Part shown: positions 1 through 64,000 of the stretch, piece by piece | How positions within the stretch are numbered: the first letter of the stretch is position 1 | Layout: each line of letters starts with the position of its first letter | Assembly (NCBI GenBank): GCA_965204875.1 | Contig: OZ242020.1 | Location: 104,992-168,991 of the forward strand | Source of the DNA: Candidatus Aldehydirespirator sp. | GTDB lineage: Bacteria > Actinomycetota > Acidimicrobiia > Acidimicrobiales > Aldehydirespiratoraceae | Direction of reading: 5' to 3' | DNA length: 64,000 nucleotides | Notes under the pieces: model-generated | Database searches by the model: none | The model's input: only the letters and a program-made list of their open reading frames with translations | What the model was told of the DNA's origin: nothing | Made by a program: the position numbers and the translations under genes

Positions 1-2
1 TA

Positions 3-491
3 CCTCGAGCCGAGTTGACACCTCTCGCATACCGGCACATAGAGAACTCAGACGATACACTTGCTGTGGCGCTGCGTTCTATCCCAACGAACTTCAAAAA
101 GGTTGAGCTAGTTGAGAGTCACCTACGTAAGGGCAATCGACTGGTTCTGACTAACAGCAGCGACCTAGCCGCTCAAAACCGCCTGTTAAATGTTATTCAT
201 GACCCAGCAACGGCTCTGAATCAAATCAAGATATACGTAACGGAGTCACTTCGAAGACTGTACAATCAACGTAACCTAGTTTCCCATTCTGGCTCACTTC
301 GGTCGAGATCGCTGAGCGTCACTGCAAGAACCGCCTTAAGCCTCGTGGGAGCCGGACTAGACCGTATTGTCCATGCTCAGCTAGAAACAGCTGGACAACT
401 CACACCTCTAAGTCTCGTTGCTCGGGCAGAGAACGAACTTGATCTTCTCGGAACTCCAGGCGGTCGATCACTCAGTTCGCTGCTTGAGTAG
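3..491 (+). CDS. C-terminal part of a hypothetical protein; the 5' end lies outside the window
   Basis: The reading frame is open back to the left window edge, upstream of the listed TTG at 15. GC is clearly lower (about 50% by eye) than in the rest of the window. I recognise no motif. Confidence 0.4.
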   Translation, partial: PRAELTPLAYRHIENSDDTLAVALRSIPTNFKKVELVESHLRKGNRLVLTNSSDLAAQNRLLNVIHDPATALNQIKIYVTESLRRLYNQRNLVSHSGSLRSRSLSVTARTALSLVGAGLDRIVHAQLETAGQLTPLSLVARAENELDLLGTPGGRSLSSLLE

Positions 492-705
492 ACAAGCAAT
501 ACCGAGAGACCTCCTACGCTGTGAACAGCACACGAACTTAGTCTCACGCGCCCCGAACGCGTACACGCGTACGCTCCCACTGCCGCTCACGCTCCCGATG
601 CAGATGCTCCACGCTGACACGGCTACCTCCTAGACGAGATGACCGGCCAACGGGTCAAGGCCGCCACCCACCCGCGTAGCGCTGCGGGGCCGATACGGTT
701 GCGCC

Positions 706-1476
706 ATGGTCTTCTGGGTAAGCGCCGTCGTGATCGCCGTGTTGATGCTGGCGGTGTGGGCCATCAGCGCGGCCATCCGCAATGCCGGCATCGTCGACAT
801 CTTCTGGGGCTTCGGATTCGTGGCCGTGGCCTGGGCGGGTTGGCTGGTCACTGGCGGCAACGCCGCGAGGGCGGGGCTGCTGGTCGCCATGGCGACGGTG
901 TGGGGATTGCGCCTGACCATCCACCTGGCGGTGCGCAACTTGGGCAAGGAGGAGGACTTCCGCTACCAGGCCATGCGCCAGCGGGGAGGTGACAGGTTCT
1001 GGATCACCAGCCTGGTGCGTGTCTTCGCTCTGCAGGGCGCGGTCATGTGGGTCGTGTCGCTGCCCCTCCAGCTCGGCATCAGCGAGACGGAGCGGGGCTG
1101 GGTCGTGCTGTGGGTCGTGGGAGCGGTGGTGTTCCTGGTGGGCTTCGGGTTCGAGGCCATCGGCGACTGGCAACTCACCCGTTTCAAGGCCGATCCCGCC
1201 AACGCCGGCAAGGTGATGGACCGGGGTTTGTGGCGCTACACCCGCCACCCCAACTACTTCGGCGACGCCACCGCCTGGTGGGGTATCGGCTTGGTGGCGG
1301 CCTCAACGCCGATCGGGATCGTGGGCCTGATCGCCCCGGTGATCATGACCTTGTTGTTGATGAGGGTGTCGGGGGTACCGCTGCTTGAGCGCAGCCTCAG
1401 AAAGAACCGCCCGGAATACAGAAAGTACATCGAGCGAACCAGCCCCTTCATACCCCGCCGCCCCAAACCGCTCTAG
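706..1476 (+). CDS. DUF1295 / steroid-5-alpha-reductase-like integral membrane protein
   Basis: The translation is multi-TM. The C-terminal RHPNYFGD...WWG motif is typical of the DUF1295/ICMT-fold family. Confidence 0.8.
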
Positions 1477-1581
1477 ACGCACAAAGGAGTGCGGGGCGAC
1501 GCGCCAAGGCCCCCGAATCGCTCTGGTCCTGGGAGGGCTTGGCAGCATTGCAGGGCGGCGCAGCGGGGGTGCGGCCATGCG

Positions 1582-2151
1582 TCAGTGAGGCGAGATGTCC
1601 AGCGGTGGGCTGGCGAGGTCGCCCGCCACCACCGCCGGAAGGAACTCGCGCAGGCGGGCCGGCACGGTCGGCTCGCCGTTGGCCAGCAGGTCGTCGAGCG
1701 CCCACCAGCCGGCCTCAAGAAACGCCGCTGCCTCCAAGGCCTCCAGCCCGCGCGGCCGGAAGTCGCCGCCGTCGCACCAAGCCACATGTATGCGCTCGTC
1801 GGACTCGAACCGGATGCCCGAGAACGTGTACTCCACATACTGGGTCCACACGCACGGGCCCATACGGACATCGGTGATGCCGGTCTCCTCGTACAGCTCC
1901 CGCAGGCAGGTCGCTGCCGAGTCCTCGCCATAGCCGATCCCACCGCCGGGAATCTCCAGCCACTCCGGCTTGTGCGGATCGATCGGATCCTCCGAGCGGA
2001 TCAGGAACACCCGCCCGGCACCGTCGAGCAGCACGCAACGCGCAGCAGGCCGCCGGATCACAAACGACACGGAACCACGACCGCCAATCGCCGCGAGGTC
2101 AGGTCGGCCAGCACCCCAAGAAGGTAGCGCCCCGACCCGCTCAGACCTCAC
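1582..2151 (-). CDS. NUDIX hydrolase
   Basis: Nudix box GGGIGYGEDSAATCLRELYEETGI matches GX5EX7REUXEEXGU. The start codon is uncertain. Confidence 0.85.
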   Translation of the reverse strand: MRSERVGALPSWGAGRPDLAAIGGRGSVSFVIRRPAARCVLLDGAGRVFLIRSEDPIDPHKPEWLEIPGGGIGYGEDSAATCLRELYEETGITDVRMGPCVWTQYVEYTFSGIRFESDERIHVAWCDGGDFRPRGLEALEAAAFLEAGWWALDDLLANGEPTVPARLREFLPAVVAGDLASPPLDISPH

Positions 2152-2189
2152 TTACCCATCTACTCTCAATCCACTCTGCTCGCGTGCAA

Positions 2190-2783
2190 TCAAATCGGTT
2201 CGACAGTTATCTGCCATTCCGTAGATGGGTCACTTTGGACCTCGAACCAAATCTCACCAGGAGCCAGCCCGAAAAGCCCAACCCCGACATCCAATATCGA
2301 TGTCCACGAACCCGAAGAATCAATCTCATTGACCAACAGTTCCACTACCCCGGCCGAGTCCGACGCAATAACCGCAATATTCGACTGACTGGAACCCTCG
2401 AACACCATCGCAACCCGCCAACGACCCTCACCAAGAACACCAGCACCAGCCACATCCTGACCACTACCCTCCAGGATCACAGGCTCAGGCGGAAGCGTAG
2501 TTGTGGTCGTAGTGGTCGTCGTCGTTGTTGTTGTCGTGGTTGTAGTAGCCATCGTGGTGGTGGTGGTGGTGGTAGTAGTAGTAGTAGGTGCGACTTGCGG
2601 TTCTGTCTCTGGATCCGTCGGCGTTTCTGGAGCTAGCGAAGGCTCCAAAGTTGCTGGCGCAGCGACGGTCGTAGTGGGAGCCGCGGAATCTGACGATTCA
2701 TCGTCGGACACGAGCGCACCGACTATTCCGATCACGACAAAGCAACCAATAGCGATGAGGATGATCTTGAGCGGGCGTGGCAT
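2190..2783 (-). CDS. Membrane-anchored or secreted protein with a long poly-Thr linker
   Basis: An N-terminal TM/signal segment (IILIAIGCFVVIGIVGALV) is followed by an acidic/Pro region, a run of about 35 Thr, and a C-terminal domain of about 100 aa with unknown function. Confidence 0.6.
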   Translation of the reverse strand: MPRPLKIILIAIGCFVVIGIVGALVSDDESSDSAAPTTTVAAPATLEPSLAPETPTDPETEPQVAPTTTTTTTTTTTMATTTTTTTTTTTTTTTTTLPPEPVILEGSGQDVAGAGVLGEGRWRVAMVFEGSSQSNIAVIASDSAGVVELLVNEIDSSGSWTSILDVGVGLFGLAPGEIWFEVQSDPSTEWQITVEPI

Positions 2784-3258
2784 GGTGGCTCCCTTCGGGG
2801 GTTATGGCGTCGTTTGCCGTTCAACACCGAAATCCAGCCACGAAGGGAGCCATGACGACCCAAAACCCCCGTAGGTGGTGGATGTGCAGGAGCCTCGGCA
2901 GATGCCCCCGGTGTTGAACGGCAACGAGCACCATAGCAGCGCGACGGAAACGCCGCGCGCTGAGAACCTCCGGTGATGCGGGGCACGATCAGTCCGGGCG
3001 CACCATTGACACGTCTTGGAAGCAGTGGCGCAGTGAGCACCTTCCCGAGCCAATGCGGCTCTCGCGTTCGGCGTCGGGGGGTGGGGGCGGGGACGGGTGG
3101 GTGGACTCCGCCGATGGTTGCAGTTGGCCGGTCGCGACGGTCGGGTGTTGAGCCGGCACCCAGGGGGACTCGTTGGCCCGCAACCACCATATTAGAGTTA
3201 TGGTGAAAATGTGCGGGAGGGGTTGTGAAATGTCACAAAGGTATGGCATACTACTATT

Positions 3259-4980
3259 GTGCTGATCAAGACCGCCCGCCGGGCTGAAGCCGAGGTCAAA
3301 GCCCTGGTCGCAATGACCAACCGCAACGGCTTCGACACTGCCGAACTGCGTGAGGCGCTGGCGGTGTCTAGAGCTATCAAGGCGGCGCTGTCAGCGTTCC
3401 AGACCAACGCCGCGTTGATCGTCTCTAGGACCGAGCGTCACGGTGACGGCGGCGCCGGGGTGCTCGCTGAGACCGCCGGGTTGTCGCGGCGTGACGCTCA
3501 CGAGCGGGTCCGGGCTGCTGAGACGATCGCGGCGACACCATCGATACGCGACGCGGTCGAGTCCGGTCGGGTGACCGAGGCCAACGCGCGGCGGTTGGCC
3601 GAAGCCGTGAACAGGACGAGCGCTGAGGCTGTGGAGGCCGATGGCGGGTTGCTGACTAAAGCGGAGACGCTGCGGCCTGAGGACTTCGCGAGAGAGTCCC
3701 GGCGTTGGACTGCGGACCGTCAAGATGATGGCGGTGAGCGCGAGTATCAGCGGCTGCGCGCCAAGCGCAGCCTGCACATCTGGGACGCCGACGACGGCAC
3801 GGTGCAGATGCACGGCGTGTTCGATCCGGTGACCGGCAAACGCATCGGCAAACGGCTGCGCGCCGAGGCAGGACGAATGTACGACGCCGACAAGAAGGCA
3901 GCCACCCGCGGCGGCGAGCTTGGCGAACTGCCCGACGCTGCGCGGCGCACCTTCAAACAGTGCATGGCCGACGCCCTCGACAACCACACCTCACACACCC
4001 TCTCGGCCACCGGCAGGGGCCGGGCCACTGACCAACCCGCAGGCACCGGACCGAGGGCAGGCCATCTGGGGGACTCGACCACAGGCACAGGTCCCGACCG
4101 CGGCGCGGACGCAACCACGAGCAGAGTCCCGCGCACAGGCGCAAACCCGGGCAAAACCTTGACACGGGACACCAGCACCGGACGTGACAGTGGCACCAGC
4201 GCAGGTCCGCTCACCAACCGGAACCCCAACACAAGCCCGGCTTCAGCCAGTGACACAGACACCAGCAAGTGCACGGGCGGGTGTGCCGTGCAACCTGGGG
4301 ACTCGGCCGCGGGCACGGGGTCCGGCGCAGGCCAACCTGGAGGCCCGAGTGTGAGCCGGTCGTTCGCGGACATCAGCGTCATCGCGCACGTCGACCGTGC
4401 CACCGGCAATCTGATCGCGGAACTCCCTGACGGTGCGCGGCTGCCCGCGGCGGTGCTTGAGGAACTGGCCTGCAACGCAAGGCTCACCGGCCTCGTCTAT
4501 GACACTGCGGGCACGCCCATCTGGCGGGCCAAATCCTCACGCACCGCCACCGAGGGTCAGCGGCAATCACTGCTCAACCGCTGGGGCGGCTGCTTCCACT
4601 GCGCCGCCGACCCCGACATGTGCCAGATACATCACATCGTGCCCGTCTCAGCGGGCGGAGCCACCAAGATCGACAACATGGTCCCCGTCTGCTGGGACTG
4701 CCACAACAACATCCACCACCACCACTGGCAGATCCGCAAACACCCCGACGGGCACCACAGCCTCCACCCGCCCAAGAGCACCCACCACGGGCCCGCGCGC
4801 GCCCCGGAACGACCACGGCTGTTCACGCAGGACGGCCCCGAAGCCCTCTCAGCGGAGACACAAAGAGCGGCTGCCCCGGCATCGGATCAGCGCCCCCGCG
4901 CCGGACCCAGCGGACCAGCAACCGCACGAGCCGCTCTCCACCCAAGGGCCGTGACAACAACATCGCGAACCGACAGCTAG
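3259..4980 (+). CDS. DUF222 / HNH endonuclease (13E12-repeat-like family)
   Basis: C-terminal HNH motif CFHCAADPDMCQIHHIVPVSAGGATKIDNMVPVCWDCHNNIHH. The long N-terminal region resembles actinobacterial DUF222-HNH proteins. The central segment is disordered and rich in Thr, Gly and Pro. Confidence 0.8.
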   Translation: MLIKTARRAEAEVKALVAMTNRNGFDTAELREALAVSRAIKAALSAFQTNAALIVSRTERHGDGGAGVLAETAGLSRRDAHERVRAAETIAATPSIRDAVESGRVTEANARRLAEAVNRTSAEAVEADGGLLTKAETLRPEDFARESRRWTADRQDDGGEREYQRLRAKRSLHIWDADDGTVQMHGVFDPVTGKRIGKRLRAEAGRMYDADKKAATRGGELGELPDAARRTFKQCMADALDNHTSHTLSATGRGRATDQPAGTGPRAGHLGDSTTGTGPDRGADATTSRVPRTGANPGKTLTRDTSTGRDSGTSAGPLTNRNPNTSPASASDTDTSKCTGGCAVQPGDSAAGTGSGAGQPGGPSVSRSFADISVIAHVDRATGNLIAELPDGARLPAAVLEELACNARLTGLVYDTAGTPIWRAKSSRTATEGQRQSLLNRWGGCFHCAADPDMCQIHHIVPVSAGGATKIDNMVPVCWDCHNNIHHHHWQIRKHPDGHHSLHPPKSTHHGPARAPERPRLFTQDGPEALSAETQRAAAPASDQRPRAGPSGPATARAALHPRAVTTTSRTDS

Positions 4981-5078
4981 AGAGTGGGCGGCGGCGGTCG
5001 ATCTCGCCGGTGCCCCCACACGACAACTGCTGCGGGCGAGCGGGTCCTGTGGGCTTGATCGGCCTCTAGGTTGATCCG

Positions 5079-6886
<1,808 letters not shown>

Positions 6887-6890
<4 letters not shown>

Positions 6891-8836
6891 TGTTCAACTC
6901 ACCGGCGGGAATGCGAACCGGGCCGACGTCGGTGCAGTCCGCCGCCCAGGCCGGCCTGCCCCATGCGGACGTGCCCGGCGAGCTGAGGGCGAGAGTGCAG
7001 CGGGTGCTGGCAGGGGAGCCCGAGCATCCCGATCCGGTCGTCGAGTGGAGCCACGAGACCGACGAGACCGCCGGCCCGTTCGGGCTGCGCAGCTACCTCT
7101 GGCCCCATCGCCGCAGGCTCGCCGCCGCCCTGATGCTGGTGATCATCGAGACGGTCGCCGTGCAGATGGGCCCGGTGCTCACCCAGATCGGGGTGGACGA
7201 CGGCATCGGCGCAGGCGACCGGGGAGTGCTGCTGACCGCGGCCCTCGCCTACGTGTGCCTGCAGGCGCTGGCGGCGGCGGTCGGCGCGGGCCGCATCGCC
7301 CTCACCGGCCGCCTGGGCGAGGAACTGCTGGAGCGCCTGCGCATCCGCACGTTCGGGCACATGCAGCGCCAGGGCATGGACTTCTACACCGGCGAGCGGG
7401 CCGGGGTGCTGCTGACACGCATGACCTCCGACATCGAGGCTCTGTCGGTGCTGTTCCAGGAGGGCGTCATCAACTTCGCGCTGCAGGCCGCGACCCTGGT
7501 CGTGATCACGGTGCTGCTGTTCAACTACGACCCGCTGCTCGCGGTCGTCACCCTCGCGGCCGCGGTGCCGGCGACCGTGGCGGCGTCGCTCTGGTTCAGG
7601 CGCCGCGCCGCGGCCGACTACCTCGACGTGCGCCACCGCATCGGCGAGCTGCTGAGCCATCTGCAGGAGTCGCTCGCTGGCATCAGGGTGATCACGGCCC
7701 ACGGCCGGCGAGCCGCCAGCGTCGCCGAGCACCGCTCCGCCGTGCTCGCCCACCGCGACGCCAACCTGCGGGCCTGGCGGGCCAACGCCCTGTACGGCCC
7801 CGGCAGCGAGGCCATAGGGATCGCTACCCAGGCCGTGCTGCTCGCGGTCGGCGGGGCCATGGCCGCGAGCGGCCGGATCACCGTCGGCGAGCTCGCCGCC
7901 TACCTGCTGTTCCTAACCGCCTTCTTCGCCCCGGTGCAGGCGCTCGTGCAGCTCTACAACTCCTACCAGCAGGCCGGCGCCGCCGTCGCCAAGCTGCGCG
8001 AGCTCTTCGAGACCGAGCCGAGCGTGAGGGAGCGGCCCGGCGCGGTCGAGCTGGGCGCCGTGCGCGGCGAGATCGTCTTCGACGACGTGTGCTTCGCCTA
8101 CCGCGGGGCGCCGCAGGTTCTTCACGGGGTGAGCCTGCGCGTCTCGCCGGGTGAGACGGTGGCGCTCGTGGGCGAGACCGGCGCCGGCAAGTCGACCGTG
8201 GCCCGGCTCATCGCCCGGCTCTACGACCCGACGGGGGGGTCGATCCGCCTCGACGGCCACGACCTGCGCGATGTGACGCTCACAAGCCTCAGATCCCAGA
8301 TAGGGGTCGTGCCCCAGGAGCCGTTCCTGTTCGCGGGCACGGTGCGCGACAACGTGGGCTTCGCCCGCCCGGGCGCCGGCGACGCCGAGCTGGCGGAGGC
8401 TCTGCATGCGGTCGGGATCCAAGACGTCGTGGAGAGGCTCGGCGGCCTCGACGGGATCGTTCACGAGCGGGGCTCGACGCTGTCGGCCGGCGAGCGGCAG
8501 CTGCTGGCGTTGGCGCGCACGTTCGTGTCCCGGCCGCGGGTGCTGGTGCTGGACGAGGCCACGAGCAACCTGGACCTTCGCTCGGAGGCACAGATCGAGG
8601 TGGCGCTGGATGCGCTTTTGAGCGGCCGCACCGCGGTGATCGTGGCGCACCGCCTGAGCACGGCGCGCCGCGCCGACCGCATAGTGGTGATGCGCGAAGG
8701 CCGGATCGTCGAAGTCGGCAGCCATGAGGATCTGCTGGCCGCCGGCGGGCGCTATGCGACGATGTTCGAGACCTGGGACAGCCACACTCAAGGCTCCAGA
8801 ACGGCCGACTCCACCACAGGCAGCGATCCGCAATGA
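6887..8836 (+). CDS. ABC exporter, fused permease and ATPase (half transporter 2)
   Basis: The start GTG/ATG at 6887/6890 overlaps the upstream stop (GTGATG). Walker A GETGAGKST, signature LSAGERQLLALART, Walker B VLVLDEATSNLD. The listed ORF 5993..8836 is an out-of-frame upstream extension. Confidence 0.9.
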
Positions 8837-9654
8837 GCACACCCGACCCGAACCGTGCGCCTGATGCGGGCGACGCCGTGATAGCCCTGCGCGGGGTGCG
8901 CCGCAGGATCGAGGGCACCGAGGTGCTGCGCGGCATCGACTGGGAGGTGCGCTCAGGTCAGCGCTGGGTCGTCCTCGGACCCAACGGCTCCGGCAAGACC
9001 ACCCTGGTGCGGATCGCGTCGATGTGGGAGCACCCCTCGCAGGGAGCGGTGGAGGTGCTGGGCGAGCGGCTGGGGCATACCGACGTGCGCCGCCTGCGAG
9101 CCCGGGTGGGCTTCAGCAGCGCCGCCATGGCCGATCTGCTCCGACCGGCGCTCACCGCCGTCGAGGTCGTGATGACCGCGAAGCACGCCGCGCTGGAGCC
9201 GTGGTGGCACAGCTACGAGGACATCGACCGCCGGCAGGCCCGGCAGGCCCTCGAGCGGGTCGGGTGCGCCCACCGGGCGGGCAACCGGTTCGGGACGCTC
9301 TCCTCGGGCGAGAGGCAGCGGGTGCTGCTGGCTCGGTCGCTGCTGACCGACCCTGGGGTGATCATCCTGGACGAGCCCAACGCCGGACTCGACCTCGCGG
9401 GCCGCGAGGAGCTGATCATCACGCTGCGAGACCTCGCGCTGGATGCGGCCACTCCCCCGCTGGTGCTCGTCACCCACCACGCTGACGAGATCCCCGACGG
9501 GTTCACGCACGCACTGCTGCTGCGGGCGGGCAAGGTGCTGGCCGCCGGGCCCATCGGCGACACCCTCACAAGCGCCAACCTCTCGGCCTGCTTCGGGCTG
9601 GACCTGGTGCTGGAACGCCGCCACGGACGCTGGTCAGCCCGAGCCACCGCCTAG
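8833..9654 (+). CDS. Stand-alone ABC transporter ATP-binding protein
   Basis: ATGA overlap with the upstream gene. Walker A GPNGSGKTT, signature LSSGERQRVLLARSL, Walker B IILDEPNAGLD. Confidence 0.85.
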   Translation: MSTPDPNRAPDAGDAVIALRGVRRRIEGTEVLRGIDWEVRSGQRWVVLGPNGSGKTTLVRIASMWEHPSQGAVEVLGERLGHTDVRRLRARVGFSSAAMADLLRPALTAVEVVMTAKHAALEPWWHSYEDIDRRQARQALERVGCAHRAGNRFGTLSSGERQRVLLARSLLTDPGVIILDEPNAGLDLAGREELIITLRDLALDAATPPLVLVTHHADEIPDGFTHALLLRAGKVLAAGPIGDTLTSANLSACFGLDLVLERRHGRWSARATA

Positions 9655-9786
9655 CACACTTCCGAAACACTGACCACACGGCGCTAACGCACCTGCAACT
9701 CGGAGGCTCCCGCCAGCGTTAATGCCCTCTTCAGTCGGACTGTGCCTCAAACTGCTCCGACGTCCAGCGCGGTGGTCTGGCTGGAG

Positions 9787-11454
9787 TCATGCTGCGGCCG
9801 CCTCGAGCATTGCGAGGTCCGGCACCGGGATTCGGGCCATCTCGGACGGCTCGAACTTGACGAGCCCGCCTGCGTAGGTGCGTCCGACCGCGTTCGGCGC
9901 CGCCGCGCGTAAGGCAGCAGCGAGAGCGTCAATAGCCGGTCCCGTCATCGGCTCCCGTGGATAGATGCCGTGAGCCACGTTCACGTGCCGCACGGCGGCC
10001 CGGTTGCGAACGAACGCCGGCGGGCGGCGGGCCATGTAGGTGGCAAGAATCGGCGCAGGCTCCCGCAGCCGCACCGACCACCAAGGGTTCCTTTTGCGGG
10101 CGACGTAGCCCACTGGAACGCCACGATGCGTCGCCAAACGCAGGAACCGGTCGATGCGGGCCCTGTCATCAGCGTCGAACACGTCAAGATCTGCGGGCAG
10201 GTCGATCACGGCTCGCAGACCCTGGACTCCTCCCACCAGTGCGTTGCCGGCGCCGAACAACTCGCGGGCGCGTGTGATCGCCGGGAACAGCACGCCGCAC
10301 GGCAGCGACGGGTCCCCAGCATCGGTTATCCAGGTCTTGTTGGCGCCGGTCACCGCCCCACGATGCACTCGGCAGAGCTCACCGAGTTCGACATGTCCCG
10401 CCGGCGGCCGGGGTGATCGCTGGAGCAGAGTCGACCATCGCGGGGCGGCACGCACCTCCTCGCGATCAAACCGACGACCGCCATCCAACGCACCCAGCGC
10501 GGCAGTCCCGGGAACGCGCCTCATGCGGATCGAGGTCGTAGATGTGCCTACCTCGAAGCAGGTCACCGCGGCGGTCGTGGCGGCATCGCTGAAGGGTGTC
10601 GCGGAGGGATCGACCACATGCACTGACACCCCGCCCAGCCTGGTGGACACGAGTTCGCGCAACAGGCGTCCGTAGTTCACGTCGAGCCATTCGGACGATG
10701 TCACCAGCGATCCGACATCGCCCGGACGCGCATGCAGTGCAGTGGCCACAAAGAAGTAGGCGTGCAGGCCGGCAAGGCCGTTGGCACGCAGACCGAGACG
10801 TGACGCGCTCGCAGCCAGCCACCGCTTGCCTGATTGTCCGATCTGATGGTGCCGGACATAGGGAGGATTACCAAGATAAGCAGTCATGCCTGCCATAGTG
10901 CCTAGATCGGCTTCAAGATAATCTTCGACGACGATGCGCGCTCGTCCGTCAAATCCGGCCGCTGTCAGGTTGGCCCGGGCCACCAGGGCTGCTAGAGGAT
11001 CGACCTCGACACCCACGAGCGACGCTGCCGGGAAGGCCCGGCCCGCGGCCAGCAAGAAGCGAGCAGAGCCGGTCCCCGGATCAACGACGCGCAAGGGCCG
11101 GCCGCGTCCGGTCGCCCAAGCCACCATCGAGGACACGATCTCTGGAGGCGTGTAGACCGCGCCCAGCAGGCGGCGACGTTCAGGCTGCCTGACCCGAACG
11201 AACGCCTCGCCGAGCGGGTCGCCACCCCGACGCACCAGGTCGATCAGTTCATCGACCGCAACACCGGGATCGATCCGCCCGATCCCGCTGACCAGCCCCG
11301 ACTCCGGTCCCGAGAGGTTGGCAAGGCGACCGGACGCGGCGACTGCCCATGCTGCTGCGGCGATGTGCGCTTCGGTGGACAGACAGCGCTCAACCGTCGA
11401 GTCGTCGAGCCGCGCCTCGGTGGTGGTCAGGGTCATCTGAGTGAAGTGTGGCAT
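9787..11454 (-). CDS. N6-adenine DNA methyltransferase (gamma-class, Eco57I/TaqI-like) with no adjacent nuclease
   Basis: Motif order AVYTPPEIV, then motif I VVDPGTGSARFL, then motif IV GNPPYV. A long C-terminal domain resembles a target-recognition domain. Confidence 0.8.
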   Translation of the reverse strand: MPHFTQMTLTTTEARLDDSTVERCLSTEAHIAAAAWAVAASGRLANLSGPESGLVSGIGRIDPGVAVDELIDLVRRGGDPLGEAFVRVRQPERRRLLGAVYTPPEIVSSMVAWATGRGRPLRVVDPGTGSARFLLAAGRAFPAASLVGVEVDPLAALVARANLTAAGFDGRARIVVEDYLEADLGTMAGMTAYLGNPPYVRHHQIGQSGKRWLAASASRLGLRANGLAGLHAYFFVATALHARPGDVGSLVTSSEWLDVNYGRLLRELVSTRLGGVSVHVVDPSATPFSDAATTAAVTCFEVGTSTTSIRMRRVPGTAALGALDGGRRFDREEVRAAPRWSTLLQRSPRPPAGHVELGELCRVHRGAVTGANKTWITDAGDPSLPCGVLFPAITRARELFGAGNALVGGVQGLRAVIDLPADLDVFDADDRARIDRFLRLATHRGVPVGYVARKRNPWWSVRLREPAPILATYMARRPPAFVRNRAAVRHVNVAHGIYPREPMTGPAIDALAAALRAAAPNAVGRTYAGGLVKFEPSEMARIPVPDLAMLEAAAA

Positions 11455-11672
11455 CGCCCCGATCCGTTCGCTGGGATGGTGTCCCCCGCCGCGGCCGATG
11501 GTGAATGCATCTGCGGGAACTGTGCCTGCGCGTGCCGCTCGGGGTTACCGCAGGCACACGAGAAGCATGGCTTGGGGTTGTGACAGCTGGCGGCGCCCTG
11601 CGCGGCCGGCTCAAGGCTGGTCTGGTAAGTGATCCTGCCTGCTGGGCGCGGTTGACAGTCCCGTGCGCCGGA

Positions 11673-12866
11673 TCAAACAGTGTGGGCGCGGATGACCTCG
11701 GCCAGGGTGGCGACGCCGGTGTTGATGGCTTCGGTGGACAGGTGGCCGAAGCACAGCCGCATGCGGCGGGCGCCGTGCCCGGGATCGGTGCACCAGCCCG
11801 CGCCAGGGTTGAACTCGACTCCGGCCGCCGCGGCGGGCGCGACCAGGTCGGCGGTGTCGTAGCCGTCCGGCAACGTCGCCCACACGAAGATCCCGCCACT
11901 CGGCGGCGTGAACGCGAGCACCGCAGAGAGGTGCTCGCTGAGGGCCGAGCACAGCGCCTCGCACTTGCCCCGCAGCACGCTCACAAGCTGCTCGACATGG
12001 TCGTCGAAATGCGCGGCCGCGTACTCGGCGACCGCGAGCTGCTCGAGCGCACCGGAGCCGCCGTCGGACTTGAGCGGCAGGACCCTGCCGAGCAGGGGCC
12101 AGTCGGCCACGATGTAGCCGAGCCGCAGCGCCGGCGCCAGGGTCTTGGAGAACGAGCCGCAGTAAACGACCTGACCGCCACCGGCGTCGAGCGACCGGAT
12201 CGTCGGCGGCCTCGCACCGTCGAATATCAGATCGGCGTAGCAGTCATCCTCGAAGACGGCCACACCGTGGCACCGGGCCGCCTCCAGCAACTGGAGTCTG
12301 CGCTCGACCCCCATGACGGTTCCCGTCGGGTTCTGAACGGTCGGGATCGTGTAGATGAGCTTGGGCCGCCGACCACGGGCCGCCAGCGACGCAAGGGTCT
12401 CCTCGAGATGGTCGATGCGGATGCCGCCGCCGTCCAGGGCCACGCCGTGGACCTCCGCGCCGAGGGCGGTCAGCCTGCTCAAGGCGCCCGCATACGTGGC
12501 CTCCTCCACCACCACGGCGTCGCCCGGCGCCACGAGCGCGCCGCACACCAGGTCGAGCGCCTGCAGCGAGCCCGAGGTGACCAGCACCTCGTCGGGGTCG
12601 GTGGGCATGTGCGCGCGCCGTTCCAGCGCCCCGGCCACGACCTCGCGCAGCGGCAGGTGTCCCTGGGGACTGCCGCCCAGGTTGTAGCGCGCCAGGTCGG
12701 TGCCGTGGCGGGACAGCGCCACCGCGGCCGCCTCCGACAGTCCCGCGAAGGGCACGCTGTGGGGGTCGTTGTGGCCGCCGACGAAGTTGAAGGGCGGATC
12801 GCCCGCCCACCGCTGTTGCCCGCCGGCCAGGCCGGGCCGCAGCAGGGCCGTCATGTCAAAGCTCAT
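11673..12866 (-). CDS. PLP-dependent aminotransferase (class I/II fold)
   Basis: SFSKTLAPALRLGY provides the PLP-lysine motif. The overall layout matches an aminotransferase of about 400 aa. Confidence 0.75.
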   Translation of the reverse strand: MSFDMTALLRPGLAGGQQRWAGDPPFNFVGGHNDPHSVPFAGLSEAAAVALSRHGTDLARYNLGGSPQGHLPLREVVAGALERRAHMPTDPDEVLVTSGSLQALDLVCGALVAPGDAVVVEEATYAGALSRLTALGAEVHGVALDGGGIRIDHLEETLASLAARGRRPKLIYTIPTVQNPTGTVMGVERRLQLLEAARCHGVAVFEDDCYADLIFDGARPPTIRSLDAGGGQVVYCGSFSKTLAPALRLGYIVADWPLLGRVLPLKSDGGSGALEQLAVAEYAAAHFDDHVEQLVSVLRGKCEALCSALSEHLSAVLAFTPPSGGIFVWATLPDGYDTADLVAPAAAAGVEFNPGAGWCTDPGHGARRMRLCFGHLSTEAINTGVATLAEVIRAHTV

Positions 12867-12975
12867 GGCACGAACCTACTGCGCGCTACCCCGCCCGCAG
12901 AACCCGCGGGTGGCGCAGGCGTCGGACATTCGAGCGCTGTCCAGCAACTTGCGCGCTACTGTGAACACTTGCGCG

Positions 12976-13758
12976 CTACTGTGAACAGCTGGCGGGGATG
13001 ACGGCGAGGAGCACCCCCTCGGCCACCTCCACACCGGCGGGCGAGGCGACGATGACGTTGGACACGCCGCGTGCCGCTGTGGGGTCGAGCACCTCGTCGC
13101 TGAGGGGATACTCCAGGCCCCAGGTTCTCACGACCCGGGCCGGGCCTCCGACGGCCAGCAGCGAGACCACCTCGCCCACATCGCCGACCAGGCGATGCGA
13201 GCCCCTGAGCACCTGCACGCGGGCCTCGTCGACGGTCGCGGAAAGCGCCACTGTGGCCCAGCGAGGCGATGCCAGCACCAGCAGGCCGGCGAGGGCGTGG
13301 TCGAGCCGGCCACCGGCCGAGGCCAGGACATGTACCTCGCAGGCGCGCCGGCAGGCGTATTCGAGCGCAAGCTCGAGGTCGGTCGAGTCCTTGCGCTCGG
13401 GATGGTCCACCACATCGACACCGAGCCGTCGAGCCTCGGCCAGCGCGCCGTCGCCGGCAGAATCCAGGTCACCCACCACGGCATCGACCCGCCAGCCGAG
13501 GCCGACAGCCACATCAAGCCCACCGTCAGCAGCCACAACCAAGTCGGCATCCACCGACACATCAGCGGCAACGGCCGCTCCGACACTCGCTGACACATCA
13601 GCGGCCGAGACCGGGTCGGCGGACGGAGGCGCGACCTCGCTCACAGCGATGGGCTTGTGAGCCTCGCTCACAGCGGCAACGGCCGCGCTGGCGGGCGATT
13701 GCGCGGCCGGTATCGAGGGTATGGCTCCGGCGATCACCAGGGCACGGCCGCGGCGCAT
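12976..13758 (-). CDS. Thiamine diphosphokinase with an expanded low-complexity N-terminal insert
   Basis: AADGG...VVGDLDS...KDSTDLELAL...GGRLDH motifs of the TPK family. An insert of about 60 aa rich in Ala, Val, Ser and Asp lies near the N-terminus. Confidence 0.7.
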   Translation of the reverse strand: MRRGRALVIAGAIPSIPAAQSPASAAVAAVSEAHKPIAVSEVAPPSADPVSAADVSASVGAAVAADVSVDADLVVAADGGLDVAVGLGWRVDAVVGDLDSAGDGALAEARRLGVDVVDHPERKDSTDLELALEYACRRACEVHVLASAGGRLDHALAGLLVLASPRWATVALSATVDEARVQVLRGSHRLVGDVGEVVSLLAVGGPARVVRTWGLEYPLSDEVLDPTAARGVSNVIVASPAGVEVAEGVLLAVIPASCSQ

Positions 13759-13829
13759 CTGCGGGACCCTACAGAGCGGCCCCGACTCGCTCGCTCAGCG
13801 CAGACACGCAAGCACGCCCCGACTCGCCG

Positions 13830-15131
13830 CTAGGGCAGGTACGGGGTGGGGTCCACCGCCCTGCCGTCGATGCGCAGCTCGAAATGCAGGTGAGGGCCCG
13901 TGGACAGGCCGGTGGATCCCACCGCACCCACCTTGTCGCCGCTCGACACCTGATCGCCGACGGAGACCGAGATCGAGCTGAGGTGGGAGTACAGCGTGCT
14001 GTAGCCGAGCCCGTGATAGACGACGACGGTGTTGCCGTAGCCCGAGCGCCACCCGGCGACGATGACCTCGCCCGAGCGGGCGGCGCCGACCCGGTCGCCG
14101 GTGTCGCCGTCGAGGTCGATGCCCTGGTGCTGGCGCACCGAACCGAGGATGGGATGGACTCGGGGCCCGAAACCCGACGTCTTCTCCCCGCCGACGGGCC
14201 AGACGACCAACTCGAAGGGGCCGTTGGCAGCCTCGTGAGCCTGGCGCTGCTCGGAGACGGCACGCCTGCGGGCCTGCTCCTCGAGCCGGCGCCTCTCGGC
14301 CTCGGCGCGCCGCAGCTCCTCCTCGATGGCGAAGATCTCCCGCTCCATCTCCTCGTCGATGCGCTCGATCTCCGCCGCCTCGCGCTCGTACTCGTCGATG
14401 CGGCGCTGGATCTCGGCCCGGTACTCCTCGGCGGCGAGCCGGGCGTCCTCCAGCTCGGCCAGGCGCTGCTGCTGCGCGGCCCGCTCTCGCTCGGCCTCCT
14501 CCAGCTTCTCGACGGCGCTGCGCCGCACCACTTCGAGCCGAGCCTCGACCGTGCGCAGCTCGTCGGTGATCTCCAGCTCGCTGCCCACGGCCCGCTCGAT
14601 CAGGAAGAGCCGCACCGCGCTCTCGTTGAGGTCGCCGCTCGCCAGCTGCTCGATCACGTCCGCCGGCGCCTGGACGAACACCTCGATGGCACGCTGGCGC
14701 AGGCGCTCGCGCACAGCGGTGATCTCCTCTTGGAGCCAGGCGACCTCGGCGCGGGCCGCAGCAGCCTCGGCGATGGCCGCGGCGATGGACTTCTCGGCCG
14801 CGTCGATCCGGGCCAGTTGCAACTCGATATAGGTCTCCAGCTCGGACAGCGCGGCGACCAGGGCGGCGTCGTCGGCTGCGAGCGCGTCCACCTGCTTGGC
14901 AACCTCGGCCGCGCTGCGGGCCAGTTCCTCTCGCTCAACCCGGATGTCTTGGATCTGCTGATCTGGCTGGGCGAGCGCCGCGGTTCCCGTCAGCGCGGCG
15001 ACCACCGCACCCGCCAGCACGACGCAGATCACGCCGCCTCGCCGCACGCCGGCCGCCCAGAGAGTCCTCGACCAGTGAGACTGACGGTAGCCGTCGGCCA
15101 ATCGTCCATGTGCGGCGGTTGCCCAGAACAT
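13830..15131 (-). CDS. M23 family peptidoglycan metalloendopeptidase with an N-terminal coiled coil
   Basis: C-terminal HQGIDL...GNTVVVYH...GSTGLSTGPHLHFE motifs. A long Glu/Ala/Arg-rich coiled coil precedes them. I prefer the ATG at 15131 (MFWAT..., followed by a TM/signal segment) over the listed start at 15281. Confidence 0.85.
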   Translation of the reverse strand: MFWATAAHGRLADGYRQSHWSRTLWAAGVRRGGVICVVLAGAVVAALTGTAALAQPDQQIQDIRVEREELARSAAEVAKQVDALAADDAALVAALSELETYIELQLARIDAAEKSIAAAIAEAAAARAEVAWLQEEITAVRERLRQRAIEVFVQAPADVIEQLASGDLNESAVRLFLIERAVGSELEITDELRTVEARLEVVRRSAVEKLEEAERERAAQQQRLAELEDARLAAEEYRAEIQRRIDEYEREAAEIERIDEEMEREIFAIEEELRRAEAERRRLEEQARRRAVSEQRQAHEAANGPFELVVWPVGGEKTSGFGPRVHPILGSVRQHQGIDLDGDTGDRVGAARSGEVIVAGWRSGYGNTVVVYHGLGYSTLYSHLSSISVSVGDQVSSGDKVGAVGSTGLSTGPHLHFELRIDGRAVDPTPYLP

Positions 15132-15163
15132 TGTCAACCTGCGAAGCCGGATCACGAGACGGG

Positions 15164-15192
15164 ATCGTAACAAAACCGCAACACGACCGCAA
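15164..15192 (-). promoter_or_regulatory. Candidate promoter of the M23 peptidase gene (TTGCGG-N17-TACGAT on the minus strand)
   Basis: The minus strand reads TTGCGG, then 17 nt, then TACGAT, about 30 nt upstream of the ATG at 15131. This is a sequence pattern only. Confidence 0.3.
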
Positions 15193-15253
15193 CCTATCCG
15201 AAATCTATGTCGCGTGCCGCCGGAACGGCACAGACCCCGACCCAGACCCGGGG

Positions 15254-16414
15254 CTAGGGCTTCGCAGAACCGACGATCCACATGGCGAAATACTGGGCGC
15301 CGCCGCCGTAGGCGTGGCCCAGGGCCCGGCGGGCGCCGTCGACCTGGTGCTCGCCGGCTGCGCCCATCACCTGCAGCGCGGCCTCCGCGAAGCGGATCAT
15401 GCCCGAGGCGCCGATGGGGTTGCTCGAGAGCACGCCGCCGGAGCAGTTGACGGGCAGGTCGCCGCCGTCGAGCTCGGTCGCGCCCGACTCGACCATGCGC
15501 CAGCCGTCACCGGCAGCGGCGAACCCCAGGCTCTCGAGCCACATCGGCTCGTACCACGAGAACGGCACGTAGATCTCCACCGCATCGATCTCGGCCCGGC
15601 GGTCTGAGATGCCGGCCTGGGCGAACACGTCGTCGGCGCACTGCTCGGACGCGGCCGGCGACACCATGTTGCGGCCGCCGTAGCTGTTGCTCTCGCTGCG
15701 CATGGCGGTGCCGTGGACCCACGCCACCGGACCCTCGTGGGCGTCGCCGGCGGCCTCGTCGGTGAGCACCATGGCGCAGGCGCCGTCCGAGGACGGGCAG
15801 GTCTCGGAGTAGCGGATCGGATCCCACAGCATGGGCGAGTCCACCACCTGCTCGAGCGTGAGGCCGTGCTGGTGGAGGTGTGCGTAGGGGTTGAGCAATG
15901 CGTTGCGGCGGTCCTTGTGGGCGACCATGCAGCCGATCAGCTCGGGCGCCCCCGTCATCATCATGTAGCGGCGGATGATCGGCGAGAAGTAGCCGCCAGC
16001 GCCGGCGTTGACGGAGGTGGCGAACGGCTGGGGCAGCGAGAGCGCCCACATGGCGTTGGACTCCGACTGCTTCTCCCAGCCGACGGTGAGCACGCGGCGG
16101 TGCACCCGGCTCTGCACCATCGACGCCGCCACGCAGGCGGTGGAGCCGCCCACCGAGCCTGCGGTGTGAACGCGCATGATGGGCTTGCCGACGGCGCCAA
16201 GTGCCTCGGCCAGGTAGATCTCGGGCATCATCACGCCCTCGAAGAAGTCCGGCGCCTTGCCGATGATCACCGCGTCGATGTCGTCCCAGGTGCACTGCGC
16301 CATCTCCAGGGCGCGGTAGGCGGCCTCCCGCAGCAGCCCGGGGATCGAGACGTCCCGGCGCGCCGAGGCGTACTTGGTCTGGCCCACGCCGGTGACCGCG
16401 GTGCGCTCAGCCAT
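15254..16414 (-). CDS. Thiolase-like protein (SCP-x / lipid-transfer type)
   Basis: Thiolase-fold length and layout. The C-terminal NxSGG-like segment (NCSGGVLSSNPIGASG) is typical of non-specific lipid-transfer thiolases. Confidence 0.8.
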   Translation of the reverse strand: MAERTAVTGVGQTKYASARRDVSIPGLLREAAYRALEMAQCTWDDIDAVIIGKAPDFFEGVMMPEIYLAEALGAVGKPIMRVHTAGSVGGSTACVAASMVQSRVHRRVLTVGWEKQSESNAMWALSLPQPFATSVNAGAGGYFSPIIRRYMMMTGAPELIGCMVAHKDRRNALLNPYAHLHQHGLTLEQVVDSPMLWDPIRYSETCPSSDGACAMVLTDEAAGDAHEGPVAWVHGTAMRSESNSYGGRNMVSPAASEQCADDVFAQAGISDRRAEIDAVEIYVPFSWYEPMWLESLGFAAAGDGWRMVESGATELDGGDLPVNCSGGVLSSNPIGASGMIRFAEAALQVMGAAGEHQVDGARRALGHAYGGGAQYFAMWIVGSAKP

Positions 16415-16498
16415 GCGCCGCCACCGCTAGTCGCCCCCCGACACGCCTGCGCAGATCAGACACGCGCGCCTGCCCCAACCCTCGTAGCGCCGCCACCG

Positions 16499-17554
16499 CT
16501 AGTCGCCCTCCAGCACGCACACCAGGTTCTGCTGCAGGCAGGGCCCCGAGGTGGCGTGCGCGACGGCGCGGTCGCCCTCCCCGCGGGAGATCCGCGACGC
16601 GGCCTCACCGATGCGGATCAGCCCGGAGGCCATCATCGTGTGCGCGGCGAGCGCCCCGCCGGAGGGGTTGACCGCGGTCGTCTCCTCGTCGATGCCCAGC
16701 GCCCGGGTGAGCAGATGCTCCGAGGTGGTGTAGGGCGCGTGCAGTTCGGCGATATCCAGCTTGTCGGCGTTGACGCCGGCGTGCTGCGCGGCCAGCCGTG
16801 CCGACATCGACGAGGTGAGATCGCGGGCGCCGAGAGTGTGGGCATCGCTGCGGTGGTCGAAACCGCGTATCCATGCCGGTCTCTCACAGAGTTCTGCGGC
16901 CCGGTCGCCGGCGGCCAGCACGATGGCGCAGCCGCCGTCGGCGGAGGCCGGCAGGTCCGAGGGGCGCAGCGGATCGACGGCAAACTCCTCGGCGAGGATC
17001 TCATCCACGGTCTTGGGCTCGGCCCGCACCGCCTGGGGGTTGGAGGCGGCATGGGCGCGGCTGCGCGAGGCGATCTCGGCCAGACGCCGCTGACTGACGT
17101 GCCCGCCCTCGAGCTGCAGGCGCGCCGCGAGGGCCTCCACGGCGTGGCTGTCCGGCCAGAGCGGGCACACGTAGTAGGGATCCATCTGGGTGGCGAGAAC
17201 GTCGCGCAGCGAGCCGGGCGACGTCTTGCCGTAGCCGTACACCAGGGCCGTGTCGATGCCGCCGCACTGGATCTTGACCCATGCCTCATACAGCGCCCAG
17301 GCGCCGTCCTGCTCGACATGGCTCTCGCTGATGGGGGGCACCGGACCCGTGCCGTCGATGGTCATGACGAAGGAGAACGCCTGCCCGGCCAGGAAGTCCG
17401 ACGAGCCCGAGCAGGTGAAACCGATGTCAGCCTGGGTGAGGCCGACGTCGGTCTTGGCCCGCTCCATGAGCGGCACCATGAACTCGACCTCGGACTCGCC
17501 GGGGATCGAGGCCTCCTGGCGCTGCGCGAACGAGACGACCGCCACGTCGATCAT
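16499..17554 (-). CDS. Thiolase-like protein, second subunit
   Basis: Thiolase-fold similarity (NPSGGALAAHTMMASGL). It is shorter than its partner and lacks an obvious N-terminal active-site Cys context. Confidence 0.7.
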   Translation of the reverse strand: MIDVAVVSFAQRQEASIPGESEVEFMVPLMERAKTDVGLTQADIGFTCSGSSDFLAGQAFSFVMTIDGTGPVPPISESHVEQDGAWALYEAWVKIQCGGIDTALVYGYGKTSPGSLRDVLATQMDPYYVCPLWPDSHAVEALAARLQLEGGHVSQRRLAEIASRSRAHAASNPQAVRAEPKTVDEILAEEFAVDPLRPSDLPASADGGCAIVLAAGDRAAELCERPAWIRGFDHRSDAHTLGARDLTSSMSARLAAQHAGVNADKLDIAELHAPYTTSEHLLTRALGIDEETTAVNPSGGALAAHTMMASGLIRIGEAASRISRGEGDRAVAHATSGPCLQQNLVCVLEGD

Positions 17555-17699
17555 CCCGGCCCGGACCTCCTCTCGGGCTCAAGTGTGCCGCTCATATCGA
17601 TCACGTCGGCCCGGCCCTCCAGTTCAAGTGCGCATCTCATATCGATCACGTCGGCCCGGCCCTCCCCTCGGACTCAAGCGTGCAGCTCACGTCGATCAC
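17547..17699 (-). repeat. Three tandem units of 45-50 bp at the DUF35/thiolase junction
   Basis: The core tcgatca(c/t) recurs at 17548, 17597, 17642 and 17692. Each unit starts with GTGATCGA and ends with GGCCGGGCCGxx on the coding strand. Confidence 0.9.
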
Positions 17700-18271
17700 G
17701 GCGCCGCGGCCCGGCCGATGCGCTCGTAGTCGTCGATCCGCTCGTCCGGCTCGCCCGTGGGCTCCCAGCCGCTTATGTTGGCCGCCGACGTCTCAAGCTC
17801 GTCGTCGGGCCTCCACACGGCCCTGACGCGCATGCCGATGCGCACCTGCTCGGGCGCGATGTTGACCACCAGGCCCATGAAGCCCACGGAGGCGCCGTCG
17901 AGCACGATCCAGGCGCTGCAGTAGGGCGGCTTGAGGTCGGGCCGGCGCTCGATGGGGACGCGGGTCACGTTGAACGACTCGACATAGCCGACGTCGGGCA
18001 GCTCCACCACCTCGTGCGTCGCCGTGCCAGCGAGCGGGCTCACGCCGCGGGGCGGGACGAACACCTGGCCGGTCACTGCGCAACGCTCGCCGAGGATCCG
18101 CTTTTGGGCCATAGCCCGCAGGTAGCGCGACAGCGCCCGGCCCGGTGTGTAGGTATAGGTGAGCCGCAGCGGGGTGCAGACGCTGGACACGAGATCCTCG
18201 GCGGCGAGGGACTCCGGCAGCGTGACCTTCGAGGACAGCGCGGCGGGAGGCGCCAGCGGATCCGGCGCCAT
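17696..18271 (-). CDS. DUF35 OB-fold / Zn-ribbon protein
   Basis: Its size and its position next to thiolase genes fit. The C-terminal OB-fold-like segment (MRVRAVWRPDD) is typical of DUF35 partners of SCP-x thiolases. Confidence 0.65.
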   Translation of the reverse strand: MAPDPLAPPAALSSKVTLPESLAAEDLVSSVCTPLRLTYTYTPGRALSRYLRAMAQKRILGERCAVTGQVFVPPRGVSPLAGTATHEVVELPDVGYVESFNVTRVPIERRPDLKPPYCSAWIVLDGASVGFMGLVVNIAPEQVRIGMRVRAVWRPDDELETSAANISGWEPTGEPDERIDDYERIGRAAAP

Positions 18272-18720
18272 CAGCAGCCGTCCTCGGGAACGGGCTCGAA
18301 GCCGGCGATGTCGGCTATGTGACCCTCACGCTCGTTGCGCCACACCGCCCGCACCCGCATGCCGGTGAACATCTCAGCACGGTCGGCGAGCACGGCGTGA
18401 AGCATCGGGGTGTCGGCGCCATCGAGTCGTATCAGTGCCCAGGCGAACGGGCGCTCGAACGGCTGCTGGGGCCGGGGATCGCCGTTCCAGGCCCAGGTGA
18501 GCACCTCCCCGCCCTGGCCGACCTCCACCATCTCGGTGAGCGGCTCGGCGTTGATCGGGTCGTACTCCAGCGGCGGGCACAGCACCGAGCCGTCGGCTCT
18601 GCGTATGCCGCAGATCACGCCAGCCCGCAGGCCGGCCAGGAACGCGCCGATCACAGGCCCCGTCGAGCGGGTGAACGGGTACTCCAGCACCAGCGGCGCC
18701 TTCAGCGCTTCGGTGGCCAT
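18271..18720 (-). CDS. DUF35 OB-fold protein (second copy)
   Basis: A paralogous pattern (GMRVRAVWRNE). It has a TGATG one-nucleotide overlap with the downstream DUF35 gene. Confidence 0.65.
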   Translation of the reverse strand: MATEALKAPLVLEYPFTRSTGPVIGAFLAGLRAGVICGIRRADGSVLCPPLEYDPINAEPLTEMVEVGQGGEVLTWAWNGDPRPQQPFERPFAWALIRLDGADTPMLHAVLADRAEMFTGMRVRAVWRNEREGHIADIAGFEPVPEDGC

Positions 18721-18814
18721 GCGCCCCCAATGCTAGAGCAACAACCACTCGCCAAGCGCGCTCGGGTCGGGGTGACAGGTTGCCTGCCAGGGTGACGGGT
18801 TGCCGGCACGCGCC

Positions 18815-18844
18815 GGGAGGCCCGGCCGTGCTGCCGGGCCTCCC
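18815..18844 (-). terminator. Perfect 12-bp stem hairpin downstream of SLH paralog 1
   Basis: GGGAGGCCCGGC, a 6-nt loop, then GCCGGGCCTCCC, about 30 nt after the stop. The same module follows all three SLH genes. Confidence 0.6.
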
Positions 18845-18873
18845 GGTCGGTATGCCGTCTTGTGCTGGTGGTG

Positions 18874-21513
18874 TTAGCCGGAGGGTTCGCTGAAGTTGAT
18901 GATGCCGACTGTGGCGGGTGTCTGGTCCCGGTCATCATCGGCGCCGGGGGCGTTGTCCCGCAAGCGGATCAGGAACAGGACACTGCTCTTGTCGCCCGTC
19001 TCAGTCTCGTCGGTGTCGTTCATCCAGGTTGAGAAGGTGAGACTGCCGTCCGCGCCGGTGTGGCGGGTGTGGCGGTACTGGTCCCAGTTGGGAGAAGACT
19101 GGACGGCTGAGGGCCAAACTTGGAAATCGTTTGACCCCCCCTCCCTCTTAACCCTGTTCGCGTGTTTCTTGCCGGGTTCGGGGAAGTAGATGCGTTGGAG
19201 CTCAAACGTGGCGCGGCTGGTGCCGTCGGCGCCGGCTGTGGTGTCAGAGTTGCCTGCTCTGAGTTGCACCGTGATGGCCACTTCGTCACCGTAATCGGCC
19301 TCAACGGGGGCGTTCTTGTTCTTTTTTGTGTCATCCCCCTTCTTGAACGACTTCTGCAGATCCGCGCCCTCCGACTTCACGGTGATGCTGTCAGCAGCCG
19401 TTCCAGAGGGAACGGTCACGGTCGGCGCGGACCCAGAAGTGATGCGGTCGCCCTCTGACACATGCACGTAGAACACATGCAACCGCTTGTTGTCCAGCAC
19501 CTTCCTGGTGTCCAGGTTGATGATCGCCGTAGAGGCCGGACCGTTGAACTCCTCGAGCACGCGGATCACGATCGTCTTCTTATCACCGGCAGTGCTCGGG
19601 TTCGGGTCCGCCGGCGCAGTGACAGGGAACGAGACCATGCCCGTACCGTCGGTCTTCAGCGTATATTCAGCATCGATATCATAATCACTAACGGTCTCGC
19701 ATTCAGCATCACCACATTGAGGATCGAGTCGGGTATAGCCGATGTACTCGGTGACCTCATGCATCTTATTCCGACGGGGACTATAACGCATCGCGGTAGC
19801 ATGTCCATCCACATCAAATTGCCAGGAATGCAGATTGACAGGGCTGGCACCGTCGACACCGAACGCGGCGCGCTTCAGCTTGTCACCGTCGTTCTCGTCG
19901 GTGTGCAACAACTGCACCGTGAACTGCGACCAATCACCGAACTTCATCTCAAAATAATGGGCACTCTCGCTGTCCGTAGCCTTCGTGTCCGCAACCTTGT
20001 CATCATCAGCCGTAATACGCAACGACTCCGCCGCCACCTGACTCAACGGCAAAGTCGTGGTCGTGGTAGTCGTAGTGGTCGTAGTCGTGGTAGTCGTAGT
20101 CGTCGTCGTGGTAGTCGTAGTCGTCGTGGTAGCCGGGGTGGTAGTCGTAGTCGTAGTAGTCGTGGTAGCCGGGGTGGTAGTCGTAGTAGTGGTAGCCGGG
20201 GTGGTAGTCGTGGCAGTCGTAGTAGTTGTCGCGACCGGGGCCGAACCACCACCGCCACCGCCTGCAGGGGCGGCGGGAACAACCGCGGCCGCGGCCGGCA
20301 CCGTGACAGCATCAGGATCACCGGCGATGCGCAACTCGAAACCATTCACCTCGCCGTTGTAACGGGTGCCGCGGTCGCCGGTCCAGACCCACACCGTCAC
20401 ACCCCGACCAATGGTCGACGCGCTCAACTCGTCCAGTTTGACATCGCCGTCGGCGCCGGTCACCGGGTCACGCGCATCGATCGCGCACGCCGTGGAGGTG
20501 CGGTTAACGCTGCGCACGAGAGCGTTGCACCCGCCCCGCAGATCAAACGCCCGATAGCGGCGCTGCGAACTCACATAGAACCCATCCACCGGCGCCCCCG
20601 ACACCGGCCTGAACGTCGCGTCGCGCACCGACACCACCACCACACCACCGTCGGCCTGCGCCGTCACACCCGCCGGACGCACCCCCGTGTGCGCCAGCGT
20701 GCGCTTGATGAACGACGCCATATTTTTGCGCGGCACCGGACCCTCAGGATCAAACCTCCTCGCATCCCCGGCGCTGCCCGTCGTGATACCAAGCTCATAG
20801 GCGTAACTCGCCGCAACACGCGCATCCCCCGCAGGCACATCTGCGAAATGATCCAGCGTCCCACCCGAACCCAGGATCAGCTCACCCGCCATCGCGCCGT
20901 CCTGATGGAACAGGCCGGGGCTGGCATGGCGCAGGAACCCGATCAGAGCCACCGCCATCTCGGCCCGCGTGATGCTCGCATCGGGCCTGAACGCCATCCC
21001 CGAGCCGGCCAAAATGTCGTTGCGAGCCAGCGCCAGGATCGCGTTGCGGCGCTCCTCGTCGAGATCGGCGACATCGTTGAAGTCGGCGGCGCCCGAGCCG
21101 CCTGTCAGATCCACCCCGGCGACCCCAGCAGCCCTGTGCAAGAACAACGCCATCTGCGAACGCGACACCTCAGACCCGGCATCGAACCGCTCGGCCGTCC
21201 TGCCCCTGGTGATCCCGTAATACGCGATGCAGTTGATCGCATCCTCAGCAACCAACCCCTCGACATCCACAAACCCAGCATCCTCCGACGCGTCACCAAA
21301 ACACGCAGAAAACACCGGCAACGCATCAGCCTCCGCGCGGTCGTCCCCCACAGGCGCAGCCCCGACCGGCGCAGCCACCACAACCCCACCAACCAGACCA
21401 GCCACCAACAACACACACCACAACAAACCACCACCACGACACCGGCGGCGGCGGCCGGCTACAACATCAGCAGCCCCCCCCCCCCGGGGCGAAGTACGAA
21501 CCATCAGAGACAT
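18874..21513 (-). CDS. SLH-domain surface (S-layer-like) protein with poly-Thr linker, paralog 1
   Basis: The conserved start MSLMV lies behind GGAGAGG. It is followed by an Arg-rich n-region and a hydrophobic signal, then three SLH-like repeats (FVDVEGLVAEDAINCIAYYGITRG..F.., FNDVADLDEERRNAILALARNDILAG..FRPDASITRAEMAV, and others). A poly-Thr/Pro/Ala linker of about 60 aa, a variable middle and a conserved C-terminus complete the protein. Confidence 0.8.
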   Translation of the reverse strand: MSLMVRTSPRGGGAADVVAGRRRRCRGGGLLWCVLLVAGLVGGVVVAAPVGAAPVGDDRAEADALPVFSACFGDASEDAGFVDVEGLVAEDAINCIAYYGITRGRTAERFDAGSEVSRSQMALFLHRAAGVAGVDLTGGSGAADFNDVADLDEERRNAILALARNDILAGSGMAFRPDASITRAEMAVALIGFLRHASPGLFHQDGAMAGELILGSGGTLDHFADVPAGDARVAASYAYELGITTGSAGDARRFDPEGPVPRKNMASFIKRTLAHTGVRPAGVTAQADGGVVVVSVRDATFRPVSGAPVDGFYVSSQRRYRAFDLRGGCNALVRSVNRTSTACAIDARDPVTGADGDVKLDELSASTIGRGVTVWVWTGDRGTRYNGEVNGFELRIAGDPDAVTVPAAAAVVPAAPAGGGGGGSAPVATTTTTATTTTPATTTTTTTPATTTTTTTTTTPATTTTTTTTTTTTTTTTTTTTTTTTTTLPLSQVAAESLRITADDDKVADTKATDSESAHYFEMKFGDWSQFTVQLLHTDENDGDKLKRAAFGVDGASPVNLHSWQFDVDGHATAMRYSPRRNKMHEVTEYIGYTRLDPQCGDAECETVSDYDIDAEYTLKTDGTGMVSFPVTAPADPNPSTAGDKKTIVIRVLEEFNGPASTAIINLDTRKVLDNKRLHVFYVHVSEGDRITSGSAPTVTVPSGTAADSITVKSEGADLQKSFKKGDDTKKNKNAPVEADYGDEVAITVQLRAGNSDTTAGADGTSRATFELQRIYFPEPGKKHANRVKREGGSNDFQVWPSAVQSSPNWDQYRHTRHTGADGSLTFSTWMNDTDETETGDKSSVLFLIRLRDNAPGADDDRDQTPATVGIINFSEPSG

Positions 21514-21700
21514 CAGCCTCTCCTCTCGAACACCGGCGGAACCCCGCCGACCCGAATCGACCGGCACGACCCTAACACCACCCGGCCGGCCACAAGCCAA
21601 CCCCGGCAGCACCAGCGCCGTGCCACCCACCAACATACCCCCCCCCCCCCCCCGCAACGCAACGCAACCACAACTCCTCAAGACCTTGAAGGGCCGGCAA
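21514..21700 (-). promoter_or_regulatory. Conserved leader/promoter module of SLH paralog 1, containing a poly-G tract
   Basis: About 170 nt are conserved upstream of all three SLH genes. The module includes a run of about 16 C on the plus strand (21638..21653) abutting aacata (TATGTT on the coding strand), and a GGCGG-GGTT-CCGCC hairpin just before the RBS. Confidence 0.5.
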
Positions 21701-21780
21701 GCGGAGCGGTGACCTCATCCAAGCGCCTAGCCGGAAGGGAGGGGAAGCAAGTCGGGCGAGCCTAGGCTGCCGGCACGCGC

Positions 21781-21810
21781 GGGAGGCCCGGCTGTGTTGC
21801 CGGGCCTCCC
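21781..21810 (-). terminator. Hairpin downstream of SLH paralog 2
   Basis: It has the same GGGAGGCCCGGC / GCCGGGCCTCCC stem as the hairpin at 18815. Confidence 0.6.
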
Positions 21811-21837
21811 GGTCGGTATGCCGTCTCGTGCTGGTGG

Positions 21838-24381
21838 TTAGCCGGAGGGTTCGCTGAGCCTCACGATGCCGCTCGTGACCGGAGTGTTGTTGAGGCTGTT
21901 GGCGGCGTTGGGAGCGTTGGTGCTTGAGCGGATCAGGAACACGACACTGCCTGTGTCACCGGCGGCGGTGTTGGGGTCGTCCATCCAAACCGAGAAGGTG
22001 AGACTGCCGTCAGCGCCAGTGTAACGGGTTCGCCGCCACTGATGCCAATCAGTGGACTGCTGGATAGACTCGGGTCTAACCTCCAAATTGCTTCCTCCAC
22101 TCCTTTTGATCCGATTCACGTGACCGGCCGACGGAAAGTAGCCGCGGTGAATATTGAACGCAGCGCGGCTCGTGCCATCCGCTCCAACGGTGGTGTCTGC
22201 ACCGTCAGCGTCCTTGAGTTGAACCGTGACAGTCACCTCATCACCATAATCGGCCTCCACGAACACCTTGCTGCTGTTACCGGACGTGAACGACTTGTCC
22301 GTCTTCGCACCCTTGGACGTCACAGTGATGCTCGCGGCCGCCTCGCCCGCGGGAACTGTCGTGGTCACCGCAGAGCCAGAAGTCGTACGAGCCCCCTCCG
22401 TCACAAGCACAACAACCACATGCAACCGCTTGTTCGGCAGACCCGTGAACGCGGGAGAAGCCGGACCGTTGACCTCCTCGACAATATGGAGCACCAGCGT
22501 AGCCCTGTCACCCGCAGCGCTTGGGTTCGGATCCGCCGGCGCTGTAACAGCGAACGAAGCCATCCCCGTGCCATCGGTCTTCAGAGTATGCTGAGCAACG
22601 TTATTCGGAGTTTCAGCGCAGGGGTCGCCGCCCCGAAAACCATCCACATAAGCATGGTCATTAGCGACAACTTTAGAAACAGCCTCAGAAATGCTGGTAC
22701 TACACGGAGAAAGGCCAACTCCACGACCCGTCCCGTTGACCTGCCGAACATCGACCAGCACCGGGTTCGTGCCGTCCACACCGAACGCGGCGCGCTTCAC
22801 CCTGTCACCATCGTTCTCATCGGTGTACAACAACTGCACCGTGAACTGCGACCAATCACCGAACTTCATCGCATAATAGGAAACCTTATTTTGATCAATG
22901 AGCCTGGAACCCGCAACAGTCTCATCATCAGGCGTGATGCTCAACGACTCCGCCGCCACCTGACCCAACGGCATAGTCGTAGTAGTCGTCGTCGTCGTCG
23001 TGGTGGTAGTGGTCGTAGTCGTCGTCGTCGTAGTCGTCGTCGTCGTAGTCGTCGTAGCAGTGGGCGTAGTCGTAGTCGTGGTGGTGGTGGTTGCCGGGGC
23101 GGAACCACCGCCGCCGCCTGCAGGAGCGGCGGGAACAACCGCGGTCGCGGCCGGCACCGTGACAGCCCCAGCCTCCCCAGCGATGCGCAACTCGAAACCG
23201 TCCACACTGCTGTCGTTGTAAGAATCGCCGCGGTCGCCGGACCACACCCACACCGTCACACCACGACCAATCGTCGCAGCGGTCAACTCGTCCAGCCTCA
23301 CATCACCGCCGGCACCGGTCACAGGATCACGCGCGTCGATCGCGCACACCGTCGAAGTGCGGTTCACGCTTCTGACGATCGCGTTGCACCCGCCCCGCAG
23401 ATCAAACGCCCGATAGCGGCGCTGCGAACTCACATAGAACCCATCAACCAACGCACCGGCCACCGGCGCGAACACCGCGTCACGCACCGACACAACCACC
23501 GTGTTGCCGTCAGACTGCGCCGTCACCCCCGCCGGGCGCACCTTCGTGTGCGCCAGCGTGCGCGTGATGAACGACGCCATATTCTTGCGCAGAACGGGAT
23601 CACCAGGCGAGAACAGGCTCGCGCCCGCCGCGCTGCCCCTGGTGATACCAAGCTCATACGCGTAGGAGACCGCCGTGTCCACACCCTCAGGCAGACCGCG
23701 ACGCGCGTCAGCGAAATGATCCAGCGTCGCACCCGAACCCAGGATCAGCTCACCGGCCATAGCGCCGCTCCGATGGAACAGTCCGGGGCTGGCATGGCGC
23801 AGGAACCCGACCAGTGCCACCGCCATCTCGGCCCGCGTGATGCTCGCATCGGGCCTGAACGCCATCCCCGACCCGGCCAAGATGTCATTGCGGGCCAACG
23901 CCATGATCGCGTTGCGGCGCTCCTCGTCCAAATCCGCGATGTCAGCGAAGTCGGCGGCACCCGAGCCGCCTGTCAAATCCAACCCCGCCATCCCAGCAGC
24001 CCTGTGCAAGAACAGCGCCATCTGCGAACGCGTCACCTCAGACCCGGCATCGAACCGCTCAACCGTCCTGCCCCTGGTGATCCCATAGTACGCCAGGCAG
24101 TTGATCGCAGCCTCAGCAACCAACCCCTCAGTGTCCACGAACCCCGCGTCACGCGTGGCATCACCCACACACGCCGAAAACACCGGCAACGCATCGGCCT
24201 CCGCGCCGCTGCTGCCCACAGGCGCAGCCCCAACCGGCGCAGCCACCACAACAGAACCCACCAAACCAACCACCAACAACGCAGACCACCATAAGCGAGG
24301 CTTACCCCCGCCACGGCGGCGGCCAGCTACAACATCAACCAGCCCCCCCCCCGCGGGTGAAGTACGAACCATCAGAGACAT
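21838..24381 (-). CDS. SLH-domain surface protein with poly-Thr linker, paralog 2
   Basis: The architecture and N-terminal half match paralog 1 (MSLMVRTSPAGGG...). The central region of about 200 aa has diverged. The C-terminus is conserved (...YTGADGSLTFS.WMDD...VVFLIRSSTNAP...SEPSG). Confidence 0.8.
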   Translation of the reverse strand: MSLMVRTSPAGGGLVDVVAGRRRGGGKPRLWWSALLVVGLVGSVVVAAPVGAAPVGSSGAEADALPVFSACVGDATRDAGFVDTEGLVAEAAINCLAYYGITRGRTVERFDAGSEVTRSQMALFLHRAAGMAGLDLTGGSGAADFADIADLDEERRNAIMALARNDILAGSGMAFRPDASITRAEMAVALVGFLRHASPGLFHRSGAMAGELILGSGATLDHFADARRGLPEGVDTAVSYAYELGITRGSAAGASLFSPGDPVLRKNMASFITRTLAHTKVRPAGVTAQSDGNTVVVSVRDAVFAPVAGALVDGFYVSSQRRYRAFDLRGGCNAIVRSVNRTSTVCAIDARDPVTGAGGDVRLDELTAATIGRGVTVWVWSGDRGDSYNDSSVDGFELRIAGEAGAVTVPAATAVVPAAPAGGGGGSAPATTTTTTTTTPTATTTTTTTTTTTTTTTTTTTTTTTTTTTMPLGQVAAESLSITPDDETVAGSRLIDQNKVSYYAMKFGDWSQFTVQLLYTDENDGDRVKRAAFGVDGTNPVLVDVRQVNGTGRGVGLSPCSTSISEAVSKVVANDHAYVDGFRGGDPCAETPNNVAQHTLKTDGTGMASFAVTAPADPNPSAAGDRATLVLHIVEEVNGPASPAFTGLPNKRLHVVVVLVTEGARTTSGSAVTTTVPAGEAAASITVTSKGAKTDKSFTSGNSSKVFVEADYGDEVTVTVQLKDADGADTTVGADGTSRAAFNIHRGYFPSAGHVNRIKRSGGSNLEVRPESIQQSTDWHQWRRTRYTGADGSLTFSVWMDDPNTAAGDTGSVVFLIRSSTNAPNAANSLNNTPVTSGIVRLSEPSG

Positions 24382-24560
24382 CTCAGCCTCCCCTTCTCTC
24401 GAACACCGGCAGAACCCCGCCGACCCGAATCGACCGGCACAACCCTAACACCACCCGGCCGGCCACAAGCCAACCCGGCAGCACCAGCGCTACACCAACC
24501 ACCAACATACCCCCCCCCGGGCAACGCAACCCACAACTCCACTGGGTTGGCGAAGCTCGC
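24382..24560 (-). promoter_or_regulatory. Conserved leader/promoter module of SLH paralog 2
   Basis: It is homologous to 21514..21700. Here the poly-C run is only about 9 nt (24510..24518). Confidence 0.5.
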
Positions 24561-24574
24561 CGCTGGTGCCGTGG

Positions 24575-26002
24575 TCAGGCGCCGAGCAGCAGGAGCAGGC
24601 CGATGACGGTGTAGAGGATCATCACCGCCAGCATCGGGTACTGCGAGCGTGTGGCCAGCCGCCGCGGCCAGCGCTCCACGGCCCGGTCGTGGGCGACGGC
24701 CACGCCCAGAACATGGCCTGTCGCGATCGCGGCGGTCTGCGTCCAAGCGATCGTGTCGGTGGAGACCAGCAGGTAGTCCACGCCGTAGGCGGCGGTGCCG
24801 AAGAGATTCCAGCCCCGACCGAAGGGATCCGAGGCCAGGGCGATGATCTGCTGTCCCTCCAGCAGCAGGTAGCTGAAATAGTGCGCGACCGTGTAGGCCG
24901 CCGCAATGGGAACGAGCGAACCGGCGAAGGCGCCGGCCAGTTCCCGCTCGCTGCCGCCGGTGATGGCGGCCATCACCGCGATCGCCGCCCGGTACAGCAC
25001 CAGGACCACCAACACCACGAAGGTCAGGCCCACCGTGTTGAAAGCGGTGAGCCCCCAACCCGTGCGAGTCTCGACCGCCGTCAGCCACAGCGAGCTGCGC
25101 GTGAGGCCGTCGAATGTCGTGGAGCCCAGCACGACGAGGATCAGCGCCGTCGAGCCCCGCTTGACCGGCAGCACGGCCAGGCCGGCCAGCGGCAGCCGCA
25201 TCCTCCAGGCGCCGCTCGGGTGGCGGTACAGCGGGGCGATGGCGGAGAGCTTGGTGAACAGCACGCCGAAGCCCTCGGCGTCGCGCACCCAGCCGCGCCC
25301 GAAGACCGCGGCGCCCACCATCAGCACAGCCGCATAGGCCGCCACGTAGGCGCCGAGAAACCTGGGCTCGGAAGGGTCGTGGTAGGCGAGTTCGATCCAG
25401 ACGAACACGGACAGCGCGGCGACGGCCCACCGCTGGTCGCCGGCGCCCCGGTCGGCCTCGGACACCGGGCGCCGTCTGAGGCGCGCCCAGAGCCGGGCCG
25501 ACGTGTCGGCGACCGTGGCGAAGGGGTCGAGCCCTCGCCAGACATCGCCTGCCGGCACCGACGCGACCTGCAGGCCGACCCAGAAGATGATGAAGATCGC
25601 CACCGGCGCGATGTTGACCGAAGGATTGATGTTGCCCCGGAGCCCGGCATACAGCAGCACGCCGAGGGCCAGCAGTCCCGCCGCGCGTGCGACCGGCACG
25701 AGCGCCCGGCCCGCCGTTTGCAGCGGCCCCGGAAGGTCGCGCCCGGCGGCCGCGGCCCGGAGCCTGGGACGCTCCCAGAACATGCCGAGCGCCACGAACG
25801 ACGCCACCACCACGAACGAGGCGGCCCAGGCCAGCTGCCAGGCAGGCACGGGCAGATCGAGCCGGCCGCCCACACCGTGGGCGGCAGCCCGGCCCGCGGA
25901 CGCCGGCACCATCACCGCGGCCAACGCCGGGACCGCTGCCACACGGGTCCACAGTCGCAGCCGTGGGCTACGGCGGCGAGGCTTCGACGGAGGCTGCGTC
26001 AT
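24575..26002 (-). CDS. Polytopic integral membrane protein of unknown function
   Basis: At least 10 hydrophobic segments and an N-terminal signal-like segment ending in AAAHG. I recognise no catalytic motif. Confidence 0.6.
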   Translation of the reverse strand: MTQPPSKPRRRSPRLRLWTRVAAVPALAAVMVPASAGRAAAHGVGGRLDLPVPAWQLAWAASFVVVASFVALGMFWERPRLRAAAAGRDLPGPLQTAGRALVPVARAAGLLALGVLLYAGLRGNINPSVNIAPVAIFIIFWVGLQVASVPAGDVWRGLDPFATVADTSARLWARLRRRPVSEADRGAGDQRWAVAALSVFVWIELAYHDPSEPRFLGAYVAAYAAVLMVGAAVFGRGWVRDAEGFGVLFTKLSAIAPLYRHPSGAWRMRLPLAGLAVLPVKRGSTALILVVLGSTTFDGLTRSSLWLTAVETRTGWGLTAFNTVGLTFVVLVVLVLYRAAIAVMAAITGGSERELAGAFAGSLVPIAAAYTVAHYFSYLLLEGQQIIALASDPFGRGWNLFGTAAYGVDYLLVSTDTIAWTQTAAIATGHVLGVAVAHDRAVERWPRRLATRSQYPMLAVMILYTVIGLLLLLGA

Positions 26003-26094
26003 CGCAGGGGGATGCTCGTGGAGCCCCGAACGGCAGGGACTTGCGGGGCGGCTCCGAGCCGAGGCGCGCGCTCACTGCGGACGCAGGCTAACGG

Positions 26095-26168
26095 TGGGCG
26101 ATACTGGACTTGAACCAGTGGCCTCTGCCGTGTGAAGGCAGCGCTCTAGCCGTCTGAGCTAATCGCCC
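26095..26168 (-). tRNA. tRNA-Val (anticodon CAC)
   Basis: The reverse complement GGGCGATTAGCTCAG...CTGCC-TTCACAC-GGCAG...GGTTCAAGTCC...ATCGCCCA folds as a cloverleaf. CCA is not encoded. Confidence 0.85.
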
Positions 26169-26197
26169 GCGACCGGTGAGACTACCACCGGCCCGAG

Positions 26198-27220
26198 TCA
26201 CATCGCTGCGACTCGAAGGGCCCGCTCCATCACATGGCGGCTGCCGAGCAGTCGGCGCAGCTCGTTCTCCAGGCCGGCTATCGGGTACAGGTTCTGCGGC
26301 GCGCGGGCGTCCTTGTGAGGCTGGCTGGCGTAGCGCGGCAGCAGTGCCGACACAGCGTCGGCGCGGCACACCGCGTCCGCGAGCGCACTCGGCGACGCCA
26401 TCTCGCAGCGCACGATGCCCGACCATGGATGCGCCGCGACAGCCGGCAGGCGCAGGTACCAAGACCAGCGAGCGAAGCCCGAGCCGCCGATGAAGAACAG
26501 CGGGGTCCGCTGGCCGGCCCGCAGCGTCGAGATCACGCGCTGCTCGCGGTCCGGCAGGTACTGGACGTGCTGGGTCTTCACGTACCCGACGCCGGCCGGT
26601 GCGCCGCGGCCCCGGATCGGCCCGTCGAAGACCACCAGTTCCGCTCCCTCCGGCGGGATGATCTGCGCAGCGGTTGGATCGAGCACCGCATCGCCTTCAT
26701 CCGTTCCCTCCGGCGGGACGATCCGCGTCTCCAGCGCGGTCATCTGGTCATGGATCGCCCGGTAGAGGTCGTCGGGCCCGTCGGCCGCGCAGGGAACCAG
26801 CTCGTAGGTGCCGTGGCGGGTGGCGATGGGGACGGTGGCATGGGACGCCCTGGCATAGAGCGCCCGGAACACCCTCGACCCCACCACCCGAGCCGCGTCC
26901 GGGTCACAGCGGACCGCACCGGCGGCGACCGACGCGCAGACGCCGGGGCGGACCCCGTCCCCGTCGGTGATCCAGATGCGGGCGTCTATGCGCCGCACGC
27001 CGTCCACGAACACGACGGACTCCACAGGCTCAGCGTGAGGCGCGGGGTCGACCGCCGACCACCGGCCCTCGGCGCGCTCGGAGTACAGGACGACATCGCC
27101 GGTCGCCTCCTCAAGGTGCTCCGAGTCGGCGGCCAAGCCGTACTCGGGCGCCCAGCTCTCAACCGTGAACCTCAACCGCGCCTCCGGATCACGCGTGCCA
27201 CCCTCTCGCAGCGCAGGCAC
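26198..27220 (-). CDS. nurA: NurA-like nuclease (putative)
   Basis: The protein is 340 aa and sits last in the herA-sbcD-sbcC operon, as nurA does in archaea. It has an N-terminal VFVDGVRRID segment that resembles the catalytic Asp motif of NurA. The assignment rests mainly on context. Confidence 0.5.
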   Translation of the reverse strand: MPALREGGTRDPEARLRFTVESWAPEYGLAADSEHLEEATGDVVLYSERAEGRWSAVDPAPHAEPVESVVFVDGVRRIDARIWITDGDGVRPGVCASVAAGAVRCDPDAARVVGSRVFRALYARASHATVPIATRHGTYELVPCAADGPDDLYRAIHDQMTALETRIVPPEGTDEGDAVLDPTAAQIIPPEGAELVVFDGPIRGRGAPAGVGYVKTQHVQYLPDREQRVISTLRAGQRTPLFFIGGSGFARWSWYLRLPAVAAHPWSGIVRCEMASPSALADAVCRADAVSALLPRYASQPHKDARAPQNLYPIAGLENELRRLLGSRHVMERALRVAAM

Positions 27221-27354
27221 CCCGGCCGTTCAACGGCGGCCGGCCCTCGTGCCGCCGCTTGCGCCACCCTCCCGCAGCGCAGGCGCCCCAGTCAACCGCT
27301 GTGAACCGCACCTCCCGGGCACGGCTCGGCCAAGACACAGCCCTCTTCCCCCCA

Positions 27355-30201
27355 CTATGCCTCCACGCGCTCGATCATCGAGGTGTCAGGCCCCTTGGAC
27401 ACCACGAAGCGCACGGGCATCTCGTCGCCCAGCTCGCTGATGTGGGTGACGATGCACACCATCCGGCCGGACTCGGCCAGGTCGCCGATGGCGCCGGCCA
27501 CGACGCCCAGGGCGTCGGGGTCGAGCGTGCCGAAGCCCTCGTCGAGGAACAGCGAACCGAGCGCCGGACTCCCCGCGGAGGCCGTCTCGCCCCCGCCGTC
27601 GCCGAGCGCCAGAGCCAGAGCGAGGCTCGCCAGGAACGTCTCGCCGCCCGAGAGGGTCTTGGCCCCGCGCACCTCGTCCGCGTTCTGGTGGTCGCAGATC
27701 CCGAAGTCGGGGTCGTCGGGCACAAAGGAGTACTTGCCGTCCGACAGCTCCAGCAGCCGCTCGTTGGCCCGCTCGATCAAGTCCCCGACCGCGCCCACAA
27801 GGAGCCACCGCTCGAACCCGTCGGCCCGCAGCAACCGGCCGAGCTCCGCGGCTACCTCTTCGTCGGCGCGCAACTTGCCGACGCGTGCTTCTAGCTGCTG
27901 ACGCCGACGTAGCTCCTCGGTAGCAGTCTTGTGAGACATCTCGGCATTTGTGACGGCCACCGCCATCTCGCTCACGAAGCGACTCGAGTCGTCGCCGGGC
28001 TCGAAGTGGGCCGAGCACAGGGTTCGTGCGGACGCGATCAGCTCACGCTCGCGGCCCTGCGCGTCGCGCGCCCGGCGCTCGGCCGCCTCTGACTGCCTGG
28101 CGACCGCGGCCAGCGTCTCGATGGCCCAGGCGGCCAGGTCCTCCCAGTCCTGCAGCAACGACGCCTCAGGTGCCGGTGGCGACAGTGGAGCCAACTCGTC
28201 GCGCCTGGCGCCGTAGTCGCGCCGCGCTCGCTGTTCGTCGGCCTCTAGAGCCTCTAGCGCCTTGACCGCTTGCTGCTTGCGCTCATGGGCAGTCTGTTCT
28301 GCGGCCTCGGCCTTCTGCCGGGCGGCGGCCAGAGCCCCGGCCCGCTCGATGTCCGCCTCAAGCTGGGCTACCTCGGGCTCTCCGGCCAAACGCTCTTCGA
28401 GTTCCTGGCACTGCCGCTGGCAGCTGTCCCGATCTGCCTCGACCTTCGCCTTCTCGACCTCGGCATCCTGCTCCGCCCTAAGGCAGTCCCGCGTCTCGGC
28501 AGCATCTCGCAGGTCGCGCTCGGCCTGCTCCGCGGCCTGCCGCGCAGCGCTGCACCGCTCCGCTTCGGCAGCAAGCTCGTCGGCCTGTGATTCGAGACGG
28601 TCCAGCTCGACCCCGTCCGGCTGGCCCTGAAGCTCGTGCTGCAGCGTCTTCTCTCGCGCCGATAGCTGCTGCAACTGTGACGAGAGGCGTGCCGAGGCGC
28701 TGCGCAACTCAACAAGGGCGTCGGCCGCGCGTTCAACTTCGGACTGGGCGCGGCGGTGGTCAACATCGAGCCTGGCAAGCTCAGCGTCCGGGTCGTGTTC
28801 GGGAAGTTCCACGACCGTCCGGCGGCACACGGGGCACGGTTCACCCTCTCGCAACTGCGTAACCAGTCCCTCGGCCTGCTTGAGCGCACGAGCGAGATCG
28901 AGCCGCTCCACTGCCTTCGACAAGACCCCCTTGGCCGCCGACTGCTCGGCCTGCGCCGACTGCTCGGCCGCAACAGCACGTTCATGCTCAACTGCACGAT
29001 CGGCCACCTGCGGTGCCAGCTCTTCCAGTTCGGCCCGCAACGCGCGCACCCGCTCGATCTGGCCCCGATCCGGACCGCCGGCTGCGGAGTCGAGCGCCTG
29101 CTCAGCCGCACGACGCGCCGCAGCCGCTGCGCCCTCAGCCTCAGCCAGTCGCTCACGCACGACTTCGGCGGCCGCGACCGCTTCCCCGGCGACACGCTCC
29201 GCCTCGCCGGCGCGCTCCTGCAGGGAATCCAGCCGGCCCCGCTCTGCGTCGAGACGCCCGTGATCATCGAGAAGCCTCCGACACTGCCCCACGCTGGGAC
29301 CCTCGTCTGCCTCACGGCGCGCCCCGGTCGCGGCATCGCGCGCCTCCTCGTATTTCGCCGCGGCGCCGTCGCTTGCCTCACGAGCCGCCTGAAGCTCGGC
29401 GTCGAGCCGTTGCACGGCGCCTGGCACCGCCTTGCTACGGGCGAGCACCTTCCCAGCGGCGGCGAGGCGCGACATCTCGCCCTCGGCCGCCTTGCGATCA
29501 GCAACAGCCACCTCGAGCTGCTCCATCCGGGCTTCGAGCTCTGCCTGGGCGGCGCGTGCGGCCTCGGCAAGCCCGGCAAGCTCGGTGACCCGTTCAGCGG
29601 TCGGCGCCTCACGCTCGAGTTCGGGCCGCAGCGCCGCGATCTGATCCCGGGCCGTGGCGGCCCGCCTGCGAGCCTCGGCACCCACGCGGTCGTAGATGCC
29701 CAGGCCGATGAGGTGTTTCAGCAGTTCCTGGCGGTCGGCGGCCTTGTCGTGCAGGAACTCCGCGAAACGGCCCTGCGGCAGCACCACGGTCTTGGTGAAG
29801 CGGTCGAAGTCGAGGCCCAGGAGCCCCTCAACGGCGGGGCCCATCTCGCGGGCGCTGCCGGCCAGGGTCTGCTCGCCTCGCTCCAGGCGGGCCTCCCTGG
29901 TGGAGGCGCCGGCGGCGGTCCGGCGAACCACGCGCGTCGCCGTGTACGCCTCGCCGCCCGCCTCGAAGTCGAGGGAGACCCGCGCCTCCGCCGCCAGCTG
30001 GTTGATGACCGGTGCCACGGCCCGGGCGTCGTCGTAGCGGGCCACGGTTCCGAACAGGGCGAAGGTGATGCCGTCGATGATCGTGGTCTTGCCGGATCCG
30101 GTAGGCCCCACGAGGGCTGCCTGCTCCACATCGCTGAAGTCCACCGCGGTGTCGGAGCGGAAGCTGCCGAAGCCCCTCAGGCTCAACTTCAAGGGCCTCA
30201 T
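27355..30201 (-). CDS. sbcC: SbcC / Rad50-like SMC ATPase
   Basis: Walker A GPTGSGKTT, long coiled coils, a central zinc hook CPVC, signature LSGGETFLASLALALAL, Walker B LFLDEGFGTLD. Confidence 0.9.
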   Translation of the reverse strand: MRPLKLSLRGFGSFRSDTAVDFSDVEQAALVGPTGSGKTTIIDGITFALFGTVARYDDARAVAPVINQLAAEARVSLDFEAGGEAYTATRVVRRTAAGASTREARLERGEQTLAGSAREMGPAVEGLLGLDFDRFTKTVVLPQGRFAEFLHDKAADRQELLKHLIGLGIYDRVGAEARRRAATARDQIAALRPELEREAPTAERVTELAGLAEAARAAQAELEARMEQLEVAVADRKAAEGEMSRLAAAGKVLARSKAVPGAVQRLDAELQAAREASDGAAAKYEEARDAATGARREADEGPSVGQCRRLLDDHGRLDAERGRLDSLQERAGEAERVAGEAVAAAEVVRERLAEAEGAAAAARRAAEQALDSAAGGPDRGQIERVRALRAELEELAPQVADRAVEHERAVAAEQSAQAEQSAAKGVLSKAVERLDLARALKQAEGLVTQLREGEPCPVCRRTVVELPEHDPDAELARLDVDHRRAQSEVERAADALVELRSASARLSSQLQQLSAREKTLQHELQGQPDGVELDRLESQADELAAEAERCSAARQAAEQAERDLRDAAETRDCLRAEQDAEVEKAKVEADRDSCQRQCQELEERLAGEPEVAQLEADIERAGALAAARQKAEAAEQTAHERKQQAVKALEALEADEQRARRDYGARRDELAPLSPPAPEASLLQDWEDLAAWAIETLAAVARQSEAAERRARDAQGRERELIASARTLCSAHFEPGDDSSRFVSEMAVAVTNAEMSHKTATEELRRRQQLEARVGKLRADEEVAAELGRLLRADGFERWLLVGAVGDLIERANERLLELSDGKYSFVPDDPDFGICDHQNADEVRGAKTLSGGETFLASLALALALGDGGGETASAGSPALGSLFLDEGFGTLDPDALGVVAGAIGDLAESGRMVCIVTHISELGDEMPVRFVVSKGPDTSMIERVEA

Positions 30202-30349
30202 CGCGGCGCCTCCGCGCCCCCGGCACGCCTGCGAGCGAGTGCCGCAGGAACGCTCCGAACCGGGTCAGGCCTCATCGCGGCGCCTCCGCGCCCCCGGCAC
30301 GCCTGCGAGCGAGTGCCGCAGGAACGCTCCGAACCGGGTCGGGCCTCAT
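30196..30349 (-). repeat. Two tandem 74-bp units between sbcD and sbcC
   Basis: cat (ATG) recurs at 30199, 30273 and 30347. The two units are nearly identical, differing only at about 30267/30341 (a/g). Confidence 0.9.
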
Positions 30350-31527
30350 CGCAGCGTCTCTGCCCGATCGGCCTCGTGCTGTTCCTCCAGCAGCGCGACG
30401 AACAGCGACCTCACCCGCCCGTCCGCGATGTTGCGCTCGGCCAGGTACTCGTCGAAGAGCTCGACGCTGCCGCGCCCGGATCGCGCGGACCGGCGGCGCC
30501 GAGGTTGCGAGTCGTCCTCGACGCGCACGTCCACCACGCTCTCACCGCGTGCGCCCAGCGCCTCGCGCACCTCTCCGGCAAGGCCGGCCCGCCGCGGCTC
30601 CCGCACGATCACCCTCAGCCACGGGTCTCCCTCAAGCTCCGCGGCGGCCCCGGCGACCTCCGCCAGCGTGCCCGACAGCGTGCGCAGCGACCGGCCGCCC
30701 CCCAGCCGCAGCGGCGTCACCGCCGGGGGCAGGCCGGCCTCAATCTCGACCAGGTTCACCTGCTTGTGGTGCTGCTCCTCGCCGAAGTCGAGCTGCAGGG
30801 GCGACCCGCAATAGTGGATCTGGCCAGGCCCGGCGATCCTCTGGGGCCGGTGCACGTGGCCGAGTGCCACATATCCCGCCGTGGCCGGAAAGACCTGGGC
30901 GCTCAGCGCGTACTCGTCGACGAAGTGCACGGCCCGCTCGCCGCCCCCGAGCCTGCCGCCGTGCACGAAGGCGTGCGCCATCAACACGTTGACCGTGCCG
31001 GGCTCGAAGCCCCCGGCCAGCACCTCGATCAGCAGCCGCATGCGCTCGGCATAGGCCTGCGCGTGCTCGTAGGCCTCGGAGTCCATCAGGTCCCTGGCGC
31101 GGACGATGCCGCGCCGTGACACGAACGGCAGCATGGCCACGCAGGCGTCCTCGCCCCGGCGCGTCCGCAAGCGCAGCACGCCGCCGTCGCCGGGCCTGCT
31201 CGGCTCGGCAACCACATGCACGCGCCCGGCGGCCTCGAACACGGGCGCCACGGCTGCGAGCTTGCGACCGCTGTCGTGGTTGCCGGCGATCACCGCCACC
31301 TGTGCGCCTGTGCCGGCCAGGTCCAGCAGCGCCCGGTACACGATCCTCTCCGCCTCGGCCGACGGCGCGGAGGTCTCGAACACGTCGCCCGCCACGAGCA
31401 CCAGGTCTACCGAGTGCTCACCGGCCAGGCGGGCGATCTCGGCCAGCACCGCCTGATGCTCGCCGGCGCGGCTTCGCCCCCGGATCGTCTTGCCGACGTG
31501 CCAGTCGCTGGTGTGCAGCAGTTTCAT
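30346..31527 (-). CDS. sbcD: SbcD / Mre11-like nuclease
   Basis: MKLLHTSDWHVGK...LVAGDVFE...IAGNHD phosphoesterase motifs. I prefer the start at 31527 (MKLLHTSDWH) over the listed 31608. Confidence 0.9.
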   Translation of the reverse strand: MKLLHTSDWHVGKTIRGRSRAGEHQAVLAEIARLAGEHSVDLVLVAGDVFETSAPSAEAERIVYRALLDLAGTGAQVAVIAGNHDSGRKLAAVAPVFEAAGRVHVVAEPSRPGDGGVLRLRTRRGEDACVAMLPFVSRRGIVRARDLMDSEAYEHAQAYAERMRLLIEVLAGGFEPGTVNVLMAHAFVHGGRLGGGERAVHFVDEYALSAQVFPATAGYVALGHVHRPQRIAGPGQIHYCGSPLQLDFGEEQHHKQVNLVEIEAGLPPAVTPLRLGGGRSLRTLSGTLAEVAGAAAELEGDPWLRVIVREPRRAGLAGEVREALGARGESVVDVRVEDDSQPRRRRSARSGRGSVELFDEYLAERNIADGRVRSLFVALLEEQHEADRAETLR

Positions 31528-31582
31528 CGCCGCACCCGCCGCAGCCGGGCAACCACGCCGGCGCGCCGCGCCTGTTGCAGCC

Positions 31583-33346
31583 TCACGCCAGGCCCTCGAA
31601 AGGGTCATCGGGCTGTGCGGGGCCGCCGGCGCCGGGAGGCAGGGAGGGATCGACCTCGGCTGAGCGGGTGGCCCAGGCCGGGAACGGGAACTCCACCAGC
31701 AGCGGCACCGGCAGGCGGGGCTGGGACACGTACATCGAGCCGGGCTTGAGGATCGTGGCCCGCTGGCGCTGCACGCCGGGCAGGAACCCGTACTGCTCGC
31801 GGCCCGCCTCGGCGCTGTCGAGGCGCCCGACCACGCGCACGGCGCTGTTGGCCACCACCCGCCGCTCCACCTCGCTGGCCGTCTGCTGGGCGCCGATCAG
31901 GATGATCCCGAGGCTGCGTCCCCGCTCGGCCACGTCCAGCAGGATCTCCTTGATGGGGCTGCTGCCGTCGCGGGGCGCGTACTTGTTGAGCTCGTCGAGC
32001 ACCACGAACTGCAGCGGCTTGGAGGTTCCGCTGCTCTCCTTGGCCTCGAAGGCCTGGCGCAGCACGACGCCGACCACGAAACGCTTGGCCCGGTCGTGGA
32101 GCTGATGTATGTCCACCACGGTGAGCTGGTTGGAGTCCAGGTCGATCGCGTGGGCCGGGGCGTCCGCCACGTCGGCGCGTATCAGATGGTGGAGGTGGCG
32201 CACCGAGGCGTGCAACCGGCGAACGAAGGCGTTGATCGTGCCGGGGCCGATGGCCCGCCCGCTCCAGCGCGGGTCCGGCGCCTGGTCGGGATCGTCGGGG
32301 ATCAGCTGCCGCTCGATGGCGTTCACAAGCTCGCCGAAGCGCCGGATCGTGCTCTTGCCGATGCGCACCGACCCGTCCGCCGCCGCGGTCCTATCGGCGC
32401 ACCGGGCCAGCTGCGCCGCCACCGACTGCACGACGATGGTGTACTGCTGGCGCTCGTCCTGGGCGTCCGCGAACAGGAAGGGCAGCAGCTGCTGCGAGCA
32501 GAAGTCGGCGATGCTCCAGAAGTAGGGGCGCACCCCGTAGTGCCGGGCGCCGGTGGCGGGGGTGGCGTTGGGGTCGTTGGGGCGGGGCGGCGCCAGGACG
32601 CCGACCGAGGTGAAGGGAGCGGGCTGGAGCCCCAGCGCCGCGTAGCGCTGTCGCTGGTCGGGTTCGAGGCGGGCGTTGGGGTGGTCCAGGAAGAGCAGGT
32701 CCTCGCCCTTGACGTTGAAGATCAGGCCCTTGGTGTGCATGGCCTCGCCCGCGAGCACACCCGAGTTGAACAGCGCGTACAGCAGGAACGTGGCGTAGCT
32801 GGTCTTGGTGGCGACGCCGGAGATGCCGCTGATGTTGATGTGGGCGCCCTTGGTGCCGTCGATGAAGTCGAGGTCGAGGTAGATGGGCTCGTCGTAGCGG
32901 CTCAGGCCCGCAGGAAGGCGGCGATCCGGCTCGACCTCATCGAAGTCCAGGGCCGCGTCGCGCTCCTCGCCGGCGGCGAGGCGCACCTCCGAACCGGGCA
33001 GCGGCGGCACGAACGTCTCCGGCACCACCCTGGTGAGCTGCACCTGCGCGGCCTCGCTCACCTCGGCCGGCAGCACGCCGTCGGCGATCAGGAAGACGTC
33101 GCTGTCGAAGCGGGCGCCCTCGTGGCGGGCCCGCACCTGGCTGACGACGCCGTAGAGGCAGATCCGGTCATCGTTGGGCAGCACCCGGTCTATCGCCACC
33201 ACGTCATCGAGCTGCAGGTGCGAGCCGGGTGCCACGGCCACCCAGAACTCGAGCGGCGTGGCGTCGTCGGTGCCGAGCACCCGGCCCACCACCTCGCTCA
33301 CGGCAACCTCTCCATCAATGTGCTCTTCATCAAGATGAAGGTACAA
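31583..33346 (-). CDS. herA: HerA-like (DUF87, FtsK/HerA superfamily) ATPase
   Basis: An N-terminal barrel-like region, a deviant Walker A GISGVATKTS, Walker B FVVLDELNKY, and a C-terminal LGIILIGAQQTASEV segment typical of HerA. Confidence 0.75.
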   Translation of the reverse strand: MYLHLDEEHIDGEVAVSEVVGRVLGTDDATPLEFWVAVAPGSHLQLDDVVAIDRVLPNDDRICLYGVVSQVRARHEGARFDSDVFLIADGVLPAEVSEAAQVQLTRVVPETFVPPLPGSEVRLAAGEERDAALDFDEVEPDRRLPAGLSRYDEPIYLDLDFIDGTKGAHINISGISGVATKTSYATFLLYALFNSGVLAGEAMHTKGLIFNVKGEDLLFLDHPNARLEPDQRQRYAALGLQPAPFTSVGVLAPPRPNDPNATPATGARHYGVRPYFWSIADFCSQQLLPFLFADAQDERQQYTIVVQSVAAQLARCADRTAAADGSVRIGKSTIRRFGELVNAIERQLIPDDPDQAPDPRWSGRAIGPGTINAFVRRLHASVRHLHHLIRADVADAPAHAIDLDSNQLTVVDIHQLHDRAKRFVVGVVLRQAFEAKESSGTSKPLQFVVLDELNKYAPRDGSSPIKEILLDVAERGRSLGIILIGAQQTASEVERRVVANSAVRVVGRLDSAEAGREQYGFLPGVQRQRATILKPGSMYVSQPRLPVPLLVEFPFPAWATRSAEVDPSLPPGAGGPAQPDDPFEGLA

Positions 33347-33426
33347 CAGGCGTGTGACAGCGGTTCTCGCACCGGCCCCGTGCGGCGCTGAGACCCTCAG
33401 GCGGGCTCGGGCAGGCTGCAGGGGCG

Positions 33427-34836
33427 CTACAGCGGCGCCACGGGATCGAGTGCCAGGAGGTCCTCGAGCACGGCAAGCGTCTCGAGCACGGCCAGGTCGT
33501 CGACCTGGTGGCCCATTGCCTGCAGGCCGATGGGCATCCCGTCGGCTGCGAAGCCGCAGCAGACCGTGCCCGCGGGCCGGCGTGTCAGGTTGGCCAGCGG
33601 AGTGAACCGCACCCAGTCCGGGGTGGGCTCGCCGTCGATGGTGCCCATCCCCTCGGCCACCGGGGTCTGACCCGCCACGGTCGGCAGCAGCAGCACGTCG
33701 TAGCCGGCCATCATCTCGGCCAGCTCCACCGACAGCTCACCGCAACGCTGCCGAGCCTCGAACATCGACGACACCGTGGTCGTGTCGAGGTTGTCCTCCA
33801 TCCAGCCGGCCAGCAGCGGCGTGACATGGTCCCAGTCGGCGGTACCGCGCAGCGGGCCATACAAAGGCGCGAGCCCGCCCCCGAAGAACAGCGCCAGGAA
33901 CGCCGGCATCCCCCTGTCGAGCACAGTCGACGCCTCGGTGACCTCCACACCCGCAGCGGCCAAGCGCTCGACGGCGCTCGCACAGCTGGCCGCGATCTCC
34001 GAGTCGACCGCGCCGCCGTCTATCGAAGGCGCCCACAGCACCCGGCGAGGCGGCTGCGGGGAGTCGAGCGCGTCACGCCAGGAGCGGTCCGGCGCGGGCA
34101 GGCTGCGAAGGTCGGCCGGATCGGGGCCGGTCACAGCGTCCAGGCACAGCGCCACGTCACGGATGCGCCGAGCCATCGGCCCCACGCACGACAAGTCCCC
34201 CAGGCCAAGGGGCGGCGGGCCGCTCGGGACCCTGCCCTGGCTGGTCTTGATGCCCGACAGGCCGCAGACCGACGAGGGGATGCGTATCGAGCCCCCGCCG
34301 TCGGAGCCGGTGCCGACCGGGATCATCCCGGCGGCCAGAGCCGCCGCGGTGCCGCCGGACGACCCGCCGGGCGAACGCCGGGTGTTCCACGGATTGAGAG
34401 CGGCCCCGAACAGGGGGCTGTAGGTGTCCATCATGCAGCCCTGCTCGGGTGTGTTGGTCTTGCCGATCACAACGCACCCGGCGGCGCGCAGGCGGGCCAC
34501 CTCGGTCGCGTCGCGCTCGGCCGCCGCGGCGTGCCTCAGGTGCATGGCGCCCCTGGTGGTGACGAAGCCGGCGGCGTCGGCCAGGTCCTTCACACCGATG
34601 GGGATGCCGGCCAGCGGGCCGGGGTCGCGGCCGGCGTCCAGCTGCTCGTCGAGCGCCGCGGCCTGCGCCCTGGCATTGTCCGCGTCCACCGCCACGAACG
34701 CGTTGACGGCACCGTTGAGCGCCTCGATGCGCTCGAGCGCATGCTCGGTCACGGCCGCCGCGCTGAGCGCGCGCTCGCGCACCAGAGCCGCCAAGGCCTC
34801 CACCGTCACACTGCGAAAATCCGGCACCTCTGTCAT
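33427..34836 (-). CDS. Amidase (amidase-signature family)
   Basis: GGSSGG signature (SPGGSSGGTAAALAAG) and a length of about 470 aa. Confidence 0.85.
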   Translation of the reverse strand: MTEVPDFRSVTVEALAALVRERALSAAAVTEHALERIEALNGAVNAFVAVDADNARAQAAALDEQLDAGRDPGPLAGIPIGVKDLADAAGFVTTRGAMHLRHAAAAERDATEVARLRAAGCVVIGKTNTPEQGCMMDTYSPLFGAALNPWNTRRSPGGSSGGTAAALAAGMIPVGTGSDGGGSIRIPSSVCGLSGIKTSQGRVPSGPPPLGLGDLSCVGPMARRIRDVALCLDAVTGPDPADLRSLPAPDRSWRDALDSPQPPRRVLWAPSIDGGAVDSEIAASCASAVERLAAAGVEVTEASTVLDRGMPAFLALFFGGGLAPLYGPLRGTADWDHVTPLLAGWMEDNLDTTTVSSMFEARQRCGELSVELAEMMAGYDVLLLPTVAGQTPVAEGMGTIDGEPTPDWVRFTPLANLTRRPAGTVCCGFAADGMPIGLQAMGHQVDDLAVLETLAVLEDLLALDPVAPL

Positions 34837-34858
34837 CGCATCGCCCTCCCGTCAGGCG

Positions 34859-34913
34859 TCCACCGAATGTGATCCACCGAATGTAATCCACCGAATGTAA
34901 TCCACCGAATGTA
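34859..34913. repeat. Four tandem copies of the 14-bp unit tccaccgaatgtNa between murF and the amidase gene
   Basis: Read directly from the sequence: gtccaccgaatgtga tccaccgaatgtaa tccaccgaatgtaa tccaccgaatgta. The array ends about 25 nt upstream of the amidase start. Confidence 0.9.
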
Positions 34914-34946
34914 TGCGGAGATCAGGGTGCGTCGAGCGCAGCGCGA

Positions 34947-36374
34947 TCAGCAGCTGATCAGGCGCTCCAGCAGGCGCTCCAGCCCCGCCACCCGCGATGC
35001 CTTGACCAGCAGGACGTCGCCGGATCGGGGCCAGCCCAGCCGGCGCAGCGCCCCGAAAGCGCCGTCGATGTCCGCCGTCTCGGCCATCACGCCGCCTCCC
35101 AGCGAGTACTCCGCAGCGTTGACCGTCACGATCCCGACGCCGAGGCCCGCAGCCGCCGCGCCGATCTCTGCATGCGCCTCCTCGGAGAAGTCGCCCAGCT
35201 CTGCCATCGTGCCCAGCACCGCAAGCCGGCGCCGGGCCGGAAGCGCCGCCAGAGCCTCGAGCGCGGCCCGCATGGAGGCGGGATTGGCGTTGTAGCAGTC
35301 ATCGATCAGGCGCGCGCCGCTGGCGCTGCGCAACAGTTCCATGCGATGCGGCGAGAGGGTCGGCTCGGCCAGTCCCGCCGCCACCTCGTCGGGCGCCACA
35401 CCGAGGTGCAGCGCGACCGCGGCCGCGGCGAGCGCGTTGTCCACCAGATGGGCGCCCCTGGCCCCGAGCACCACGGGCTGCTGCCCATATGGGCTGCACA
35501 GAGTGAACCGGGGCGTCAACTCGTCGTCGATAGTGACGTCCCGAGCCGACACCTCGCCACCGGCGCCGTATGTGACCACCTTCGCACGGGTGCCGGCGGC
35601 CATCGCCGCGACCCTGGGCGCGCCGGCGTTCAAGAAGGCCGCGCCGCCCTCCGCCGCGGGCGGCAGCGCCTCCACCAGCGCCCGCTTGGCCGCCGCCACC
35701 GACTCCAGGGTAAGGAACTCGCTGGTGTGGGCCAGGCCCACATTGGTCACCACGCCCATGTTCGGCCTGGCCAGATCGCACAGCGAGGCGATGTGGCCGG
35801 GGCCTCTCGCCCCCATCTCGACCACCAGCGCCTGGACACCCTCCGGTGCCGACAGGATCGTGATGGGGACGCCGATCTCGTTGTTGAACGACCGCCTGCT
35901 CGCCCACACAAGCCGCGAGCGGCCGAGCACGGCGGCCAAGAGGTCCTTGGTGGTGGTCTTGCCGACCGAGCCCGTGATCCCCACCACCGCAGGGTTCCCG
36001 AGCCTGCGGCGCGCCTCGGCGGCGAGGTCGCGCAGCGCCCGGGCCGTGTCGTCGACCCTCACCGCGGCCGCTCCCGCGACCGCGGGCTCCCGGGCCGTGA
36101 GGTAGCCGGCCGCGCCCCGTGACACGGCGTCAGCTATGAAGTCATGCCCGTCGCGCGCGGCGACCAGCGGCACGAACAGCATGCCGGGCCGCACGTCGCG
36201 GCTGTCGTGGGCAACCCCGTCCAGGGTCGCGTCAGCGGAGCCCGAGCACACACGGCCCCCGGTAGCGTCCGCGACCTGCTCAGCCGTCCAGCGCACGCCC
36301 GCGATTGTGCCATGAGCCGGACCTGTCACAGCCGAGCCGGCCCAGCCCAGGAGACCGCCTCGCGTGATCGCCAC
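34947..36374 (-). CDS. murF: UDP-N-acetylmuramoyl-tripeptide--D-alanyl-D-alanine ligase
   Basis: Mur ligase P-loop GITGSVGKTTTKDLL and a MurF-like length and domain order. The start is uncertain; an internal GTG near 36296 is possible. Confidence 0.85.
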   Translation of the reverse strand: MAITRGGLLGWAGSAVTGPAHGTIAGVRWTAEQVADATGGRVCSGSADATLDGVAHDSRDVRPGMLFVPLVAARDGHDFIADAVSRGAAGYLTAREPAVAGAAAVRVDDTARALRDLAAEARRRLGNPAVVGITGSVGKTTTKDLLAAVLGRSRLVWASRRSFNNEIGVPITILSAPEGVQALVVEMGARGPGHIASLCDLARPNMGVVTNVGLAHTSEFLTLESVAAAKRALVEALPPAAEGGAAFLNAGAPRVAAMAAGTRAKVVTYGAGGEVSARDVTIDDELTPRFTLCSPYGQQPVVLGARGAHLVDNALAAAAVALHLGVAPDEVAAGLAEPTLSPHRMELLRSASGARLIDDCYNANPASMRAALEALAALPARRRLAVLGTMAELGDFSEEAHAEIGAAAAGLGVGIVTVNAAEYSLGGGVMAETADIDGAFGALRRLGWPRSGDVLLVKASRVAGLERLLERLISC

Positions 36375-36495
36375 GAAGGCGGAGCAGGCGGATCAACGGC
36401 CCAGGACTGTCCGGCTAACGTCCCAGAACAGTCCGGCGGTTGCGCAGAACAGACCGATCAAGAGCCCGCAACCCGCCGGCGATAGCGTCGCTGAC

Positions 36496-37836
36496 ATGGT
36501 TGACCGGCGGGTGCGGCTGGTGGTGCTGTTCGGCGGTCGCTCCGCCGAGCATGCGGTCTCTTGCGTATCGGCCCGACACGTGATCGCCGCCGCCGACTCG
36601 GAGAAATACTTGGTCGAGCCGGTCGGCATCACCACCGACGGCACCTGGGTCCGGGCAGAGGCGGCGGCCGAGGCGCTGCAGGCGGGCACCTCCGAACTGC
36701 CTGAGCGACTGAGCGCGGCAGGCCCACCGGTCGATCCGCTCGCCGTGCTGGGCACCTCCGGAGCAACCGGCTCACCGGCCGTGCCGGGCGCCTCGGCAGC
36801 AGCCGATGTCGTCATCGGCGGGAAGCGGGCGCGTGCCCGGCACAGCGGCCCGACCGTCGTGGCGCCGATCCTGCACGGGCCCATGGGAGAGGACGGCACC
36901 GTCCAGGGCCTGCTCGATCTGGCCAGCGTCGCATATGTCGGCGCGGGCGTGCTGTCCTCGGCTCTGTGCATGGACAAGACGGCAGCCAAGACGATGCTCG
37001 CACAAGGCGGGATAGCACAGGTTCGCTGGCGCTCGCTCACCGTCGACGACCCCTCGGCAAGCAACGACGACCTCGCGAGCGACATCGAAGCCATCGTGGA
37101 GGATCTGGGACTGCCGGCCTTTGTGAAGCCCGCCCGCATGGGCTCCTCGGTCGGCGTGTCGCTGGCGCGCACCCGTGACGAGCTGGCCGACGGGCTGCGG
37201 GCTGCGGGCTGCTATGACCGTCTCGTCATCGTCGAGGAGCGCTCCCGCGGGCGCGAGATCGAGATCGCCGTGATCGGCAACGACGGCTACGAGGCGATCC
37301 TGCCGCCACCCAGCGACGCCACCGGCACCGACCGGATGCGGGACGACGACGGCTACGAGGCCAGCCTGCCGCCACCCAGCGACGCCACCGGCACCGATCA
37401 GGTCGAGGACGACGACGGCTACCAAGTGAGCCTGCCGGGCGAGATCGTCCCCGCTGCGGACTTCTACGACTATGACGACAAGTACGGCGACGGCGCCGAA
37501 CTCCATGTCCCCGCACCGCTCGCCAACACCGAGGTAGCCGAGGCGCAGCGCCTCGCCATGGCCGCCTGCCGGGCGCTGAGGGTGGAAGGCATGGCCCGCG
37601 TCGACTTCTTCTACGAGGACGGACGGAATGGCCGCGGCGACCGAGGCTGGCTGGTGAACGAGCTGAACACGATGCCGGGGTTCACCCCTATATCGATGTT
37701 CCCGAAGCTCTGGCATGCCGGCGGGCTCACCTATGGGGATCTGATCGACCGCCTGGTGGAACTGGCACTGCAGCGCCACGCCCGGCGGCAGCGCCACACC
37801 CGCACCGACCCCGGCACGACCCTTCCGGCGCTGTGA
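36496..37836 (+). CDS. ddl: D-alanine--D-alanine ligase carrying a 44-aa repeat insertion
   Basis: RLVVLFGGRSAEHAVS, the ATP-grasp core, FYDYDDKY and NELNTMPGFT motifs. The ATG at 36496 is preferred over the listed 36364. See the repeat at 37282..37413. Confidence 0.9.
   Translation: MVDRRVRLVVLFGGRSAEHAVSCVSARHVIAAADSEKYLVEPVGITTDGTWVRAEAAAEALQAGTSELPERLSAAGPPVDPLAVLGTSGATGSPAVPGASAAADVVIGGKRARARHSGPTVVAPILHGPMGEDGTVQGLLDLASVAYVGAGVLSSALCMDKTAAKTMLAQGGIAQVRWRSLTVDDPSASNDDLASDIEAIVEDLGLPAFVKPARMGSSVGVSLARTRDELADGLRAAGCYDRLVIVEERSRGREIEIAVIGNDGYEAILPPPSDATGTDRMRDDDGYEASLPPPSDATGTDQVEDDDGYQVSLPGEIVPAADFYDYDDKYGDGAELHVPAPLANTEVAEAQRLAMAACRALRVEGMARVDFFYEDGRNGRGDRGWLVNELNTMPGFTPISMFPKLWHAGGLTYGDLIDRLVELALQRHARRQRHTRTDPGTTLPAL
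37282..37413 (+). repeat. In-frame 2 x 66-bp tandem repeat inside ddl
   Basis: DGYEAILPPPSDATGTDRMRDD / DGYEASLPPPSDATGTDQVEDD precede the ancestral-looking DGYQVSLPGEIVPAADFYDY. Confidence 0.9.
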
Positions 37837-38030
37837 ACCACCGGTGGAGTTCGCCACCCCACAGAGCCCATGCGCCGGGTTGCGGCTCAAGCAGAGTGGA
37901 GGTCTCGATCTGTGAACCGCTCACAAGCCCGCGCTCGCCCGCGGTGACAGCGGCGCGCACACTTCTATACCCGCAGCGACAGGGTGCCCGTCAAACGTGC
38001 GATAGCGGCTGATCCGCTAGAACTAGCGGC

Positions 38031-40478
38031 GTGATCTCTGAGGCTCTGGCCGGCAAGCGCATCGCCATCACGGGCGCGACCGGCTTTCTGGGCACGGCGC
38101 TCACCGAGCGGCTGCTGCGCTGCGTGCCCGGCTGCGAGCTGGTGCTGATCGTGCGTCCAGGCCGCCGGGGCGCGGCCGAGCGGGTGCGCCGCGACGTGCT
38201 GCGCAACGACGCCTTCGGCCGCTTGCGCGCCGAGCTGTCGCAGCAGGGCGCTCAGGAGTCCTATGAGGAGATGACGGCACGGCGGGTCACGGCCGTCGCG
38301 GGCGATGTCAGCGTCGACGGGCTGGGGCTCGACGACGCCGGCCTGGCCGCGCTGGCCGCCTGCGACACGGTGATACACGCTGCGGCCACCGTCAACTTCG
38401 ACTCGGCCCTCGACGACGCGGTCGAGGTCAACCTGCTCGGCCCGACACGGGTGGCGGCGGCGCTCGCCGAGGCCGGCGCCAGAGCACACCTGATCTCGGT
38501 ATCGACCTGCTACGTGGCCGGCAGCCGCCGGGGCGCGGCCCCCGAGCAGCTCGTCGACGACTCGCCGTTCTTCACCGACGTGGACTGGCGCGACGAGGCG
38601 GCCGGCGCACGCCAGGCCCGCGCCGACGCCGAGCAGGCCAGCCGGAGCCCACAGCGCCTCGCCGCGCTGTCCGCTGAGGCCCGGCGAGAGCTCGGCGCGG
38701 CCGGCATCCCGGCGATTGCCCACAAGGTGGAGAGCCTGAGGCGGCGCTGGGTGGAGGAGCAGATGAGCAGCGCCGGCCGCGCCAGGGCCGCCAGCCTGGG
38801 CTTCCCCGACGCCTACGCCTTCACCAAGGCCCTCGGTGAGCGCGCCTTGGCCGAGACCCGCGGCGACACGCCGGTGAGCATCGTGCGGCCCTCCATCATC
38901 GAGTCCGCCCTGGCCGAGCCCTACCCGGGATGGATCCGCGGCTTCCGGATGGCCGAGCCGGTGATCGCCGCCTACGCCCGGGGCCTGCTCAAGGAGTTCC
39001 CCGGCGTGCCCGAGGGGATCATCGACGTGATCCCGGTGGACCTCGTCGTGGCCACCATCGCAGCGGTGGCGGCACGCGGCCCCGGCGGTCACCACTCCGG
39101 CAGTCACACCCCCCAGGGTCACGACTCCGGCAGTCACAGCCCCGGCGGCCACGACTCCGGCGGTCACGGCCCGGACGTCGTCCAGATCGCCAGCGGGGCC
39201 ATCAACCCGCTCAAGTACGGCCAACTCTTCGACCTCGTGAGCGGCTGGTTCACCGACCACCCCGTCTACGACGAGCACAACCAGCCGATCCGGGTGCCTC
39301 GCTGGTCGTTCCCCGGACGGGGGCGCGTGGCCCGGCAGCTCCAGCGGGCCCAGCGCTGCCTGGAGGCGGCCGACCGGGTGCTCTCGGTGCTGCCCCTGCG
39401 GGGCCGCCACGCGATGATGAGCGCCGGCCTCGACGAGCGCCGCCAGCAACTGGAGCGTGCCAGCGACTACGTGGAGCTGTACGGCGCCTACGCCGAGTGC
39501 GAGGCGATCTACGGGCTCGACCGCCTGATGGAGCTGTGGGAGTCCCTCGACGACATCGACCGGTCGACGTTCTGCTTCGACCCGCGCCGCGTGGACTGGG
39601 ACCGCTACGTGCACGAGATCCACCTGCCGTCGATGGTGGAGCAGGCCCGCCTGAAGATGGCGCCGGGCACGCGGCCCCCCGGGGGCGAGACCCGCTCGGG
39701 CAGGCTCCGGCGGCAGGTGCTCGCCCCCGAGCGCCACCTGGCCGTGTTCGACCTCGAGAACACGCTGATCGCGTCGAACGTGGTGGCCAGCTACGCCTGG
39801 CTCGCCACCCGCGAGCTGGACGACGCAGCCAGGGTGCGTTTCGCGGCCCGCACGCTGGCCGAGGCGCCCAGGCTGCTGGCGCTGGACCGCCGCGACCGCA
39901 GCGACTTCCTGCGCTACTTCTACCGCCGCTTCGCCGGCGCCGGAGTCGACCGCATGGACGCCGAGTGCGCCGAGATGCTCAGCGACCTGATCCTGGCCAG
40001 GTCCTTTCCCCAGGGCATCCGCCGGGTGCGCCGGCATCGAGCCGCCGGGCACACGACCCTGCTCATCACCGGCGCGCTGGACTTCGTGGTGGCGCCCCTG
40101 CGACCGCTCTTCGACCACATCGTGGCCGCGGAGATGGGAACCCGCGACGGCGCCTACGACGGCAGACTGCGCAGCGTGCCCCCCACCGGCGAGGCCCGCT
40201 ACCAGACTCTGGTCGATTTCGCCGCCGAGCGCGGCCTCGACCTCCGGGAGTCCGTCGCATACGCCGACAGCACGTCGGATCTGCCGATGCTCGAGGCCGT
40301 GGGCTTCCCGGTGGCGGTCAACCCCGAGACCAAGCTCGCAGCCCTGGCACGGCGGCGCGGCTGGCTCATCGAGCACTGGTCGACCAGCGCCGGAGCGCCG
40401 GCCAAGCTGCTGCCGATGGCGCCGCGGGACCGCCATCGCCACCGGCACGGGCGCGCCACGCTCACCAGGCTCGCCTGA
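38031..40478 (+). CDS. Fatty acyl-CoA/thioester reductase (NAD_binding_4-type) fused to a HAD-IB hydrolase domain
   Basis: N-terminal ITGATGFLGTALTERLL Rossmann motif and a FAR-like layout. The C-terminal part carries AVFDLENTLI (HAD motif I with Glu in place of the second Asp) and ADSTSDLPMLE (motif IV). Confidence 0.65.
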   Translation: MISEALAGKRIAITGATGFLGTALTERLLRCVPGCELVLIVRPGRRGAAERVRRDVLRNDAFGRLRAELSQQGAQESYEEMTARRVTAVAGDVSVDGLGLDDAGLAALAACDTVIHAAATVNFDSALDDAVEVNLLGPTRVAAALAEAGARAHLISVSTCYVAGSRRGAAPEQLVDDSPFFTDVDWRDEAAGARQARADAEQASRSPQRLAALSAEARRELGAAGIPAIAHKVESLRRRWVEEQMSSAGRARAASLGFPDAYAFTKALGERALAETRGDTPVSIVRPSIIESALAEPYPGWIRGFRMAEPVIAAYARGLLKEFPGVPEGIIDVIPVDLVVATIAAVAARGPGGHHSGSHTPQGHDSGSHSPGGHDSGGHGPDVVQIASGAINPLKYGQLFDLVSGWFTDHPVYDEHNQPIRVPRWSFPGRGRVARQLQRAQRCLEAADRVLSVLPLRGRHAMMSAGLDERRQQLERASDYVELYGAYAECEAIYGLDRLMELWESLDDIDRSTFCFDPRRVDWDRYVHEIHLPSMVEQARLKMAPGTRPPGGETRSGRLRRQVLAPERHLAVFDLENTLIASNVVASYAWLATRELDDAARVRFAARTLAEAPRLLALDRRDRSDFLRYFYRRFAGAGVDRMDAECAEMLSDLILARSFPQGIRRVRRHRAAGHTTLLITGALDFVVAPLRPLFDHIVAAEMGTRDGAYDGRLRSVPPTGEARYQTLVDFAAERGLDLRESVAYADSTSDLPMLEAVGFPVAVNPETKLAALARRRGWLIEHWSTSAGAPAKLLPMAPRDRHRHRHGRATLTRLA
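39087..39176 (+). repeat. In-frame 3 x 30-bp His/Gly/Ser-rich repeat inside the reductase gene
   Basis: GHHSGSHTPQ GHDSGSHSPG GHDSGGHGPD. Confidence 0.85.
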
Positions 40479-40533
40479 TGCACCGCAACCTCAACCATCG
40501 CGGGCGCGCCACGCTCGCCAGGCCCGCCTGATG
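40448..40533 (+). repeat. 53-bp tandem duplication of the reductase/LarA-like gene junction
   Basis: cgggcgcgccacgctc(a/g)ccaggc(t/c)cgcctgatg occurs twice, at 40448..40480 and 40501..40533. Confidence 0.9.
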
Positions 40534-42150
40534 GCGCCGGACCGCCGCCCGCACCGGGCGCCGCGACCCGGTCTCGTCGTCGAGGTGGACCGCTCCACGC
40601 CGCCGGTGCTGTTCCACCACGGCGAGGGGTTCCGCCTGGAGCGGCTGCCGCCGGGGCGCAGCCGCGTGATCTACCCCGCCGAGCCGCAGGCGGGCCTTTC
40701 CGACCCCGACGGGGCCATACGCGAGGCCCTGCTGAACCCGCTCGACGACGACCCGCTGCCTTCGCTGCTGCATCCGGGAATGCGCCTCACCATCGCCTTC
40801 GACGACGTGTCGCTGCCGCTGCCGCCCATGCGACGACCCGACATCCGCCAGCGCGTCGTCGAGCAGGTGCTCGACATGGCGGCCGCGGCCGGGGTCGACG
40901 ACGTGCACCTGATCGCGGCGCTGGCCCTGCACCGTCGCATGACCGAGGCCGAGCTGCGCCACGCCCTCGGCGACCGGGTCTATGAGGCGTTCGCCCCGCA
41001 CGGAGCCCTCTACAACCACGACGCCGAGGATCCCGACGGCATGGTGGAGCTGGGCCGCACCCCCCACGACGAGCTGGTCACCATGAACCGCCGGGCCGCG
41101 GAGAGCGACCTGCTGGTGTACGTGAACATCAACCTCGTCGCCATGGACGGCGGATGGAAGTCCACGGCCACGGGCCTGGCCGGATACAGCGCGCTGCGCC
41201 ACCATCACAACGTGGCGACCATGCAGCGGTCTCGCTCGTTCATGGACCGCCACCGCTCGGAGCTGCACCGCTCGAACTGGCGCCAGGGCGAGGTGATCAA
41301 GGCCCACGGCCCGCGCGTTTTCCAAATCGAGACCACCGTCAACAACAACACCTTCGGCCGCTCCGGCCCCCTGGCCGTGCTGCAGAAGCGGGAGTGGGAG
41401 TGGGGCGCGCGGGACCGGGCGTCGTTCATGGCGATGCAGGCCGGCCTGCGGGCCATGCCGGGCGCGGCCCGCCGCAGCCTCTTCGGCTCCTGGCTGGCCC
41501 CGTACGAGATGACCTCGGTGCAGGCCGGCGACGTCGAGGCCGTGCACGAGCGCACCACCTCACACGTGCTGTCACAGCATCTGGTGGCCGTCGAGGGCCA
41601 GACCGACGTGCTCACGATGGGGCTGCCCTACATCTGCCCCTACAACGTGAACTCGACCATGAACCCGATCCTGGTCATGTGCCTGGGCCTGGGGTACTTC
41701 TTCAACCTCTACCGGGGCCGGCCGCTGGTGCGCTCCGGCGGCGTGGTGATCATGAGCCATCCCACGCCCTGGGAGTTCCACCCGGTGCATCATCCGAGCT
41801 ACATCGACTTCTTCGAGCAGGTGCTGCCCGTCACCACCGACCCCGCCGAGATCGAGTCGAAGTTCGAGGAGCAGTTCGCCCGCGACGAGTGGTACATCCA
41901 CCTGTACCGCACCAGCTACGCCTATCACGGCGTCCACCCGTTCTACATGTGGTACTGGGGGGCGCACGCCCTGCAGTGGCTGGGCCGGGTGATCGTGGTG
42001 GGCGGCGACCCTGCGGCGGTGCGCAGGATGGGCTTCCAGCCCGCCTCCACCCTGCCGGACGCGCTGGAGATGGCCGGCGATGTGGTGGGACCGTCGCCCA
42101 CGATCACACACCTGCACAACCCGCCGATCCTCATGGCCGACGTAACGTGA
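40531..42150 (+). CDS. LarA-like (DUF2088, lactate-racemase N-terminal domain) protein
   Basis: The N-terminal region (LTIAFDDVSLPLP...VHLIAALALHRRMT...NINLVAMDGGWKS) resembles the DUF2088/LarA fold. This is judged by eye only. Confidence 0.5.
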   Translation: MAPDRRPHRAPRPGLVVEVDRSTPPVLFHHGEGFRLERLPPGRSRVIYPAEPQAGLSDPDGAIREALLNPLDDDPLPSLLHPGMRLTIAFDDVSLPLPPMRRPDIRQRVVEQVLDMAAAAGVDDVHLIAALALHRRMTEAELRHALGDRVYEAFAPHGALYNHDAEDPDGMVELGRTPHDELVTMNRRAAESDLLVYVNINLVAMDGGWKSTATGLAGYSALRHHHNVATMQRSRSFMDRHRSELHRSNWRQGEVIKAHGPRVFQIETTVNNNTFGRSGPLAVLQKREWEWGARDRASFMAMQAGLRAMPGAARRSLFGSWLAPYEMTSVQAGDVEAVHERTTSHVLSQHLVAVEGQTDVLTMGLPYICPYNVNSTMNPILVMCLGLGYFFNLYRGRPLVRSGGVVIMSHPTPWEFHPVHHPSYIDFFEQVLPVTTDPAEIESKFEEQFARDEWYIHLYRTSYAYHGVHPFYMWYWGAHALQWLGRVIVVGGDPAAVRRMGFQPASTLPDALEMAGDVVGPSPTITHLHNPPILMADVT

Positions 42151-42232
42151 CGCCGACTCGTCAGAACTCCGGCACCGAACCGGCACCGAGGTCGGAGCAT
42201 CGCTCCGGGACTCGCCCCGCCGACGTGAGCTG

Positions 42233-43186
42233 ATGGGCATCGCGCACGATCTGGGGCTGACCGGCCTGGGGCGGCGCCTGCCGTCGCCGGTTCGGGCATG
42301 GCGCGCCCGCTCGTTCCCGCTGCGGGCGCCGGCGCTGCCGCGCGGCGTCGAGTCCACCGAGGCGCCGCAGCGCACCGGCTCGGGCTTCGACACATCGTGG
42401 GCGCGCCGCTGGCCGGCTCGCATGTGCCGCGCCGCCATCGTGGAGGGGCCGATGCGGGCCATGGTCCAGGTGTTCGCCTCGCCTCGCCGCAACGGCATCG
42501 ACCGCCTCAGCGGCCTCGAGGGGCCGGTGATCTTCGTGTCCAACCACCACAGCCATATCGACACCCCCCTGCTGCTCACCTCGATCCCCGAGCCGTGGCG
42601 CCACCGCATGATGGTGGGCGCGGCGGCGGACTACTTCTTCGGCACGCGCACCGCAGGGGCGGCGGCCGCCCTCGTCATCGGCGCCATCCCCATCGAGCGC
42701 GCCCGCGTCGGGCGCCGCTCCGCCGACCTCGCGGCCGGCCTCATCGACGATGGCTGGAGCCTGCTGATCTACCCGGAGGGCGGCAGGAGCCCCGACGGCT
42801 GGGGGCAGCCGTTTCGGGGCGGCGCCGCCTACCTGGCGCTGCGCTGCGGCGTGCCGGTGGTGCCGATCTGCGTGCGCGGCACCGGCAACATCTTGAGCAA
42901 GGGCCGCCGGATGCCCAAGCCGGCGGAGGCGTCGGTGACCTTCGGCGTTCCCATGCGGCCCGAACCGGGTGAGCGGGCGCCCCGCTTCGCGGCCCGCATC
43001 GAGGCGGCAGTGGCGGCCCTGGCCGACGAGGCCGGCACCGACTGGTACTCGGCGCGCATGCGCGCCCACGCCGGCGCCGGCGGCACGCTGACCGGCCCCG
43101 CCGCCGGCGCCTGGCGCCGCCAGTGGGCCCTCGGCCAGCGCCCCCGCCGGCAGGCCCGCCCGCAACACCGCTGGCCCGCCCCCTAG
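42233..43186 (+). CDS. PlsC-type (lysophospholipid/glycerol-3-phosphate) acyltransferase
   Basis: HX4D motif NHHSHIDTPLL and the YPEGGRS motif. Confidence 0.8.
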   Translation: MGIAHDLGLTGLGRRLPSPVRAWRARSFPLRAPALPRGVESTEAPQRTGSGFDTSWARRWPARMCRAAIVEGPMRAMVQVFASPRRNGIDRLSGLEGPVIFVSNHHSHIDTPLLLTSIPEPWRHRMMVGAAADYFFGTRTAGAAAALVIGAIPIERARVGRRSADLAAGLIDDGWSLLIYPEGGRSPDGWGQPFRGGAAYLALRCGVPVVPICVRGTGNILSKGRRMPKPAEASVTFGVPMRPEPGERAPRFAARIEAAVAALADEAGTDWYSARMRAHAGAGGTLTGPAAGAWRRQWALGQRPRRQARPQHRWPAP

Positions 43187-43348
43187 CGCTCGCGGCGCTG
43201 CCCTCCTCCGCTTCACAGGCGATATCGGCACGGGCAGATCGCAGGCCATAACTGCGCCTGCCTGCCCGAAGCGCACCGGGCACTTCTGGCACGCACACGC
43301 CCCTTGAGCCCCCCTCTGAAGCGTCGGGATCGCTCGTAGGCTGAGTTC

Positions 43349-45637
43349 ATGGGCGCGTCATCCAGTACTCCGATAGGTGAGATCAGCCGCGTGTACGCCA
43401 CGCTGGACGAGCGGGTGGGACGGGCCCGCGAGAGCCTCGGGCGTCCCCTGACGCTGACCGAGAAGATCCTGGTCAACCACCTCGACGGCTCCGCCACCGG
43501 CGTGCCCGAGCGGAACGCCTACGTGGACCTGCGCCCCGACCGGGTGGCCATGCAGGACGCCACCGCGCAGATGGCCTGGCTGCAGTTCATGACCGCCGGG
43601 CTCGACGAGGTGCAGGCGCCCACCACCACCCACTGCGACCACCTGATCACCGCCCGCAGCGACGCCAGGCGCGACCTGCTCGCCGCGCTGTCGGGCAACG
43701 ACGAGGTGTACGAGTTCCTGCGCAGCGTGTGCGCCCGCTACGGCGCCGGGTTCTGGAAGCCCGGCTCGGGCATCATCCACCAGGTCGTGCTCGAGAACTA
43801 CGCCTACCCCGGCGGGATGATGATCGGCACCGACAGCCACACTCCCAACGCCGGCGGGCTGGCCATGATCGCGGTGGGCGTCGGCGGCGCGGACGCCGTG
43901 GACGTGATGACGGGATTCGGATGGAACGTGCGCTGGCCCAAGCTCATCGGCGTGCATCTCACGGGCCGCCTCAGCGGCTGGTCCGCCCCCAAGGACGTGA
44001 TCCTCAAGGTGGCCGACGTCCTCACCGTGGCGGGCGGCACGGGCGCCGTCGTCGAGTACTTCGGTGAGGGTGCCCGCTCGCTGAGCGCCACGGGCAAGGC
44101 CACCATCTGCAACATGGGCGCCGAGATCGGCGCCACCACCTCGATCTTCGACTACGACGAATCCATGGGCCGCTACCTGCGGGCGACGGGCCGCAGCGAG
44201 GCCGCCGACGCCGCCGACGCGGTGGGCCACCACCTGCGCGGCGATCCCGAGACCGAGCAAGACCCCGGACGCTTCTACGACCGGGTGGTGGAGATCGACC
44301 TCGACGCCCTCGGCCCCCACATCAACGGCCCGCACACGCCGGATCTGTCCCGGCCCGTCGCCGGCCTCGGCGGCGAGGCCCGCGAGCACGGCTGGCCGCT
44401 GGAGATCAGCGCCGCGCTCGTGGGCAGCTGCACCAACTCCTCCTACGAGGACATCACCAGGGCCGCCTCCATAGCACGCGACGCGGCCTCCAAGGGACTG
44501 CGGGCCCGCACCCGGCTGCTCGTGACACCCGGATCCGAGCAGATCCGCGCCACGATCACCCGGGACGGGCTGATGGCCGACCTCGAAGCGCTGGGCGCCA
44601 CCGTCCTGGCGAACGCCTGCGGGCCCTGCATCGGCCAGTGGGACCGCTCCGGCGAGGAGGGTCACGCCCCCGGCACGCCGAACGTGATCGTCACCTCATA
44701 CAACCGCAACTTCCCCAAGCGCAACGACGGCGACGCCGCCACCCTGGCCTTCGTCACCTCGCCCGAGACGGTGATCGCGCTGGCCCTCGCCGGGAGCCTC
44801 GACTTCGACCCGGCCCGCGGCACCCTGGCCAACGCCCGCGGCGAGGCGGTGACGCTGGCCGAGCCCGAGGGGATCGAGCTGCCCCCGGCTGGTTTCGATC
44901 CCGGCGCCGACCTGTTCGAGCCGCCGCCCGCGGACGGCACGGGCGTCGAGGTGTCGGTCTCGCCCGACTCGCAGCGCATCCAGCTGCTGCAGCCCTTCGC
45001 CCCCTGGGACGGGCGGGACTTCGAGGACCTGCCGGTGATCGCCAAGGCCCGCGGGAAGTGCACCACCGACCACATCTCCGCCGCCGGGCCGTGGCTGCGC
45101 TACCGGGGCCATCTCGAGAACATCTCCGGCAACCTCTACCTGGGCGTGGTCAACGCCTTCGACGGCTACGAGACGGGCCACGGACGCAACCAGCTCACCG
45201 GCCGGGTGCAGCCGCTGCCCGAGATCGCCCGCGACTATCACGCGGCAGGCCGGCGCTGGGTGTTCATCGGCGACTCCAACACCGGCGAGGGGTCCAGCCG
45301 CGAGCACGCCGCCATGGAGCCGCGCTACCGGGGCTGCGCGATGGCGCTGGCACGCAGCTTCGCGCGCATCCACGAGACCAACCTCAAGAAGCAGGGGGTC
45401 CTGGCGCTCACGTTCGCGGACCCCGCCGACTACGAGCGGATCGGCGAGAGCGACCGGATCGCCGTGCGGGGCCTGGCGGACCTGGCGCCCGGCCGACCTG
45501 TGAGGGTGGAGGTCACGCCGCCGGGCGCGGCGATGTGGTCCTTCGAGGGCCTGCACACGCTGAGCGGCGAGCAGATCGAGTGGTTCCACGCCGGCAGCGC
45601 CCTGAACATCATCTCGAACCGCGGCGCAGCCCGCTGA
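43349..45637 (+). CDS. acn: Aconitate hydratase (about 760 aa, mitochondrial-type architecture)
   Basis: LTLTEKILVNHL, DRVAMQDATAQMA, IGTDSHTPNAGG, SCTNSSYED and NACGPCIGQW cluster-ligand motifs. Confidence 0.9.
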   Translation: MGASSSTPIGEISRVYATLDERVGRARESLGRPLTLTEKILVNHLDGSATGVPERNAYVDLRPDRVAMQDATAQMAWLQFMTAGLDEVQAPTTTHCDHLITARSDARRDLLAALSGNDEVYEFLRSVCARYGAGFWKPGSGIIHQVVLENYAYPGGMMIGTDSHTPNAGGLAMIAVGVGGADAVDVMTGFGWNVRWPKLIGVHLTGRLSGWSAPKDVILKVADVLTVAGGTGAVVEYFGEGARSLSATGKATICNMGAEIGATTSIFDYDESMGRYLRATGRSEAADAADAVGHHLRGDPETEQDPGRFYDRVVEIDLDALGPHINGPHTPDLSRPVAGLGGEAREHGWPLEISAALVGSCTNSSYEDITRAASIARDAASKGLRARTRLLVTPGSEQIRATITRDGLMADLEALGATVLANACGPCIGQWDRSGEEGHAPGTPNVIVTSYNRNFPKRNDGDAATLAFVTSPETVIALALAGSLDFDPARGTLANARGEAVTLAEPEGIELPPAGFDPGADLFEPPPADGTGVEVSVSPDSQRIQLLQPFAPWDGRDFEDLPVIAKARGKCTTDHISAAGPWLRYRGHLENISGNLYLGVVNAFDGYETGHGRNQLTGRVQPLPEIARDYHAAGRRWVFIGDSNTGEGSSREHAAMEPRYRGCAMALARSFARIHETNLKKQGVLALTFADPADYERIGESDRIAVRGLADLAPGRPVRVEVTPPGAAMWSFEGLHTLSGEQIEWFHAGSALNIISNRGAAR

Positions 45638-45665
45638 ACGGCCTGCGAGCCGCCGCCAGAAAGGC

Positions 45666-45700
45666 TGAAGCGGCTGACCTGGGGGAGATCAGCCGCTTCA
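45666..45700 (+). terminator. 12-bp perfect hairpin after the aconitase gene
   Basis: TGAAGCGGCTGA, an 11-nt loop, then TCAGCCGCTTCA, 29 nt after the stop. There is no U-tract. Confidence 0.5.
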
Positions 45701-45907
45701 TCTGGCACTCGAGCCTCATTTTGAGAGGGGGGTTTGCCCGAGTGCGTTCGGTGCATCCTGCGCTGGAGGGAGCGCTCCGCAGTCCGAACACCGGTCAAGC
45801 TAACAGCCTCCGGAGCCGGAGCAAGCATCATCGCGACAGTTTGTATCGATACTTGCTATCGCTAGCTGCGATTGTGTCGGACCGCTGCGGCGATACCGTT
45901 GCCTGCG

Positions 45908-46864
45908 ATGGAACTCCGGCAGCTCAACGCCCTGCTCGCCGTAGCAGAGCACGAGAGCTTCTCGGCCGCGGCCAGGGCCCTGCACACCGTTCAGTCCAAC
46001 GTCTCGGCGCATGTCGCCCGACTCGAGGCCGAGGCGGGGGCGACGCTGATCGACAGAGCGCGCCGCACCCTCACCCCCGAGGGCCAGGTGGTCGCCGGGC
46101 GGGCACGGCGCATCCAGCTCGAGCTGCAGGCCATCTCCGACGATCTCGCCTCCCTGCGCTCCAACCTGACCGGCACCGTGCGCCTCGGCGTCATCGGCAC
46201 GACGGCACGCTGGATCGTCCCGCTGCTCCTCGACGATTCCAAGCGCCGGCACCCGGGCCTGGAGCTGATCGTGGTGGCCGCCACCACCTTGACGCTGGTG
46301 CCCCTGCTGGTCCAGGACCGCATCGACCTGGCCGTCGTGAACCTGCCCGTGGACGACCCCGACGTGCAGACCGAGTACCTCTTCAGCGAGGATCTCACGG
46401 TGATCGCGCCCGAGCACCACGAGCTGGCCGCCCTCGAGCGGGTCAGCCTCGGCGATCTGGCACACCATGAGATACTGCTGCCACCGAGGGGGACCGCCTT
46501 CCGCGACGAGATCGACGCGGACGCGCGGCGCGCCCGGGTGAAGCTGGTGACACGAGCCGAGATCGACGGTCTGCGGCTGCTGGCCGCGCTGGCGCTCGCG
46601 GGGCTGGCACCGGCGCTGCTGCCCGCCAGCGCCACGCACGGGGTCTCTGCGGGCGGCTGGCGCAGGGTTGCCGTGGACGGCGTCGGGGCGCGCATCGTCG
46701 GGTTCGCACGGAACCGTCGCGCCGCGCCGTCGGCGCCCCCGCGCGCGGTCGCCGAGATGATCCACGAGATCGTGCGAGCCGAGGCCGAGCGCGAGCCGCA
46801 CATACGCCACGGCCGGCCTCCCGCCGGCGCGGGCGCGGCGAGCCGGGCACCCGCACTGACATGA
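45908..46864 (+). CDS. LysR-family transcriptional regulator
   Basis: N-terminal HTH MELRQLNALLAVAEHESFSAAARALHTVQSNVSAHVARLE. The ATG at 45908 is preferred as the start. Confidence 0.9.
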   Translation: MELRQLNALLAVAEHESFSAAARALHTVQSNVSAHVARLEAEAGATLIDRARRTLTPEGQVVAGRARRIQLELQAISDDLASLRSNLTGTVRLGVIGTTARWIVPLLLDDSKRRHPGLELIVVAATTLTLVPLLVQDRIDLAVVNLPVDDPDVQTEYLFSEDLTVIAPEHHELAALERVSLGDLAHHEILLPPRGTAFRDEIDADARRARVKLVTRAEIDGLRLLAALALAGLAPALLPASATHGVSAGGWRRVAVDGVGARIVGFARNRRAAPSAPPRAVAEMIHEIVRAEAEREPHIRHGRPPAGAGAASRAPALT

Positions 46865-48261
46865 CCGCCGAGTCGCCCCGGCCGGCAGACCACGGTGCCG
46901 GCCCAGCGGGCGCTGCTCGCCTGGCCGTCAGGGCGGGATCCGCGGCGTTCGTTCGCGCCAGCGTCACCACCCTCGGCGGGCGAACGGTCGTCGACGTCGA
47001 TGCTCGCGGGCCGGACACCGACGACCACGGCGCCCTCGCCTGGGCCGACGGCCGCGACATGGCCGCCGCGGCCCGCCTGGCGCGCGCCCAGCGCCTGCCG
47101 ATCGTGTTGCGGCTGGCCTCCTCGGGCGCGGACCTCACCGAGGGCATCGACGCTCTGGCCGGCTGGGCCGCCGCGGCCGCCGAACTCGCCCGCTGCTCGG
47201 GCGTGGTGCCCGTCATCGTGATCGCGGAGGGCCCCAACGTGTCGGGCCCGGCCCTGCTGCTGGGGCTGGCCGACTTCGTGGTGATGACCACCGACGCCTA
47301 CGCGTTCGTCGTCGGCCCGCAGATGGTGGAGGAGTTCACCGGCATGCCCGTCGACCGTGCCGCGCTGGGCGGCGCCGAGACGCACGCGGCGCGCACGGGC
47401 GTGGCCGGCTTCCTGGCAGCCGACGCCGCCGAGGCCGAGGAGACCGTCGCCGAGCTTCTCGGATACCTGCCCGACCACAACGGCGCCGACCCCCCGCCGC
47501 GGCGCTGCGACGACCCGGTCGACCGGGCCGTCAGCGAGCTGTACGAGGTGCTGCCCGCCGAGTCCGGCGGCACCTACAACGTCACCGACGTGCTGGCAGC
47601 GGTGGTCGACGGCGGCGTGCTGCTGGAGCCGCAGGCCTACTGGGGCCCCAACCTGGTCACCGCCTTCGCCACGCTCGGCGGGCGGCCCGTGGGGCTCGTC
47701 GCCAACCAGCCACAGTCCCTGGCCGGCACGCTGGACATCACCGCGTCGCGCAAGGGCGCCCGCTTCGTCGCCTTCTGCGACGCCTTCAACCTTCCGGTGA
47801 TCACCTTCGTGGACACCTCCGGCTTCTATCCCGGCAAGGATCTGGAGTGGCGGGGCATGATCCGCTACGGCGCCCAGATGGCCTTCGCCTACGCCCGCGC
47901 CACCGTGCCGCGGGTCAACGTGACGCTGCGCAAGTCCTACGGCGGCGCCTACATCGTCATGGACTCCAAGACGATGGGCAACGACGTGGCGCTGGCCTGG
48001 CCCACCGCGGAGATCGCGGTCATGGGCGCGCGGGGCGCCGTGGAGATCCTGCATCGCAGAGCCGGCGCCGCCGAGCGGGCCGAGCTGGAGGCGGCCTACG
48101 AGCAGCGCCTGCTCAACCCCTACATCGCCGCCGACCGCGGCGCCATCGACGCGGTGATCGACCCGGCCGACACCCGGCGCGAGCTGTGCGCGGCCCTGGA
48201 GATGCTGATCGCGAAGCGTGAGCGGCTGCCGCGGCGACGCCACGACAACACGCCCCTGTAA
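46861..48261 (+). CDS. Acyl-CoA carboxylase carboxyltransferase (beta) subunit-like protein
   Basis: The C-terminal half carries GGAYIVMDSK and AWPTAEIAVMGARGAVEIL carboxyltransferase motifs. It has an ATGA overlap with the LysR gene. Confidence 0.75.
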   Translation: MTAESPRPADHGAGPAGAARLAVRAGSAAFVRASVTTLGGRTVVDVDARGPDTDDHGALAWADGRDMAAAARLARAQRLPIVLRLASSGADLTEGIDALAGWAAAAAELARCSGVVPVIVIAEGPNVSGPALLLGLADFVVMTTDAYAFVVGPQMVEEFTGMPVDRAALGGAETHAARTGVAGFLAADAAEAEETVAELLGYLPDHNGADPPPRRCDDPVDRAVSELYEVLPAESGGTYNVTDVLAAVVDGGVLLEPQAYWGPNLVTAFATLGGRPVGLVANQPQSLAGTLDITASRKGARFVAFCDAFNLPVITFVDTSGFYPGKDLEWRGMIRYGAQMAFAYARATVPRVNVTLRKSYGGAYIVMDSKTMGNDVALAWPTAEIAVMGARGAVEILHRRAGAAERAELEAAYEQRLLNPYIAADRGAIDAVIDPADTRRELCAALEMLIAKRERLPRRRHDNTPL

Positions 48262-48296
48262 CCCCCGGCGACGCCACGGCGGCGCGCCGGGGTATT

Positions 48297-49571
48297 GTGA
48301 ACACGATGACGCATAGCATCACGATCACCGACAACCGCTCGGGGGACAGCATCGAGATCCCCATCGCCGGCGGCGGGATCGACTCCTCGCAGTGGCGCAA
48401 GCTGCTTCCGGGGATCTGGTTCTATGATCCCGGCCTCGCCACCACCGCCGGCACGGCCAGCGCCATAGCCGAGATCGACGGCGACGCGGGCGTCCTGCGA
48501 TACCGCGGCTACCCGATCGAGCAGCTCGCCGAGCACAGCACCTTCCCGGAGGTGGCCTACCTGCTGATCCACGGCGAGCTGCCTGCGCCCGGCGAGCTGG
48601 ACGTCTGGGTGGATGAGATAACCCGCCACACCTTCGTCCACGAGAACTTCCGCAAGCGCATCTTCGACGCCTTCCACTACGACGCCCACCCGATGGGCCT
48701 GCTGACCTCGGGCGTGGCCGGCCTGTCGACCTTCTATCCCGACGCCAAGGACATCTTCGACCGCGGCAACCGCATGGCGCAGATCATCCGCCTGATCGCC
48801 AAGATGCCGACGCTCGCGGCGGCGGCCTACCGCTTCTCGAGGGGCCTGCCCTTCAACTTCCCCGACAACGCCGACGACTTCCCGACGCGCTTCCTCAAGA
48901 TGATGTTCGACATCGACGGCAGCTACGAGCCCCCCGCCGCGCTGGTGCGGGCCATGCGGGTGCTGTTCATCCTGCACGCCGACCACGGGCAGAACTGCTC
49001 CACCACCGCGGCGCGGGTGGTGGGTTCGAGCCACGCCGACCCGTACTCGGCCATCGCCGCGGCCTGCGCCGCCCTGTACGGCCCCCTGCACGGCGGCGCC
49101 AACGAGGCCGTGATCAACATGCTGGGCGAGATCGGCTCATACGACAACGTGGACAGCTTCGTGGCGTCGGCCAAGCGTGAGGGGCGCCGGCTGATGGGCT
49201 TCGGGCACCGCATCTACAAGAACTACGACCCGCGGGCGATGATCATCAAGGCCGCGGCACACGACGTGTTCGAGGTGATCGGCAAGAACCCGCTGCTCGA
49301 CATCGCCCTCAAGCTCGAGGAGGTGGCGCTGGCCGACGAGTATTTCCTGAGCCGGCGCCTCTACCCGAACGTCGACTTCTACTCGGGACTCATCTACCAG
49401 TCGCTGGGGTTCCCCACCAACATGTTCACCGTGCTCTTCGCCATCGGCCGCACCCCGGGATGGCTGGCACACTGGAACGAGATGCTCGAGCAGAACTCAC
49501 GCATCTACCGCCCCCGCCAGCTCTACACAGGCGCAGACCGCCGCGACTACAAGCCACTAGAAGCCCGCTAG
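48297..49571 (+). CDS. gltA: Citrate synthase
   Basis: ILHADHGQNCST, GPLHGGANE and GFGHRIYKNYDPR motifs. Confidence 0.9.
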   Translation: MNTMTHSITITDNRSGDSIEIPIAGGGIDSSQWRKLLPGIWFYDPGLATTAGTASAIAEIDGDAGVLRYRGYPIEQLAEHSTFPEVAYLLIHGELPAPGELDVWVDEITRHTFVHENFRKRIFDAFHYDAHPMGLLTSGVAGLSTFYPDAKDIFDRGNRMAQIIRLIAKMPTLAAAAYRFSRGLPFNFPDNADDFPTRFLKMMFDIDGSYEPPAALVRAMRVLFILHADHGQNCSTTAARVVGSSHADPYSAIAAACAALYGPLHGGANEAVINMLGEIGSYDNVDSFVASAKREGRRLMGFGHRIYKNYDPRAMIIKAAAHDVFEVIGKNPLLDIALKLEEVALADEYFLSRRLYPNVDFYSGLIYQSLGFPTNMFTVLFAIGRTPGWLAHWNEMLEQNSRIYRPRQLYTGADRRDYKPLEAR

Positions 49572-49616
49572 CGCACCAGTCGAACCAGCCCGGCCCGCCT
49601 GTTTTCGCCCTGGGAG

Positions 49617-50600
49617 CTAGGGCTGGGCCGTGTGGAGCACGATCTTGCCGGCGTTTAGGTTGGCCTCCATGCGGTGGTGGGCTGCGGGGGCGTCGTCGAG
49701 GGCGAAGCGGCTGTCGATGACCGGGCGCATCGTCCCCGCGGCCACGTGCGGCAGGATCTCAGCCGCGAACCGGCGGGTGACGGCGATCTTCTCCTCGATG
49801 GGCCGGGCGCGCAGGGTGGTGCCGATCAGGGTCGCTCGCCGGGCCAGCAGCGTCATGGGGTCGAACGGCACCGGCTTGCCCGCCATCACGCCCACCTGCA
49901 CGATCCGGCCGCCGGTTCGCACGCACGACACGTTGCGCGGCAGGTAGTCGCCGCCGACGACGTCGAGCACCACGTCCACGCCGCCGCCGCCGGTCGCGGC
50001 GCTGACCGCGGCCACGAAGTCGTCGCTGGCGTAGTCGATCACGATGTCGGCGCCGAGGGCCTCACAGACATGTTGCTTGCCGGCGGAGGCGGTGACCGCG
50101 ATGCGCGCCCCGATGGCCTTGGCTATCTGGATGGACGCCGTGCCGACCCCCGACGCGCCCGCGTGTACGAGCGCCCAGCGGCCCGAGGTGAGCCCGCCCT
50201 GGCGCACCAGCGCGTCCCAGGCCGTGATGAACACCTCCGGGAGAGCGCCCGCATCCTCAAGCCCGAGGGCGGCGGGCACCGCCATCGCCTGGCGCTCGTG
50301 AACGGTGAGCCGCTCTGCGTAGCCGCCGCCGGCGACGATGCCCATCACCGCGTCGCCCACAGCGTGCTCGGTGACCCGCTCGCCGGTTGCGGCGACACGC
50401 CCCGCGAACTCCAGGCCGGGGATCTCATGCTCCGCCGGCGGCCCCGGATACCGGCCGCGCCGCTGCATCAGATCGGCACGGTTGACCGACGTGGTCGCCA
50501 CGTCCACCAGGATCTCCTCGGGGCCGGGCACCGGATCCGGCACGTCGCGAACCACCAGCACCTCGGGCGGCCCCTTCTGCTCGATAACGACAGCTCTCAC
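49617..50600 (-). CDS. qor: NAD(P)H:quinone oxidoreductase (zeta-crystallin / MDR family)
   Basis: MDR layout with HAGASGVGTASIQIAK as the nucleotide-binding motif. Confidence 0.8.
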   Translation of the reverse strand: MRAVVIEQKGPPEVLVVRDVPDPVPGPEEILVDVATTSVNRADLMQRRGRYPGPPAEHEIPGLEFAGRVAATGERVTEHAVGDAVMGIVAGGGYAERLTVHERQAMAVPAALGLEDAGALPEVFITAWDALVRQGGLTSGRWALVHAGASGVGTASIQIAKAIGARIAVTASAGKQHVCEALGADIVIDYASDDFVAAVSAATGGGGVDVVLDVVGGDYLPRNVSCVRTGGRIVQVGVMAGKPVPFDPMTLLARRATLIGTTLRARPIEEKIAVTRRFAAEILPHVAAGTMRPVIDSRFALDDAPAAHHRMEANLNAGKIVLHTAQP

Positions 50601-50646
50601 AGTGATCCTCCCAATCCAGCGATCTGATGCCGCGGGTAAACAAGCG

Positions 50647-51078
50647 TCAGAAATACCCGAAATCGGAGGGGCCGTCCGGGAGGTAAGCCGACCCCGGATC
50701 TGATCCTTCCGGCACTATAGGAGCATCGGAATCCGGACGATCCAGCATCGCCCAACTCGCTTCCACGCTCCGACCATCGGCCAACACCGCCTGCCCGGAC
50801 ATGCCAGACCCAGCGCCAGCGCCACCCGCCACGAAGCCTGAAGCCTCCAAAAGGCGCACTTTGCGACGCAACCGCGCCTTCGCCATTAGTAGCGTCATCA
50901 ACATAACCGCGAGACCAACGAAGAAAATCCATGAACCCACCATCACTCCCCAGGTCATCACGAAATAGCATGCGGAGCTAGTCCAATACAAGATAAGCGC
51001 CAGCAAGTCGGTGCGGAATGCAACGGGACTGCCATCAGCCCAAACCGCTGACTTGAACGCTGACCTGATCACTTCCAC
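50647..51078 (-). CDS. Hypothetical small membrane protein (lower-GC patch)
   Basis: Two clear TM segments and no recognisable motif. Local GC is markedly lower. Confidence 0.45.
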   Translation of the reverse strand: MEVIRSAFKSAVWADGSPVAFRTDLLALILYWTSSACYFVMTWGVMVGSWIFFVGLAVMLMTLLMAKARLRRKVRLLEASGFVAGGAGAGSGMSGQAVLADGRSVEASWAMLDRPDSDAPIVPEGSDPGSAYLPDGPSDFGYF

Positions 51079-51095
51079 GAGCCAACCTACTATTG

Positions 51096-52028
51096 CTAGC
51101 AGCCAGGTCTATTGCTTCGGTGGCGCAAATTGCATTTGTTGGCCGGAGGAATCGGACCTCCAGTATACGGTTTCCGATCAGCGTTCAGCTTATCTCTGTG
51201 CCTCCATGCCTCCCGCACGTAGTGCGGACCCGCGGTGACTGCCGTGGTTACCGCTGCAGTACAAGGGATGCTGGAGGCACATCGAAGCGCGGCATATTTC
51301 ACCACGACAAACACTGCAACCCAGAAGGGGTCAGCCACCACAGGGTAACTCGCACCGCGATGATCCACCGTTTGAACAATCACCCGGCCGTTAATTTCAA
51401 AATGAGTCAGCACATCTTTGCCGTCCGCGTCTACAGCCCAGGGTGCCATAATCCCGCCGGCTTCCTTGCCGAAGTCGTCATAGAACCTCACCGAGCCGTC
51501 GTTTTGAATCTTGGCGCTATACCCTGCAGGCACGGCACGTTCAAACCGATACTTCGTTGAGGCATCGGAATTGTCGATGATCAACGCGGCCATGAACACT
51601 GAAGCGTCATCGGCCGCGTGAGTCCACAATTCAACGTTCTCGTCGTCTTCGAGGGCTACAACGGCATCAGGAACACCCCGATCCGTCCACACCGTGTCGA
51701 ACTCGGCCGCGCCTGTGTTAGCAACCGGTCCCGGAGCTGTGGTCTCGACATCGCGATTGATGTCTGAGGCGCTGCCGCCACCCACACCGGCATTCGCGGC
51801 TGGGACTGAATCGTCGTCGCTAGCGTCGGCGACACCCGCAGGAGCTTCGAGCGGCGTCTGCGCCTGAGCGGGCAGCGCAACTGTCAGCGCTAGGACAGCA
51901 ACCGCGCACACCGCGGCACACGAAAGTCGGACTCTGCGCCTCACGGCAGTACCTCCTGATTGACCTGTGCGACCTCGGCTGCGGGGCTGCACGCTGGTAG
52001 CTATACCCGAGATCAAGCGCTGTGTCAA
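51096..52028 (-). CDS. Hypothetical secreted protein (lower-GC patch)
   Basis: Signal peptide (LSCAAVCAVAVLALTVALPAQAQ) followed by an acidic linker. No recognisable domain. Confidence 0.5.
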   Translation of the reverse strand: MTQRLISGIATSVQPRSRGRTGQSGGTAVRRRVRLSCAAVCAVAVLALTVALPAQAQTPLEAPAGVADASDDDSVPAANAGVGGGSASDINRDVETTAPGPVANTGAAEFDTVWTDRGVPDAVVALEDDENVELWTHAADDASVFMAALIIDNSDASTKYRFERAVPAGYSAKIQNDGSVRFYDDFGKEAGGIMAPWAVDADGKDVLTHFEINGRVIVQTVDHRGASYPVVADPFWVAVFVVVKYAALRCASSIPCTAAVTTAVTAGPHYVREAWRHRDKLNADRKPYTGGPIPPANKCNLRHRSNRPGC

Positions 52029-52053
52029 GTGTCCTGGGACTCAGCCCTGGAAC

Positions 52054-53796
52054 TCAGAAGCGCAGCTTGGACGGGTAGGGGTAGAGGTCGGGGAAGTCTC
52101 CGCTGCGGTTGCGCTGCTGCATCGACTGCCAGAACCCGACCGTGGCGATCTCGGGGTATTGCTCTGCGAACACCTCTCCGAGCACCGCAGGCGAGCGCAG
52201 GAAGGTGGCGAACTCCTCGGGGAACACGTCGTCGGCGCCCACCGGGAACCACGGCTGATCGAGCATCTCGTCGGCGTCGGCACCGGGGGCGGGCAGCCCG
52301 CGGAAGTTCACCTCCGACAGCAGGGCCAGCTCGTCATAGTCATAGAACACGACCGCGCCGAGCCGGGTCACGCCGAAGTTCTTGGCGAACAGGTCGCCGG
52401 GGAAGATGTTGGCCGCGGCCAGGTCCTTGATGGCGTTGCCGTAGTCGACGGCGGCCGCCCGCACCCGGTCGGGCGCCATCTCCCGCAAGTACAGGTCCAG
52501 CGGGTAGACGCGCCGCTCGGTGTACACATGGCCGAGCACCACCTCGTCGCCGCTGACGGTCACCGTGCGCGAGCAGTCCCGCTGCAGTTCCTCGAGGAGG
52601 TCGTGGTCGAAGCGGTCGCGGGAGAAGGTCAGGTTCTCGAACTCCTGCGCGTCCACCAGCCTGCCCATCCGGTCGTAGCCGAACACCAGCTGGTAGCGCC
52701 TCTTGACCTCCTCGGGGGTGATCCTCTTGCTGGGCGGGAAGCGGTCCTTGATGACCTTGAACACCACGTCGAACGAGGGCAGCGCGAACACCGCCATGAC
52801 GGTGCCGGCGGCGCCGCGCGAGTGCTCGAAGCGGGTGTTGGAGTGCTCCATGTGCCGGTACAGGGCCCGGAAAAGGTTGGTCTTGCCGTGCTGGGAGTAC
52901 CCGAGGGCGGTGTAGAGCTCGGCGACCGGCTTCACCGGCAGCATCGACTTGAGGAAGGCCACGACGGCGGCGGGGCGCGTCGTGAGGGCGTGCATGTAGG
53001 AGCGGGCGTAGCTGAACAGGCGGCTGGCGGCGGACTCGGTCAGCAGCGCCGCATCGACGCGCACGCCCGTGCCGTCGTGCACGACGGGCAGGATGCACGG
53101 CGACACCCGGTTGAGCCAGCGCAGCCGGCCGACCAGGTAGGCACCCTTCTGTCGGTAGAAGACGGGTTCGAGCACGTCGATGGCGTCGAGTCCCCGCCAA
53201 GTGCCCGCAAGCTGCGCGTCGATCCGCTCGGCCACCAGGCGGGCGTCTCGGTCCAGGTCGGCGAAGTGCGGCCCCAGCGGGCTGCGTCGCAGGACAGCCC
53301 GCACCGCAGCCTCCGTAGAGCTCGCAGCCCCCGCGGGCGCGGCGACAGCGGCGGTGCGGTAGTCGCCCGCGGCGGGGTCGTCGGCAGGCAGCGCCGTGGG
53401 GCCGAGCCAGATGAACTCCAGATCCCGGTCGAGGCCGACTACATCGAAGAGGCGCCGGGTGACGGAGTTGTAGAACGTCTCGGCCAGCTCCGTGTCGCCG
53501 CGCGGCGCCACGAGTTCCACGTAGCGCCGCTGGGCCTCGATCCAGCTGCCCCGCGGATCGCAGGCTGGAACCCGGTCGCGGCAGGTCTCGACGGTCTCGA
53601 GCACGGCGGCGGTGTGCAGCTCGAGACGCTCGGCCGCGTCCTGGCGGTGGCCGTGCCAGTCCCGTGCGAGGAAGCGCTCCCCGGCACGGCCGGTGATGGC
53701 GATGAAGCGGCGGTGGAAGTCCTCGAAGCGCCGGTAGAGGATGTTCGCCAGCTCCTCCGGCGTGCCCGGGCGGCCCGGTCGGCTTCGCGGGCCCAC
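52054..53796 (-). CDS. aceK: Isocitrate dehydrogenase kinase/phosphatase
   Basis: Strong collinear similarity to E. coli AceK as I recall it: FDVVFKVIKDRF, AQEFENL, AAANIFPGDLFAKNFGVTR, VVFYDYDE and VNFR segments. Confidence 0.85.
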   Translation of the reverse strand: MGPRSRPGRPGTPEELANILYRRFEDFHRRFIAITGRAGERFLARDWHGHRQDAAERLELHTAAVLETVETCRDRVPACDPRGSWIEAQRRYVELVAPRGDTELAETFYNSVTRRLFDVVGLDRDLEFIWLGPTALPADDPAAGDYRTAAVAAPAGAASSTEAAVRAVLRRSPLGPHFADLDRDARLVAERIDAQLAGTWRGLDAIDVLEPVFYRQKGAYLVGRLRWLNRVSPCILPVVHDGTGVRVDAALLTESAASRLFSYARSYMHALTTRPAAVVAFLKSMLPVKPVAELYTALGYSQHGKTNLFRALYRHMEHSNTRFEHSRGAAGTVMAVFALPSFDVVFKVIKDRFPPSKRITPEEVKRRYQLVFGYDRMGRLVDAQEFENLTFSRDRFDHDLLEELQRDCSRTVTVSGDEVVLGHVYTERRVYPLDLYLREMAPDRVRAAAVDYGNAIKDLAAANIFPGDLFAKNFGVTRLGAVVFYDYDELALLSEVNFRGLPAPGADADEMLDQPWFPVGADDVFPEEFATFLRSPAVLGEVFAEQYPEIATVGFWQSMQQRNRSGDFPDLYPYPSKLRF

Positions 53797-53808
53797 GGCG
53801 GGAAGGCC

Positions 53809-54120
53809 TCAGTCCTCGGCAGCGCCTGCGTCGTTGCGAGCGAGGTCGTGGTGGCGGATCACCTCGTCGATCACGAACCGCAGGAACTTCTCGCTGAAGG
53901 CGGGGTCGAGGTTGGCCGCTGCGGCCAGTTCCCGCATCCTGGCGACCTGCTGCGACTCGCGCTCGGGATCAGCGGGCGGCAGCCCGGCGCTTGCCTTGTA
54001 CGCGCCGATCTGCTTGGTGACCTTGAAGCGCTCGGCAAGCAGCAGTACCAGAGCAGCGTCAATGTTGTCGATGCTCGACCGGTAACCGGCCAACAATTCG
54101 TCACCCGGTCCCGAGTCCAC
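53809..54120 (-). CDS. Chorismate mutase (AroQ class)
   Basis: RSSIDNIDAALVLLLAERFKVTKQIGAYK...PEREQ-like pattern of small AroQ mutases. The start codon is GTG. Confidence 0.8.
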   Translation of the reverse strand: MDSGPGDELLAGYRSSIDNIDAALVLLLAERFKVTKQIGAYKASAGLPPADPERESQQVARMRELAAAANLDPAFSEKFLRFVIDEVIRHHDLARNDAGAAED

Positions 54121-54131
54121 GACCCGAAACG

Positions 54132-55655
54132 CTACCGCCGTCGAGTTCTTTCGGCAATGAGGTGCTCGATGGCCTCGTCTCGGGCCCAGGCAAGATCTAC
54201 GAGATCGTCAATCGAGGCAACCAATAGCTCGCCTCGACCCTCGATTTCTGTGCGAAGAACATCGAGCGGAACCCGCCTATCGCTCTTTGTGCCATTATGA
54301 TACGGGCAGAGCGGTGCACGATTGTCTATTTCGTGTCGTCCCTGCTTCGACCTGGGATCGATATGATCTAGCACGAAATTATTGATAGTGTGTTGGATCA
54401 ACATCTCGCCGTTCACGTCCTGTTTCCAGTTGGCAAATCCACAGCACCAGGCACGCCAATCCGAAAGACCCAACAGAAACTCAAGCATCTCCGAGCGTGA
54501 GAATATGCTAGCACGGGTCTTGTACTTGCGAGGTGGCAATGGCTTTACCGACTTCACATCGTCTTCCAATGTCGAGCGAACAGGTAGTTCGTGCGGTCCA
54601 CGCATAGTGACATCCGCGCGCGCCAGTGAGGCCCCCGCGTGAGCCAACACGCCCTCAGGTGCTTCACCATCAACGGCGTAACCGAACTTCTTGAACTGCC
54701 GCCTAAGCACAGTCATCGCACGCGGAGATATGTCACAAGCCACCCACTGACGGCCTAACCTTTCCGCAGCTACCGGAACATAGGCACATCCAGCGAAAGG
54801 GTCCATCACCAGATCGCCGGGCATGCTAGATGCTCGGACGATAAGTTCGGCCAAGGCTACCGGCTTCTGGGTCGGATATCCAGTGCGCTCTTTCGCCTGA
54901 TTGTTGAGTGATGGTATGTTCCACACATCGGTCATGCCCTTCTGTTTTCCACTAAGCCTACGTGACGAGGCCGGTTGCGTCGGCTTGGAGAAGGGGAAGA
55001 CATCGGACTTTGTGTAAAATAGTAAGGTATCATGCTTGCGTGACCATCGCTTCGGAGATGATCCACCCAATCCGTATGACCAAACGATCTCGTTCTGAAA
55101 ATTCTCCTCGCCAAATGTCGCATCTAGCAACATTCTCAGATAACTGTTGGCGGCATGATCACAATGCAAGTAGATTGACCCTGAAGGCTTCAGAATACGA
55201 TGGCATTCGATGAGTCGTACAGCCATGTATGCTAGATAAGCAGCGGCACTCTCAGAATGTGTCTTTCGAGTAGCTTGTATCGCACTGTTCACTGCTGAAT
55301 GCCGATCTTCAATATCGTTCATCCATTCCTCGTGGATGTCAGCTGACCACGACCATATATCCTGAAACCTCGCTGTCGTGTCACCCGACGGCCACACGAT
55401 GCTCGCCTTATCCGCATCATTCACACCGTGAATGCCCCATGATGCAAGAACATCTGACTCCATCTGAGTCTCCTCGGCAGTCAGTGGAGGCCTGAGCTTG
55501 CCGACGAACGTGTCGTTCTTCGCGAATGGAGGATCGGTGCAGATGAGGTCGACGCAAGCCGTATCCAGCGACTTGAGCAAATGGCAGTTGTCAACAATGA
55601 ACAGATGCCGGTTGAGAGAGTGTGCCTGTGTCGTGCTGCTCACGTCGCTGGCCAT
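54132..55655 (-). CDS. Beta-class N4/N6 DNA methyltransferase fused to a C-terminal HNH nuclease domain
   Basis: Motif IV TDPPF comes before motif I DPFAGCAY...AAERLGR, which is the beta-class order. The C-terminal DHIDPRSKQGRHEIDNRAPLCPYHNGTKSD forms the HNH domain. GC is about 50% by eye. Confidence 0.75.
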   Translation of the reverse strand: MASDVSSTTQAHSLNRHLFIVDNCHLLKSLDTACVDLICTDPPFAKNDTFVGKLRPPLTAEETQMESDVLASWGIHGVNDADKASIVWPSGDTTARFQDIWSWSADIHEEWMNDIEDRHSAVNSAIQATRKTHSESAAAYLAYMAVRLIECHRILKPSGSIYLHCDHAANSYLRMLLDATFGEENFQNEIVWSYGLGGSSPKRWSRKHDTLLFYTKSDVFPFSKPTQPASSRRLSGKQKGMTDVWNIPSLNNQAKERTGYPTQKPVALAELIVRASSMPGDLVMDPFAGCAYVPVAAERLGRQWVACDISPRAMTVLRRQFKKFGYAVDGEAPEGVLAHAGASLARADVTMRGPHELPVRSTLEDDVKSVKPLPPRKYKTRASIFSRSEMLEFLLGLSDWRAWCCGFANWKQDVNGEMLIQHTINNFVLDHIDPRSKQGRHEIDNRAPLCPYHNGTKSDRRVPLDVLRTEIEGRGELLVASIDDLVDLAWARDEAIEHLIAERTRRR

Positions 55656-55751
55656 CTTCTCAGTACCTTCCTTTCGGAGGGATCGCGTAGGCTACAAGCG
55701 AGCACAGGCGCCGCAGCGCGCACCACAAGTTGAGGGGCGCTTGTCCAGTGG

Positions 55752-55826
55752 TGGGCCGTAGGGGATTTGAACCTCTGACCTCCTGCGTGTCGAGCAGGCG
55801 CTCTAACCAGGCTGAGCTAACGGCCC
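55752..55826 (-). tRNA. tRNA-Val (anticodon GAC) with non-canonical features
   Basis: The reverse complement GGGCCGTTAGCTCAGCCTGGTTAGAGCG-CCTGC-TCGACAC-GCAGG-AGGTC-AGAGGTTCAAATCCCCT-ACGGCCCA folds as a cloverleaf. Position 33 reads C and the T-stem has one A.C mismatch. Confidence 0.7.
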
Positions 55827-56015
55827 CGAGGCTTCGCAGGCTAGCAGGCGCGGCCGGCACGCGTGCCGATCAAGGACGTAGATGAGCGCTCATTCCAGAT
55901 CGAGGAGCAGCCAACCGCCGCTCCGCCGAGGCCCGGCACGGAGCCGACCTCCCCATAGCGCCGACAACGGGACATCTAGACAGCCCCGAGTAGCACATGC
56001 GCCCTGTTAGCATGG

Positions 56016-57398
56016 GTGCCGGTGGGCGAGATGGTGGCGAGTGAGGCGTGGCTGCCCTCAGCGGGCGGGCTGCAACGGCGGCGCTATCACGGCTACCTGC
56101 CCGACCCGCTGAGCGACTGGGCCCCCGAGCCGGACGCCGCGTTGCAGGCTGCGATCGATGCCGCCGATCAGCACTGCGCCCGGATCGGCCGCATGGGAGG
56201 CGCACCGCTGGGGGTTGCCGTGGCGTCCTGGGTGGTCGCACGCGACGAGAGCATCCAGTCGAGCATCATCGAAGGCATCCGCACATCGAGGGATGCCCTC
56301 GCCTGGGCGCAGTACCGAGAGCGCACCGGTCAGCCGATATTCGACGCGAACAGCGCGCTGACGCTGGGCGCGGGGCGGCAACTCGAGGCCGCCCGCGAGT
56401 TGGGCGAGCGCATGAGAGAGGGCGAGGCCTGCCGCGTGGAGGACTTGCGTGCGCTGCACGCGGCCCTCTGCGAGAACACCCCTGATCGCCACATTGCCGG
56501 AGTCGTGCGGCATGAGCCCATCTGGATAGGCCCTCCCAACTGCCGGATCGAAGATGCTGCCTTCGTGGCGCCGCCGCCCTCGTATGTGCCCGATCTGCTG
56601 GAGGACTTGACGCATTACATCAACTCGGCACGTCACTCTCCGGCGTTTCAAGCCGCCGCCGCTCACGCACAGTTCGAGGCGATCCACCCGTTCGAGGACG
56701 GCAACGGCAGAACCGGCAGGGCACTCATCCACGCGGTGCTCATAGCCCGAGGAGTGGTGAACGGCGCAGTGCCCATCAGTTCCACGCTCGAACGCGAGCG
56801 CCGTGAATATTATGCGGCGCTCAACGAGTCGCATGTGCTGTGCGCGCCCGGCGACTCGCGGGCACGCCTGTCCGGATTGAGCAGATGGCTGCTGCTGTTC
56901 CGGGACGCCGCCGCCGAAGCCGAGGAGCACGTTCGGCATGCTCTCGAATCTGCCGAGGCGTTAATCTCCCAATGGCGCAATAGGGCGCGTCTGAGAGCGG
57001 GGAGCGGCGCGACCGCGCTCCTAGAGGCGCTGCCGTCAATGCCGATCTTGACGGCTGACATGGCTGCCCGAAGATTGGGCATGAGTCCCAAGTCCGCACG
57101 CACCGCGATACGCACGCTGACACGGGCAGGCATTCTCAAGCCGATCGGCGGCAAGCGCAACGGGCGCTACACGGTGCCCGACGTCATCGAGTTGATCCCG
57201 ACCACTACGCCGGAAGGGGGCGCGGTGGCGGCCAACTACAGCACCGCGGCAGCCGCAGCGTCATCGCTGTTGGACGCCTTGCCACCCAACGCCGCCGCCA
57301 GGCAGCATATCGTGTGCGCGTACCTGGGCCCGCGCTCCAAGAAGCCCTGCCTGCTGCCCAAAGGCCACGGCGGTCAGCACCGCTACACAACCCGGTGA
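56016..57398 (+). CDS. Fic family protein
   Basis: Fic motif HPFEDGNGRTGRAL and a C-terminal wHTH-like region. The start is uncertain. Confidence 0.85.
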   Translation: MPVGEMVASEAWLPSAGGLQRRRYHGYLPDPLSDWAPEPDAALQAAIDAADQHCARIGRMGGAPLGVAVASWVVARDESIQSSIIEGIRTSRDALAWAQYRERTGQPIFDANSALTLGAGRQLEAARELGERMREGEACRVEDLRALHAALCENTPDRHIAGVVRHEPIWIGPPNCRIEDAAFVAPPPSYVPDLLEDLTHYINSARHSPAFQAAAAHAQFEAIHPFEDGNGRTGRALIHAVLIARGVVNGAVPISSTLERERREYYAALNESHVLCAPGDSRARLSGLSRWLLLFRDAAAEAEEHVRHALESAEALISQWRNRARLRAGSGATALLEALPSMPILTADMAARRLGMSPKSARTAIRTLTRAGILKPIGGKRNGRYTVPDVIELIPTTTPEGGAVAANYSTAAAAASSLLDALPPNAAARQHIVCAYLGPRSKKPCLLPKGHGGQHRYTTR

Positions 57399-57733
57399 GA
57401 TCGGATTGGGCCTGCCCGGCCGGCACGGCCGGATCGCTCCACTCATTGAAGGCCCCAAGCCAGGCTGCTGCCCGGAAGCCGTTGTCCCACTGTTCGCGCT
57501 CCGTCATCCGCAGGGGCACCACACAGGCTGATTGAAGACCGCGGCCTGCCCTCAACCGTCACGCTGAGGCAGAGCAAGCGCAACGCCGCATCACCCTTCC
57601 CTCCAGTAAGTGCCCAGTAGCGCTGCTGTGCGCCTGTGGATTGGCCCACCAATGCCGGATGCGCTCGTAGGCGCCCAGCGGCGCGGGGCGCGCCCCCCAC
57701 GACCTCCCGGAGGTCGGGGCGGCTGCGCGATCG

Positions 57734-57808
57734 AGCGCCGGGCGGGATTTGAACCCGCGGCTTCACGGCTTTGCAGGCCGTTCCCTTCGGCCACTCGGGC
57801 ACCGGCGC
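57734..57808 (-). tRNA. tRNA-Cys (anticodon GCA)
   Basis: The reverse complement GCGCCGGTGCCCGAGTGGCCGAAGGGA-ACGGC-CTGCAAA-GCCGT...GCGGGTTCAAATCCCGC-CCGGCGCT closely resembles actinobacterial tRNA-Cys. Confidence 0.85.
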
Positions 57809-57944
57809 GGGGTTCCAAGCGTACCGGCGACACCGGCGCCTGCCGCGGCCTCCGGCGGTCGCAGCGGACTCCTTCAGTTCGCAGCAATGACGGTGTACGT
57901 TGTTGGGTTATCGCCGCGGCCTCCGGCGGTCGCAGCGGACTCCG

Positions 57945-58577
57945 TCAGCGCCGGCGGGAGCGGGCGGCCACCGCTGCGGTCACCGACGCCGCCCCCGCCG
58001 AGTGCAGGCACCTCGCGACCGCACGCAACGTTGCGCCGGTGAGCATCACGTCGTCCACAAGCACTATGTGGCGGTCCGCAACCGGCTCCAGCGCCATGTA
58101 ACCCAACCCTGCGGCAACCTCGTCGTGCGCCTCGGGCTCGACGTCTTGCATCTTGGGCGAATCGCGCCGGCGGCCGAGGAGGCCGGGGCGCCACTCCCCC
58201 GCCCCGGCTGCCGCCAACGCTCGCGCCAGATGCGAAGCCACGGTCGCAGCGCGCCCCCTCGTTGCCGCGTGATCGACCTGGGTGAGTGGCGCATAGGCGT
58301 CATCGGATGCCCGACCGGGCCGCGACACCAGGGTCGGATCGCCCTGCCCCGTGGCCGATGGCGGCCCCGAGGGCACGCCCGTGACCAGGTTCGGCGGGCC
58401 GCCCGATGGCACGGGGATCCGGGCCGCCAGGCCCGCGAAGCGAACGGCGAGCCGGGCCGCCGCCGCCGGGTCGTCCAAGTCCCGGGCCCTGTGCACCAGC
58501 AGGCCGACCTCGGTGCGGACATTGCCGGCGGGTCTCCAGTAGTCGTCGAGCACATGCAGGCTCTCGACGCCTCGCAT
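57945..58577 (-). CDS. ComF-family phosphoribosyltransferase-like protein
   Basis: C-terminal PRTase motif HIVLVDDVMLTGATL. The listed start at 58622 overlaps tRNA-Gly, so an internal start (ATG at 58577 or later) is more likely. Confidence 0.6.
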   Translation of the reverse strand: MRGVESLHVLDDYWRPAGNVRTEVGLLVHRARDLDDPAAAARLAVRFAGLAARIPVPSGGPPNLVTGVPSGPPSATGQGDPTLVSRPGRASDDAYAPLTQVDHAATRGRAATVASHLARALAAAGAGEWRPGLLGRRRDSPKMQDVEPEAHDEVAAGLGYMALEPVADRHIVLVDDVMLTGATLRAVARCLHSAGAASVTAAVAARSRRR

Positions 58578-58580
58578 CGG

Positions 58581-58653
58581 AGCGGACGACCGGCCTCGAA
58601 CCGGCGACCTCAACCTTGGCAAGGTTGCGCTCTACCAACTGAGCTACGTCCGC
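58581..58653 (-). tRNA. tRNA-Gly (anticodon GCC)
   Basis: The reverse complement GCGGACGTAGCTCAGTTGGTAGAGCG-CAACC-TTGCCAA-GGTTG-AGGTC-GCCGGTTCGAGGCCGGT-CGTCCGCT. Confidence 0.9.
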
Positions 58654-58759
58654 GAAGAAGCGACGATGCTAGCGCCGCACTCCAGCACCGACACCGGCAC
58701 CCAGACATCAGACACCGCTGAGCCGGTCGTTGCCGAAGGGAGAGGAAACAGTTTCGGCT

Positions 58760-59770
58760 CTAGTGGCGGTCGCCGGGCGCGGCGGGCGACCCGGGCGCAT
58801 CGCGCACGCTGACCGCCGCGGCGCGCAAGGACCCGGCCACTGCATCGGCATCAGCGAGCTCCGCCTCCTGATCGGCACTGATCGGCAGCAGCCTCTCCAG
58901 CGGGGAGCGCGCCTCCGCGGACGCGTGCGCCAGCAGTTCGGCGGCGGCTGCTAGGTGGTCTGCGGCATTCTGATCGTTGGTCTGTTCCGTCATCTCCTGA
59001 GTGGAAGACGCATATCCGGCAAAGCGCCAGTTTGTGAACGCCCCCTTGGAATCGCGCGGCAGGGCACCGAGGGCAGCAGACACCGCCGCGTGAACATCCT
59101 GCTCGTCAACGAGCGCATCAAGCATCTTCTCTATCTTGTGATCGCGGTCGAGGACGCGCCCCTTGCGCAGGCGTCCTATCGCGTTCAGCGATGACTCGAG
59201 GCAAAAGTGGGAGTCTTCCAACATGTTCAGCAGCGCCCACGACCCGGGACGATCTTCGCTAGTCGAACTATGGCTGAAGGCAGCGTCACAGGCCGAAGAT
59301 CCTTTGCGCGCGCCCTGCATAATTTCGTTGATGGCGAGCTGCCTATCGTTGCGTGCCATAGTCCACGCCGCTCCTTCCCGCTCCGCGATATCGCCGTCAA
59401 TCTCTGAATGTCCGCTCAGGGTGCGCCCGTGGCGGACGGCCTCGCTGTAAACGGACGAGCGTGCATATCGGGTGCTCCAGGCAAGCTGCCGCGGCGTCAC
59501 CGGCATAGCGTCACAGTCGAAACCGGTGACGCCATGCGCCCGGTCTTGCAACTCGCCCTGCAGCGCCTCGAACTCCGACTCCGAGCAGTCCGGCGTGTCC
59601 ACGACCACCAGCAGGTCGATGTCGGAGCGCTCCGTCGCCGCGTTCTTGGCGACCGAACCGAACAGCACAACCGCCTCGATCTCAGGATGCGCATCCCGAA
59701 GAGCCTCCGCGGCGCGCTGAGCATCAGCAGCAGTAGGAATGGAGGCAGCCGAGTTGCCGGGAGTGCCCAT
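58760..59770 (-). CDS. Fused nucleotidyltransferase (MNT-type) and HEPN-like protein, paralog A
   Basis: N-terminal LFGSVAKNAATERSDIDLLVVV (the GS...DxD NTase motif). The C-terminal half carries GRLRKGRVLDRDHK, which fits the HEPN Rx4-6H motif. Confidence 0.6.
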   Translation of the reverse strand: MGTPGNSAASIPTAADAQRAAEALRDAHPEIEAVVLFGSVAKNAATERSDIDLLVVVDTPDCSESEFEALQGELQDRAHGVTGFDCDAMPVTPRQLAWSTRYARSSVYSEAVRHGRTLSGHSEIDGDIAEREGAAWTMARNDRQLAINEIMQGARKGSSACDAAFSHSSTSEDRPGSWALLNMLEDSHFCLESSLNAIGRLRKGRVLDRDHKIEKMLDALVDEQDVHAAVSAALGALPRDSKGAFTNWRFAGYASSTQEMTEQTNDQNAADHLAAAAELLAHASAEARSPLERLLPISADQEAELADADAVAGSLRAAAVSVRDAPGSPAAPGDRH

Positions 59771-59889
59771 AACGCGAGACGCCTCCTGCGGAGCGGGGTC
59801 ATCGGCAGCCTAATCGAAACGCCCCTTGACGCCCCTGTGGGCCGTGGGTAGGGAAACGGGTCGGGCGTGCCGGGGCTTCCGGGACGCGC

Positions 59890-59919
59890 GGGAGGCCCGG
59901 CGGCGTTGCCGGGCCTCCC
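59890..59919 (-). terminator. Hairpin downstream of SLH paralog 3
   Basis: It has the same GGGAGGCCCGGC / GCCGGGCCTCCC stem as the hairpins at 18815 and 21781. Confidence 0.6.
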
Positions 59920-59952
59920 GGTCGGTGTGCCGTCTCGGGTGTTTGATGGCGT

Positions 59953-62355
59953 TTAGCCGGTGGGTTCGCTGAGTCTCACGATGCCGCTTGTGACCGGGGT
60001 GGTGCCGAGGTCGTTGGTGGCGTCGGGGGCGTTGGTGCTCGAGCGGATCAGGAACACAACGCTGCCCGAGTGGCCCGAGGTGCCGGTGTCGGGGTCGTCC
60101 ATCCAGGTTGAGAAGGTGAGGCTGCCGTCAGCGCCGGTGTAACGGGTCCGCCGGTACTGGTCCCAACCGCTGGACGCCTCGGCAGACCGCGGCATAATCA
60201 CAATATCGCGCGCTCCCGCCCTTTCAATCGAGTTCGCGTGACCGCCTGTCGGGAAGTAGAGACGTTGGATATTGAACGCAGCGCGGCTCGTGCCATCCAC
60301 ACCGACGGTGGTGTCACCGTCAGCGTCCTGGAGTTGCACCGTGATCGACACCTCATCACCATAATCGGCCGCCACGAACGTCGAGCTTGTGGTCCCGGAC
60401 GTGAACGACTTGTCAGTCTTGGCACCGTTGGACATCACGGTAATCTTGGTAGCCGCGTCGCCGGCGGGCACGGTCGTGGTCACCGCGGACCCAGAAGTCG
60501 TGCGCGCACCCTCCGACACATGCACAATGACCACATGCATCCGCTTGTTCGGAACAGCAGTGATCGCAGACGATGCCGGACCGTTGATCTCCTCCACAAG
60601 ATGAACTACCAGCGTGCGCCTGTCACCCGCAGTGCCCGGGGTCGGATCCGCCGGCGCCATAACAGCGAACGAAGCCATACCCGTGCTATCGGTCTTCAGA
60701 GTATGCTGAGCAACGGTAGCATCGTTTCGAGTGGAATTGAGATAGTCGTTAGCAACAACCTTCGGCGTAGCACTACTGAACTGAGAAGGGTTCTTTAGGT
60801 GAGTATCGATGTCGACCTGCCGAACATCAATCAACACAGGGTTCGTGCCGTCCACACCGAACGCGGCGCGCTTCACCTTGTCACCATCATTCTCGTCGGT
60901 GTACAACAACTGCACCGTGAACTGCGACCAGTCACCGAACTTCATCTGGTAATAGTCACCGCCACCACTAAAGGTGGCCTTGGTAGCCGCAACCTTCTCA
61001 TCATCAGGCGTGATACTCAACGACTCGGCCGCCACCTGACCCAACGGCATAGTAGTCGTAGTCGTCGTAGTGGTCGTAGTAGGCGTAGTCGTCGTCGTCG
61101 TCGTGGTCGTCGTGGCGGAACCGCCGCCGCCGCCTGCTGGGGCGGCGGGAACGACCGCGGTCGCGGCCGGCACCGTGACAGCGTCAGGATCACCGGCGAT
61201 GCGCAACTCGAACCCGTCCACACTGCTGTCGTTGTAAGAATCGCCCCGGTCGCCGGACCAGACCCACACCGTCACACCACGACCGATGGTCGCGGCGGCC
61301 AGCTCGTCCAGCTTCACATCACCATCGGCGCCGGTGACCGGATCACGCGCGTCGACCGCGCACGCCGTCGAGGTGCGATTCACGCTCCGCACGAGCGCGT
61401 TGCACCCGCCCCGCAGATCAAACGCCCGATAGCGGCGCTGCGTGCTCACATAGAACCCGTCAACCGGCGCACCAGCCACCGGCATGAACATTGCGTCGCG
61501 CACCGACACCACCACCGTGTTGCCATCGGCCTGCGCGGTCACGCCAGCGGGGCGCACACCCGTGTGCGCCAACCAGCGCGACACGAACGATGCCAGGTTC
61601 TTGCGCAGCACACGACCCTCAGGATCAAACTTGCTCCCATCGCTGGCGCTGCCCGTCGTCAACCCCAACTCGAACCCATAACTCGCCGCCGTGCCCACAC
61701 GTCCCGAACGCGCGTCGCTGAAATGATCCAGGCTGCCCTCGCCGAGCTTCAACGCGCCCGACGCGTCGAACAGGCCCGGGCTCGCCAACCGCAACAACCC
61801 CACAAGCGCCGCCACCGTCTCAGCACGCGTCACCGGCACACCGGACATGGCACCGTCACCCGAGAGCACACCGGCGGCGGCCAACGCCGCCACAGCACGC
61901 CGGGTCTCATTGTCCATCGCGGCGTCGCCATCCATCCCGGCGTCATCTTCGGCGTCACCGAACTCAACCCCCGCGAGCACCGCCGCCCGATACAACACCA
62001 ACGCCAACTCCGCACGCGACACCACCGCACCGGCACCGAACCGGTCCTCAGACGCGCTCACGGCGACCCCGTAATACGCCAGACAGTTCACCGCGTCCTC
62101 AGCGCCGATACCCGCAACATCCACAAACCCCGCATCCCCCAACGCGTCACCAAAACACGCAGAAAACACCGGCAACACATCAGCCTCCGCGCCGCTGCCG
62201 CCCACAGGCGCGGCCCCAGCAGGAGCCGCTGCCACAACCCCACCAACCAAACCAACCACCAACAACACACACCACAACAAACCACCACCACCACCACGGC
62301 GGCGGCCGGCTACAACATCAGCCAGCCCCCCCCCCGCGGCGAGAACCACTACCAA
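59953..62355 (-). CDS. SLH-domain surface protein with a shorter poly-Thr linker, paralog 3; the conserved start is apparently out of frame
   Basis: The architecture matches paralogs 1 and 2. The ORF track starts this ORF at a TTG (MVVVLAAGGG...). The conserved RBS and ATG-TCT-CTG-ATG lie a few nt upstream in a different frame. Confidence 0.7.
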   Translation of the reverse strand: MVVVLAAGGGLADVVAGRRRGGGGGLLWCVLLVVGLVGGVVAAAPAGAAPVGGSGAEADVLPVFSACFGDALGDAGFVDVAGIGAEDAVNCLAYYGVAVSASEDRFGAGAVVSRAELALVLYRAAVLAGVEFGDAEDDAGMDGDAAMDNETRRAVAALAAAGVLSGDGAMSGVPVTRAETVAALVGLLRLASPGLFDASGALKLGEGSLDHFSDARSGRVGTAASYGFELGLTTGSASDGSKFDPEGRVLRKNLASFVSRWLAHTGVRPAGVTAQADGNTVVVSVRDAMFMPVAGAPVDGFYVSTQRRYRAFDLRGGCNALVRSVNRTSTACAVDARDPVTGADGDVKLDELAAATIGRGVTVWVWSGDRGDSYNDSSVDGFELRIAGDPDAVTVPAATAVVPAAPAGGGGGSATTTTTTTTTTPTTTTTTTTTTMPLGQVAAESLSITPDDEKVAATKATFSGGGDYYQMKFGDWSQFTVQLLYTDENDGDKVKRAAFGVDGTNPVLIDVRQVDIDTHLKNPSQFSSATPKVVANDYLNSTRNDATVAQHTLKTDSTGMASFAVMAPADPTPGTAGDRRTLVVHLVEEINGPASSAITAVPNKRMHVVIVHVSEGARTTSGSAVTTTVPAGDAATKITVMSNGAKTDKSFTSGTTSSTFVAADYGDEVSITVQLQDADGDTTVGVDGTSRAAFNIQRLYFPTGGHANSIERAGARDIVIMPRSAEASSGWDQYRRTRYTGADGSLTFSTWMDDPDTGTSGHSGSVVFLIRSSTNAPDATNDLGTTPVTSGIVRLSEPTG

Positions 62356-62540
62356 CCATCAGAGACATCTGAGCCTCCCCTTTCTCTCGAACGCCGGCAG
62401 AACCCCGCCGACCCGGCTAGACGGCACAACCCTAACACCACCGGCCGGCAACACGCCAACCCCGGCAGCACCAGAGCCACACCACCCACCAACATACCCA
62501 AGCCGCCCCCCGGCACGCAACAACCACAAACCCTCAAGGC
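62356..62540 (-). promoter_or_regulatory. Conserved leader/promoter module of SLH paralog 3
   Basis: It is homologous to the other two leaders. Here the poly-C run next to aacata is interrupted (ccc aag ccg cccccc). Confidence 0.45.
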
Positions 62541-62790
62541 CGAGAACGGCCGGCTAGCAGCGCATGGACATCATCCAAGCGCCTGCACGAACTGCGACGC
62601 CCCAGCCGGCTCGCCCCCCTGCTGCCGACGACGGCCCCCCGACGGCACGTCCGTGACCAGATCCGGCAGGCCGACCGACGAACCGGGGACCTGAGCTGCA
62701 AGGCACCGGTCGCTTGACACGACGCATCGCACAAGCACGTTGCCGCACTGGCGCGGACGCGGCACGCCGCCGGCAGGAACAGCTTCGGCT

Positions 62791-63801
62791 CTAGTGGCGG
62801 TCGCCGGGCGCTGCGGGCGAACCGGGCGCATCGCGCACGCTGACCGCCGCAGCGCGCAAGGACTCGGCCACTGCATCGGCATCAGCGAGCTCCTCCTCCT
62901 GATCGGCGCTGATCGGCGGCAGCCTCTCCAGCGAGCCGCGCGCCTCTGCTGCCGCGTATCTCAAGAGTGCCGCCGCAGCTTCCAGATGAGCCGCAGCGTT
63001 CTCCTCGGTTGTCTCAGCCATCAGCTTCGGGGTTGCCCCAGCGTAGAGCGCGAGCCGCCACCTCGTGAACTCGCCCTTGTCGTCGCGCGGCAGGTCGCTG
63101 AGCGCCACGGAGGCTGCCGCATACGCATCGACTTCTTCGGCTAGCTCCTCCAGCATGATCTCAATCCGATGATCGCGGTCAAGGATGCGCCCCATACGCA
63201 GGCGTCCTACCGCGTTCAGGCAGGCTTCGGCACAAGCATGGGAGCTTTCCAACGCGTCCTGCAGTGTCCGCAGTCGCTTGCCGGCACCGCTAGAAATCAG
63301 CAACTCTCGCGCTGCTCGGTCCGCCGACTCCGCCTTCCTTGCAGCCTGCATAATTTCGTTGATGGCGAGCTGCCTATCGTTGCGTGCCATAGCCCATGCT
63401 GCCCCTTCCCGCTCAGCGATATCGCTGTCAATCTCTGAATGTCCGCTCAGGGTGCGCCCGTGGCGGACGGCCTCGCTGTAAACCGACGAGCGCGCATATC
63501 GGGTACTCCAGGCAAGCTGCCGCGGCGTCACCGGCATAGCGTCACAGTCGAAACCGGTGACGCTATGCACCCGGTCTTGCAACTCGCCCTGCAGCGCCTC
63601 GAACTCCGACTCCGAGCAGTCCGGCGTGTCCACGACCACCAGCAGGTCGATGTCGGAGCGCTCCGTCGCCGCGTTCTTGGCGACCGAGCCGAACAGCACA
63701 ACCGCCTCGATCTCAGGATGCGCATCCCGAAGAGCCTCCGCAGCACGTTGAGCATCAGCAGCAGTAGGAATGGAGGCAGTGGAGTTGCTAGGAGTGCTCA
63801 T
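62791..63801 (-). CDS. Fused nucleotidyltransferase (MNT-type) and HEPN-like protein, paralog B
   Basis: It has the same length (336 aa) as paralog A. The first ~135 and last ~45 residues are nearly identical to paralog A, the middle has diverged, and RMGRILDRDHR is conserved. Confidence 0.6.
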   Translation of the reverse strand: MSTPSNSTASIPTAADAQRAAEALRDAHPEIEAVVLFGSVAKNAATERSDIDLLVVVDTPDCSESEFEALQGELQDRVHSVTGFDCDAMPVTPRQLAWSTRYARSSVYSEAVRHGRTLSGHSEIDSDIAEREGAAWAMARNDRQLAINEIMQAARKAESADRAARELLISSGAGKRLRTLQDALESSHACAEACLNAVGRLRMGRILDRDHRIEIMLEELAEEVDAYAAASVALSDLPRDDKGEFTRWRLALYAGATPKLMAETTEENAAAHLEAAAALLRYAAAEARGSLERLPPISADQEEELADADAVAESLRAAAVSVRDAPGSPAAPGDRH

Positions 63802-64000
63802 AACGCGGGACGCCTCCTACGGAACGGGGTCATCGGCAGTCTAATCGAGACATCCCCGTGCGCACGCGCCGCCCCAGCGGTACGACCTCGCCGCCAACCA
63901 CGAAACTGAGCGTCCCAGCGCGCACGCGCCGCTCCAGAACCCAGAGCCACAACGCCACCGCCGGACACAGCTGCTCAGAGCCCTGCCCACGATCGGGACT

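What the first reader, a model, noticed from the sequence alone, without database searches (positions are those of the whole stretch)
21631..21660. Variable-length poly-G tract abutting a TATGTT -10-like box upstream of the SLH genes
On the coding strand all three leaders contain TTGCGT...(G-rich spacer)...TATGTTGGTGG. In copy 1 the spacer is mostly a run of about 16 G (plus-strand C run at 21638..21653). In copy 2 it is CCC plus about 9 G (24510..24518). In copy 3 the run is interrupted (about 62497..62513). By my count the distances from TTGCGT to TATGTT are roughly 19, 14 and 18 nt. If these hexamers are the promoter, tract length would set promoter strength differently for each paralog. 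This mirrors transcriptional phase variation in Bordetella fim and Haemophilus hif promoters. It would be a second switch layered on the coding-region tract.
Basis: inference. Interest (0 to 1): 0.6.

Follow-up and report, generated by a model that had tools for sequence, protein, structure and literature searches.

The report
Slippery G-run beside surface-gene promoter
Two of three related cell-surface protein genes in an uncultured Acidimicrobiales bacterium carry a long, slippage-prone run of G bases directly against a likely promoter box, so they probably use a known kind of random expression dial, but this has not been shown experimentally.

Summary
On the minus strand G16 (21638-21653), G9 (24510-24518) and an interrupted GGGGGGCGGCTTGGG (62497-62511) each abut an invariant TATGTTGGTGG upstream of three paralogous SLH-domain genes. 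The TTGCGT-to-TATGTT spacers are 19, 14 and 18 nt. Every homopolymer of 9 nt or more in the 64 kb window belongs to these genes.

An independent metagenome contig matches the window over 13.9 kb except for +1 G in both copy-1 tracts. This fits hypermutability, but at 3x coverage sequencing error is not excluded.

For it:
- TATGTT is the only shared TANNNT upstream.
- A 30-bp, sense-strand-only RNA hairpin (z -4.4 to -5.9) starts about 7 nt after TATGTT, as a 5'-terminal stem-loop would.

Against it:
- TTGCGT is a weak -35, and this organism's clear promoters show no -35.
- The two pure tracts give off-optimum spacers.
- A better promoter, the extended -10 TGTTAGGGT, lies 57 nt downstream. It matches the tRNA promoters and is kept in relatives that lack the tract.

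Most likely there are tandem promoters, with the tract tuning only the distal one. This would be a new member of a known kind (Neisseria porA, Bordetella fim, Cutibacterium acnes tracts). Interest is moderate.

The parts
21638..21653 (-). Copy 1 upstream G16 homopolymer (C16 on the plus strand). It abuts TATGTT. It is G17 in ENA contig ERZ26693861 ctg116199.
21653..21668 (-). Copy 1 pentamer repeat (TTGCG) x3.2, directly 5' of the G tract.
21668..21677 (-). GGAGTTGTGG box. This is the 5' edge of the module shared by all three copies (24531-24540 in copy 2; GGGTTTGTGG at 62524-62533 in copy 3).
21632..21637 (-). Copy 1 TATGTT, the candidate distal -10 (TANNNT). It is invariant as TATGTTGGTGG in all three copies.
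21559..21628 (-). Copy 1 30-bp sense-strand RNA hairpin (dG -46.5 kcal/mol, z -5.9). Its main stem starts 7 nt after TATGTT, and its 3' arm contains TGTTAGGGT.
21569..21577 (-). Copy 1 TGTTAGGGT, the proximal extended -10 promoter candidate. The same class of 9-mer precedes tRNA genes, and it is conserved in relatives without the tract.
21534..21549 (-). Small conserved 5'-UTR stem-loop CGGCGG-GGTT-CCGCCG.
21474..21485 (-). Copy 1 coding G12 tract, 28 nt after the ATG at 21513. It is in frame here and is G13 (out of frame) in the ENA contig.
18874..21513 (-). Copy 1 SLH-domain surface protein gene (879 aa from the ATG).
24510..24518 (-). Copy 2 upstream G9 tract, preceded by CCC and abutting TATGTT. 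It is identical in the ENA contig.
24504..24509 (-). Copy 2 TATGTT. TTGCGT lies at 24524-24529, giving a 14-nt spacer.
24432..24500 (-). Copy 2 RNA hairpin (dG -38.4 kcal/mol, z -4.4). It includes TGTTAGGGT at 24442-24450.
24343..24352 (-). Copy 2 coding G10 tract (in frame). The gene spans 21838-24381 and encodes 847 aa.
62497..62511 (-). Copy 3 interrupted run GGGGGGCGGCTTGGG abutting TATGTT. The longest pure run is 6 nt, so it is not slippage-prone.
62491..62496 (-). Copy 3 TATGTT. TTGCGT lies at 62515-62520, giving an 18-nt spacer.
62420..62487 (-). Copy 3 RNA hairpin (dG -36.1 kcal/mol, z -4.5). It includes TGTTAGGGT at 62429-62437.
62326..62335 (-). Copy 3 coding G10 tract. From the ATG at 62368 the frame runs into TGA just after it (OFF by +1). 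The long ORF resumes in another frame, 59953-62355.

Best explanation
The G run is a hypermutable homopolymer sitting at positions -13 and upstream of a distal, subfamily-specific promoter. The -10 of that promoter is TATGTT.

Transcripts from this promoter would start about 7 nt after TATGTT. They would begin with a 30-bp stem-loop, followed by a UTR of about 110 nt, a Shine-Dalgarno sequence, the ATG and then the second (coding) G tract.

Replication slippage changes the run by +/-1 G. Actinobacterial NucS-type repair does not correct such indels. Each change shifts whatever lies upstream (the TTGCG repeats and the GGAGTTGTGG box) relative to the -10, and so raises or lowers distal-promoter output.

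A second, family-wide extended -10 promoter (TGTTAGGGT) lies 57 nt downstream. The upstream tract would therefore act as a volume control on one of two tandem promoters. The coding tract provides the true on/off switch.

Shown here: the tracts, their restriction to these genes, the invariant hexamers, the hairpin energetics and strand specificity, and one length difference between assemblies. Inferred: both transcription start sites, any effect of tract length on transcription, and that the length difference is biological.
For: - Tract reality and enrichment.
- TATGTT is the only TANNNT common to the three copies upstream of the leader. In copy 2 the 57 nt between the upstream gene's stop codon and the tract contain no TA dinucleotide at all.
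- Homology among the copies starts about 25-30 nt upstream of the tract, which is the expected upstream edge of a promoter.
- The segment immediately after TATGTT folds into a 30-bp hairpin in the sense RNA only. Sense energies are -46.5, -38.4 and -36.1 kcal/mol, with z -5.9, -4.4 and -4.5 and 0 of 200 shuffles as good. Antisense z values are -1.5, -0.6 and -0.25.
- In that hairpin 13 of 30 pairs are G.U, 90 of 90 cells are paired, and there are 2 compensatory and 3 one-sided changes. Sliding the partners by 1-3 columns gives only 28-53% paired.
- The main stem starts at column 7, the canonical +1 for that hexamer.
- A paralog that lacks the Gn-TATGTT module also lacks the hairpin (L009, z -0.47).
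- The ENA contig L001/L006 equals the window over 13,949 bp with 0 substitutions. All 128 homopolymers of 4-10 nt in that stretch are identical. It differs only by +1 G in the 16-nt and 12-nt tracts.
- NucS does not repair 1-2 bp indels, and homopolymer phase variation is known in Actinobacteria (PMC11551767; PMC4746626).
Against: - No transcription start site data exist.
- TTGCGT is a 3-of-6 match to the -35 consensus, and the sigma-70 scan does not call the promoter.
- Other promoters in the window have no -35.
- Spacers for the pure tracts are 19 or 20 nt and 14 nt. Neither is near 17.
- TATGTT lacks the TG extension and the TAG core that this organism's clear promoters share.
- The proximal TGTTAGGGT fits that consensus and is conserved in L009, L007/L008 and L002, where no tract exists. 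It alone could drive the genes.
- Covariation in the hairpin is not significant with three sequences (103 of 500 shuffles reach it).
- The length difference rests on one 3x contig. Both tracts differ in the same direction, as a calling bias also would.
- Copy 3 has lost tract purity, so the tract is not conserved as such.
Confidence: 0.4

Rival explanations
1. The only functional promoter is the proximal extended -10 TGTTAGGGT. The G tract then lies about -75 to -90 from the start. At most it changes the distance or helical phase between an upstream site (the TTGCG repeats and GGAGTTGTGG box) and that promoter, in the manner of nadA. It is not a -35/-10 spacer.
For: - TGnTAnnnT occurs only 14 times on both strands of 64 kb. 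It sits 9-12 nt before two tRNA genes and directly before leaderless-looking ORFs.
- The SLH copies carry an invariant GGTGGTGTTAGGGT.
- The same element is kept in the fourth paralog L009, in L007/L008a (TGGTAGGGT) and in L002 (TGCTATGGT). All of these lack the tract.
Against: This does not explain the sense-only 30-bp RNA hairpin. Its 5' arm lies upstream of TGTTAGGGT and would not be transcribed from that promoter. No regulator or binding site has been identified.
Confidence: 0.25
2. The upstream run is a functionless by-product. G runs expand and drift in a lineage that cannot repair slippage indels, and this run hitch-hikes next to genes whose real switch is the coding tract. It may be a decayed relic of a duplicated 5' gene end.
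For: - Copy 3's run is interrupted and copy 2's is only G9, so purity and length are not conserved.
- The spacers do not centre on a functional value.
- The distal module shows weak similarity to the gene's own 5' coding region, including tract + ATGTTG.
Against: - That similarity is not significant against dinucleotide shuffles (p 0.015-0.1).
- Apart from these genes the genome avoids runs longer than 7 nt. A 16-nt run persisting exactly at a -10-like box therefore suggests tolerance or selection.
- Known actinobacterial examples place G/C tracts upstream of surface-protein genes with effects on expression (PMC4746626).
Confidence: 0.2
3. The tract is transcribed, lying in the 5' UTR of a transcript that starts further upstream or reads through from the upstream gene. 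It would act at the RNA level, as with the Moraxella uspA1 poly-G.
For: - Copy 2 lies only 57 nt after the upstream same-strand gene, with just a weak 5-bp hairpin between them at 24549-24561.
- Copies 1 and 3 share about 60 nt of further upstream similarity.
Against: - There is no shared TANNNT upstream of the tract.
- Copy 1 is preceded by a perfect 12-bp GC hairpin after copy 2's stop codon at 21781-21810.
- The leader is C-poor, so an RNA G16 would have no pairing partner.
Confidence: 0.05

Closest known systems
Neisseria meningitidis porA (also opc, fetA): poly-G or poly-C tract in the -35/-10 spacer
   Same: A G/C homopolymer lies inside the promoter of a surface-protein gene, and gain or loss of one base changes transcript level (PMC3899988). 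From my own knowledge, porA also has a second tract in the coding region, which parallels the two-layer layout here.
   Different: In porA both hexamers and the start site are mapped, and the tract length brackets a 17-nt spacer. Here the -35 is doubtful, the spacers are 19 and 14 nt, a second promoter lies downstream, and nothing has been measured.
Bordetella pertussis fim2/fim3 promoter poly-C tract
   Same: A homopolymer of about 13-16 nt in the promoter region of a surface-appendage gene family. Each paralog has its own tract, so each switches independently (PMC2562373).
   Different: From my own knowledge, the fim tract sits between an activator (BvgA) site and the -10. No activator is known here. 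The organism is an environmental actinobacterium, not a pathogen.
Cutibacterium (Propionibacterium) acnes variable G/C homopolymeric tracts
   Same: The host phylum is the same (Actinobacteria). The tracts are almost all G/C, lie upstream of or in the 5' end of genes including surface adhesins, and some fall in the -10/-35 spacer or overlap the -10, with transcriptome differences (PMC4746626).
   Different: The C. acnes tracts were compared across 90 genomes and were judged to change slowly by clade. Here only two assemblies are available. The gene family (SLH-domain proteins) and the class (Acidimicrobiia) also differ.
Haemophilus influenzae hifA/hifB TA-repeat promoter
   Same: A repeat between the -35 and -10 sets the spacer length and therefore fimbrial transcription (PMC3899988).
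   Different: It is a dinucleotide repeat in a bidirectional promoter.
Neisseria meningitidis nadA upstream TAAA repeats
   Same: This is the model for the rival reading. A repeat upstream of the core promoter changes the spacing between regulator sites (PMC3899988).
   Different: It is a tetranucleotide repeat with defined NadR and IHF sites. None are defined here.
Mycobacterial homopolymer phase variation (for example glpK) in a NucS background
   Same: An actinobacterial lineage in which slippage indels go unrepaired, so short G/C runs switch genes reversibly (PMC11551767).
   Different: Those tracts are mostly 7-9 nt and lie in coding sequence. The one here is a 16-nt intergenic tract.

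Membership tests
SSR-mediated transcriptional phase variation (promoter-spacer type: porA, opc, fim, hif) | A simple-sequence repeat long enough to slip at high rate (about 8 or more G/C) | tested here: met
   Copy 1 has G16 and copy 2 has G9. Copy 3 does not meet this: its longest pure run is 6 nt.
SSR-mediated transcriptional phase variation (promoter-spacer type: porA, opc, fim, hif) | The repeat lies between, or overlaps, the -35 and -10 of the promoter that drives the gene | tested here: inconclusive
   The tract abuts a TANNNT hexamer that is supported indirectly by a 5'-terminal hairpin. However, the -35 is a 3-of-6 match, the spacers are 19, 14 and 18 nt, and a better promoter lies 57 nt downstream. 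No start site has been mapped.
SSR-mediated transcriptional phase variation (promoter-spacer type: porA, opc, fim, hif) | Repeat length is polymorphic within or between populations of the same strain | tested here: inconclusive
   The tract is G16 in the window and G17 in a contig that is otherwise identical over 13.9 kb. That contig has only 3x coverage, so a homopolymer calling error cannot be excluded. No read-level data were available.
SSR-mediated transcriptional phase variation (promoter-spacer type: porA, opc, fim, hif) | Transcript or protein level changes with repeat length | not testable with these tools
   This needs reporters, RT-qPCR or metatranscriptomes sorted by tract length.
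SSR-mediated transcriptional phase variation (promoter-spacer type: porA, opc, fim, hif) | The controlled gene is a contingency-type surface or envelope gene, often one of several paralogs | tested here: met
   The window holds three paralogs with signal-peptide-like N-termini, SLH domains and Thr-rich linkers. The family has 271 hits in Acidimicrobiales-type metagenome contigs.
Actinobacterial G/C homopolymeric tracts of the C. acnes type | G/C runs placed upstream of, or in the 5' end of, surface-protein genes in a genome that otherwise lacks long runs | tested here: met
   All five runs of 9 nt or more in the 64 kb window lie at these genes, two upstream and three in the 5' coding region. 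The comparison is with PMC4746626.
Known structured RNA families (Rfam) for the leader | A match to a curated covariance model | tested here: not met
   There was no hit at gathering thresholds over the whole window apart from 4 tRNAs. There was no hit at E<=1 for 21400-21800.

The most novel reading that the evidence does not exclude
The G16 run, which is long enough to fold into an intramolecular G-quadruplex on the non-template strand, may not primarily be a promoter spacer. It could instead be a recombination initiator, like the G4 upstream of Neisseria pilE. In that role it would trigger gene conversion among the SLH paralogs, whose identity profile is mosaic. The TATGTT promoter next to it would supply the transcription that opens the duplex. 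Nothing here tests this directly. The mosaic blocks (c1-c2 up to 97-98% identical, c1-c3 up to 95%, interspersed with blocks of about 50%) and the tract-adjacent promoter are merely compatible with it.
Probability: 0.05. Interest if true: 0.8.

Novelty: new member of a known kind. Interest (0 to 1): 0.4.

Why it matters
If tract length does tune transcription, each SLH paralog would carry two independent random switches: promoter volume and coding-frame on/off. A single clone could then display many combinations of its surface coat proteins.

That would extend contingency-locus logic from host-adapted pathogens to an uncultured, free-living Acidimicrobiales lineage, where phage or grazer pressure is the likely driver. 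It would also add a clear case to the small set of actinobacterial promoter tracts.

There is a practical point as well. These tracts cause gene callers to truncate or split the genes. They are also places where long-read assemblies disagree.

Tried and rejected
1. Strain variants of the leader. A metagenome-contig scan with GGTGGTGTTAGGGTNGTGCC returned only two chance hits, one at 46% GC and one unrelated. The genome-contig scan with the N-terminal protein gave one distant Acidimicrobiales MAG without tracts and a Paenibacillus SLH hit.

2. Exact-protein look-ups. Those for the closest NCBI paralogs (P0001, P0003, P0004, P0005), for copy 1 and for both neighbours of copy 3 found nothing. The upstream regions of the closest paralogs therefore could not be read.

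3. Poly-A tracts in distant homologs. Many distant homologs are called from internal starts (MSALVASLL...). I tested whether they carry a poly-A tract in the KKRR codons. This is rejected: the DNA reads GTGAAGAAGCGGCGC, with no homopolymers.

4. A coding leader or uORF starting at the ATG inside TATGTT. This is rejected. It is in frame with the gene only in copy 1, and the 1-nt indels between copies destroy any common peptide after about 12 codons.

5. The distal module as a degenerate duplicate of the gene's own 5' end. This is inconclusive. The local alignments differ between copies and reach only p 0.015-0.1 against dinucleotide shuffles.

6. A known RNA family in the leader. None was found.

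7. Leader conservation as evidence of constraint. This is not compelling. Leader identity (0.82-0.97) is only slightly above that of the adjacent coding DNA.

Full report
**What is in the sequence**

The window is 68.8% GC. On the minus strand it carries three paralogous genes for SLH-domain proteins:
- Copy 1 runs from the ATG at 21513 to 18874 and encodes 879 aa.
- Copy 2 runs from the ATG at 24381 to 21838 and encodes 847 aa.
- Copy 3 starts at the ATG at 62368 but hits a TGA just after its 5' G10 tract. The long ORF continues in another frame to 59953.

The three genes share an upstream module of about 170 nt. Read 5' to 3' on the coding strand, the module contains:
- a GGAGTTGTGG box;
- TTGCG units, 3.2 copies in copy 1 (TRF), two in copy 2 and one in copy 3;
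- a G-rich stretch;
- an invariant TATGTTGGTGG;
- about 57 nt of spacer;
- an invariant GGTGGTGTTAGGGT;
- a small stem-loop, CGGCGG-GGTT-CYGCCG;
- a Shine-Dalgarno sequence and the ATG;
- a coding G tract 28-33 nt later (G12, G10 and G10).

**Check of the observation**

- G16 at 21638-21653;
- CCC plus G9 at 24510-24518;
- the interrupted GGGGGGCGGCTTGGG at 62497-62511;
- TTGCGT-to-TATGTT distances of 19, 14 and 18 nt.

The tracts are not chance events. G9 words occur 17 times against 1.9 +/- 2.2 in dinucleotide shuffles. Homopolymer lengths in the window fall smoothly (89 runs of 5 nt, 19 of 6, 2 of 7, none of 8). They then reappear only as 9, 10, 10, 12 and 16, all on the coding strand of these three genes. 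Because the three leaders are paralogs, the common layout counts as one inherited feature.

**Organism and family**

The nearest genome hit is an Acidimicrobiales MAG, OZ220491.1. The protein family is large, with 271 hits, mostly from ENA metagenome contigs and often combining SLH with a Big_1 domain. The closest relatives, in a 3.05-Mb genome, are mostly called from an internal start just after the signal peptide (MPVFSAC...). One of them, P0006, is 100% identical to a full-length ENA version, P0121. The P0121 gene has an in-frame G9. This fits frame changes at the coding tract between assemblies.

**Length variation**

An ENA metagenome contig (ERZ26693861 ctg116199_3x_l; loci L001 and L006) matches window 17891-31840. 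Over those 13,949 bp there are no substitutions. The only differences are +1 G in the copy-1 upstream tract (G17) and +1 G in the copy-1 coding tract (G13, out of frame).

All 128 other homopolymers of 4-10 nt in that stretch are identical, including the G9 and G10 of copy 2. This is what hypermutable tracts predict. It is also what homopolymer miscalling at 3x coverage predicts, and both changes go in the same direction. I therefore treat it as suggestive only. Outside that block the contig diverges or does not align, so it comes from a mosaic relative or from a chimeric assembly.

**Where is the promoter?**

Two candidates exist.

(a) Proximal candidate: TGTTAGGGT, an extended -10.
- The pattern TGnTAnnnT occurs only 14 times on both strands of the window.
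- It lies 9-12 nt before tRNA-Val(cac) and tRNA-Val(gac), and directly before ORFs that look leaderless.
- None of these sites has a recognisable -35.
- The same element is conserved in relatives that lack the G-tract and TATGTT module. These are a fourth paralog type (L009: GATGGTGTTAGGGTTGTACCGGTCAAGTCGGGTC), L007/L008a (CGTGGTAGGGTTC...TTTCGGATC) and L002 (GCTGCTATGGT...GATTCGGACC).
- It is therefore very probably the ancestral promoter of the family.

- It fits TANNNT but has no TG extension.
- Its proposed -35, TTGCGT, matches TTGACA at 3 of 6 positions, and the sigma-70 scan does not report the pair.

An unexpected result favours (b). The roughly 70 nt that follow TATGTT fold into a 30-bp hairpin in the sense RNA.
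- Sense energies are -46.5, -38.4 and -36.1 kcal/mol. The z-scores against dinucleotide shuffles are -5.9, -4.4 and -4.5, and 0 of 200 shuffles fold as well.
- The antisense strand does not fold comparably, with z of -1.5, -0.6 and -0.25. This is because 13 of the 30 pairs are G.U.
- Across the three copies all 90 pair cells are standard pairs, with two compensatory and three one-sided changes. Sliding the partners by 1-3 columns gives 28-53% paired.
- With only three sequences the covariation itself is not significant: 103 of 500 shuffles reach it.
- The continuous stem begins at the seventh base after TATGTT, which is where a start site is expected. The transcript would therefore begin with a base-paired 5' end. 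From general knowledge, this is the classic stabilising arrangement of abundant envelope and S-layer mRNAs.
- The paralog without the distal module has no such hairpin (z -0.47).
- TATGTT is also the only TANNNT shared upstream of this hairpin. In copy 2 there is no TA dinucleotide at all between the upstream stop codon and the tract.

I conclude that a distal promoter at TATGTT is plausible, and that the three genes probably have tandem promoters.

**How the tract would work**

If TATGTT is a -10, the run occupies -13 to -28 in copy 1. Each slipped G moves the TTGCG repeats and the GGAGTTGTGG box by one base and 34 degrees of helical turn relative to the -10.

Under the classical spacer model, copy 3 (18 nt) would be near the optimum, copy 1 (19 nt, or 20 in the other assembly) weak, and copy 2 (14 nt) off. 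However, the organism's other promoters appear not to use a -35 at all, so the size of any effect is unknown. The proximal promoter would also keep a basal level of transcription. The upstream tract is therefore better described as a possible volume control. The coding tract is the binary switch: ON in copies 1 and 2 and OFF in copy 3 in the window, and copy 1 OFF in the ENA contig.

Actinobacterial NucS repair does not remove 1-2 bp indels, which has been linked to homopolymer phase variation in mycobacteria (PMC11551767). A 16-nt run should therefore be very unstable. I did not verify that this lineage has NucS.

**Rivals**

1. Only the proximal promoter works, and the tract is an upstream spacer (nadA-like) or inert.
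2. The run is a functionless, drifting by-product, perhaps a relic of a duplicated 5' gene end. Similarity to the coding tract region exists but is not significant.
3. The tract is transcribed in a longer UTR. This is unlikely, because no shared upstream -10 exists and a perfect 12-bp GC hairpin (21781-21810) separates copy 2 from copy 1.

**Comparison with known systems**

G/C tracts in promoter spacers are well known: porA, opc and fetA in Neisseria, fim in Bordetella, and TA repeats at hif in Haemophilus (PMC3899988; PMC2562373).

Within Actinobacteria, Cutibacterium acnes has 54 variable tracts, almost all G/C. Two thirds lie upstream of genes, including cases in a -10/-35 spacer or overlapping a -10 that show transcript differences (PMC4746626).

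The present case works like these on paper, but it meets only some membership criteria. It has a slippery tract and a surface-gene family. Promoter position and length polymorphism are inconclusive, and the effect on expression is untested. No paper in the library links Acidimicrobiia with S-layer homology domains, and the leader matches no Rfam family.

**Verdict**

This is most likely a new member of a known kind of switch in an unusual, environmental lineage. Two features are worth following up: the pairing of an upstream tract with a coding tract on each paralog, and a large 5' hairpin whose 3' arm contains the family's ancestral promoter.

Interest is moderate (0.4), because the key functional claims remain untested and the principle is established elsewhere.

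Noticed in passing
window 21474-21485, 24343-24352, 62326-62335 (minus strand); L006 12073-12085; L009 1065-1073: There are coding-region G tracts 28-33 nt after each ATG. Copies 1 (G12) and 2 (G10) are in frame. Copy 3 (G10) is out of frame by +1. Copy 1 is G13 (out of frame) in the ENA contig. A fourth paralog has an in-frame G9, whereas its NCBI twin P0006 is called from an internal start.
   Followed up: partly
window 21559-21628, 24432-24500, 62420-62487 (minus strand): A 30-bp RNA hairpin rich in G.U pairs forms on the sense strand only, immediately after TATGTT. Its 3' arm contains the extended -10 TGTTAGGGT. It is absent from the paralog that lacks the distal module, and it has no Rfam match.
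   Followed up: yes
window 21653-21668 (minus strand): The pentanucleotide repeat (TTGCG) x3.2 directly abuts G16 in copy 1, with two units in copy 2 and one in copy 3. It is a second potential length-variable element in the same promoter region.
   Followed up: partly
window 26179-26187, 55838-55846, 56005-56013, 45797-45805, 15164-15172, 2930-2938: Extended -10 motifs (TGnTAnnnT, often TGYTAGNNT) lie 9-12 nt before tRNA genes and directly before ORFs that look leaderless, with no recognisable -35. This appears to be the organism's main promoter type.
   Followed up: partly
window 58743-59817 and 62775-63848: Copy 3 is bracketed by two paralogous 336-aa nucleotidyltransferase genes (Pfam Polbeta/NTP_transf_2). 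They are 83% identical over 1.09 kb as direct repeats, which could mediate loss or duplication of the SLH gene.
   Followed up: partly
window 54000-55650: A low-GC island (51-56% against 69%) encodes a 507-aa fusion of an N6/N4 DNA methylase with an HNH nuclease. It sits next to tRNA-Val(gac) at 55749-55826 and is probably horizontally acquired.
   Followed up: no
window about 21360-21640, 24230-24510, 62215-62500 (minus strand): The leader and the first 150 nt or so of all three ORFs are strikingly G+T rich on the coding strand: G 46%, T 24-27%, C 20-23% and A 7%. On the plus strand GC skew is -0.44 and AT skew +0.57 at 62000-62400. Codon choice (GTT, GGT, TTG) is atypical for a 69% GC genome. 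This is unexplained.
   Followed up: no
L006 (ENA ERZ26693861 ctg116199) against window 16493-31840: The contig is identical to the window only between 17891 and 31840. Beyond 17891 it shows about 10% substitutions plus many indels, and its first 1.7 kb do not align. This indicates either a mosaic related strain or a chimeric low-coverage assembly.
   Followed up: partly
window copies 1-3, protein residues about 420-490: All three proteins contain runs of 40-60 threonines (interrupted by P and A) between the N-terminal SLH region and the variable C-terminal region. These are likely O-glycosylated linkers. The C-terminal halves are the most divergent parts.
   Followed up: no
window 21781-21810 (minus strand): A perfect 12-bp GC hairpin, GGGAGGCCCGGC-AACACA-GCCGGGCCTCCC, lies just after the copy 2 stop codon with no T-run. 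It is probably the terminator that separates copy 2 from copy 1.
   Followed up: no

What the first reader, a model, noticed from the sequence alone, without database searches (positions are those of the whole stretch)
26198..33346. herA - sbcD(mre11) - sbcC(rad50) - nurA-like operon in the archaeal gene order
Four co-directional genes encode four proteins. The first is a HerA/DUF87 ATPase. The second is an Mre11-type phosphoesterase. The third is a Rad50-type SMC ATPase with a CPVC zinc hook. The fourth is a 340-aa protein whose position and N-terminal DG motif fit NurA. The order herA-mre11-rad50-nurA is the well-known DNA-end-resection operon of thermophilic archaea. Bacterial SbcCD normally stands alone, and bacterial HerA-NurA pairs are usually separate from it. 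HerA-family ATPases are also recruited into anti-phage systems. The operon could therefore be a full resection machine in bacteria or a defence module.
Basis: partly seen in the sequence, partly recalled or inferred. Interest (0 to 1): 0.55.

Follow-up and report, generated by a model that had tools for sequence, protein, structure and literature searches.

The report
Bacterial herA-sbcD-sbcC-nurA DNA-end-resection operon
An Acidimicrobiia bacterium carries four intact, co-directional DNA-repair genes (HerA motor, SbcD/SbcC end-processing nuclease, NurA nuclease) in the order known from heat-loving archaea, behind a motif shaped like a DNA-damage promoter. The same four-gene cassette recurs in most related bacteria sampled, which argues that the two machines work together in bacteria too.

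Summary
Four minus-strand genes encode the following:
- A bacterial-type HerA. It gives E = 1.5e-149 against the Deinococcus radiodurans HerA of PDB 7f6d.
- SbcD, which passes the curated TIGR00619 cut-off.
- SbcC, with a CPVC zinc hook.
- A bacterial-type NurA. It gives E = 5.7e-27 against 7f6d NurA, and its AlphaFold model finds the NurA fold first.

All catalytic motifs I looked for are present.

The order herA-sbcD-sbcC-nurA holds in 55 of 58 species-representative loci that have enough downstream DNA. Most are Acidimicrobiia, but some records are labelled Acidobacteriota, Gammaproteobacteria, Chloroflexota or Bacteroidota.

A motif, TGTC[AG]-N11-TAnnnT, lies just upstream of herA in the window and in 26 of the 79 loci. 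It has the shape of the actinobacterial PafBC/RecA-NDp damage promoter as I recall it. Background is 0.005 matches per 250 nt.

My best reading is a damage-inducible, four-component double-strand-break resection machine. I found no support for a defence module.

The parts are all known families. In the papers I could search, a bacterial herA-sbcDC linkage is mentioned only once, for Oceanithermus. I rate this a new member of a known kind, of moderate interest.

The parts
33338..33359 (-). Promoter-like motif TGTCACACGCCTGTTGTACCTT (TGTC[AG]-N11-TAnnnT). This is the shape of the actinobacterial RecA-NDp/PafBC damage promoter, and it lies 36 nt upstream of the herA GTG.
   Evidence: It is the only match in the 64-kb window on either strand. 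The same pattern lies within 250 nt upstream of herA in 26 of 79 related loci. Across all loci there are 47 matches in 2.54 Mb in total, none on the reverse complement of the upstream regions, and shuffles average 0.3. A weight matrix built from those sites puts 39 of 74 upstream regions above a 1% false-positive threshold. The consensus of the known motif is from my memory.
31583..33301 (-). herA: bacterial-type HerA hexameric DNA translocase/ATPase, 572 aa.
   Evidence: E = 1.5e-149 against D. radiodurans HerA 7f6d_B. Walker A GISGVATKT, NVKGED and Walker B VVLDE are present, and they match drHerA K175/T176, D220 and D487/E488. At least 7998 homologues were found, and the best 120 are 73-100% identical.
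30346..31527 (-). sbcD: Mre11-type phosphoesterase, 393 aa.
   Evidence: TIGR00619 scores 182 bits, above its cut-off, and Pfam Metallophos matches. E. coli SbcD gives E = 3e-36. Patterns for motifs I-V (DWHVG, GDVF, GNHD, MAH, GHVH) are all present.
30194..30360 (-). A 74-bp tandem repeat (2.3 copies) fills the sbcD-sbcC gap. Each copy starts with the ATGA stop/start overlap. Read on the minus strand, this gives two 25-codon mini-ORFs (30272..30349 and 30198..30275) chained between the sbcD stop and the sbcC ATG.
   Evidence: The repeat is absent from the closest relative L081, where sbcD and sbcC overlap by 4 nt. The unit occurs nowhere else in the window or in the loci.
27355..30201 (-). 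sbcC: Rad50-type SMC ATPase, 948 aa.
   Evidence: Pfam AAA_23, SMC_N and SbcC_Walker_B match. TIGR00618 scores 227 bits, below its cut-off of 478. E. coli SbcC gives E = 5e-31. Walker A, the Q-loop, the CPVC hook (residue 456), LSGGE, Walker B/D-loop and the H-loop are present.
27176..27354 (-). The 179-nt spacer between sbcC and nurA. It holds one copy (27263..27289) of a pair of 27-nt direct repeats. The other copy (27197..27223) extends 22 nt into the spacer from the start of nurA.
   Evidence: Folding is no stronger than in shuffles (z = +1.3). No terminator-like site falls in any gap. In relatives this gap has a median of about 14 nt. In L081 a DUF222-HNH gene sits at this position.
26198..27175 (-). 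nurA: bacterial-type NurA nuclease with an RNase-H-like fold, 325 aa.
   Evidence: E = 5.7e-27 against 7f6d_H. The model has pLDDT 86.3 and pTM 0.85. Foldseek finds 7f6d_G (E = 4.9e-19), then 1zup, then 2ygk. D58-G59, E149, D184-G185-P186 and the core of HKDxRAPQNL (H287, K288, R291 to L296) are invariant in 30 homologues.

Best explanation
This is a chromosomal, probably DNA-damage-inducible operon. It encodes a complete four-protein machine for processing DNA double-strand-break ends.

**Inferred steps.**
1. Transcription starts at a RecA-NDp/PafBC-type promoter just upstream of herA. It runs through herA, sbcD, sbcC and nurA and ends before or at the tRNA-Val gene.
2. SbcC2-SbcD2, the bacterial Mre11-Rad50, binds ends. 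It opens or cleans blocked or hairpinned termini by ATP-dependent endo- and 3'-5' exonuclease action.
3. A HerA hexamer capped by a NurA dimer then loads on the cleaned end. It pumps duplex DNA through its pore into NurA, where the strands are split and the 5' strand is degraded. This leaves a 3' tail for RecA.

**Shown here.**
- The identity and intact catalytic motifs of all four proteins.
- The conserved interleaved gene order across many species.
- The enrichment of the promoter-like motif upstream of herA.

**Taken from the literature.** The activities of D. radiodurans HerA-NurA, of E. coli SbcCD and of the archaeal four-protein system.

**Inferred only.** Co-transcription, damage induction, and physical or functional hand-over between SbcCD and HerA-NurA in this organism.
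For: **Protein identity.** Catalytic residues are invariant in 30 NurA and 13 HerA homologues.

**Conserved order.**
- herA-sbcD-sbcC-nurA lie on one strand in 41 tight and 13 insert-bearing loci, plus L025. That is 55 of the 58 loci with at least 6.2 kb downstream.
- sbcD follows herA in 12 further loci that are truncated.
- Median gaps are 39, 21 and 14 nt.
- Stop/start overlaps occur in relatives: sbcD/sbcC in L081 and herA/sbcD (GTGA) in L025.
- The known obligate partners herA and nurA are kept at the two ends with sbcDC between them. This is hard to explain without co-expression.

**The motif.**
- 26 of the 47 matches in 2.54 Mb sit directly upstream of herA.
- Where an insertion splits herA from sbcD, sbcD has its own copy (L016, L048, L052, L057). 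L070 has one in the intact herA-sbcD gap.
- Other copies precede a RecQ-like helicase and DUF222-HNH genes.
- No locus labelled outside Actinomycetota has the motif upstream of herA.

**Local context.**
- No terminator-like sites or unusually stable hairpins lie in the gaps.
- The neighbours are housekeeping genes: ddl, murF, an amidase and tRNA-Val.

**Literature.**
- drHerA-NurA resects DNA ends (PMC9960219), and mutants show reduced recombination (PMC12977600).
- The four archaeal genes form one operon and are co-transcribed in Sulfolobus acidocaldarius.
Against: - No expression data exist, so co-transcription and induction are not shown.
- The window's own gaps (55, 144 and 179 nt) are larger than in relatives, so internal promoters cannot be excluded.
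- The RecA-NDp consensus is recalled from memory. The held papers name the motif but do not print it. Whether this genome encodes PafBC was not tested.
- Only about half of the related loci carry a recognisable motif.
- A 2026 study of Thermococcus HerA-NurA found that both strands are degraded, and it questions the resection role in archaea (PMC12977600).
- The SbcC score is below the TIGR00618 cut-off, so this is a diverged SbcC.
- A few close HerA relatives (L060, L079) have no sbcDC or nurA within 10 kb.
Confidence: 0.72

Rival explanations
1. The four genes form an anti-phage or anti-plasmid defence module. HerA-NurA, helped by the SMC-type SbcC, destroys linear foreign DNA rather than repairing the chromosome.
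For: - HerA ATPases are partners of the defence nucleases Sir2 and DUF4297. The 2026 Thermococcus study proposes an antiviral role for archaeal HerA-NurA (PMC12977600).
- PADLOC gives weak HerA (35.7 bits), mad8 and LmuB (64 bits) hits.
- Foldseek finds a weak similarity of the NurA model to 8wfd_G, a chain of the TdpAB complex (E = 6e-4).
- The cassette occurs in several phyla, and flanks are not conserved beyond close relatives. Both are typical of mobile modules.
Against: - The PADLOC hits cover only the generic ATPase cores, and NurA has none.
- HerA is 73-87% identical among its 119 closest non-identical homologues, an unusually slow rate for a defence gene.
- The cassette sits among murF, ddl, an amidase and a tRNA gene, not in a defence island.
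- The upstream motif is shared with a RecQ-like helicase and fits a damage regulon.
- The closest solved homologue is the D. radiodurans complex, whose loss affects recombination and repair.
Confidence: 0.1
2. Two independent systems share a transcription unit or damage regulon without cooperating. SbcCD would handle hairpin or blocked-end cleavage, and HerA-NurA would serve another DNA transaction.
For: - In Deinococcus and Thermus, herA-nurA and sbcCD are unlinked. A connection between them was called an open question (PMC4663267; PMC5448004).
- Insertions of unrelated genes are tolerated between the parts in 13 loci.
Against: - The interleaved order, with sbcDC between the obligate partners herA and nurA, is kept in 55 of 58 loci and across phyla.
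- When the operon is split, sbcD acquires the same promoter motif.
- In Sulfolobus, Mre11 interacts physically with HerA (PMC2288612 title).
Confidence: 0.14
3. HerA acts mainly as an FtsK-like DNA pump in chromosome or plasmid segregation, with NurA and SbcCD as accessory nucleases.
For: [quoted passage not shown] HerA has been proposed as the archaeal FtsK counterpart (Iyer et al. 2004, cited).
Against: - The FtsK-substitute argument rests on archaea lacking FtsK, whereas bacteria normally have it. [quoted passage not shown]
- The damage-promoter-like motif and the linkage to end-processing nucleases fit repair better.
Confidence: 0.03

Closest known systems
Deinococcus radiodurans HerA-NurA complex (PDB 7f6d; PMC9960219)
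   Same: HerA aligns over its full length (E = 1.5e-149) with identical Walker A, Walker B and catalytic motifs. NurA has the same fold and the same conserved acidic and His motifs. Both are 'bacterial-type' proteins.
   Different: As I recall, in Deinococcus nurA and herA are adjacent and sbcCD lies elsewhere. One search confirms only that any sbcCD connection was an open question. Here sbcD-sbcC are inserted between herA and nurA, and nurA comes last.
Archaeal herA-mre11-rad50-nurA operon (Sulfolobus, Pyrococcus)
   Same: The same four functions in the same gene order. The archaeal genes form one operon (PMC4351679) and are co-transcribed in S. acidocaldarius (PMC2288612).
   Different: - The proteins are bacterial-type. 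SbcD and SbcC score far higher on bacterial than on archaeal models: 182 versus 44 bits, and 227 versus 80 bits.
- No archaeal HerA is found by sequence at E <= 10.
- Archaeal NurA is found only by fold (2ygk, TM 0.43).
- This is therefore not a recent archaeal transfer.
Oceanithermus profundus hepA(herA)-sbcD-sbcC (PMC5448004)
   Same: This is the only bacterial herA-sbcDC linkage I found in the searchable literature. There too, sbcD and sbcC lie downstream of herA.
   Different: It is a single organism of the Thermales. In Thermus nurA lies upstream of hepA, and I infer the same for Oceanithermus. The authors interpreted the linkage as a local recruitment. Here nurA follows sbcC, and the arrangement is the norm in a large clade.
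E. coli SbcCD (PDB 6s6v)
   Same: It is the best solved match for both subunits (E = 3e-36 and 5e-31). The nuclease and ABC-ATPase motifs and the zinc hook are all present.
   Different: As I recall, E. coli sbcDC is a stand-alone two-gene operon. This SbcC is shorter (948 versus 1048 aa) and falls below the TIGR00618 cut-off.
Mycobacterial PafBC / RecA-NDp DNA-damage regulon (PMC6789036, PMC8223512)
   Same: A non-palindromic motif of the same shape lies close upstream of the first gene. It also precedes a RecQ-like helicase gene and DUF222-HNH genes in relatives. The RecA-NDp promoter is reported to extend to other Actinobacteria.
   Different: The consensus here is TGTCAC-nn-CCC-nnn-G-n-TAC-nn-TCG. 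Neither regulator presence nor induction was tested in Acidimicrobiia. As far as I recall, herA and nurA are not part of the described mycobacterial regulon.
HerA-based defence systems (Sir2-HerA, DUF4297-HerA, TdpAB)
   Same: They share a HerA-family hexameric ATPase paired with a nuclease.
   Different: Only marginal similarity: 8xau HerA gives E = 0.028, chain 8wfd_G of TdpAB gives E = 6e-4 with TM 0.36, and the best PADLOC hit is 36 bits. There is no Sir2 or DUF4297 partner.

Membership tests
Bacterial-type HerA (D. radiodurans HerA family) | Full-length homology covering the HAS-barrel, RecA-like ATPase and helix-bundle domains | tested here: met
   phmmer gives E = 1.5e-149 in two stretches, covering query residues 17-317 and 329-567.
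Bacterial-type HerA (D. radiodurans HerA family) | Walker A Lys/Thr, the catalytic acidic residue after beta-2, and Walker B Asp-Glu | tested here: met
   GISGVATKT, NVKGED and VVLDE are present and invariant in 13 homologues. They correspond to drHerA K175/T176, D220 and D487/E488.
Bacterial-type HerA (D. radiodurans HerA family) | Pfam or NCBIfam HerA/DUF87 model match | tested here: not met
   No Pfam family matches at E <= 0.1, and the only NCBIfam hits are weak (best CedB, 13.6 bits). This is a gap in the models rather than evidence against membership, given.
NurA nuclease | RNase-H-like NurA fold | tested here: met
   The model has pLDDT 86.3. The Foldseek top hits are 7f6d_G (TM 0.68), 1zup (TM 0.63) and 2ygk.
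NurA nuclease | Conserved catalytic acidic and His residues (a D...E...D...H-type set) | tested here: met
   D58, E149, D184 and H287 are invariant in 30 homologues, as are K288 and R291 to L296 of the HKDxRAPQNL motif. Their assignment to catalytic roles is by analogy and was not checked residue by residue against a structure.
NurA nuclease | Pfam PF09376 above the gathering score | tested here: not met
   The score is 18.7 bits against a cut-off of 21. Several homologues do carry PF09376.
NurA nuclease | Bacterial N-terminal beta-strand (dimerisation) and pin-like motif | tested here: inconclusive
   The N-terminus MRFTVESWAPEYG has invariant F3, E6, W8, P10 and Y12, and the model has a strand at residues 2-6. 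The alignment to drNurA starts only at residue 51. drNurA features are.
HerA6-NurA2 complex | Physical 6:2 complex with interdependent activities | not testable with these tools
   No complex prediction or biochemistry is available here.
SbcCD / Mre11-Rad50 | SbcD phosphoesterase motifs I-V plus the capping domain | tested here: met
   Patterns for motifs I-V are all present. TIGR00619 scores above its cut-off. The alignment to E. coli SbcD covers residues 1-295.
SbcCD / Mre11-Rad50 | SbcC split ABC-ATPase head and CxxC zinc hook | tested here: met
   Walker A, the Q-loop, LSGGE, Walker B and the H-loop are present, with CPVC at residue 456 of 948. Pfam domains match. The TIGR00618 score is below its cut-off. 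I did not test the intervening ~650 residues for coiled-coil character.
Four-gene herA-mre11-rad50-nurA resection operon | The four genes contiguous, on one strand, in this order | tested here: met
   Seen in the window and in 55 of 58 informative related loci.
Four-gene herA-mre11-rad50-nurA resection operon | Co-transcription and induction by DNA damage | not testable with these tools
   Support is indirect only: small or overlapping junctions in relatives, no terminator-like sites in the gaps, and a single upstream damage-promoter-like motif.
PafBC / RecA-NDp regulon | RecA-NDp-shaped motif close upstream of the first gene | tested here: met
   The motif is at 33338..33359, and its enrichment is shown. 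The reference consensus is from memory, and the regulator was not looked for.
Known anti-phage systems (PADLOC models; HerA-Sir2, HerA-DUF4297, Lamassu) | Full-length match to the system's signature proteins, and presence of the effector partner | tested here: not met
   Only partial ATPase-core hits were found, none for NurA, and there is no Sir2, DUF4297 or LmuA-type gene.

The most novel reading that the evidence does not exclude
The cassette is a self-contained, horizontally transferable four-protein resection pathway. In it, bacterial SbcCD physically hands cleaned ends to HerA-NurA. It is switched on by the LexA-independent (PafBC-type) damage response in Actinomycetota. It serves as the main double-strand-break resection route of Acidimicrobiia, in place of or alongside RecBCD/AdnAB. 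If so, the Mre11-Rad50 to HerA-NurA partnership would be an ancient or repeatedly selected arrangement shared by archaea and many bacteria, not an archaeal thermophile speciality.
Probability: 0.35. Interest if true: 0.6.

Novelty: new member of a known kind. Interest (0 to 1): 0.45.

Why it matters
**The open question.**
- The role of HerA-NurA is again under debate. A 2026 study doubts end resection in archaea and suggests antiviral activity.
- The Deinococcus field has left open whether bacterial SbcCD and HerA-NurA are connected.

**What this locus adds.**
- A large bacterial clade keeps all four genes interleaved in one unit. At least 564 GTDB species genomes carry a HerA relative, and 55 of the 58 informative loci among the closest 79 hold the full cassette.
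- That unit often lies behind a DNA-damage-type promoter.
- This is comparative-genomic evidence for functional coupling and for a repair role.
- It offers mesophilic bacterial proteins and cultured genera (Aquihabitans, Rhabdothermincola, Egicoccus) in which to test the idea.

**Annotation gap.** Pfam and NCBIfam do not recognise this HerA, and Pfam scores this NurA below its cut-off. Where sources name the closest relatives at all, they mostly call them 'ATP-binding protein' and 'hypothetical protein', though JGI names some 'DNA helicase HerA-like ATPase'.

Tried and rejected
HerA gave no hit and NurA scored below its cut-off. I rejected this as evidence against the calls, because PDB sequence search and fold search are decisive.
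2. **LexA SOS box.** A search for TCGAAC-N4-GTTCGA with up to 2 mismatches found nothing near the operon.
3. **Sigma-70 promoters and intrinsic terminators.** None lie in the gaps. The two terminator-like hits are inside coding sequence and are at chance level.
4. **Structured RNA in the two long gaps.** Folding is no better than in shuffles. Rfam found only tRNAs.
5. **Flank synteny.** None of seven window neighbours gave a syntenic match in the 79 species-representative loci (one weak surface-protein hit only). Synteny exists only in the very close relative L081.
6. **A HerA-SbcD fusion ORF in L025.** It looked like 'Rosetta-stone' evidence for interaction. It is a 1-nt indel: the second copy has a normal herA stop overlapping the sbcD GTG.
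7. **Extra genes inside the operon in 13 loci.** They are heterogeneous, so they are not a fifth component. They include a Mutator transposase, oxidoreductases, an Eco57I-type methylase plus an HSDR_N protein, and DUF222-HNH.
8. **The 74-bp repeat as a dispersed element.** It occurs only here.
9. **Papers not held.** Cheng 2015 (J Bacteriol), Fujii 2018 and Iyer 2004 could not be read. An earlier description of the bacterial four-gene cluster in those papers cannot be excluded.


Full report
**Observation.** The window is about 70% G+C. Four long minus-strand ORFs lie at 31583..33346, 30346..31608, 27355..30201 and 26198..27220.

**Protein identities.**
- **ORF 1 (HerA).** It has no Pfam hit and only noise in NCBIfam. 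Against PDB sequences it matches the HerA chain of 7f6d at E = 1.5e-149 over almost its whole length. 7f6d is the reconstruction of the Deinococcus radiodurans HerA-NurA complex (title).
- **ORF 2 (SbcD).** TIGR00619 scores 182 bits against a cut-off of 77.65. The family match begins at residue 28, which is ATG 31527. E. coli SbcD gives E = 3e-36.
- **ORF 3 (SbcC).** The Pfam domains AAA_23, SMC_N and SbcC_Walker_B match. TIGR00618 scores 227 bits, below its cut-off of 478.5. E. coli SbcC gives E = 5e-31.
- **ORF 4 (NurA).** Pfam NurA scores only 18.7 bits, below its cut-off of 21. The 7f6d NurA chain matches at E = 5.7e-27, and Thermotoga TM1739 matches at E = 8e-4.
- **NurA model.** An AlphaFold2 model built from 30 homologues has pLDDT 86.3 and pTM 0.85. 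Its best PDB fold matches are D. radiodurans NurA (E = 4.9e-19, TM 0.68), then TM1739, then Sulfolobus NurA.

**Catalytic integrity.** The sequence patterns I searched for are all present:
- HerA: Walker A GISGVATKT, NVKGED and Walker B VVLDE. These correspond to drHerA K175/T176, D220 and D487/E488.
- SbcD: phosphoesterase motifs I-V.
- SbcC: Walker A, the Q-loop, the CPVC hook at residue 456, LSGGE, Walker B/D-loop and the H-loop.
- NurA: FVDG, E149, FDGP and HKDARAPQNL. D58, G59, E149, D184-G185-P186, H287, K288 and R291 to L296 are invariant in 30 homologues.

**Gene limits.**
- The exact database proteins are 572 aa (HerA, P0121) and 325 aa (NurA, P0001).
- The nurA start at TTG 27175 is homologous to the nurA start in the closest relative.
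- The herA start at GTG 33301 is preceded by GGAGAGG. The upstream TTG at 33346 lies inside the promoter-like motif.
- The operon therefore runs from 33301 to 26198, with junction gaps of 55, 144 and 179 nt.
- A tRNA-Val(CAC) gene follows nurA by 29 nt.

**Source and family size.** Homologues are labelled Acidimicrobiaceae, Acidimicrobiales or Acidimicrobiia. The window belongs to a 3.05-Mb Acidimicrobiia-type genome. HerA is strikingly conserved: the best 120 hits are 73-100% identical, and at least 7998 hits were found. NurA is less conserved at 51-67%, with at least 4691 hits.

**Survey of the gene order.**
- A HerA alignment (A1) was scanned against one genome per GTDB species. It matched at least 564 stretches that encode relatives, and the best 79 loci were kept.
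- I ran tblastn and HMM searches with the four window proteins against these loci.
- herA-sbcD-sbcC-nurA lie on one strand with all gaps under 500 nt in 41 loci. They lie in the same order with a larger insertion somewhere in 13 loci.
- L025 also holds the full set, twice. That makes 55 of the 58 loci with at least 6.2 kb downstream of herA.
- Twelve truncated loci still show sbcD directly after herA.
- The exceptions are L060 and L079 (nothing within 10 kb), L049 (no clear nurA), and four short loci.
- Median gaps, measured from alignment edges, are 39, 21 and 14 nt.
- The cassette is not confined to Actinomycetota. It occurs in records labelled Acidobacteriota (L061), Gammaproteobacteria (L066, and the 5.8-Mb chromosome L078), Dehalococcoidia (the 3.5-Mb chromosome L076) and Saprospiraceae (L073). 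HerA identity in these is 60-63%, no lower than in distant Acidimicrobiia. This points to transfer of the cassette as a unit.
- Flanking genes are not conserved among these species.
- The close relative L081 (HerA 86% identical) does share the context ddl-murF-amidase-herA-sbcD-sbcC. It has a 4-nt sbcD/sbcC overlap and a DUF222-HNH gene inserted before nurA.
- The inserted genes elsewhere are heterogeneous, so they are not a fifth component.

**Regulation.**
- The sequence TGTCACACGCCTGTTGTACCTT lies upstream of herA at 33338..33359. It is the only match to TGTC[AG]-N11-TAnnnT in the 64-kb window. As I recall it, this is the shape of the actinobacterial RecA-NDp promoter (tTGTCRgtg-8 nt-TAnnnT).
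- PafBC uses the RecA-NDp promoter to activate the LexA-independent damage response. The held papers describe this motif but do not print it.
- A single match in the window means little on its own. However, the pattern occurs within 250 nt upstream of herA in 26 of the 79 loci, and also in L081 and in the window (28 of the 76 upstream regions examined).
- It never occurs on the reverse complement of those regions, and shuffles average 0.3.
- Over all loci there are only 47 matches in 2.54 Mb, and 26 of them are at this one position.
- A weight matrix built from these sites finds near-matches in 13 further loci at a 1% false-positive threshold, giving 39 of 74.
- Several of the remaining matches are telling. 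Where an insertion has separated herA from sbcD, a copy of the motif sits directly in front of sbcD (L016, L048, L052, L057). L070 has one in the intact herA-sbcD gap.
- Other copies sit in front of a RecQ-like DEAD/Helicase_C protein (L032) and DUF222-HNH genes (L074, L080).
- The loci labelled outside Actinomycetota lack the motif upstream of herA.
- No LexA box lies near the operon. No terminator-like sites or unusually stable hairpins lie in the gaps.

**Interpretation.**
- The best explanation is a damage-inducible operon for a four-component end-resection machine. SbcCD would clean or open ends, and HerA6-NurA2 would translocate along the duplex and digest the 5' strand.
- This follows what has been shown for D. 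radiodurans HerA-NurA (PMC9960219) and for the archaeal four-protein system (PMC4351679, PMC2288612).
- The proteins are bacterial-type throughout. They score much better on the bacterial than on the archaeal SbcD and SbcC models. No archaeal HerA is detectable by sequence, and archaeal NurA is found only by fold.
- The shared order with archaea is therefore ancient or convergent, not a recent transfer.
- The defence reading is not supported. PADLOC hits are weak and partial, the gene context is housekeeping, HerA evolves very slowly, and the motif fits a damage regulon. It cannot be excluded outright, given the current debate (PMC12977600).

**What is known.**
- The searchable literature describes bacterial HerA-NurA mainly in Deinococcus and Thermus, as unlinked to sbcCD.
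- The one linkage reported is in Oceanithermus profundus, where sbcD and sbcC follow hepA (herA). The authors interpreted this as a local recruitment (PMC5448004).
- I found no description of the herA-sbcD-sbcC-nurA order in bacteria, of its breadth, or of a RecA-NDp-type promoter in front of it.
- I therefore class the locus as a new member of a known kind, with a modest new comparative insight.

**Local peculiarities of this genome.** The operon carries three small tandem duplications. The first two explain why its gaps are larger than in relatives.
- The sbcD-sbcC gap is a 74-bp unit repeated 2.3 times. Each unit begins with the ancestral ATGA stop/start overlap, so two 25-codon mini-ORFs are chained between sbcD and sbcC. 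It is absent from L081 and from all other loci.
- Two 27-nt direct repeats lie 66 nt apart at the sbcC-nurA junction.
- A 60-nt duplication inside nurA encodes IVPPEGT/IIPPEGA in a low-confidence loop.

Noticed in passing
window 30194..30360 (minus strand): A 74-bp tandem repeat (2.3 copies, 96% matches) fills the sbcD-sbcC gap. Each copy starts with the ATGA stop/start overlap. This gives two identical 25-codon mini-ORFs (MRPDPVRSVPAALARRRAGGAEAPR) chained by ATGA overlaps between sbcD and sbcC. They might preserve translational coupling. The repeat is present in the 99%-identical contig L001 but absent from L081 and all other loci.
   Followed up: partly
window 27197..27223 and 27263..27289; window 26640..26667 and 26700..26727: There are two more short direct duplications in the same operon. 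One is a pair of 27-nt repeats 66 nt apart at the sbcC-nurA junction. The other is a 60-nt-spaced duplication inside nurA, encoding IVPPEGT/IIPPEGA in a loop that is poorly predicted (pLDDT about 50-65).
   Followed up: partly
window 26093..26168 (minus strand): A tRNA-Val(CAC) gene lies 29 nt after the nurA stop on the same strand and marks the 3' end of the cluster. Three more tRNA genes (Val-GAC, Cys, Gly) lie at 55.7-58.7 kb.
   Followed up: no
L001 1..1716 versus window about 31840: A 17.5-kb, 3x-coverage metagenome contig is 99.1% identical to window 16493..31840. It then breaks inside herA and continues with an unrelated, oppositely oriented 365-aa ORF. I read that ORF as a flavoprotein-like oxidoreductase from its sequence only. 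This is either a strain in which herA is disrupted or a chimeric assembly.
   Followed up: partly
L081 15935..17704; L009 15766..20272; L016 10972..15078: Unrelated genes sit inside the operon in some relatives. L081 has a DUF222+HNH gene between sbcC and nurA. L009 has an Eco57I-type methylase plus an HSDR_N protein at the same site. L016 has a Mutator-family transposase between herA and sbcD. The intergenic junctions appear to be tolerated insertion sites.
   Followed up: partly
L025 1800..16820: Two inverted copies of the whole four-gene cassette lie head to head. They are about 97% identical in the 499-nt junction region compared, with many third-codon-position differences. One copy has a 1-nt indel that creates a spurious HerA-SbcD fusion ORF. 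This is either a real inverted duplication or a chimeric long-read assembly of two strains.
   Followed up: partly
L032 about 8961 (minus); L074 3820 and 3876; L080 7063; L030 9050 (minus): The same TGTC[AG]-N11-TAnnnT motif precedes several other genes: a RecQ-like helicase, DUF222-HNH genes, and an AbiEi_4/DUF559 protein. In most of these the distance to the start codon is short (7-41 nt), and in L032 and before sbcD in L070 it is only 7 nt. This suggests an Acidimicrobiia damage regulon with short 5' leaders.
   Followed up: partly
window 18874..21681, 21838..24381 and about 59850..62600 (minus strand): There are paralogous large secreted proteins (935 and 847 aa) with long poly-threonine linkers. 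Their DNA is about 84% identical, and a third related copy lies near 60-62 kb.
   Followed up: no
window 31583..33301 and 26198..27175: There is an annotation gap. Neither Pfam-A nor NCBIfam recognises this HerA family, and Pfam NurA misses this protein. Where sources name the closest relatives, NCBI calls them 'ATP-binding protein' and 'hypothetical protein', and JGI calls some 'DNA helicase HerA-like ATPase'. The families have at least 7998 and at least 4691 members at 90% clustering.
   Followed up: yes

What the first reader, a model, noticed from the sequence alone, without database searches (positions are those of the whole stretch)
30196..30349. Two identical-length 25-codon mini-ORFs chained by ATGA overlaps between sbcD and sbcC
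The sbcD stop overlaps an ATG (CGATGAGGCC). That ATG opens MRPDPVRSVPAALARRRAGGAEAPR*, whose TGA again overlaps an ATG (ATGA). The unit repeats once more, and its TGA overlaps the real sbcC start (ATGAGGCCCTTG, MRPLKL). The mini-ORFs are at 30272..30349 and 30198..30275. Each 74-bp unit begins like sbcC (MRP) and ends like sbcD (..R*). It looks like a tandem duplication of the coupled junction that preserves translational coupling at every step. The same design recurs at 17547..17699 and 40448..40533, so this is a genome-level pattern rather than a single accident.
Basis: seen in the sequence. Interest (0 to 1): 0.6.

Follow-up and report, generated by a model that had tools for sequence, protein, structure and literature searches.

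The report
Tandem mini-ORF relay between sbcD and sbcC
Two copies of a 74-base unit sit exactly where the repair genes sbcD and sbcC normally overlap, each copy rebuilding the stop/start overlap, so ribosomes could pass from one gene to the other through two 25-codon ORFs; it resembles the MIRU repeats of mycobacteria but appears to be made locally.

Summary
On the minus strand the sbcD stop overlaps an ATG (ATGA). Two 74-bp units follow, differing by one synonymous base. Each unit is a 25-codon ORF, and the last TGA overlaps the sbcC start. The three closest relatives, and 45 of 47 more distant sbcD/sbcC pairs, have a direct overlap with no units, so the 148 bp is a lineage-specific insertion. 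A second assembly contig carries the identical array.

The unit's first 9 nt match the sbcC start and its last 23 nt match the sbcD end. The middle 42 nt has no detectable source. Each unit carries GGAGG 7 nt before the next ATG.

No other copy of the unit was found in the window, in about 0.65 Mb of DNA from related genomes, or, as an exact 22-mer from it, in two public contig collections. It is therefore not a dispersed, MIRU-type element.

Locus-specific junction arrays occur at four or more other operon junctions in this window and at orthologous or other junctions in relatives. All five arrays found by a scan blind to frame keep the relay (p about 0.01).

Best reading: local junction duplication, kept only when frame-preserving, giving serial translational coupling. 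Translation itself is inferred, not shown.

The parts
30346..31527 (-). sbcD (393 aa, nuclease subunit). Its TGA stop at 30346..30348 overlaps the ATG of relay ORF 1.
   Evidence: The start at 31527 matches the gene call on L001 and the homologues.
30276..30349 (-). Unit 1 (74 bp). Composition: ATGAGGCCC (as the sbcC start), a 42-nt segment of unknown origin, then 23 nt resembling the sbcD 3' end.
   Evidence: (family D6).
30272..30349 (-). Relay ORF 1, 25 codons (MRPDPVRSVPAALARRRAGGAEAPR*), with an ATGA overlap at both ends.
30283..30287 (-). GGAGG (Shine-Dalgarno-like) in unit 1, 7 nt before the ATG of relay ORF 2.
   Evidence: Read directly.
30202..30275 (-). Unit 2 (74 bp). It differs from unit 1 by one base: CCC to CCT, synonymous in the relay frame.
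30198..30275 (-). Relay ORF 2, 25 codons, same peptide as relay ORF 1. Its TGA overlaps the sbcC ATG.
30209..30213 (-). GGAGG in unit 2, 7 nt before the sbcC ATG. It takes the place of the GGGAGG that relatives L002 and L004 carry inside the sbcD 3' end; the window's sbcD end has decayed to GGGCAGAG.
27355..30201 (-). sbcC (948 aa, ATPase subunit), starting MRPLKL.
31524..31586 (-). 20-codon relay ORF linking the upstream gene's stop (GTGA) to the sbcD start (ATGA). It contains no repeat. Relatives have relay ORFs of 10, 10 and 32 codons at the same junction; in L003 the relay starts 10 nt after the stop and ends at an alternative GTG start (2555), not the called start (2501).
17551..17699 (-). 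Same design, locus 2. The OB-fold (ChsH2-like) gene's stop (GTGA) leads to a 17-codon ORF, then GTGA, then a 32-codon ORF made of two in-frame units, then ATGA at the thiolase-like gene. Three units of 50, 45 and 50 bp carry GGAGG-like motifs.
   Evidence: D2. Relatives L005 and L006 have a plain 4-nt overlap.
16407..16501 (-). 72-bp junction duplication between the thiolase-like gene's stop (TAG) and the next thiolase's ATG at 16414. A 29-codon relay ORF starts 2 nt after the stop and ends 5 nt inside the next gene.
   Evidence: (D11). Relatives have a 4-nt overlap or a 2-nt gap.
40476..40533 (+). Same design, locus 3. The reductase/HAD fusion gene's stop (TGATG) leads to a 17-codon ORF, then TGATG at the LarA-like gene. 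The 53-bp unit is an 83% copy of the upstream gene's own tail.
   Evidence: D9. Relatives L008 and L010 have no unit; L007 and L009 have one 47-bp unit.
42147..42235 (+). 28-codon relay ORF from the LarA-like gene's stop (GTGA) to the next gene's start (TGATG), with the core GCCGACGT..GTGA present at both ends. The spacer is about 20 nt in L007, L008 and L010.

Best explanation
This is a real, lineage-specific tandem array of 2 x 74 bp, inserted exactly at the ancestral ATGA overlap of sbcD and sbcC in an uncultured Acidimicrobiales bacterium.

Origin (inferred). The array arose by local duplication of the junction, through slippage or unequal exchange between the repeated junction cores. An old first event produced a unit whose middle has since decayed beyond recognition. 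A recent second event copied that unit.

Structure (shown). Each unit rebuilds a complete hand-over point: GGAGG, a 7-nt spacer, ATG, 25 codons, then a TGA overlapping the next ATG.

Mechanism (inferred). A ribosome finishing sbcD can restart on relay ORF 1, then on relay ORF 2, then on sbcC. This would be serial translational coupling, by reinitiation and/or by unfolding the small GGCGC-GGAG-GCGCC hairpin that holds the SD.

Role of the peptides (inferred). The peptides themselves are probably meaningless. What is conserved is the frame and the overlaps.

Why such arrays persist (inferred). Junction-spanning duplications leave both genes intact. The ones that survive appear to be those whose length keeps the relay unbroken (unit length of 2 modulo 3).

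Side effect (inferred). The downstream gene's ribosome-binding site is no longer embedded in the upstream gene's last codons.
For: Array and overlaps:
- Searches show the array and the chained overlaps.

Empty site in relatives:
- L002, L003 and L004 (77% aa identity in SbcD) have a direct ATGA or GTGA overlap.
- In a survey of 47 metagenomic sbcD/sbcC junctions, 29 overlap by 4 nt, 7 by 1 nt and 7 by more. Two more are GTGA by eye. Only two have gaps.

Independent assembly:
- Contig L001 carries the identical array but has a different context beyond window 31840.

Local origin:
- The unit ends match the flanks: 9 of 9 nt at the 5' end and 24 of 31 at the 3' end.
- Units from different loci are unrelated to each other and to anything else in about 0.71 Mb of clade DNA.
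- A 22-mer from the unit is absent from genome contigs and metagenome contigs.
- The locus 3 unit is an 83% copy of the adjacent gene tail over 52 nt.

Recurrence:
- Five junctions in this window carry such arrays.
- Relatives carry them too: L006 (71 bp), L007 and L009 (47 bp), L009 (period 42) and L090 at sbcD/sbcC (26 bp).

Constraint on frame rather than sequence:
- The L007 and L009 units have the same length, but 26 of 42 interior positions are identical (sequences), while the surrounding DNA is 91% identical. Their peptides differ.
- All 5 arrays found by a scan blind to frame keep the relay. Simulated junction duplications keep it with probability 0.425, giving p = 0.014.

SD shift:
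- Units carry GGAGG, whereas the window's sbcD end has lost the GGGAGG that L002 and L004 have.

Mini-ORFs do not look like genes:
- GC3 in the relay frame is 0.75, against 0.80-0.95 for genes in the window.
Against: - There are no expression or ribosome data. Coupling is inferred from geometry alone.
- The middle 42 nt of the unit has no detectable similarity to the sbcD or sbcC flanks in the window or in relatives. A simple one-step duplication of flanking DNA is therefore not shown for the first unit.
- The frame statistic rests on only 5 events.
- With boundaries and length fixed, shuffled spacers often still form a relay. Across 21 gene-caller junctions, relay tiling is not clearly enriched: 5 observed against 2.8 expected.
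- sbcC has its own good SD and could initiate independently.
- Only 64 kb of this genome could be searched for other copies.
Confidence: 0.62

Rival explanations
1. Neutral spacer. The duplication is real but functionally inert. sbcC is translated by ordinary initiation at its own GGAGG and ATG, the mini-ORFs are translated weakly or not at all, and the unbroken ATGA chain is just what a copied junction looks like.
For: - The second unit's overlaps follow automatically from copying.
- A good SD sits 7 nt before sbcC.
- With the ends and length fixed, shuffled interiors usually still give a relay, and relay tiling is not clearly enriched over 21 junctions.
- The region has no unusual RNA structure.
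Against: - All 5 independently detected arrays keep the frame (p = 0.014).
- The L007 and L009 units keep their length while their sequence decays.
- The first restart codon has no SD, so it makes sense only as a reinitiation site.
Confidence: 0.2
2. MIRU-like mobile element. A small non-autonomous element carrying its own mini-ORF inserted at the ATGA start/stop overlap and then duplicated, as proposed for mycobacterial interspersed repetitive units.
For: - The architecture is the same as described for MIRUs: units of 40-100 bp, in tandem, within operons, with ORFs overlapping the flanking genes (PMC3184786; PMC12548453, citing Supply et al. 1997; PMC4213456 for the 77-bp and 53-bp units between senX3 and regX3).
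- The middle 42 nt of the unit is an orphan sequence.
- Filled and empty sites exist among relatives.
Against: - No second locus carries this unit in the window, in about 0.65 Mb of related DNA, or, as an exact 22-mer, in GTDB genomes or JGI metagenomes.
- Units at different junctions are mutually unrelated.
- The flanking direct repeats are 11 nt exact and about 31 nt at 78%, and they match local gene ends. They are not a tetranucleotide.
- No terminal inverted repeats were seen on inspection of the unit ends.
Confidence: 0.1
3. Assembly or polishing artefact: a stutter that duplicated a 74-bp segment.
For: The genome is a metagenome-assembled contig and no reads could be inspected. L001 has only about 3x coverage, judging by its name.
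Against: - The array is identical in a second contig with a different upstream context.
- The units differ by one base.
- Analogous arrays with 8-26% divergence between copies occur in this window.
- Analogous arrays also occur in assemblies from other projects.
- 148 bp lies well within single long reads.
Confidence: 0.03

Closest known systems
MIRU (mycobacterial interspersed repetitive units), e.g. the 77-bp and 53-bp units between senX3 and regX3
   Same: Tandem units of 40-100 bp lie between two genes of an operon. Each unit holds a short ORF in the genes' orientation, and the ORF's start and stop overlap those of its neighbours (-4 spacing). Filled and empty sites occur among relatives, and the structure is thought to preserve translational coupling (PMC12548453, PMC3184786, PMC4213456).
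   Different: MIRUs form one sequence family dispersed at about 40-50 loci per genome, have tetranucleotide flanking repeats, and are thought to be mobile. Here every junction has its own unrelated unit whose ends copy the local gene ends. The host is Acidimicrobiales, not Mycobacterium. Similarity to the MIRU consensus could not be tested.
Translational coupling at overlapping stop/start codons (ATGA, GTGA, TGATG)
   Same: Every step of the chain uses the canonical -4 overlap. Locus 3 uses the -1 overlap. SD sequences and a small hairpin are present, as in coupled pairs (PMC12548453).
   Different: Instead of one hand-over there are three in series, through two ORFs that code for nothing recognisable. 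Serial relays of this kind are not described in the review apart from MIRUs.
Short upstream ORFs that deliver ribosomes, and the synthetic bicistronic design
   Same: A short ORF whose only role is to end on top of the start codon of the real gene (PMC12548453, its references 75 and 78).
   Different: Here the leader ORF is itself fed by an upstream gene's termination, is duplicated, and arose by junction duplication.
Slipped-strand tandem duplications and VNTRs in bacterial intergenic DNA
   Same: Head-to-tail copies are 99% identical and bounded by direct repeats. Presence or absence varies among genomes that are 90-95% identical at the orthologous FAR/LarA junction.
   Different: The array lies at a zero-length intergenic site, so the unit must carry stop, start and SD to be tolerated.

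Membership tests
MIRU | Units of 40-100 bp, in tandem, between co-oriented genes of an operon | tested here: met
   Two 74-bp units lie between sbcD and sbcC.
MIRU | Each unit contains an ORF whose start and stop overlap those of the adjacent ORFs | tested here: met
   ATGA overlaps occur at 30346..30349, 30272..30275 and 30198..30201.
MIRU | One sequence family dispersed at many loci of the genome | tested here: not met
   Only the two adjacent copies are present in 64 kb. There is no similarity among units from different junctions or to about 0.65 Mb of related DNA. A 22-mer is absent from two public collections. Limit: the rest of this genome was not available.
MIRU | Short (tetranucleotide) direct repeats at filled sites, suggesting transposition | tested here: not met
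   The repeats are 11 nt exact (GCGATGAGGCC) and 24 of 31 positions overall, and they correspond to the local gene ends.
MIRU | Sequence similarity to the MIRU consensus | not testable with these tools
   No MIRU or Mycobacterium tuberculosis sequence could be fetched.
MIRU | Copy number varies between strains (VNTR behaviour) | tested here: inconclusive
   Both available assemblies have 2 units. At the orthologous FAR/LarA junction, 0 or 1 unit is found among genomes that are 90-95% identical.
Translationally coupled gene pair (termination-reinitiation or unfolding) | Co-oriented ORFs with -4 or -1 stop/start spacing | tested here: met
Translationally coupled gene pair (termination-reinitiation or unfolding) | Co-transcription with no promoter or terminator in between | tested here: inconclusive
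   The consensus scan finds no promoter-like or terminator-like site in 29900..30700. There are no RNA data.
Translationally coupled gene pair (termination-reinitiation or unfolding) | Downstream translation depends on upstream translation | not testable with these tools
   This needs reporters or ribosome profiling.
Local tandem duplication | Head-to-tail copies of high identity, with an empty site in relatives | tested here: met
   The copies are 73 of 74 identical. Relatives have a direct overlap.
Local tandem duplication | The unit sequence derives from the flanking DNA | tested here: inconclusive
   The 9-nt 5' end and the 23-nt 3' end derive from the flanks. The middle 42 nt does not detectably do so.

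The most novel reading that the evidence does not exclude
In this Acidimicrobiales clade, duplication of overlapping gene junctions may be a recurrent, selected route of operon evolution. It would free the downstream gene's ribosome-binding site from the upstream gene's last codons, while a frame-locked relay of throw-away mini-ORFs keeps ribosome hand-over. The slippage-prone unit number (0, 1, 2, 3) would then act as a heritable dial on subunit ratios such as SbcC:SbcD. On this reading it is a locally generated counterpart of MIRUs, and it could hint at how MIRU-like elements begin.
Probability: 0.15. Interest if true: 0.65.

Novelty: new variant of a known kind. Interest (0 to 1): 0.45.

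Why it matters
Overlapping stop/start codons are the commonest form of translational coupling. Little is known about how such junctions evolve or how much insertion they tolerate.

Here a zero-length junction has accepted 148 bp without losing the chain of overlaps. The same solution appears at several operons and in several related genomes, with the sequence free to drift but the frame kept. That amounts to a natural experiment suggesting that ribosome hand-over, rather than sequence, is what selection sees.

It also provides a MIRU-like architecture outside mycobacteria that is evidently made in place. This bears on whether MIRU-type repeats need to be mobile at all.

In practice, such arrays are candidate VNTR markers and natural templates for relay (bicistronic) expression designs in high-GC bacteria.

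Tried and rejected
- Dispersed or mobile element. I searched the 74-mer in the window with up to 3 mismatches, ran blastn-short of all units against about 0.71 Mb, and scanned GTDB genomes and JGI metagenomes for an exact 22-mer. Only the locus itself was found.
- Shared family among units of different junctions. Only weak hits appeared (z about 4 with mononucleotide shuffles, e.g. CGCAGGCGTGYCGGGGG shared by the sbcD/sbcC unit and the 16.4-kb unit). That motif is not clearly recurrent.
- Source of the middle 42 nt. Local alignment to the sbcD 3' and sbcC 5' flanks of the window and of three relatives, on both strands, and to the whole window was not significant.
- An 'RFGAF' stretch. It appears in another frame of the unit and resembles the conserved SbcC N-terminal GFGAF. 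A profile of 61 SbcC N-termini scored the unit no better than shuffles (2691 of 3000 were at least as good), so I dropped it.
- Structured RNA or known RNA family. There was no Rfam hit, and folding z-scores were -0.7 and +0.4.
- Internal promoter or terminator. None was found by consensus scan.
- A general 'relay tiling' of all intergenic spacers in the clade. It is not clearly enriched: 5 observed against 2.8 expected of 21 junctions. I therefore do not claim it.
- A recurring GAACTC or 'LEL' motif in several relay ORFs. This was a post hoc observation and was not supported by the pairwise tests.
Full report
**1. What is there**

The window has 68.8% G+C. Homologues of its genes are labelled Acidimicrobiaceae or Acidimicrobiales MAGs. 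The closest named relatives are Candidatus Aldehydirespirator and Aldehydirespiratoraceae.

The layout on the minus strand is as follows.
- sbcD spans 30346..31527 (393 aa, Metallophos).
- sbcC spans 27355..30201 (948 aa; AAA_23, SMC_N and SbcC_Walker_B).
- The sbcD stop overlaps an ATG (ATGA, 30346..30349).
- Two 74-bp units follow, at 30276..30349 and 30202..30275.
- Each unit reads as a 25-codon ORF, MRPDPVRSVPAALARRRAGGAEAPR*.
- Each ORF's TGA overlaps the next ATG, and the last overlap is with the sbcC start (MRPLKL).

Tandem Repeats Finder reports period 74, 2.3 copies and 96% matches. The two units differ at one base, CCC to CCT, which is synonymous.

**2. Is it real?**

A contig from another assembly (L001; ERZ26693861, 17.5 kb) is 100% identical to the window over 7,486 bp, including both units. 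It has a different context upstream of window position 31840. Other points also argue against an artefact.
- The one-base difference between units is not what stutter would give.
- Arrays at the other loci have copies that are 8-26% diverged.
- Equivalent arrays occur in assemblies from unrelated projects.

An assembly artefact is very unlikely. Reads were not available, so it is not formally excluded.

**3. Comparison with relatives**

The nearest SbcD proteins in a 5.8-billion-protein collection are only 77% identical. In three of these genomes sbcD and sbcC overlap directly by 4 nt, for example ...GCAGCC ATGA GGCCCGTGAAG.

I also surveyed 47 more distant sbcD/sbcC junctions from metagenomes.

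| Junction state | Count |
|---|---|
| 4-nt overlap | 29 |
| 1-nt overlap | 7 |
| longer overlap | 7 |
| GTGA by eye (not resolved by the script) | 2 |
| gap | 2 |

One of the two gaps (L090) is a 26-nt insert. It forms a 9-codon ORF that begins GTGAGG and ends ATGA on the sbcC start, which is a small version of the same design.

The 148 bp in the window is therefore a lineage-specific insertion into a site that is normally of zero length.

**4. Anatomy of the unit**

- The first 9 nt (ATGAGGCCC) are the conserved sbcC start, MRP.
- The last 23 nt plus the following ATGAGGCC match the window's sbcD end at 24 of 31 positions. They match the relatives' sbcD ends at 20 of 31 (family D6, 69).
- The sbcD-like part is read in the same frame in both places: ..AEAPR* in the unit and ..AETLR* in sbcD.
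- The middle 42 nt shows no significant similarity to either flank, in the window or in relatives, on either strand. It also matches nothing else in the window. A tempting 'RFGAF' match to the SbcC N-terminus failed a profile test.

Each unit carries GGAGG 7 nt before the next ATG (30283..30287 and 30209..30213). The window's sbcD end has GGGCAGAG where L002 and L004 have GGGAGG (L003 has GGGAGC). So the last unit now supplies the sbcC ribosome-binding site. The first restart codon has none and makes sense only as a reinitiation site.

Several other tests were negative or argue against a gene.
- The GGAGG sits in the loop of a small predicted hairpin (GGCGC-GGAG-GCGCC). Overall folding is no better than for shuffled sequence.
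- There is no Rfam match.
- There is no promoter-like or terminator-like site.
- GC3 in the relay frame is 0.75, below every gene in the window (0.80-0.95). The mini-ORFs do not look like genes under coding selection.

**5. Not a dispersed element**

The unit occurs nowhere else in the window or in about 0.65 Mb of fetched DNA from related genomes. As an exact 22-mer it is absent from 185,579 reference genomes and from the JGI metagenome collection. Units from different junctions are unrelated to each other.

**6. A pattern, not an accident**

A repeat scan of the whole window, made without regard to ORFs, gave a clear split.
- Short-range direct repeats inside genes are almost all spaced by multiples of 3 (9, 12, 30, 60, 66, 96, 108, 120 and 141 nt; a few steps of 15 or 17 nt occur in the 9-nt arrays).
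- Repeats at gene junctions have other spacings.

The junction repeats in this window are listed below.

| Window locus | Strand | Structure | State in relatives |
|---|---|---|---|
| 17551..17699 | - | Three units of 50, 45 and 50 bp between an OB-fold gene and a thiolase-like gene. ORFs of 17 and 32 codons are chained by GTGA, GTGA and ATGA. | Relatives at 88% aa identity have a plain 4-nt overlap. |
| 16407..16501 | - | A 72-bp duplication with a 29-codon relay ORF. | Relatives have a 4-nt overlap or a 2-nt gap. |
| 40476..40533 | + | A 53-bp unit that is an 83% copy of the upstream gene's tail. A 17-codon ORF is chained TGATG to TGATG. | See below. |
| 42147..42235 | + | A 28-codon relay ORF with the junction core at both ends. 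| The spacer is about 20 nt in three relatives. |

The orthologous junction of the 40.5-kb locus is informative. Four genomes that are 90-95% identical to each other differ there.
- L008 and L010 have the plain TGATG overlap.
- L007 and L009 each have one 47-bp unit with a 15-codon relay ORF.
- The interiors of those two units share 26 of 42 positions, against 91% identity for the surrounding DNA. The peptides differ (MAERTRGLELPGRSA and MAAGARGMRLLGGVA), yet length and overlaps are kept.

L009 also has a duplicated 22-nt core (period 42) at the next junction. L006 has a 71-bp unit at an unrelated junction.

**7. Is the relay kept more often than chance?**

A scan looked for a repeated stop/start context between two long, high-GC3 ORFs, regardless of frame. 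It found five arrays: three in the window, plus L006 and L007. All five keep an unbroken relay.

I then simulated every possible junction-spanning tandem duplication of 30-100 bp on seven empty junctions. The relay was kept in 32-59% of cases (mean 42.5%), so five of five has p = 0.014. This is suggestive, but the sample is small.

A second control tempers the claim. With spacer length and boundary motifs fixed, shuffled interiors usually still form a relay. Over 21 gene-caller junctions, relay tiling is not clearly enriched (5 observed against 2.8 expected). If selection acts, it acts on length and boundaries. Relay ORFs are not a universal feature of spacers in this clade.

**8. How it most likely works**

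Shown:
- The array exists, sits at an ancestrally overlapping junction, and is made of junction-derived ends.
- It rebuilds SD, start and overlapping stop at each step.
- Similar locus-specific arrays recur.

Inferred:
- Origin was by slippage or unequal exchange between repeated cores. An old event created the first unit, whose interior has drifted to saturation. This is consistent with the drift seen between L007 and L009. A recent event copied the unit.
- Ribosomes terminating on sbcD restart on the relay ORFs and finally on sbcC. The two proposed mechanisms are ribosome reinitiation (scanning) and RNA unfolding, both reviewed in PMC12548453.
- The peptides have no function.
- Arrays that break the frame are purged.
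- A plausible benefit is that the downstream RBS escapes the coding constraint of the upstream C-terminus. The downstream copy often has the better SD (GGAGG against GGCAGAG here; GGGAGG against GGTGAGG in L007).

**9. Closest known**

The closest known system is the MIRUs of mycobacteria. These are tandem units of 40-100 bp within operons, whose ORFs overlap the flanking genes at -4 spacing. They are thought to insert at start codons with minimal effect on expression (PMC12548453, citing Supply et al. 1997; PMC3184786). The 77-bp and 53-bp units between senX3 and regX3 are the classic example (PMC4213456).

The present array works like a MIRU. It fails two defining features of the family: it is not a dispersed sequence family, and it lacks tetranucleotide flanking repeats. 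It also lies in a different class of Actinomycetota. It is best filed as a locally generated variant of the same architectural kind. Full-text searches found no description of junction-duplication relays outside MIRUs.

**10. Verdict**

This is a real and correctly described feature. It is a new variant of a known kind and of moderate interest. The translational mechanism and any regulatory role remain to be tested.

Noticed in passing
window 31524..31586 (-): A 20-codon ORF bridges the upstream 587-aa gene's stop (GTGA) to the sbcD start (ATGA). It contains no repeat. Relatives L002 and L004 have 10-codon bridging ORFs and L003 a 32-codon one at the same junction, with unrelated sequences; the L003 ORF starts 10 nt after the stop and ends at an alternative GTG start (2555), not the called start (2501).
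   Followed up: partly
window 27172..27357 (-): The 180-nt spacer between the sbcC stop and the next gene's TTG start (27175) is tiled by three chained ORFs of 41, 14 and 6 codons (TAGTG, TTGA, GTGA, TTGA). It contains a 27-nt direct repeat at 27197 and 27263 (period 66, 93% identical). Shuffled spacers give such tiling in 0.3% of trials.
   Followed up: partly
window 34859..34913: A 14-nt unit (TCCACCGAATGTAA) is repeated 3.9 times at 97% identity in the spacer between two minus-strand genes.
   Followed up: no
window 12947..12986: An exact 20-nt tandem duplication (ACTTGCGCGCTACTGTGAAC x2) lies in a spacer between divergent genes. It may be an operator or promoter element.
   Followed up: no
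window 2482..2600, 20033..20250, 22952..23110, 61050..61113; also 21382..21436 and 62236..62297: Long 9-nt-period coding arrays (GTCGTAGTA type) and AACCACCACC arrays occur in several large ORFs. The same kind of array is present in relative L005.
   Followed up: no
window 57842..57948: A 36-nt direct repeat (97% identical, period 71) flanks an AT-richer 35-nt filler.
   Followed up: no
window 48229..48288: A 26-nt repeat (period 34) straddles the stop of 46861..48261(+). No relay ORF exists here. The in-frame continuation past the TAA ends on a GTGA at the next gene's candidate start.
   Followed up: partly
L001 1..1361 versus window beyond 31840: The second assembly contig is 100% identical to the window over 7.5 kb, then diverges completely inside the gene upstream of sbcD. 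This is either a strain-level rearrangement or a chimeric contig.
   Followed up: no
L005 13947..14082: A 68-bp unit is duplicated in tandem (99% identical) at or near a gene junction in a relative's complete genome.
   Followed up: partly
L090 about 2183..2210 (JGI Ga0310345_10046539): A distant relative (60% SbcD identity) has a 26-nt insert at the sbcD/sbcC junction. It forms a 9-codon ORF from GTGAGG to ATGA.
   Followed up: partly
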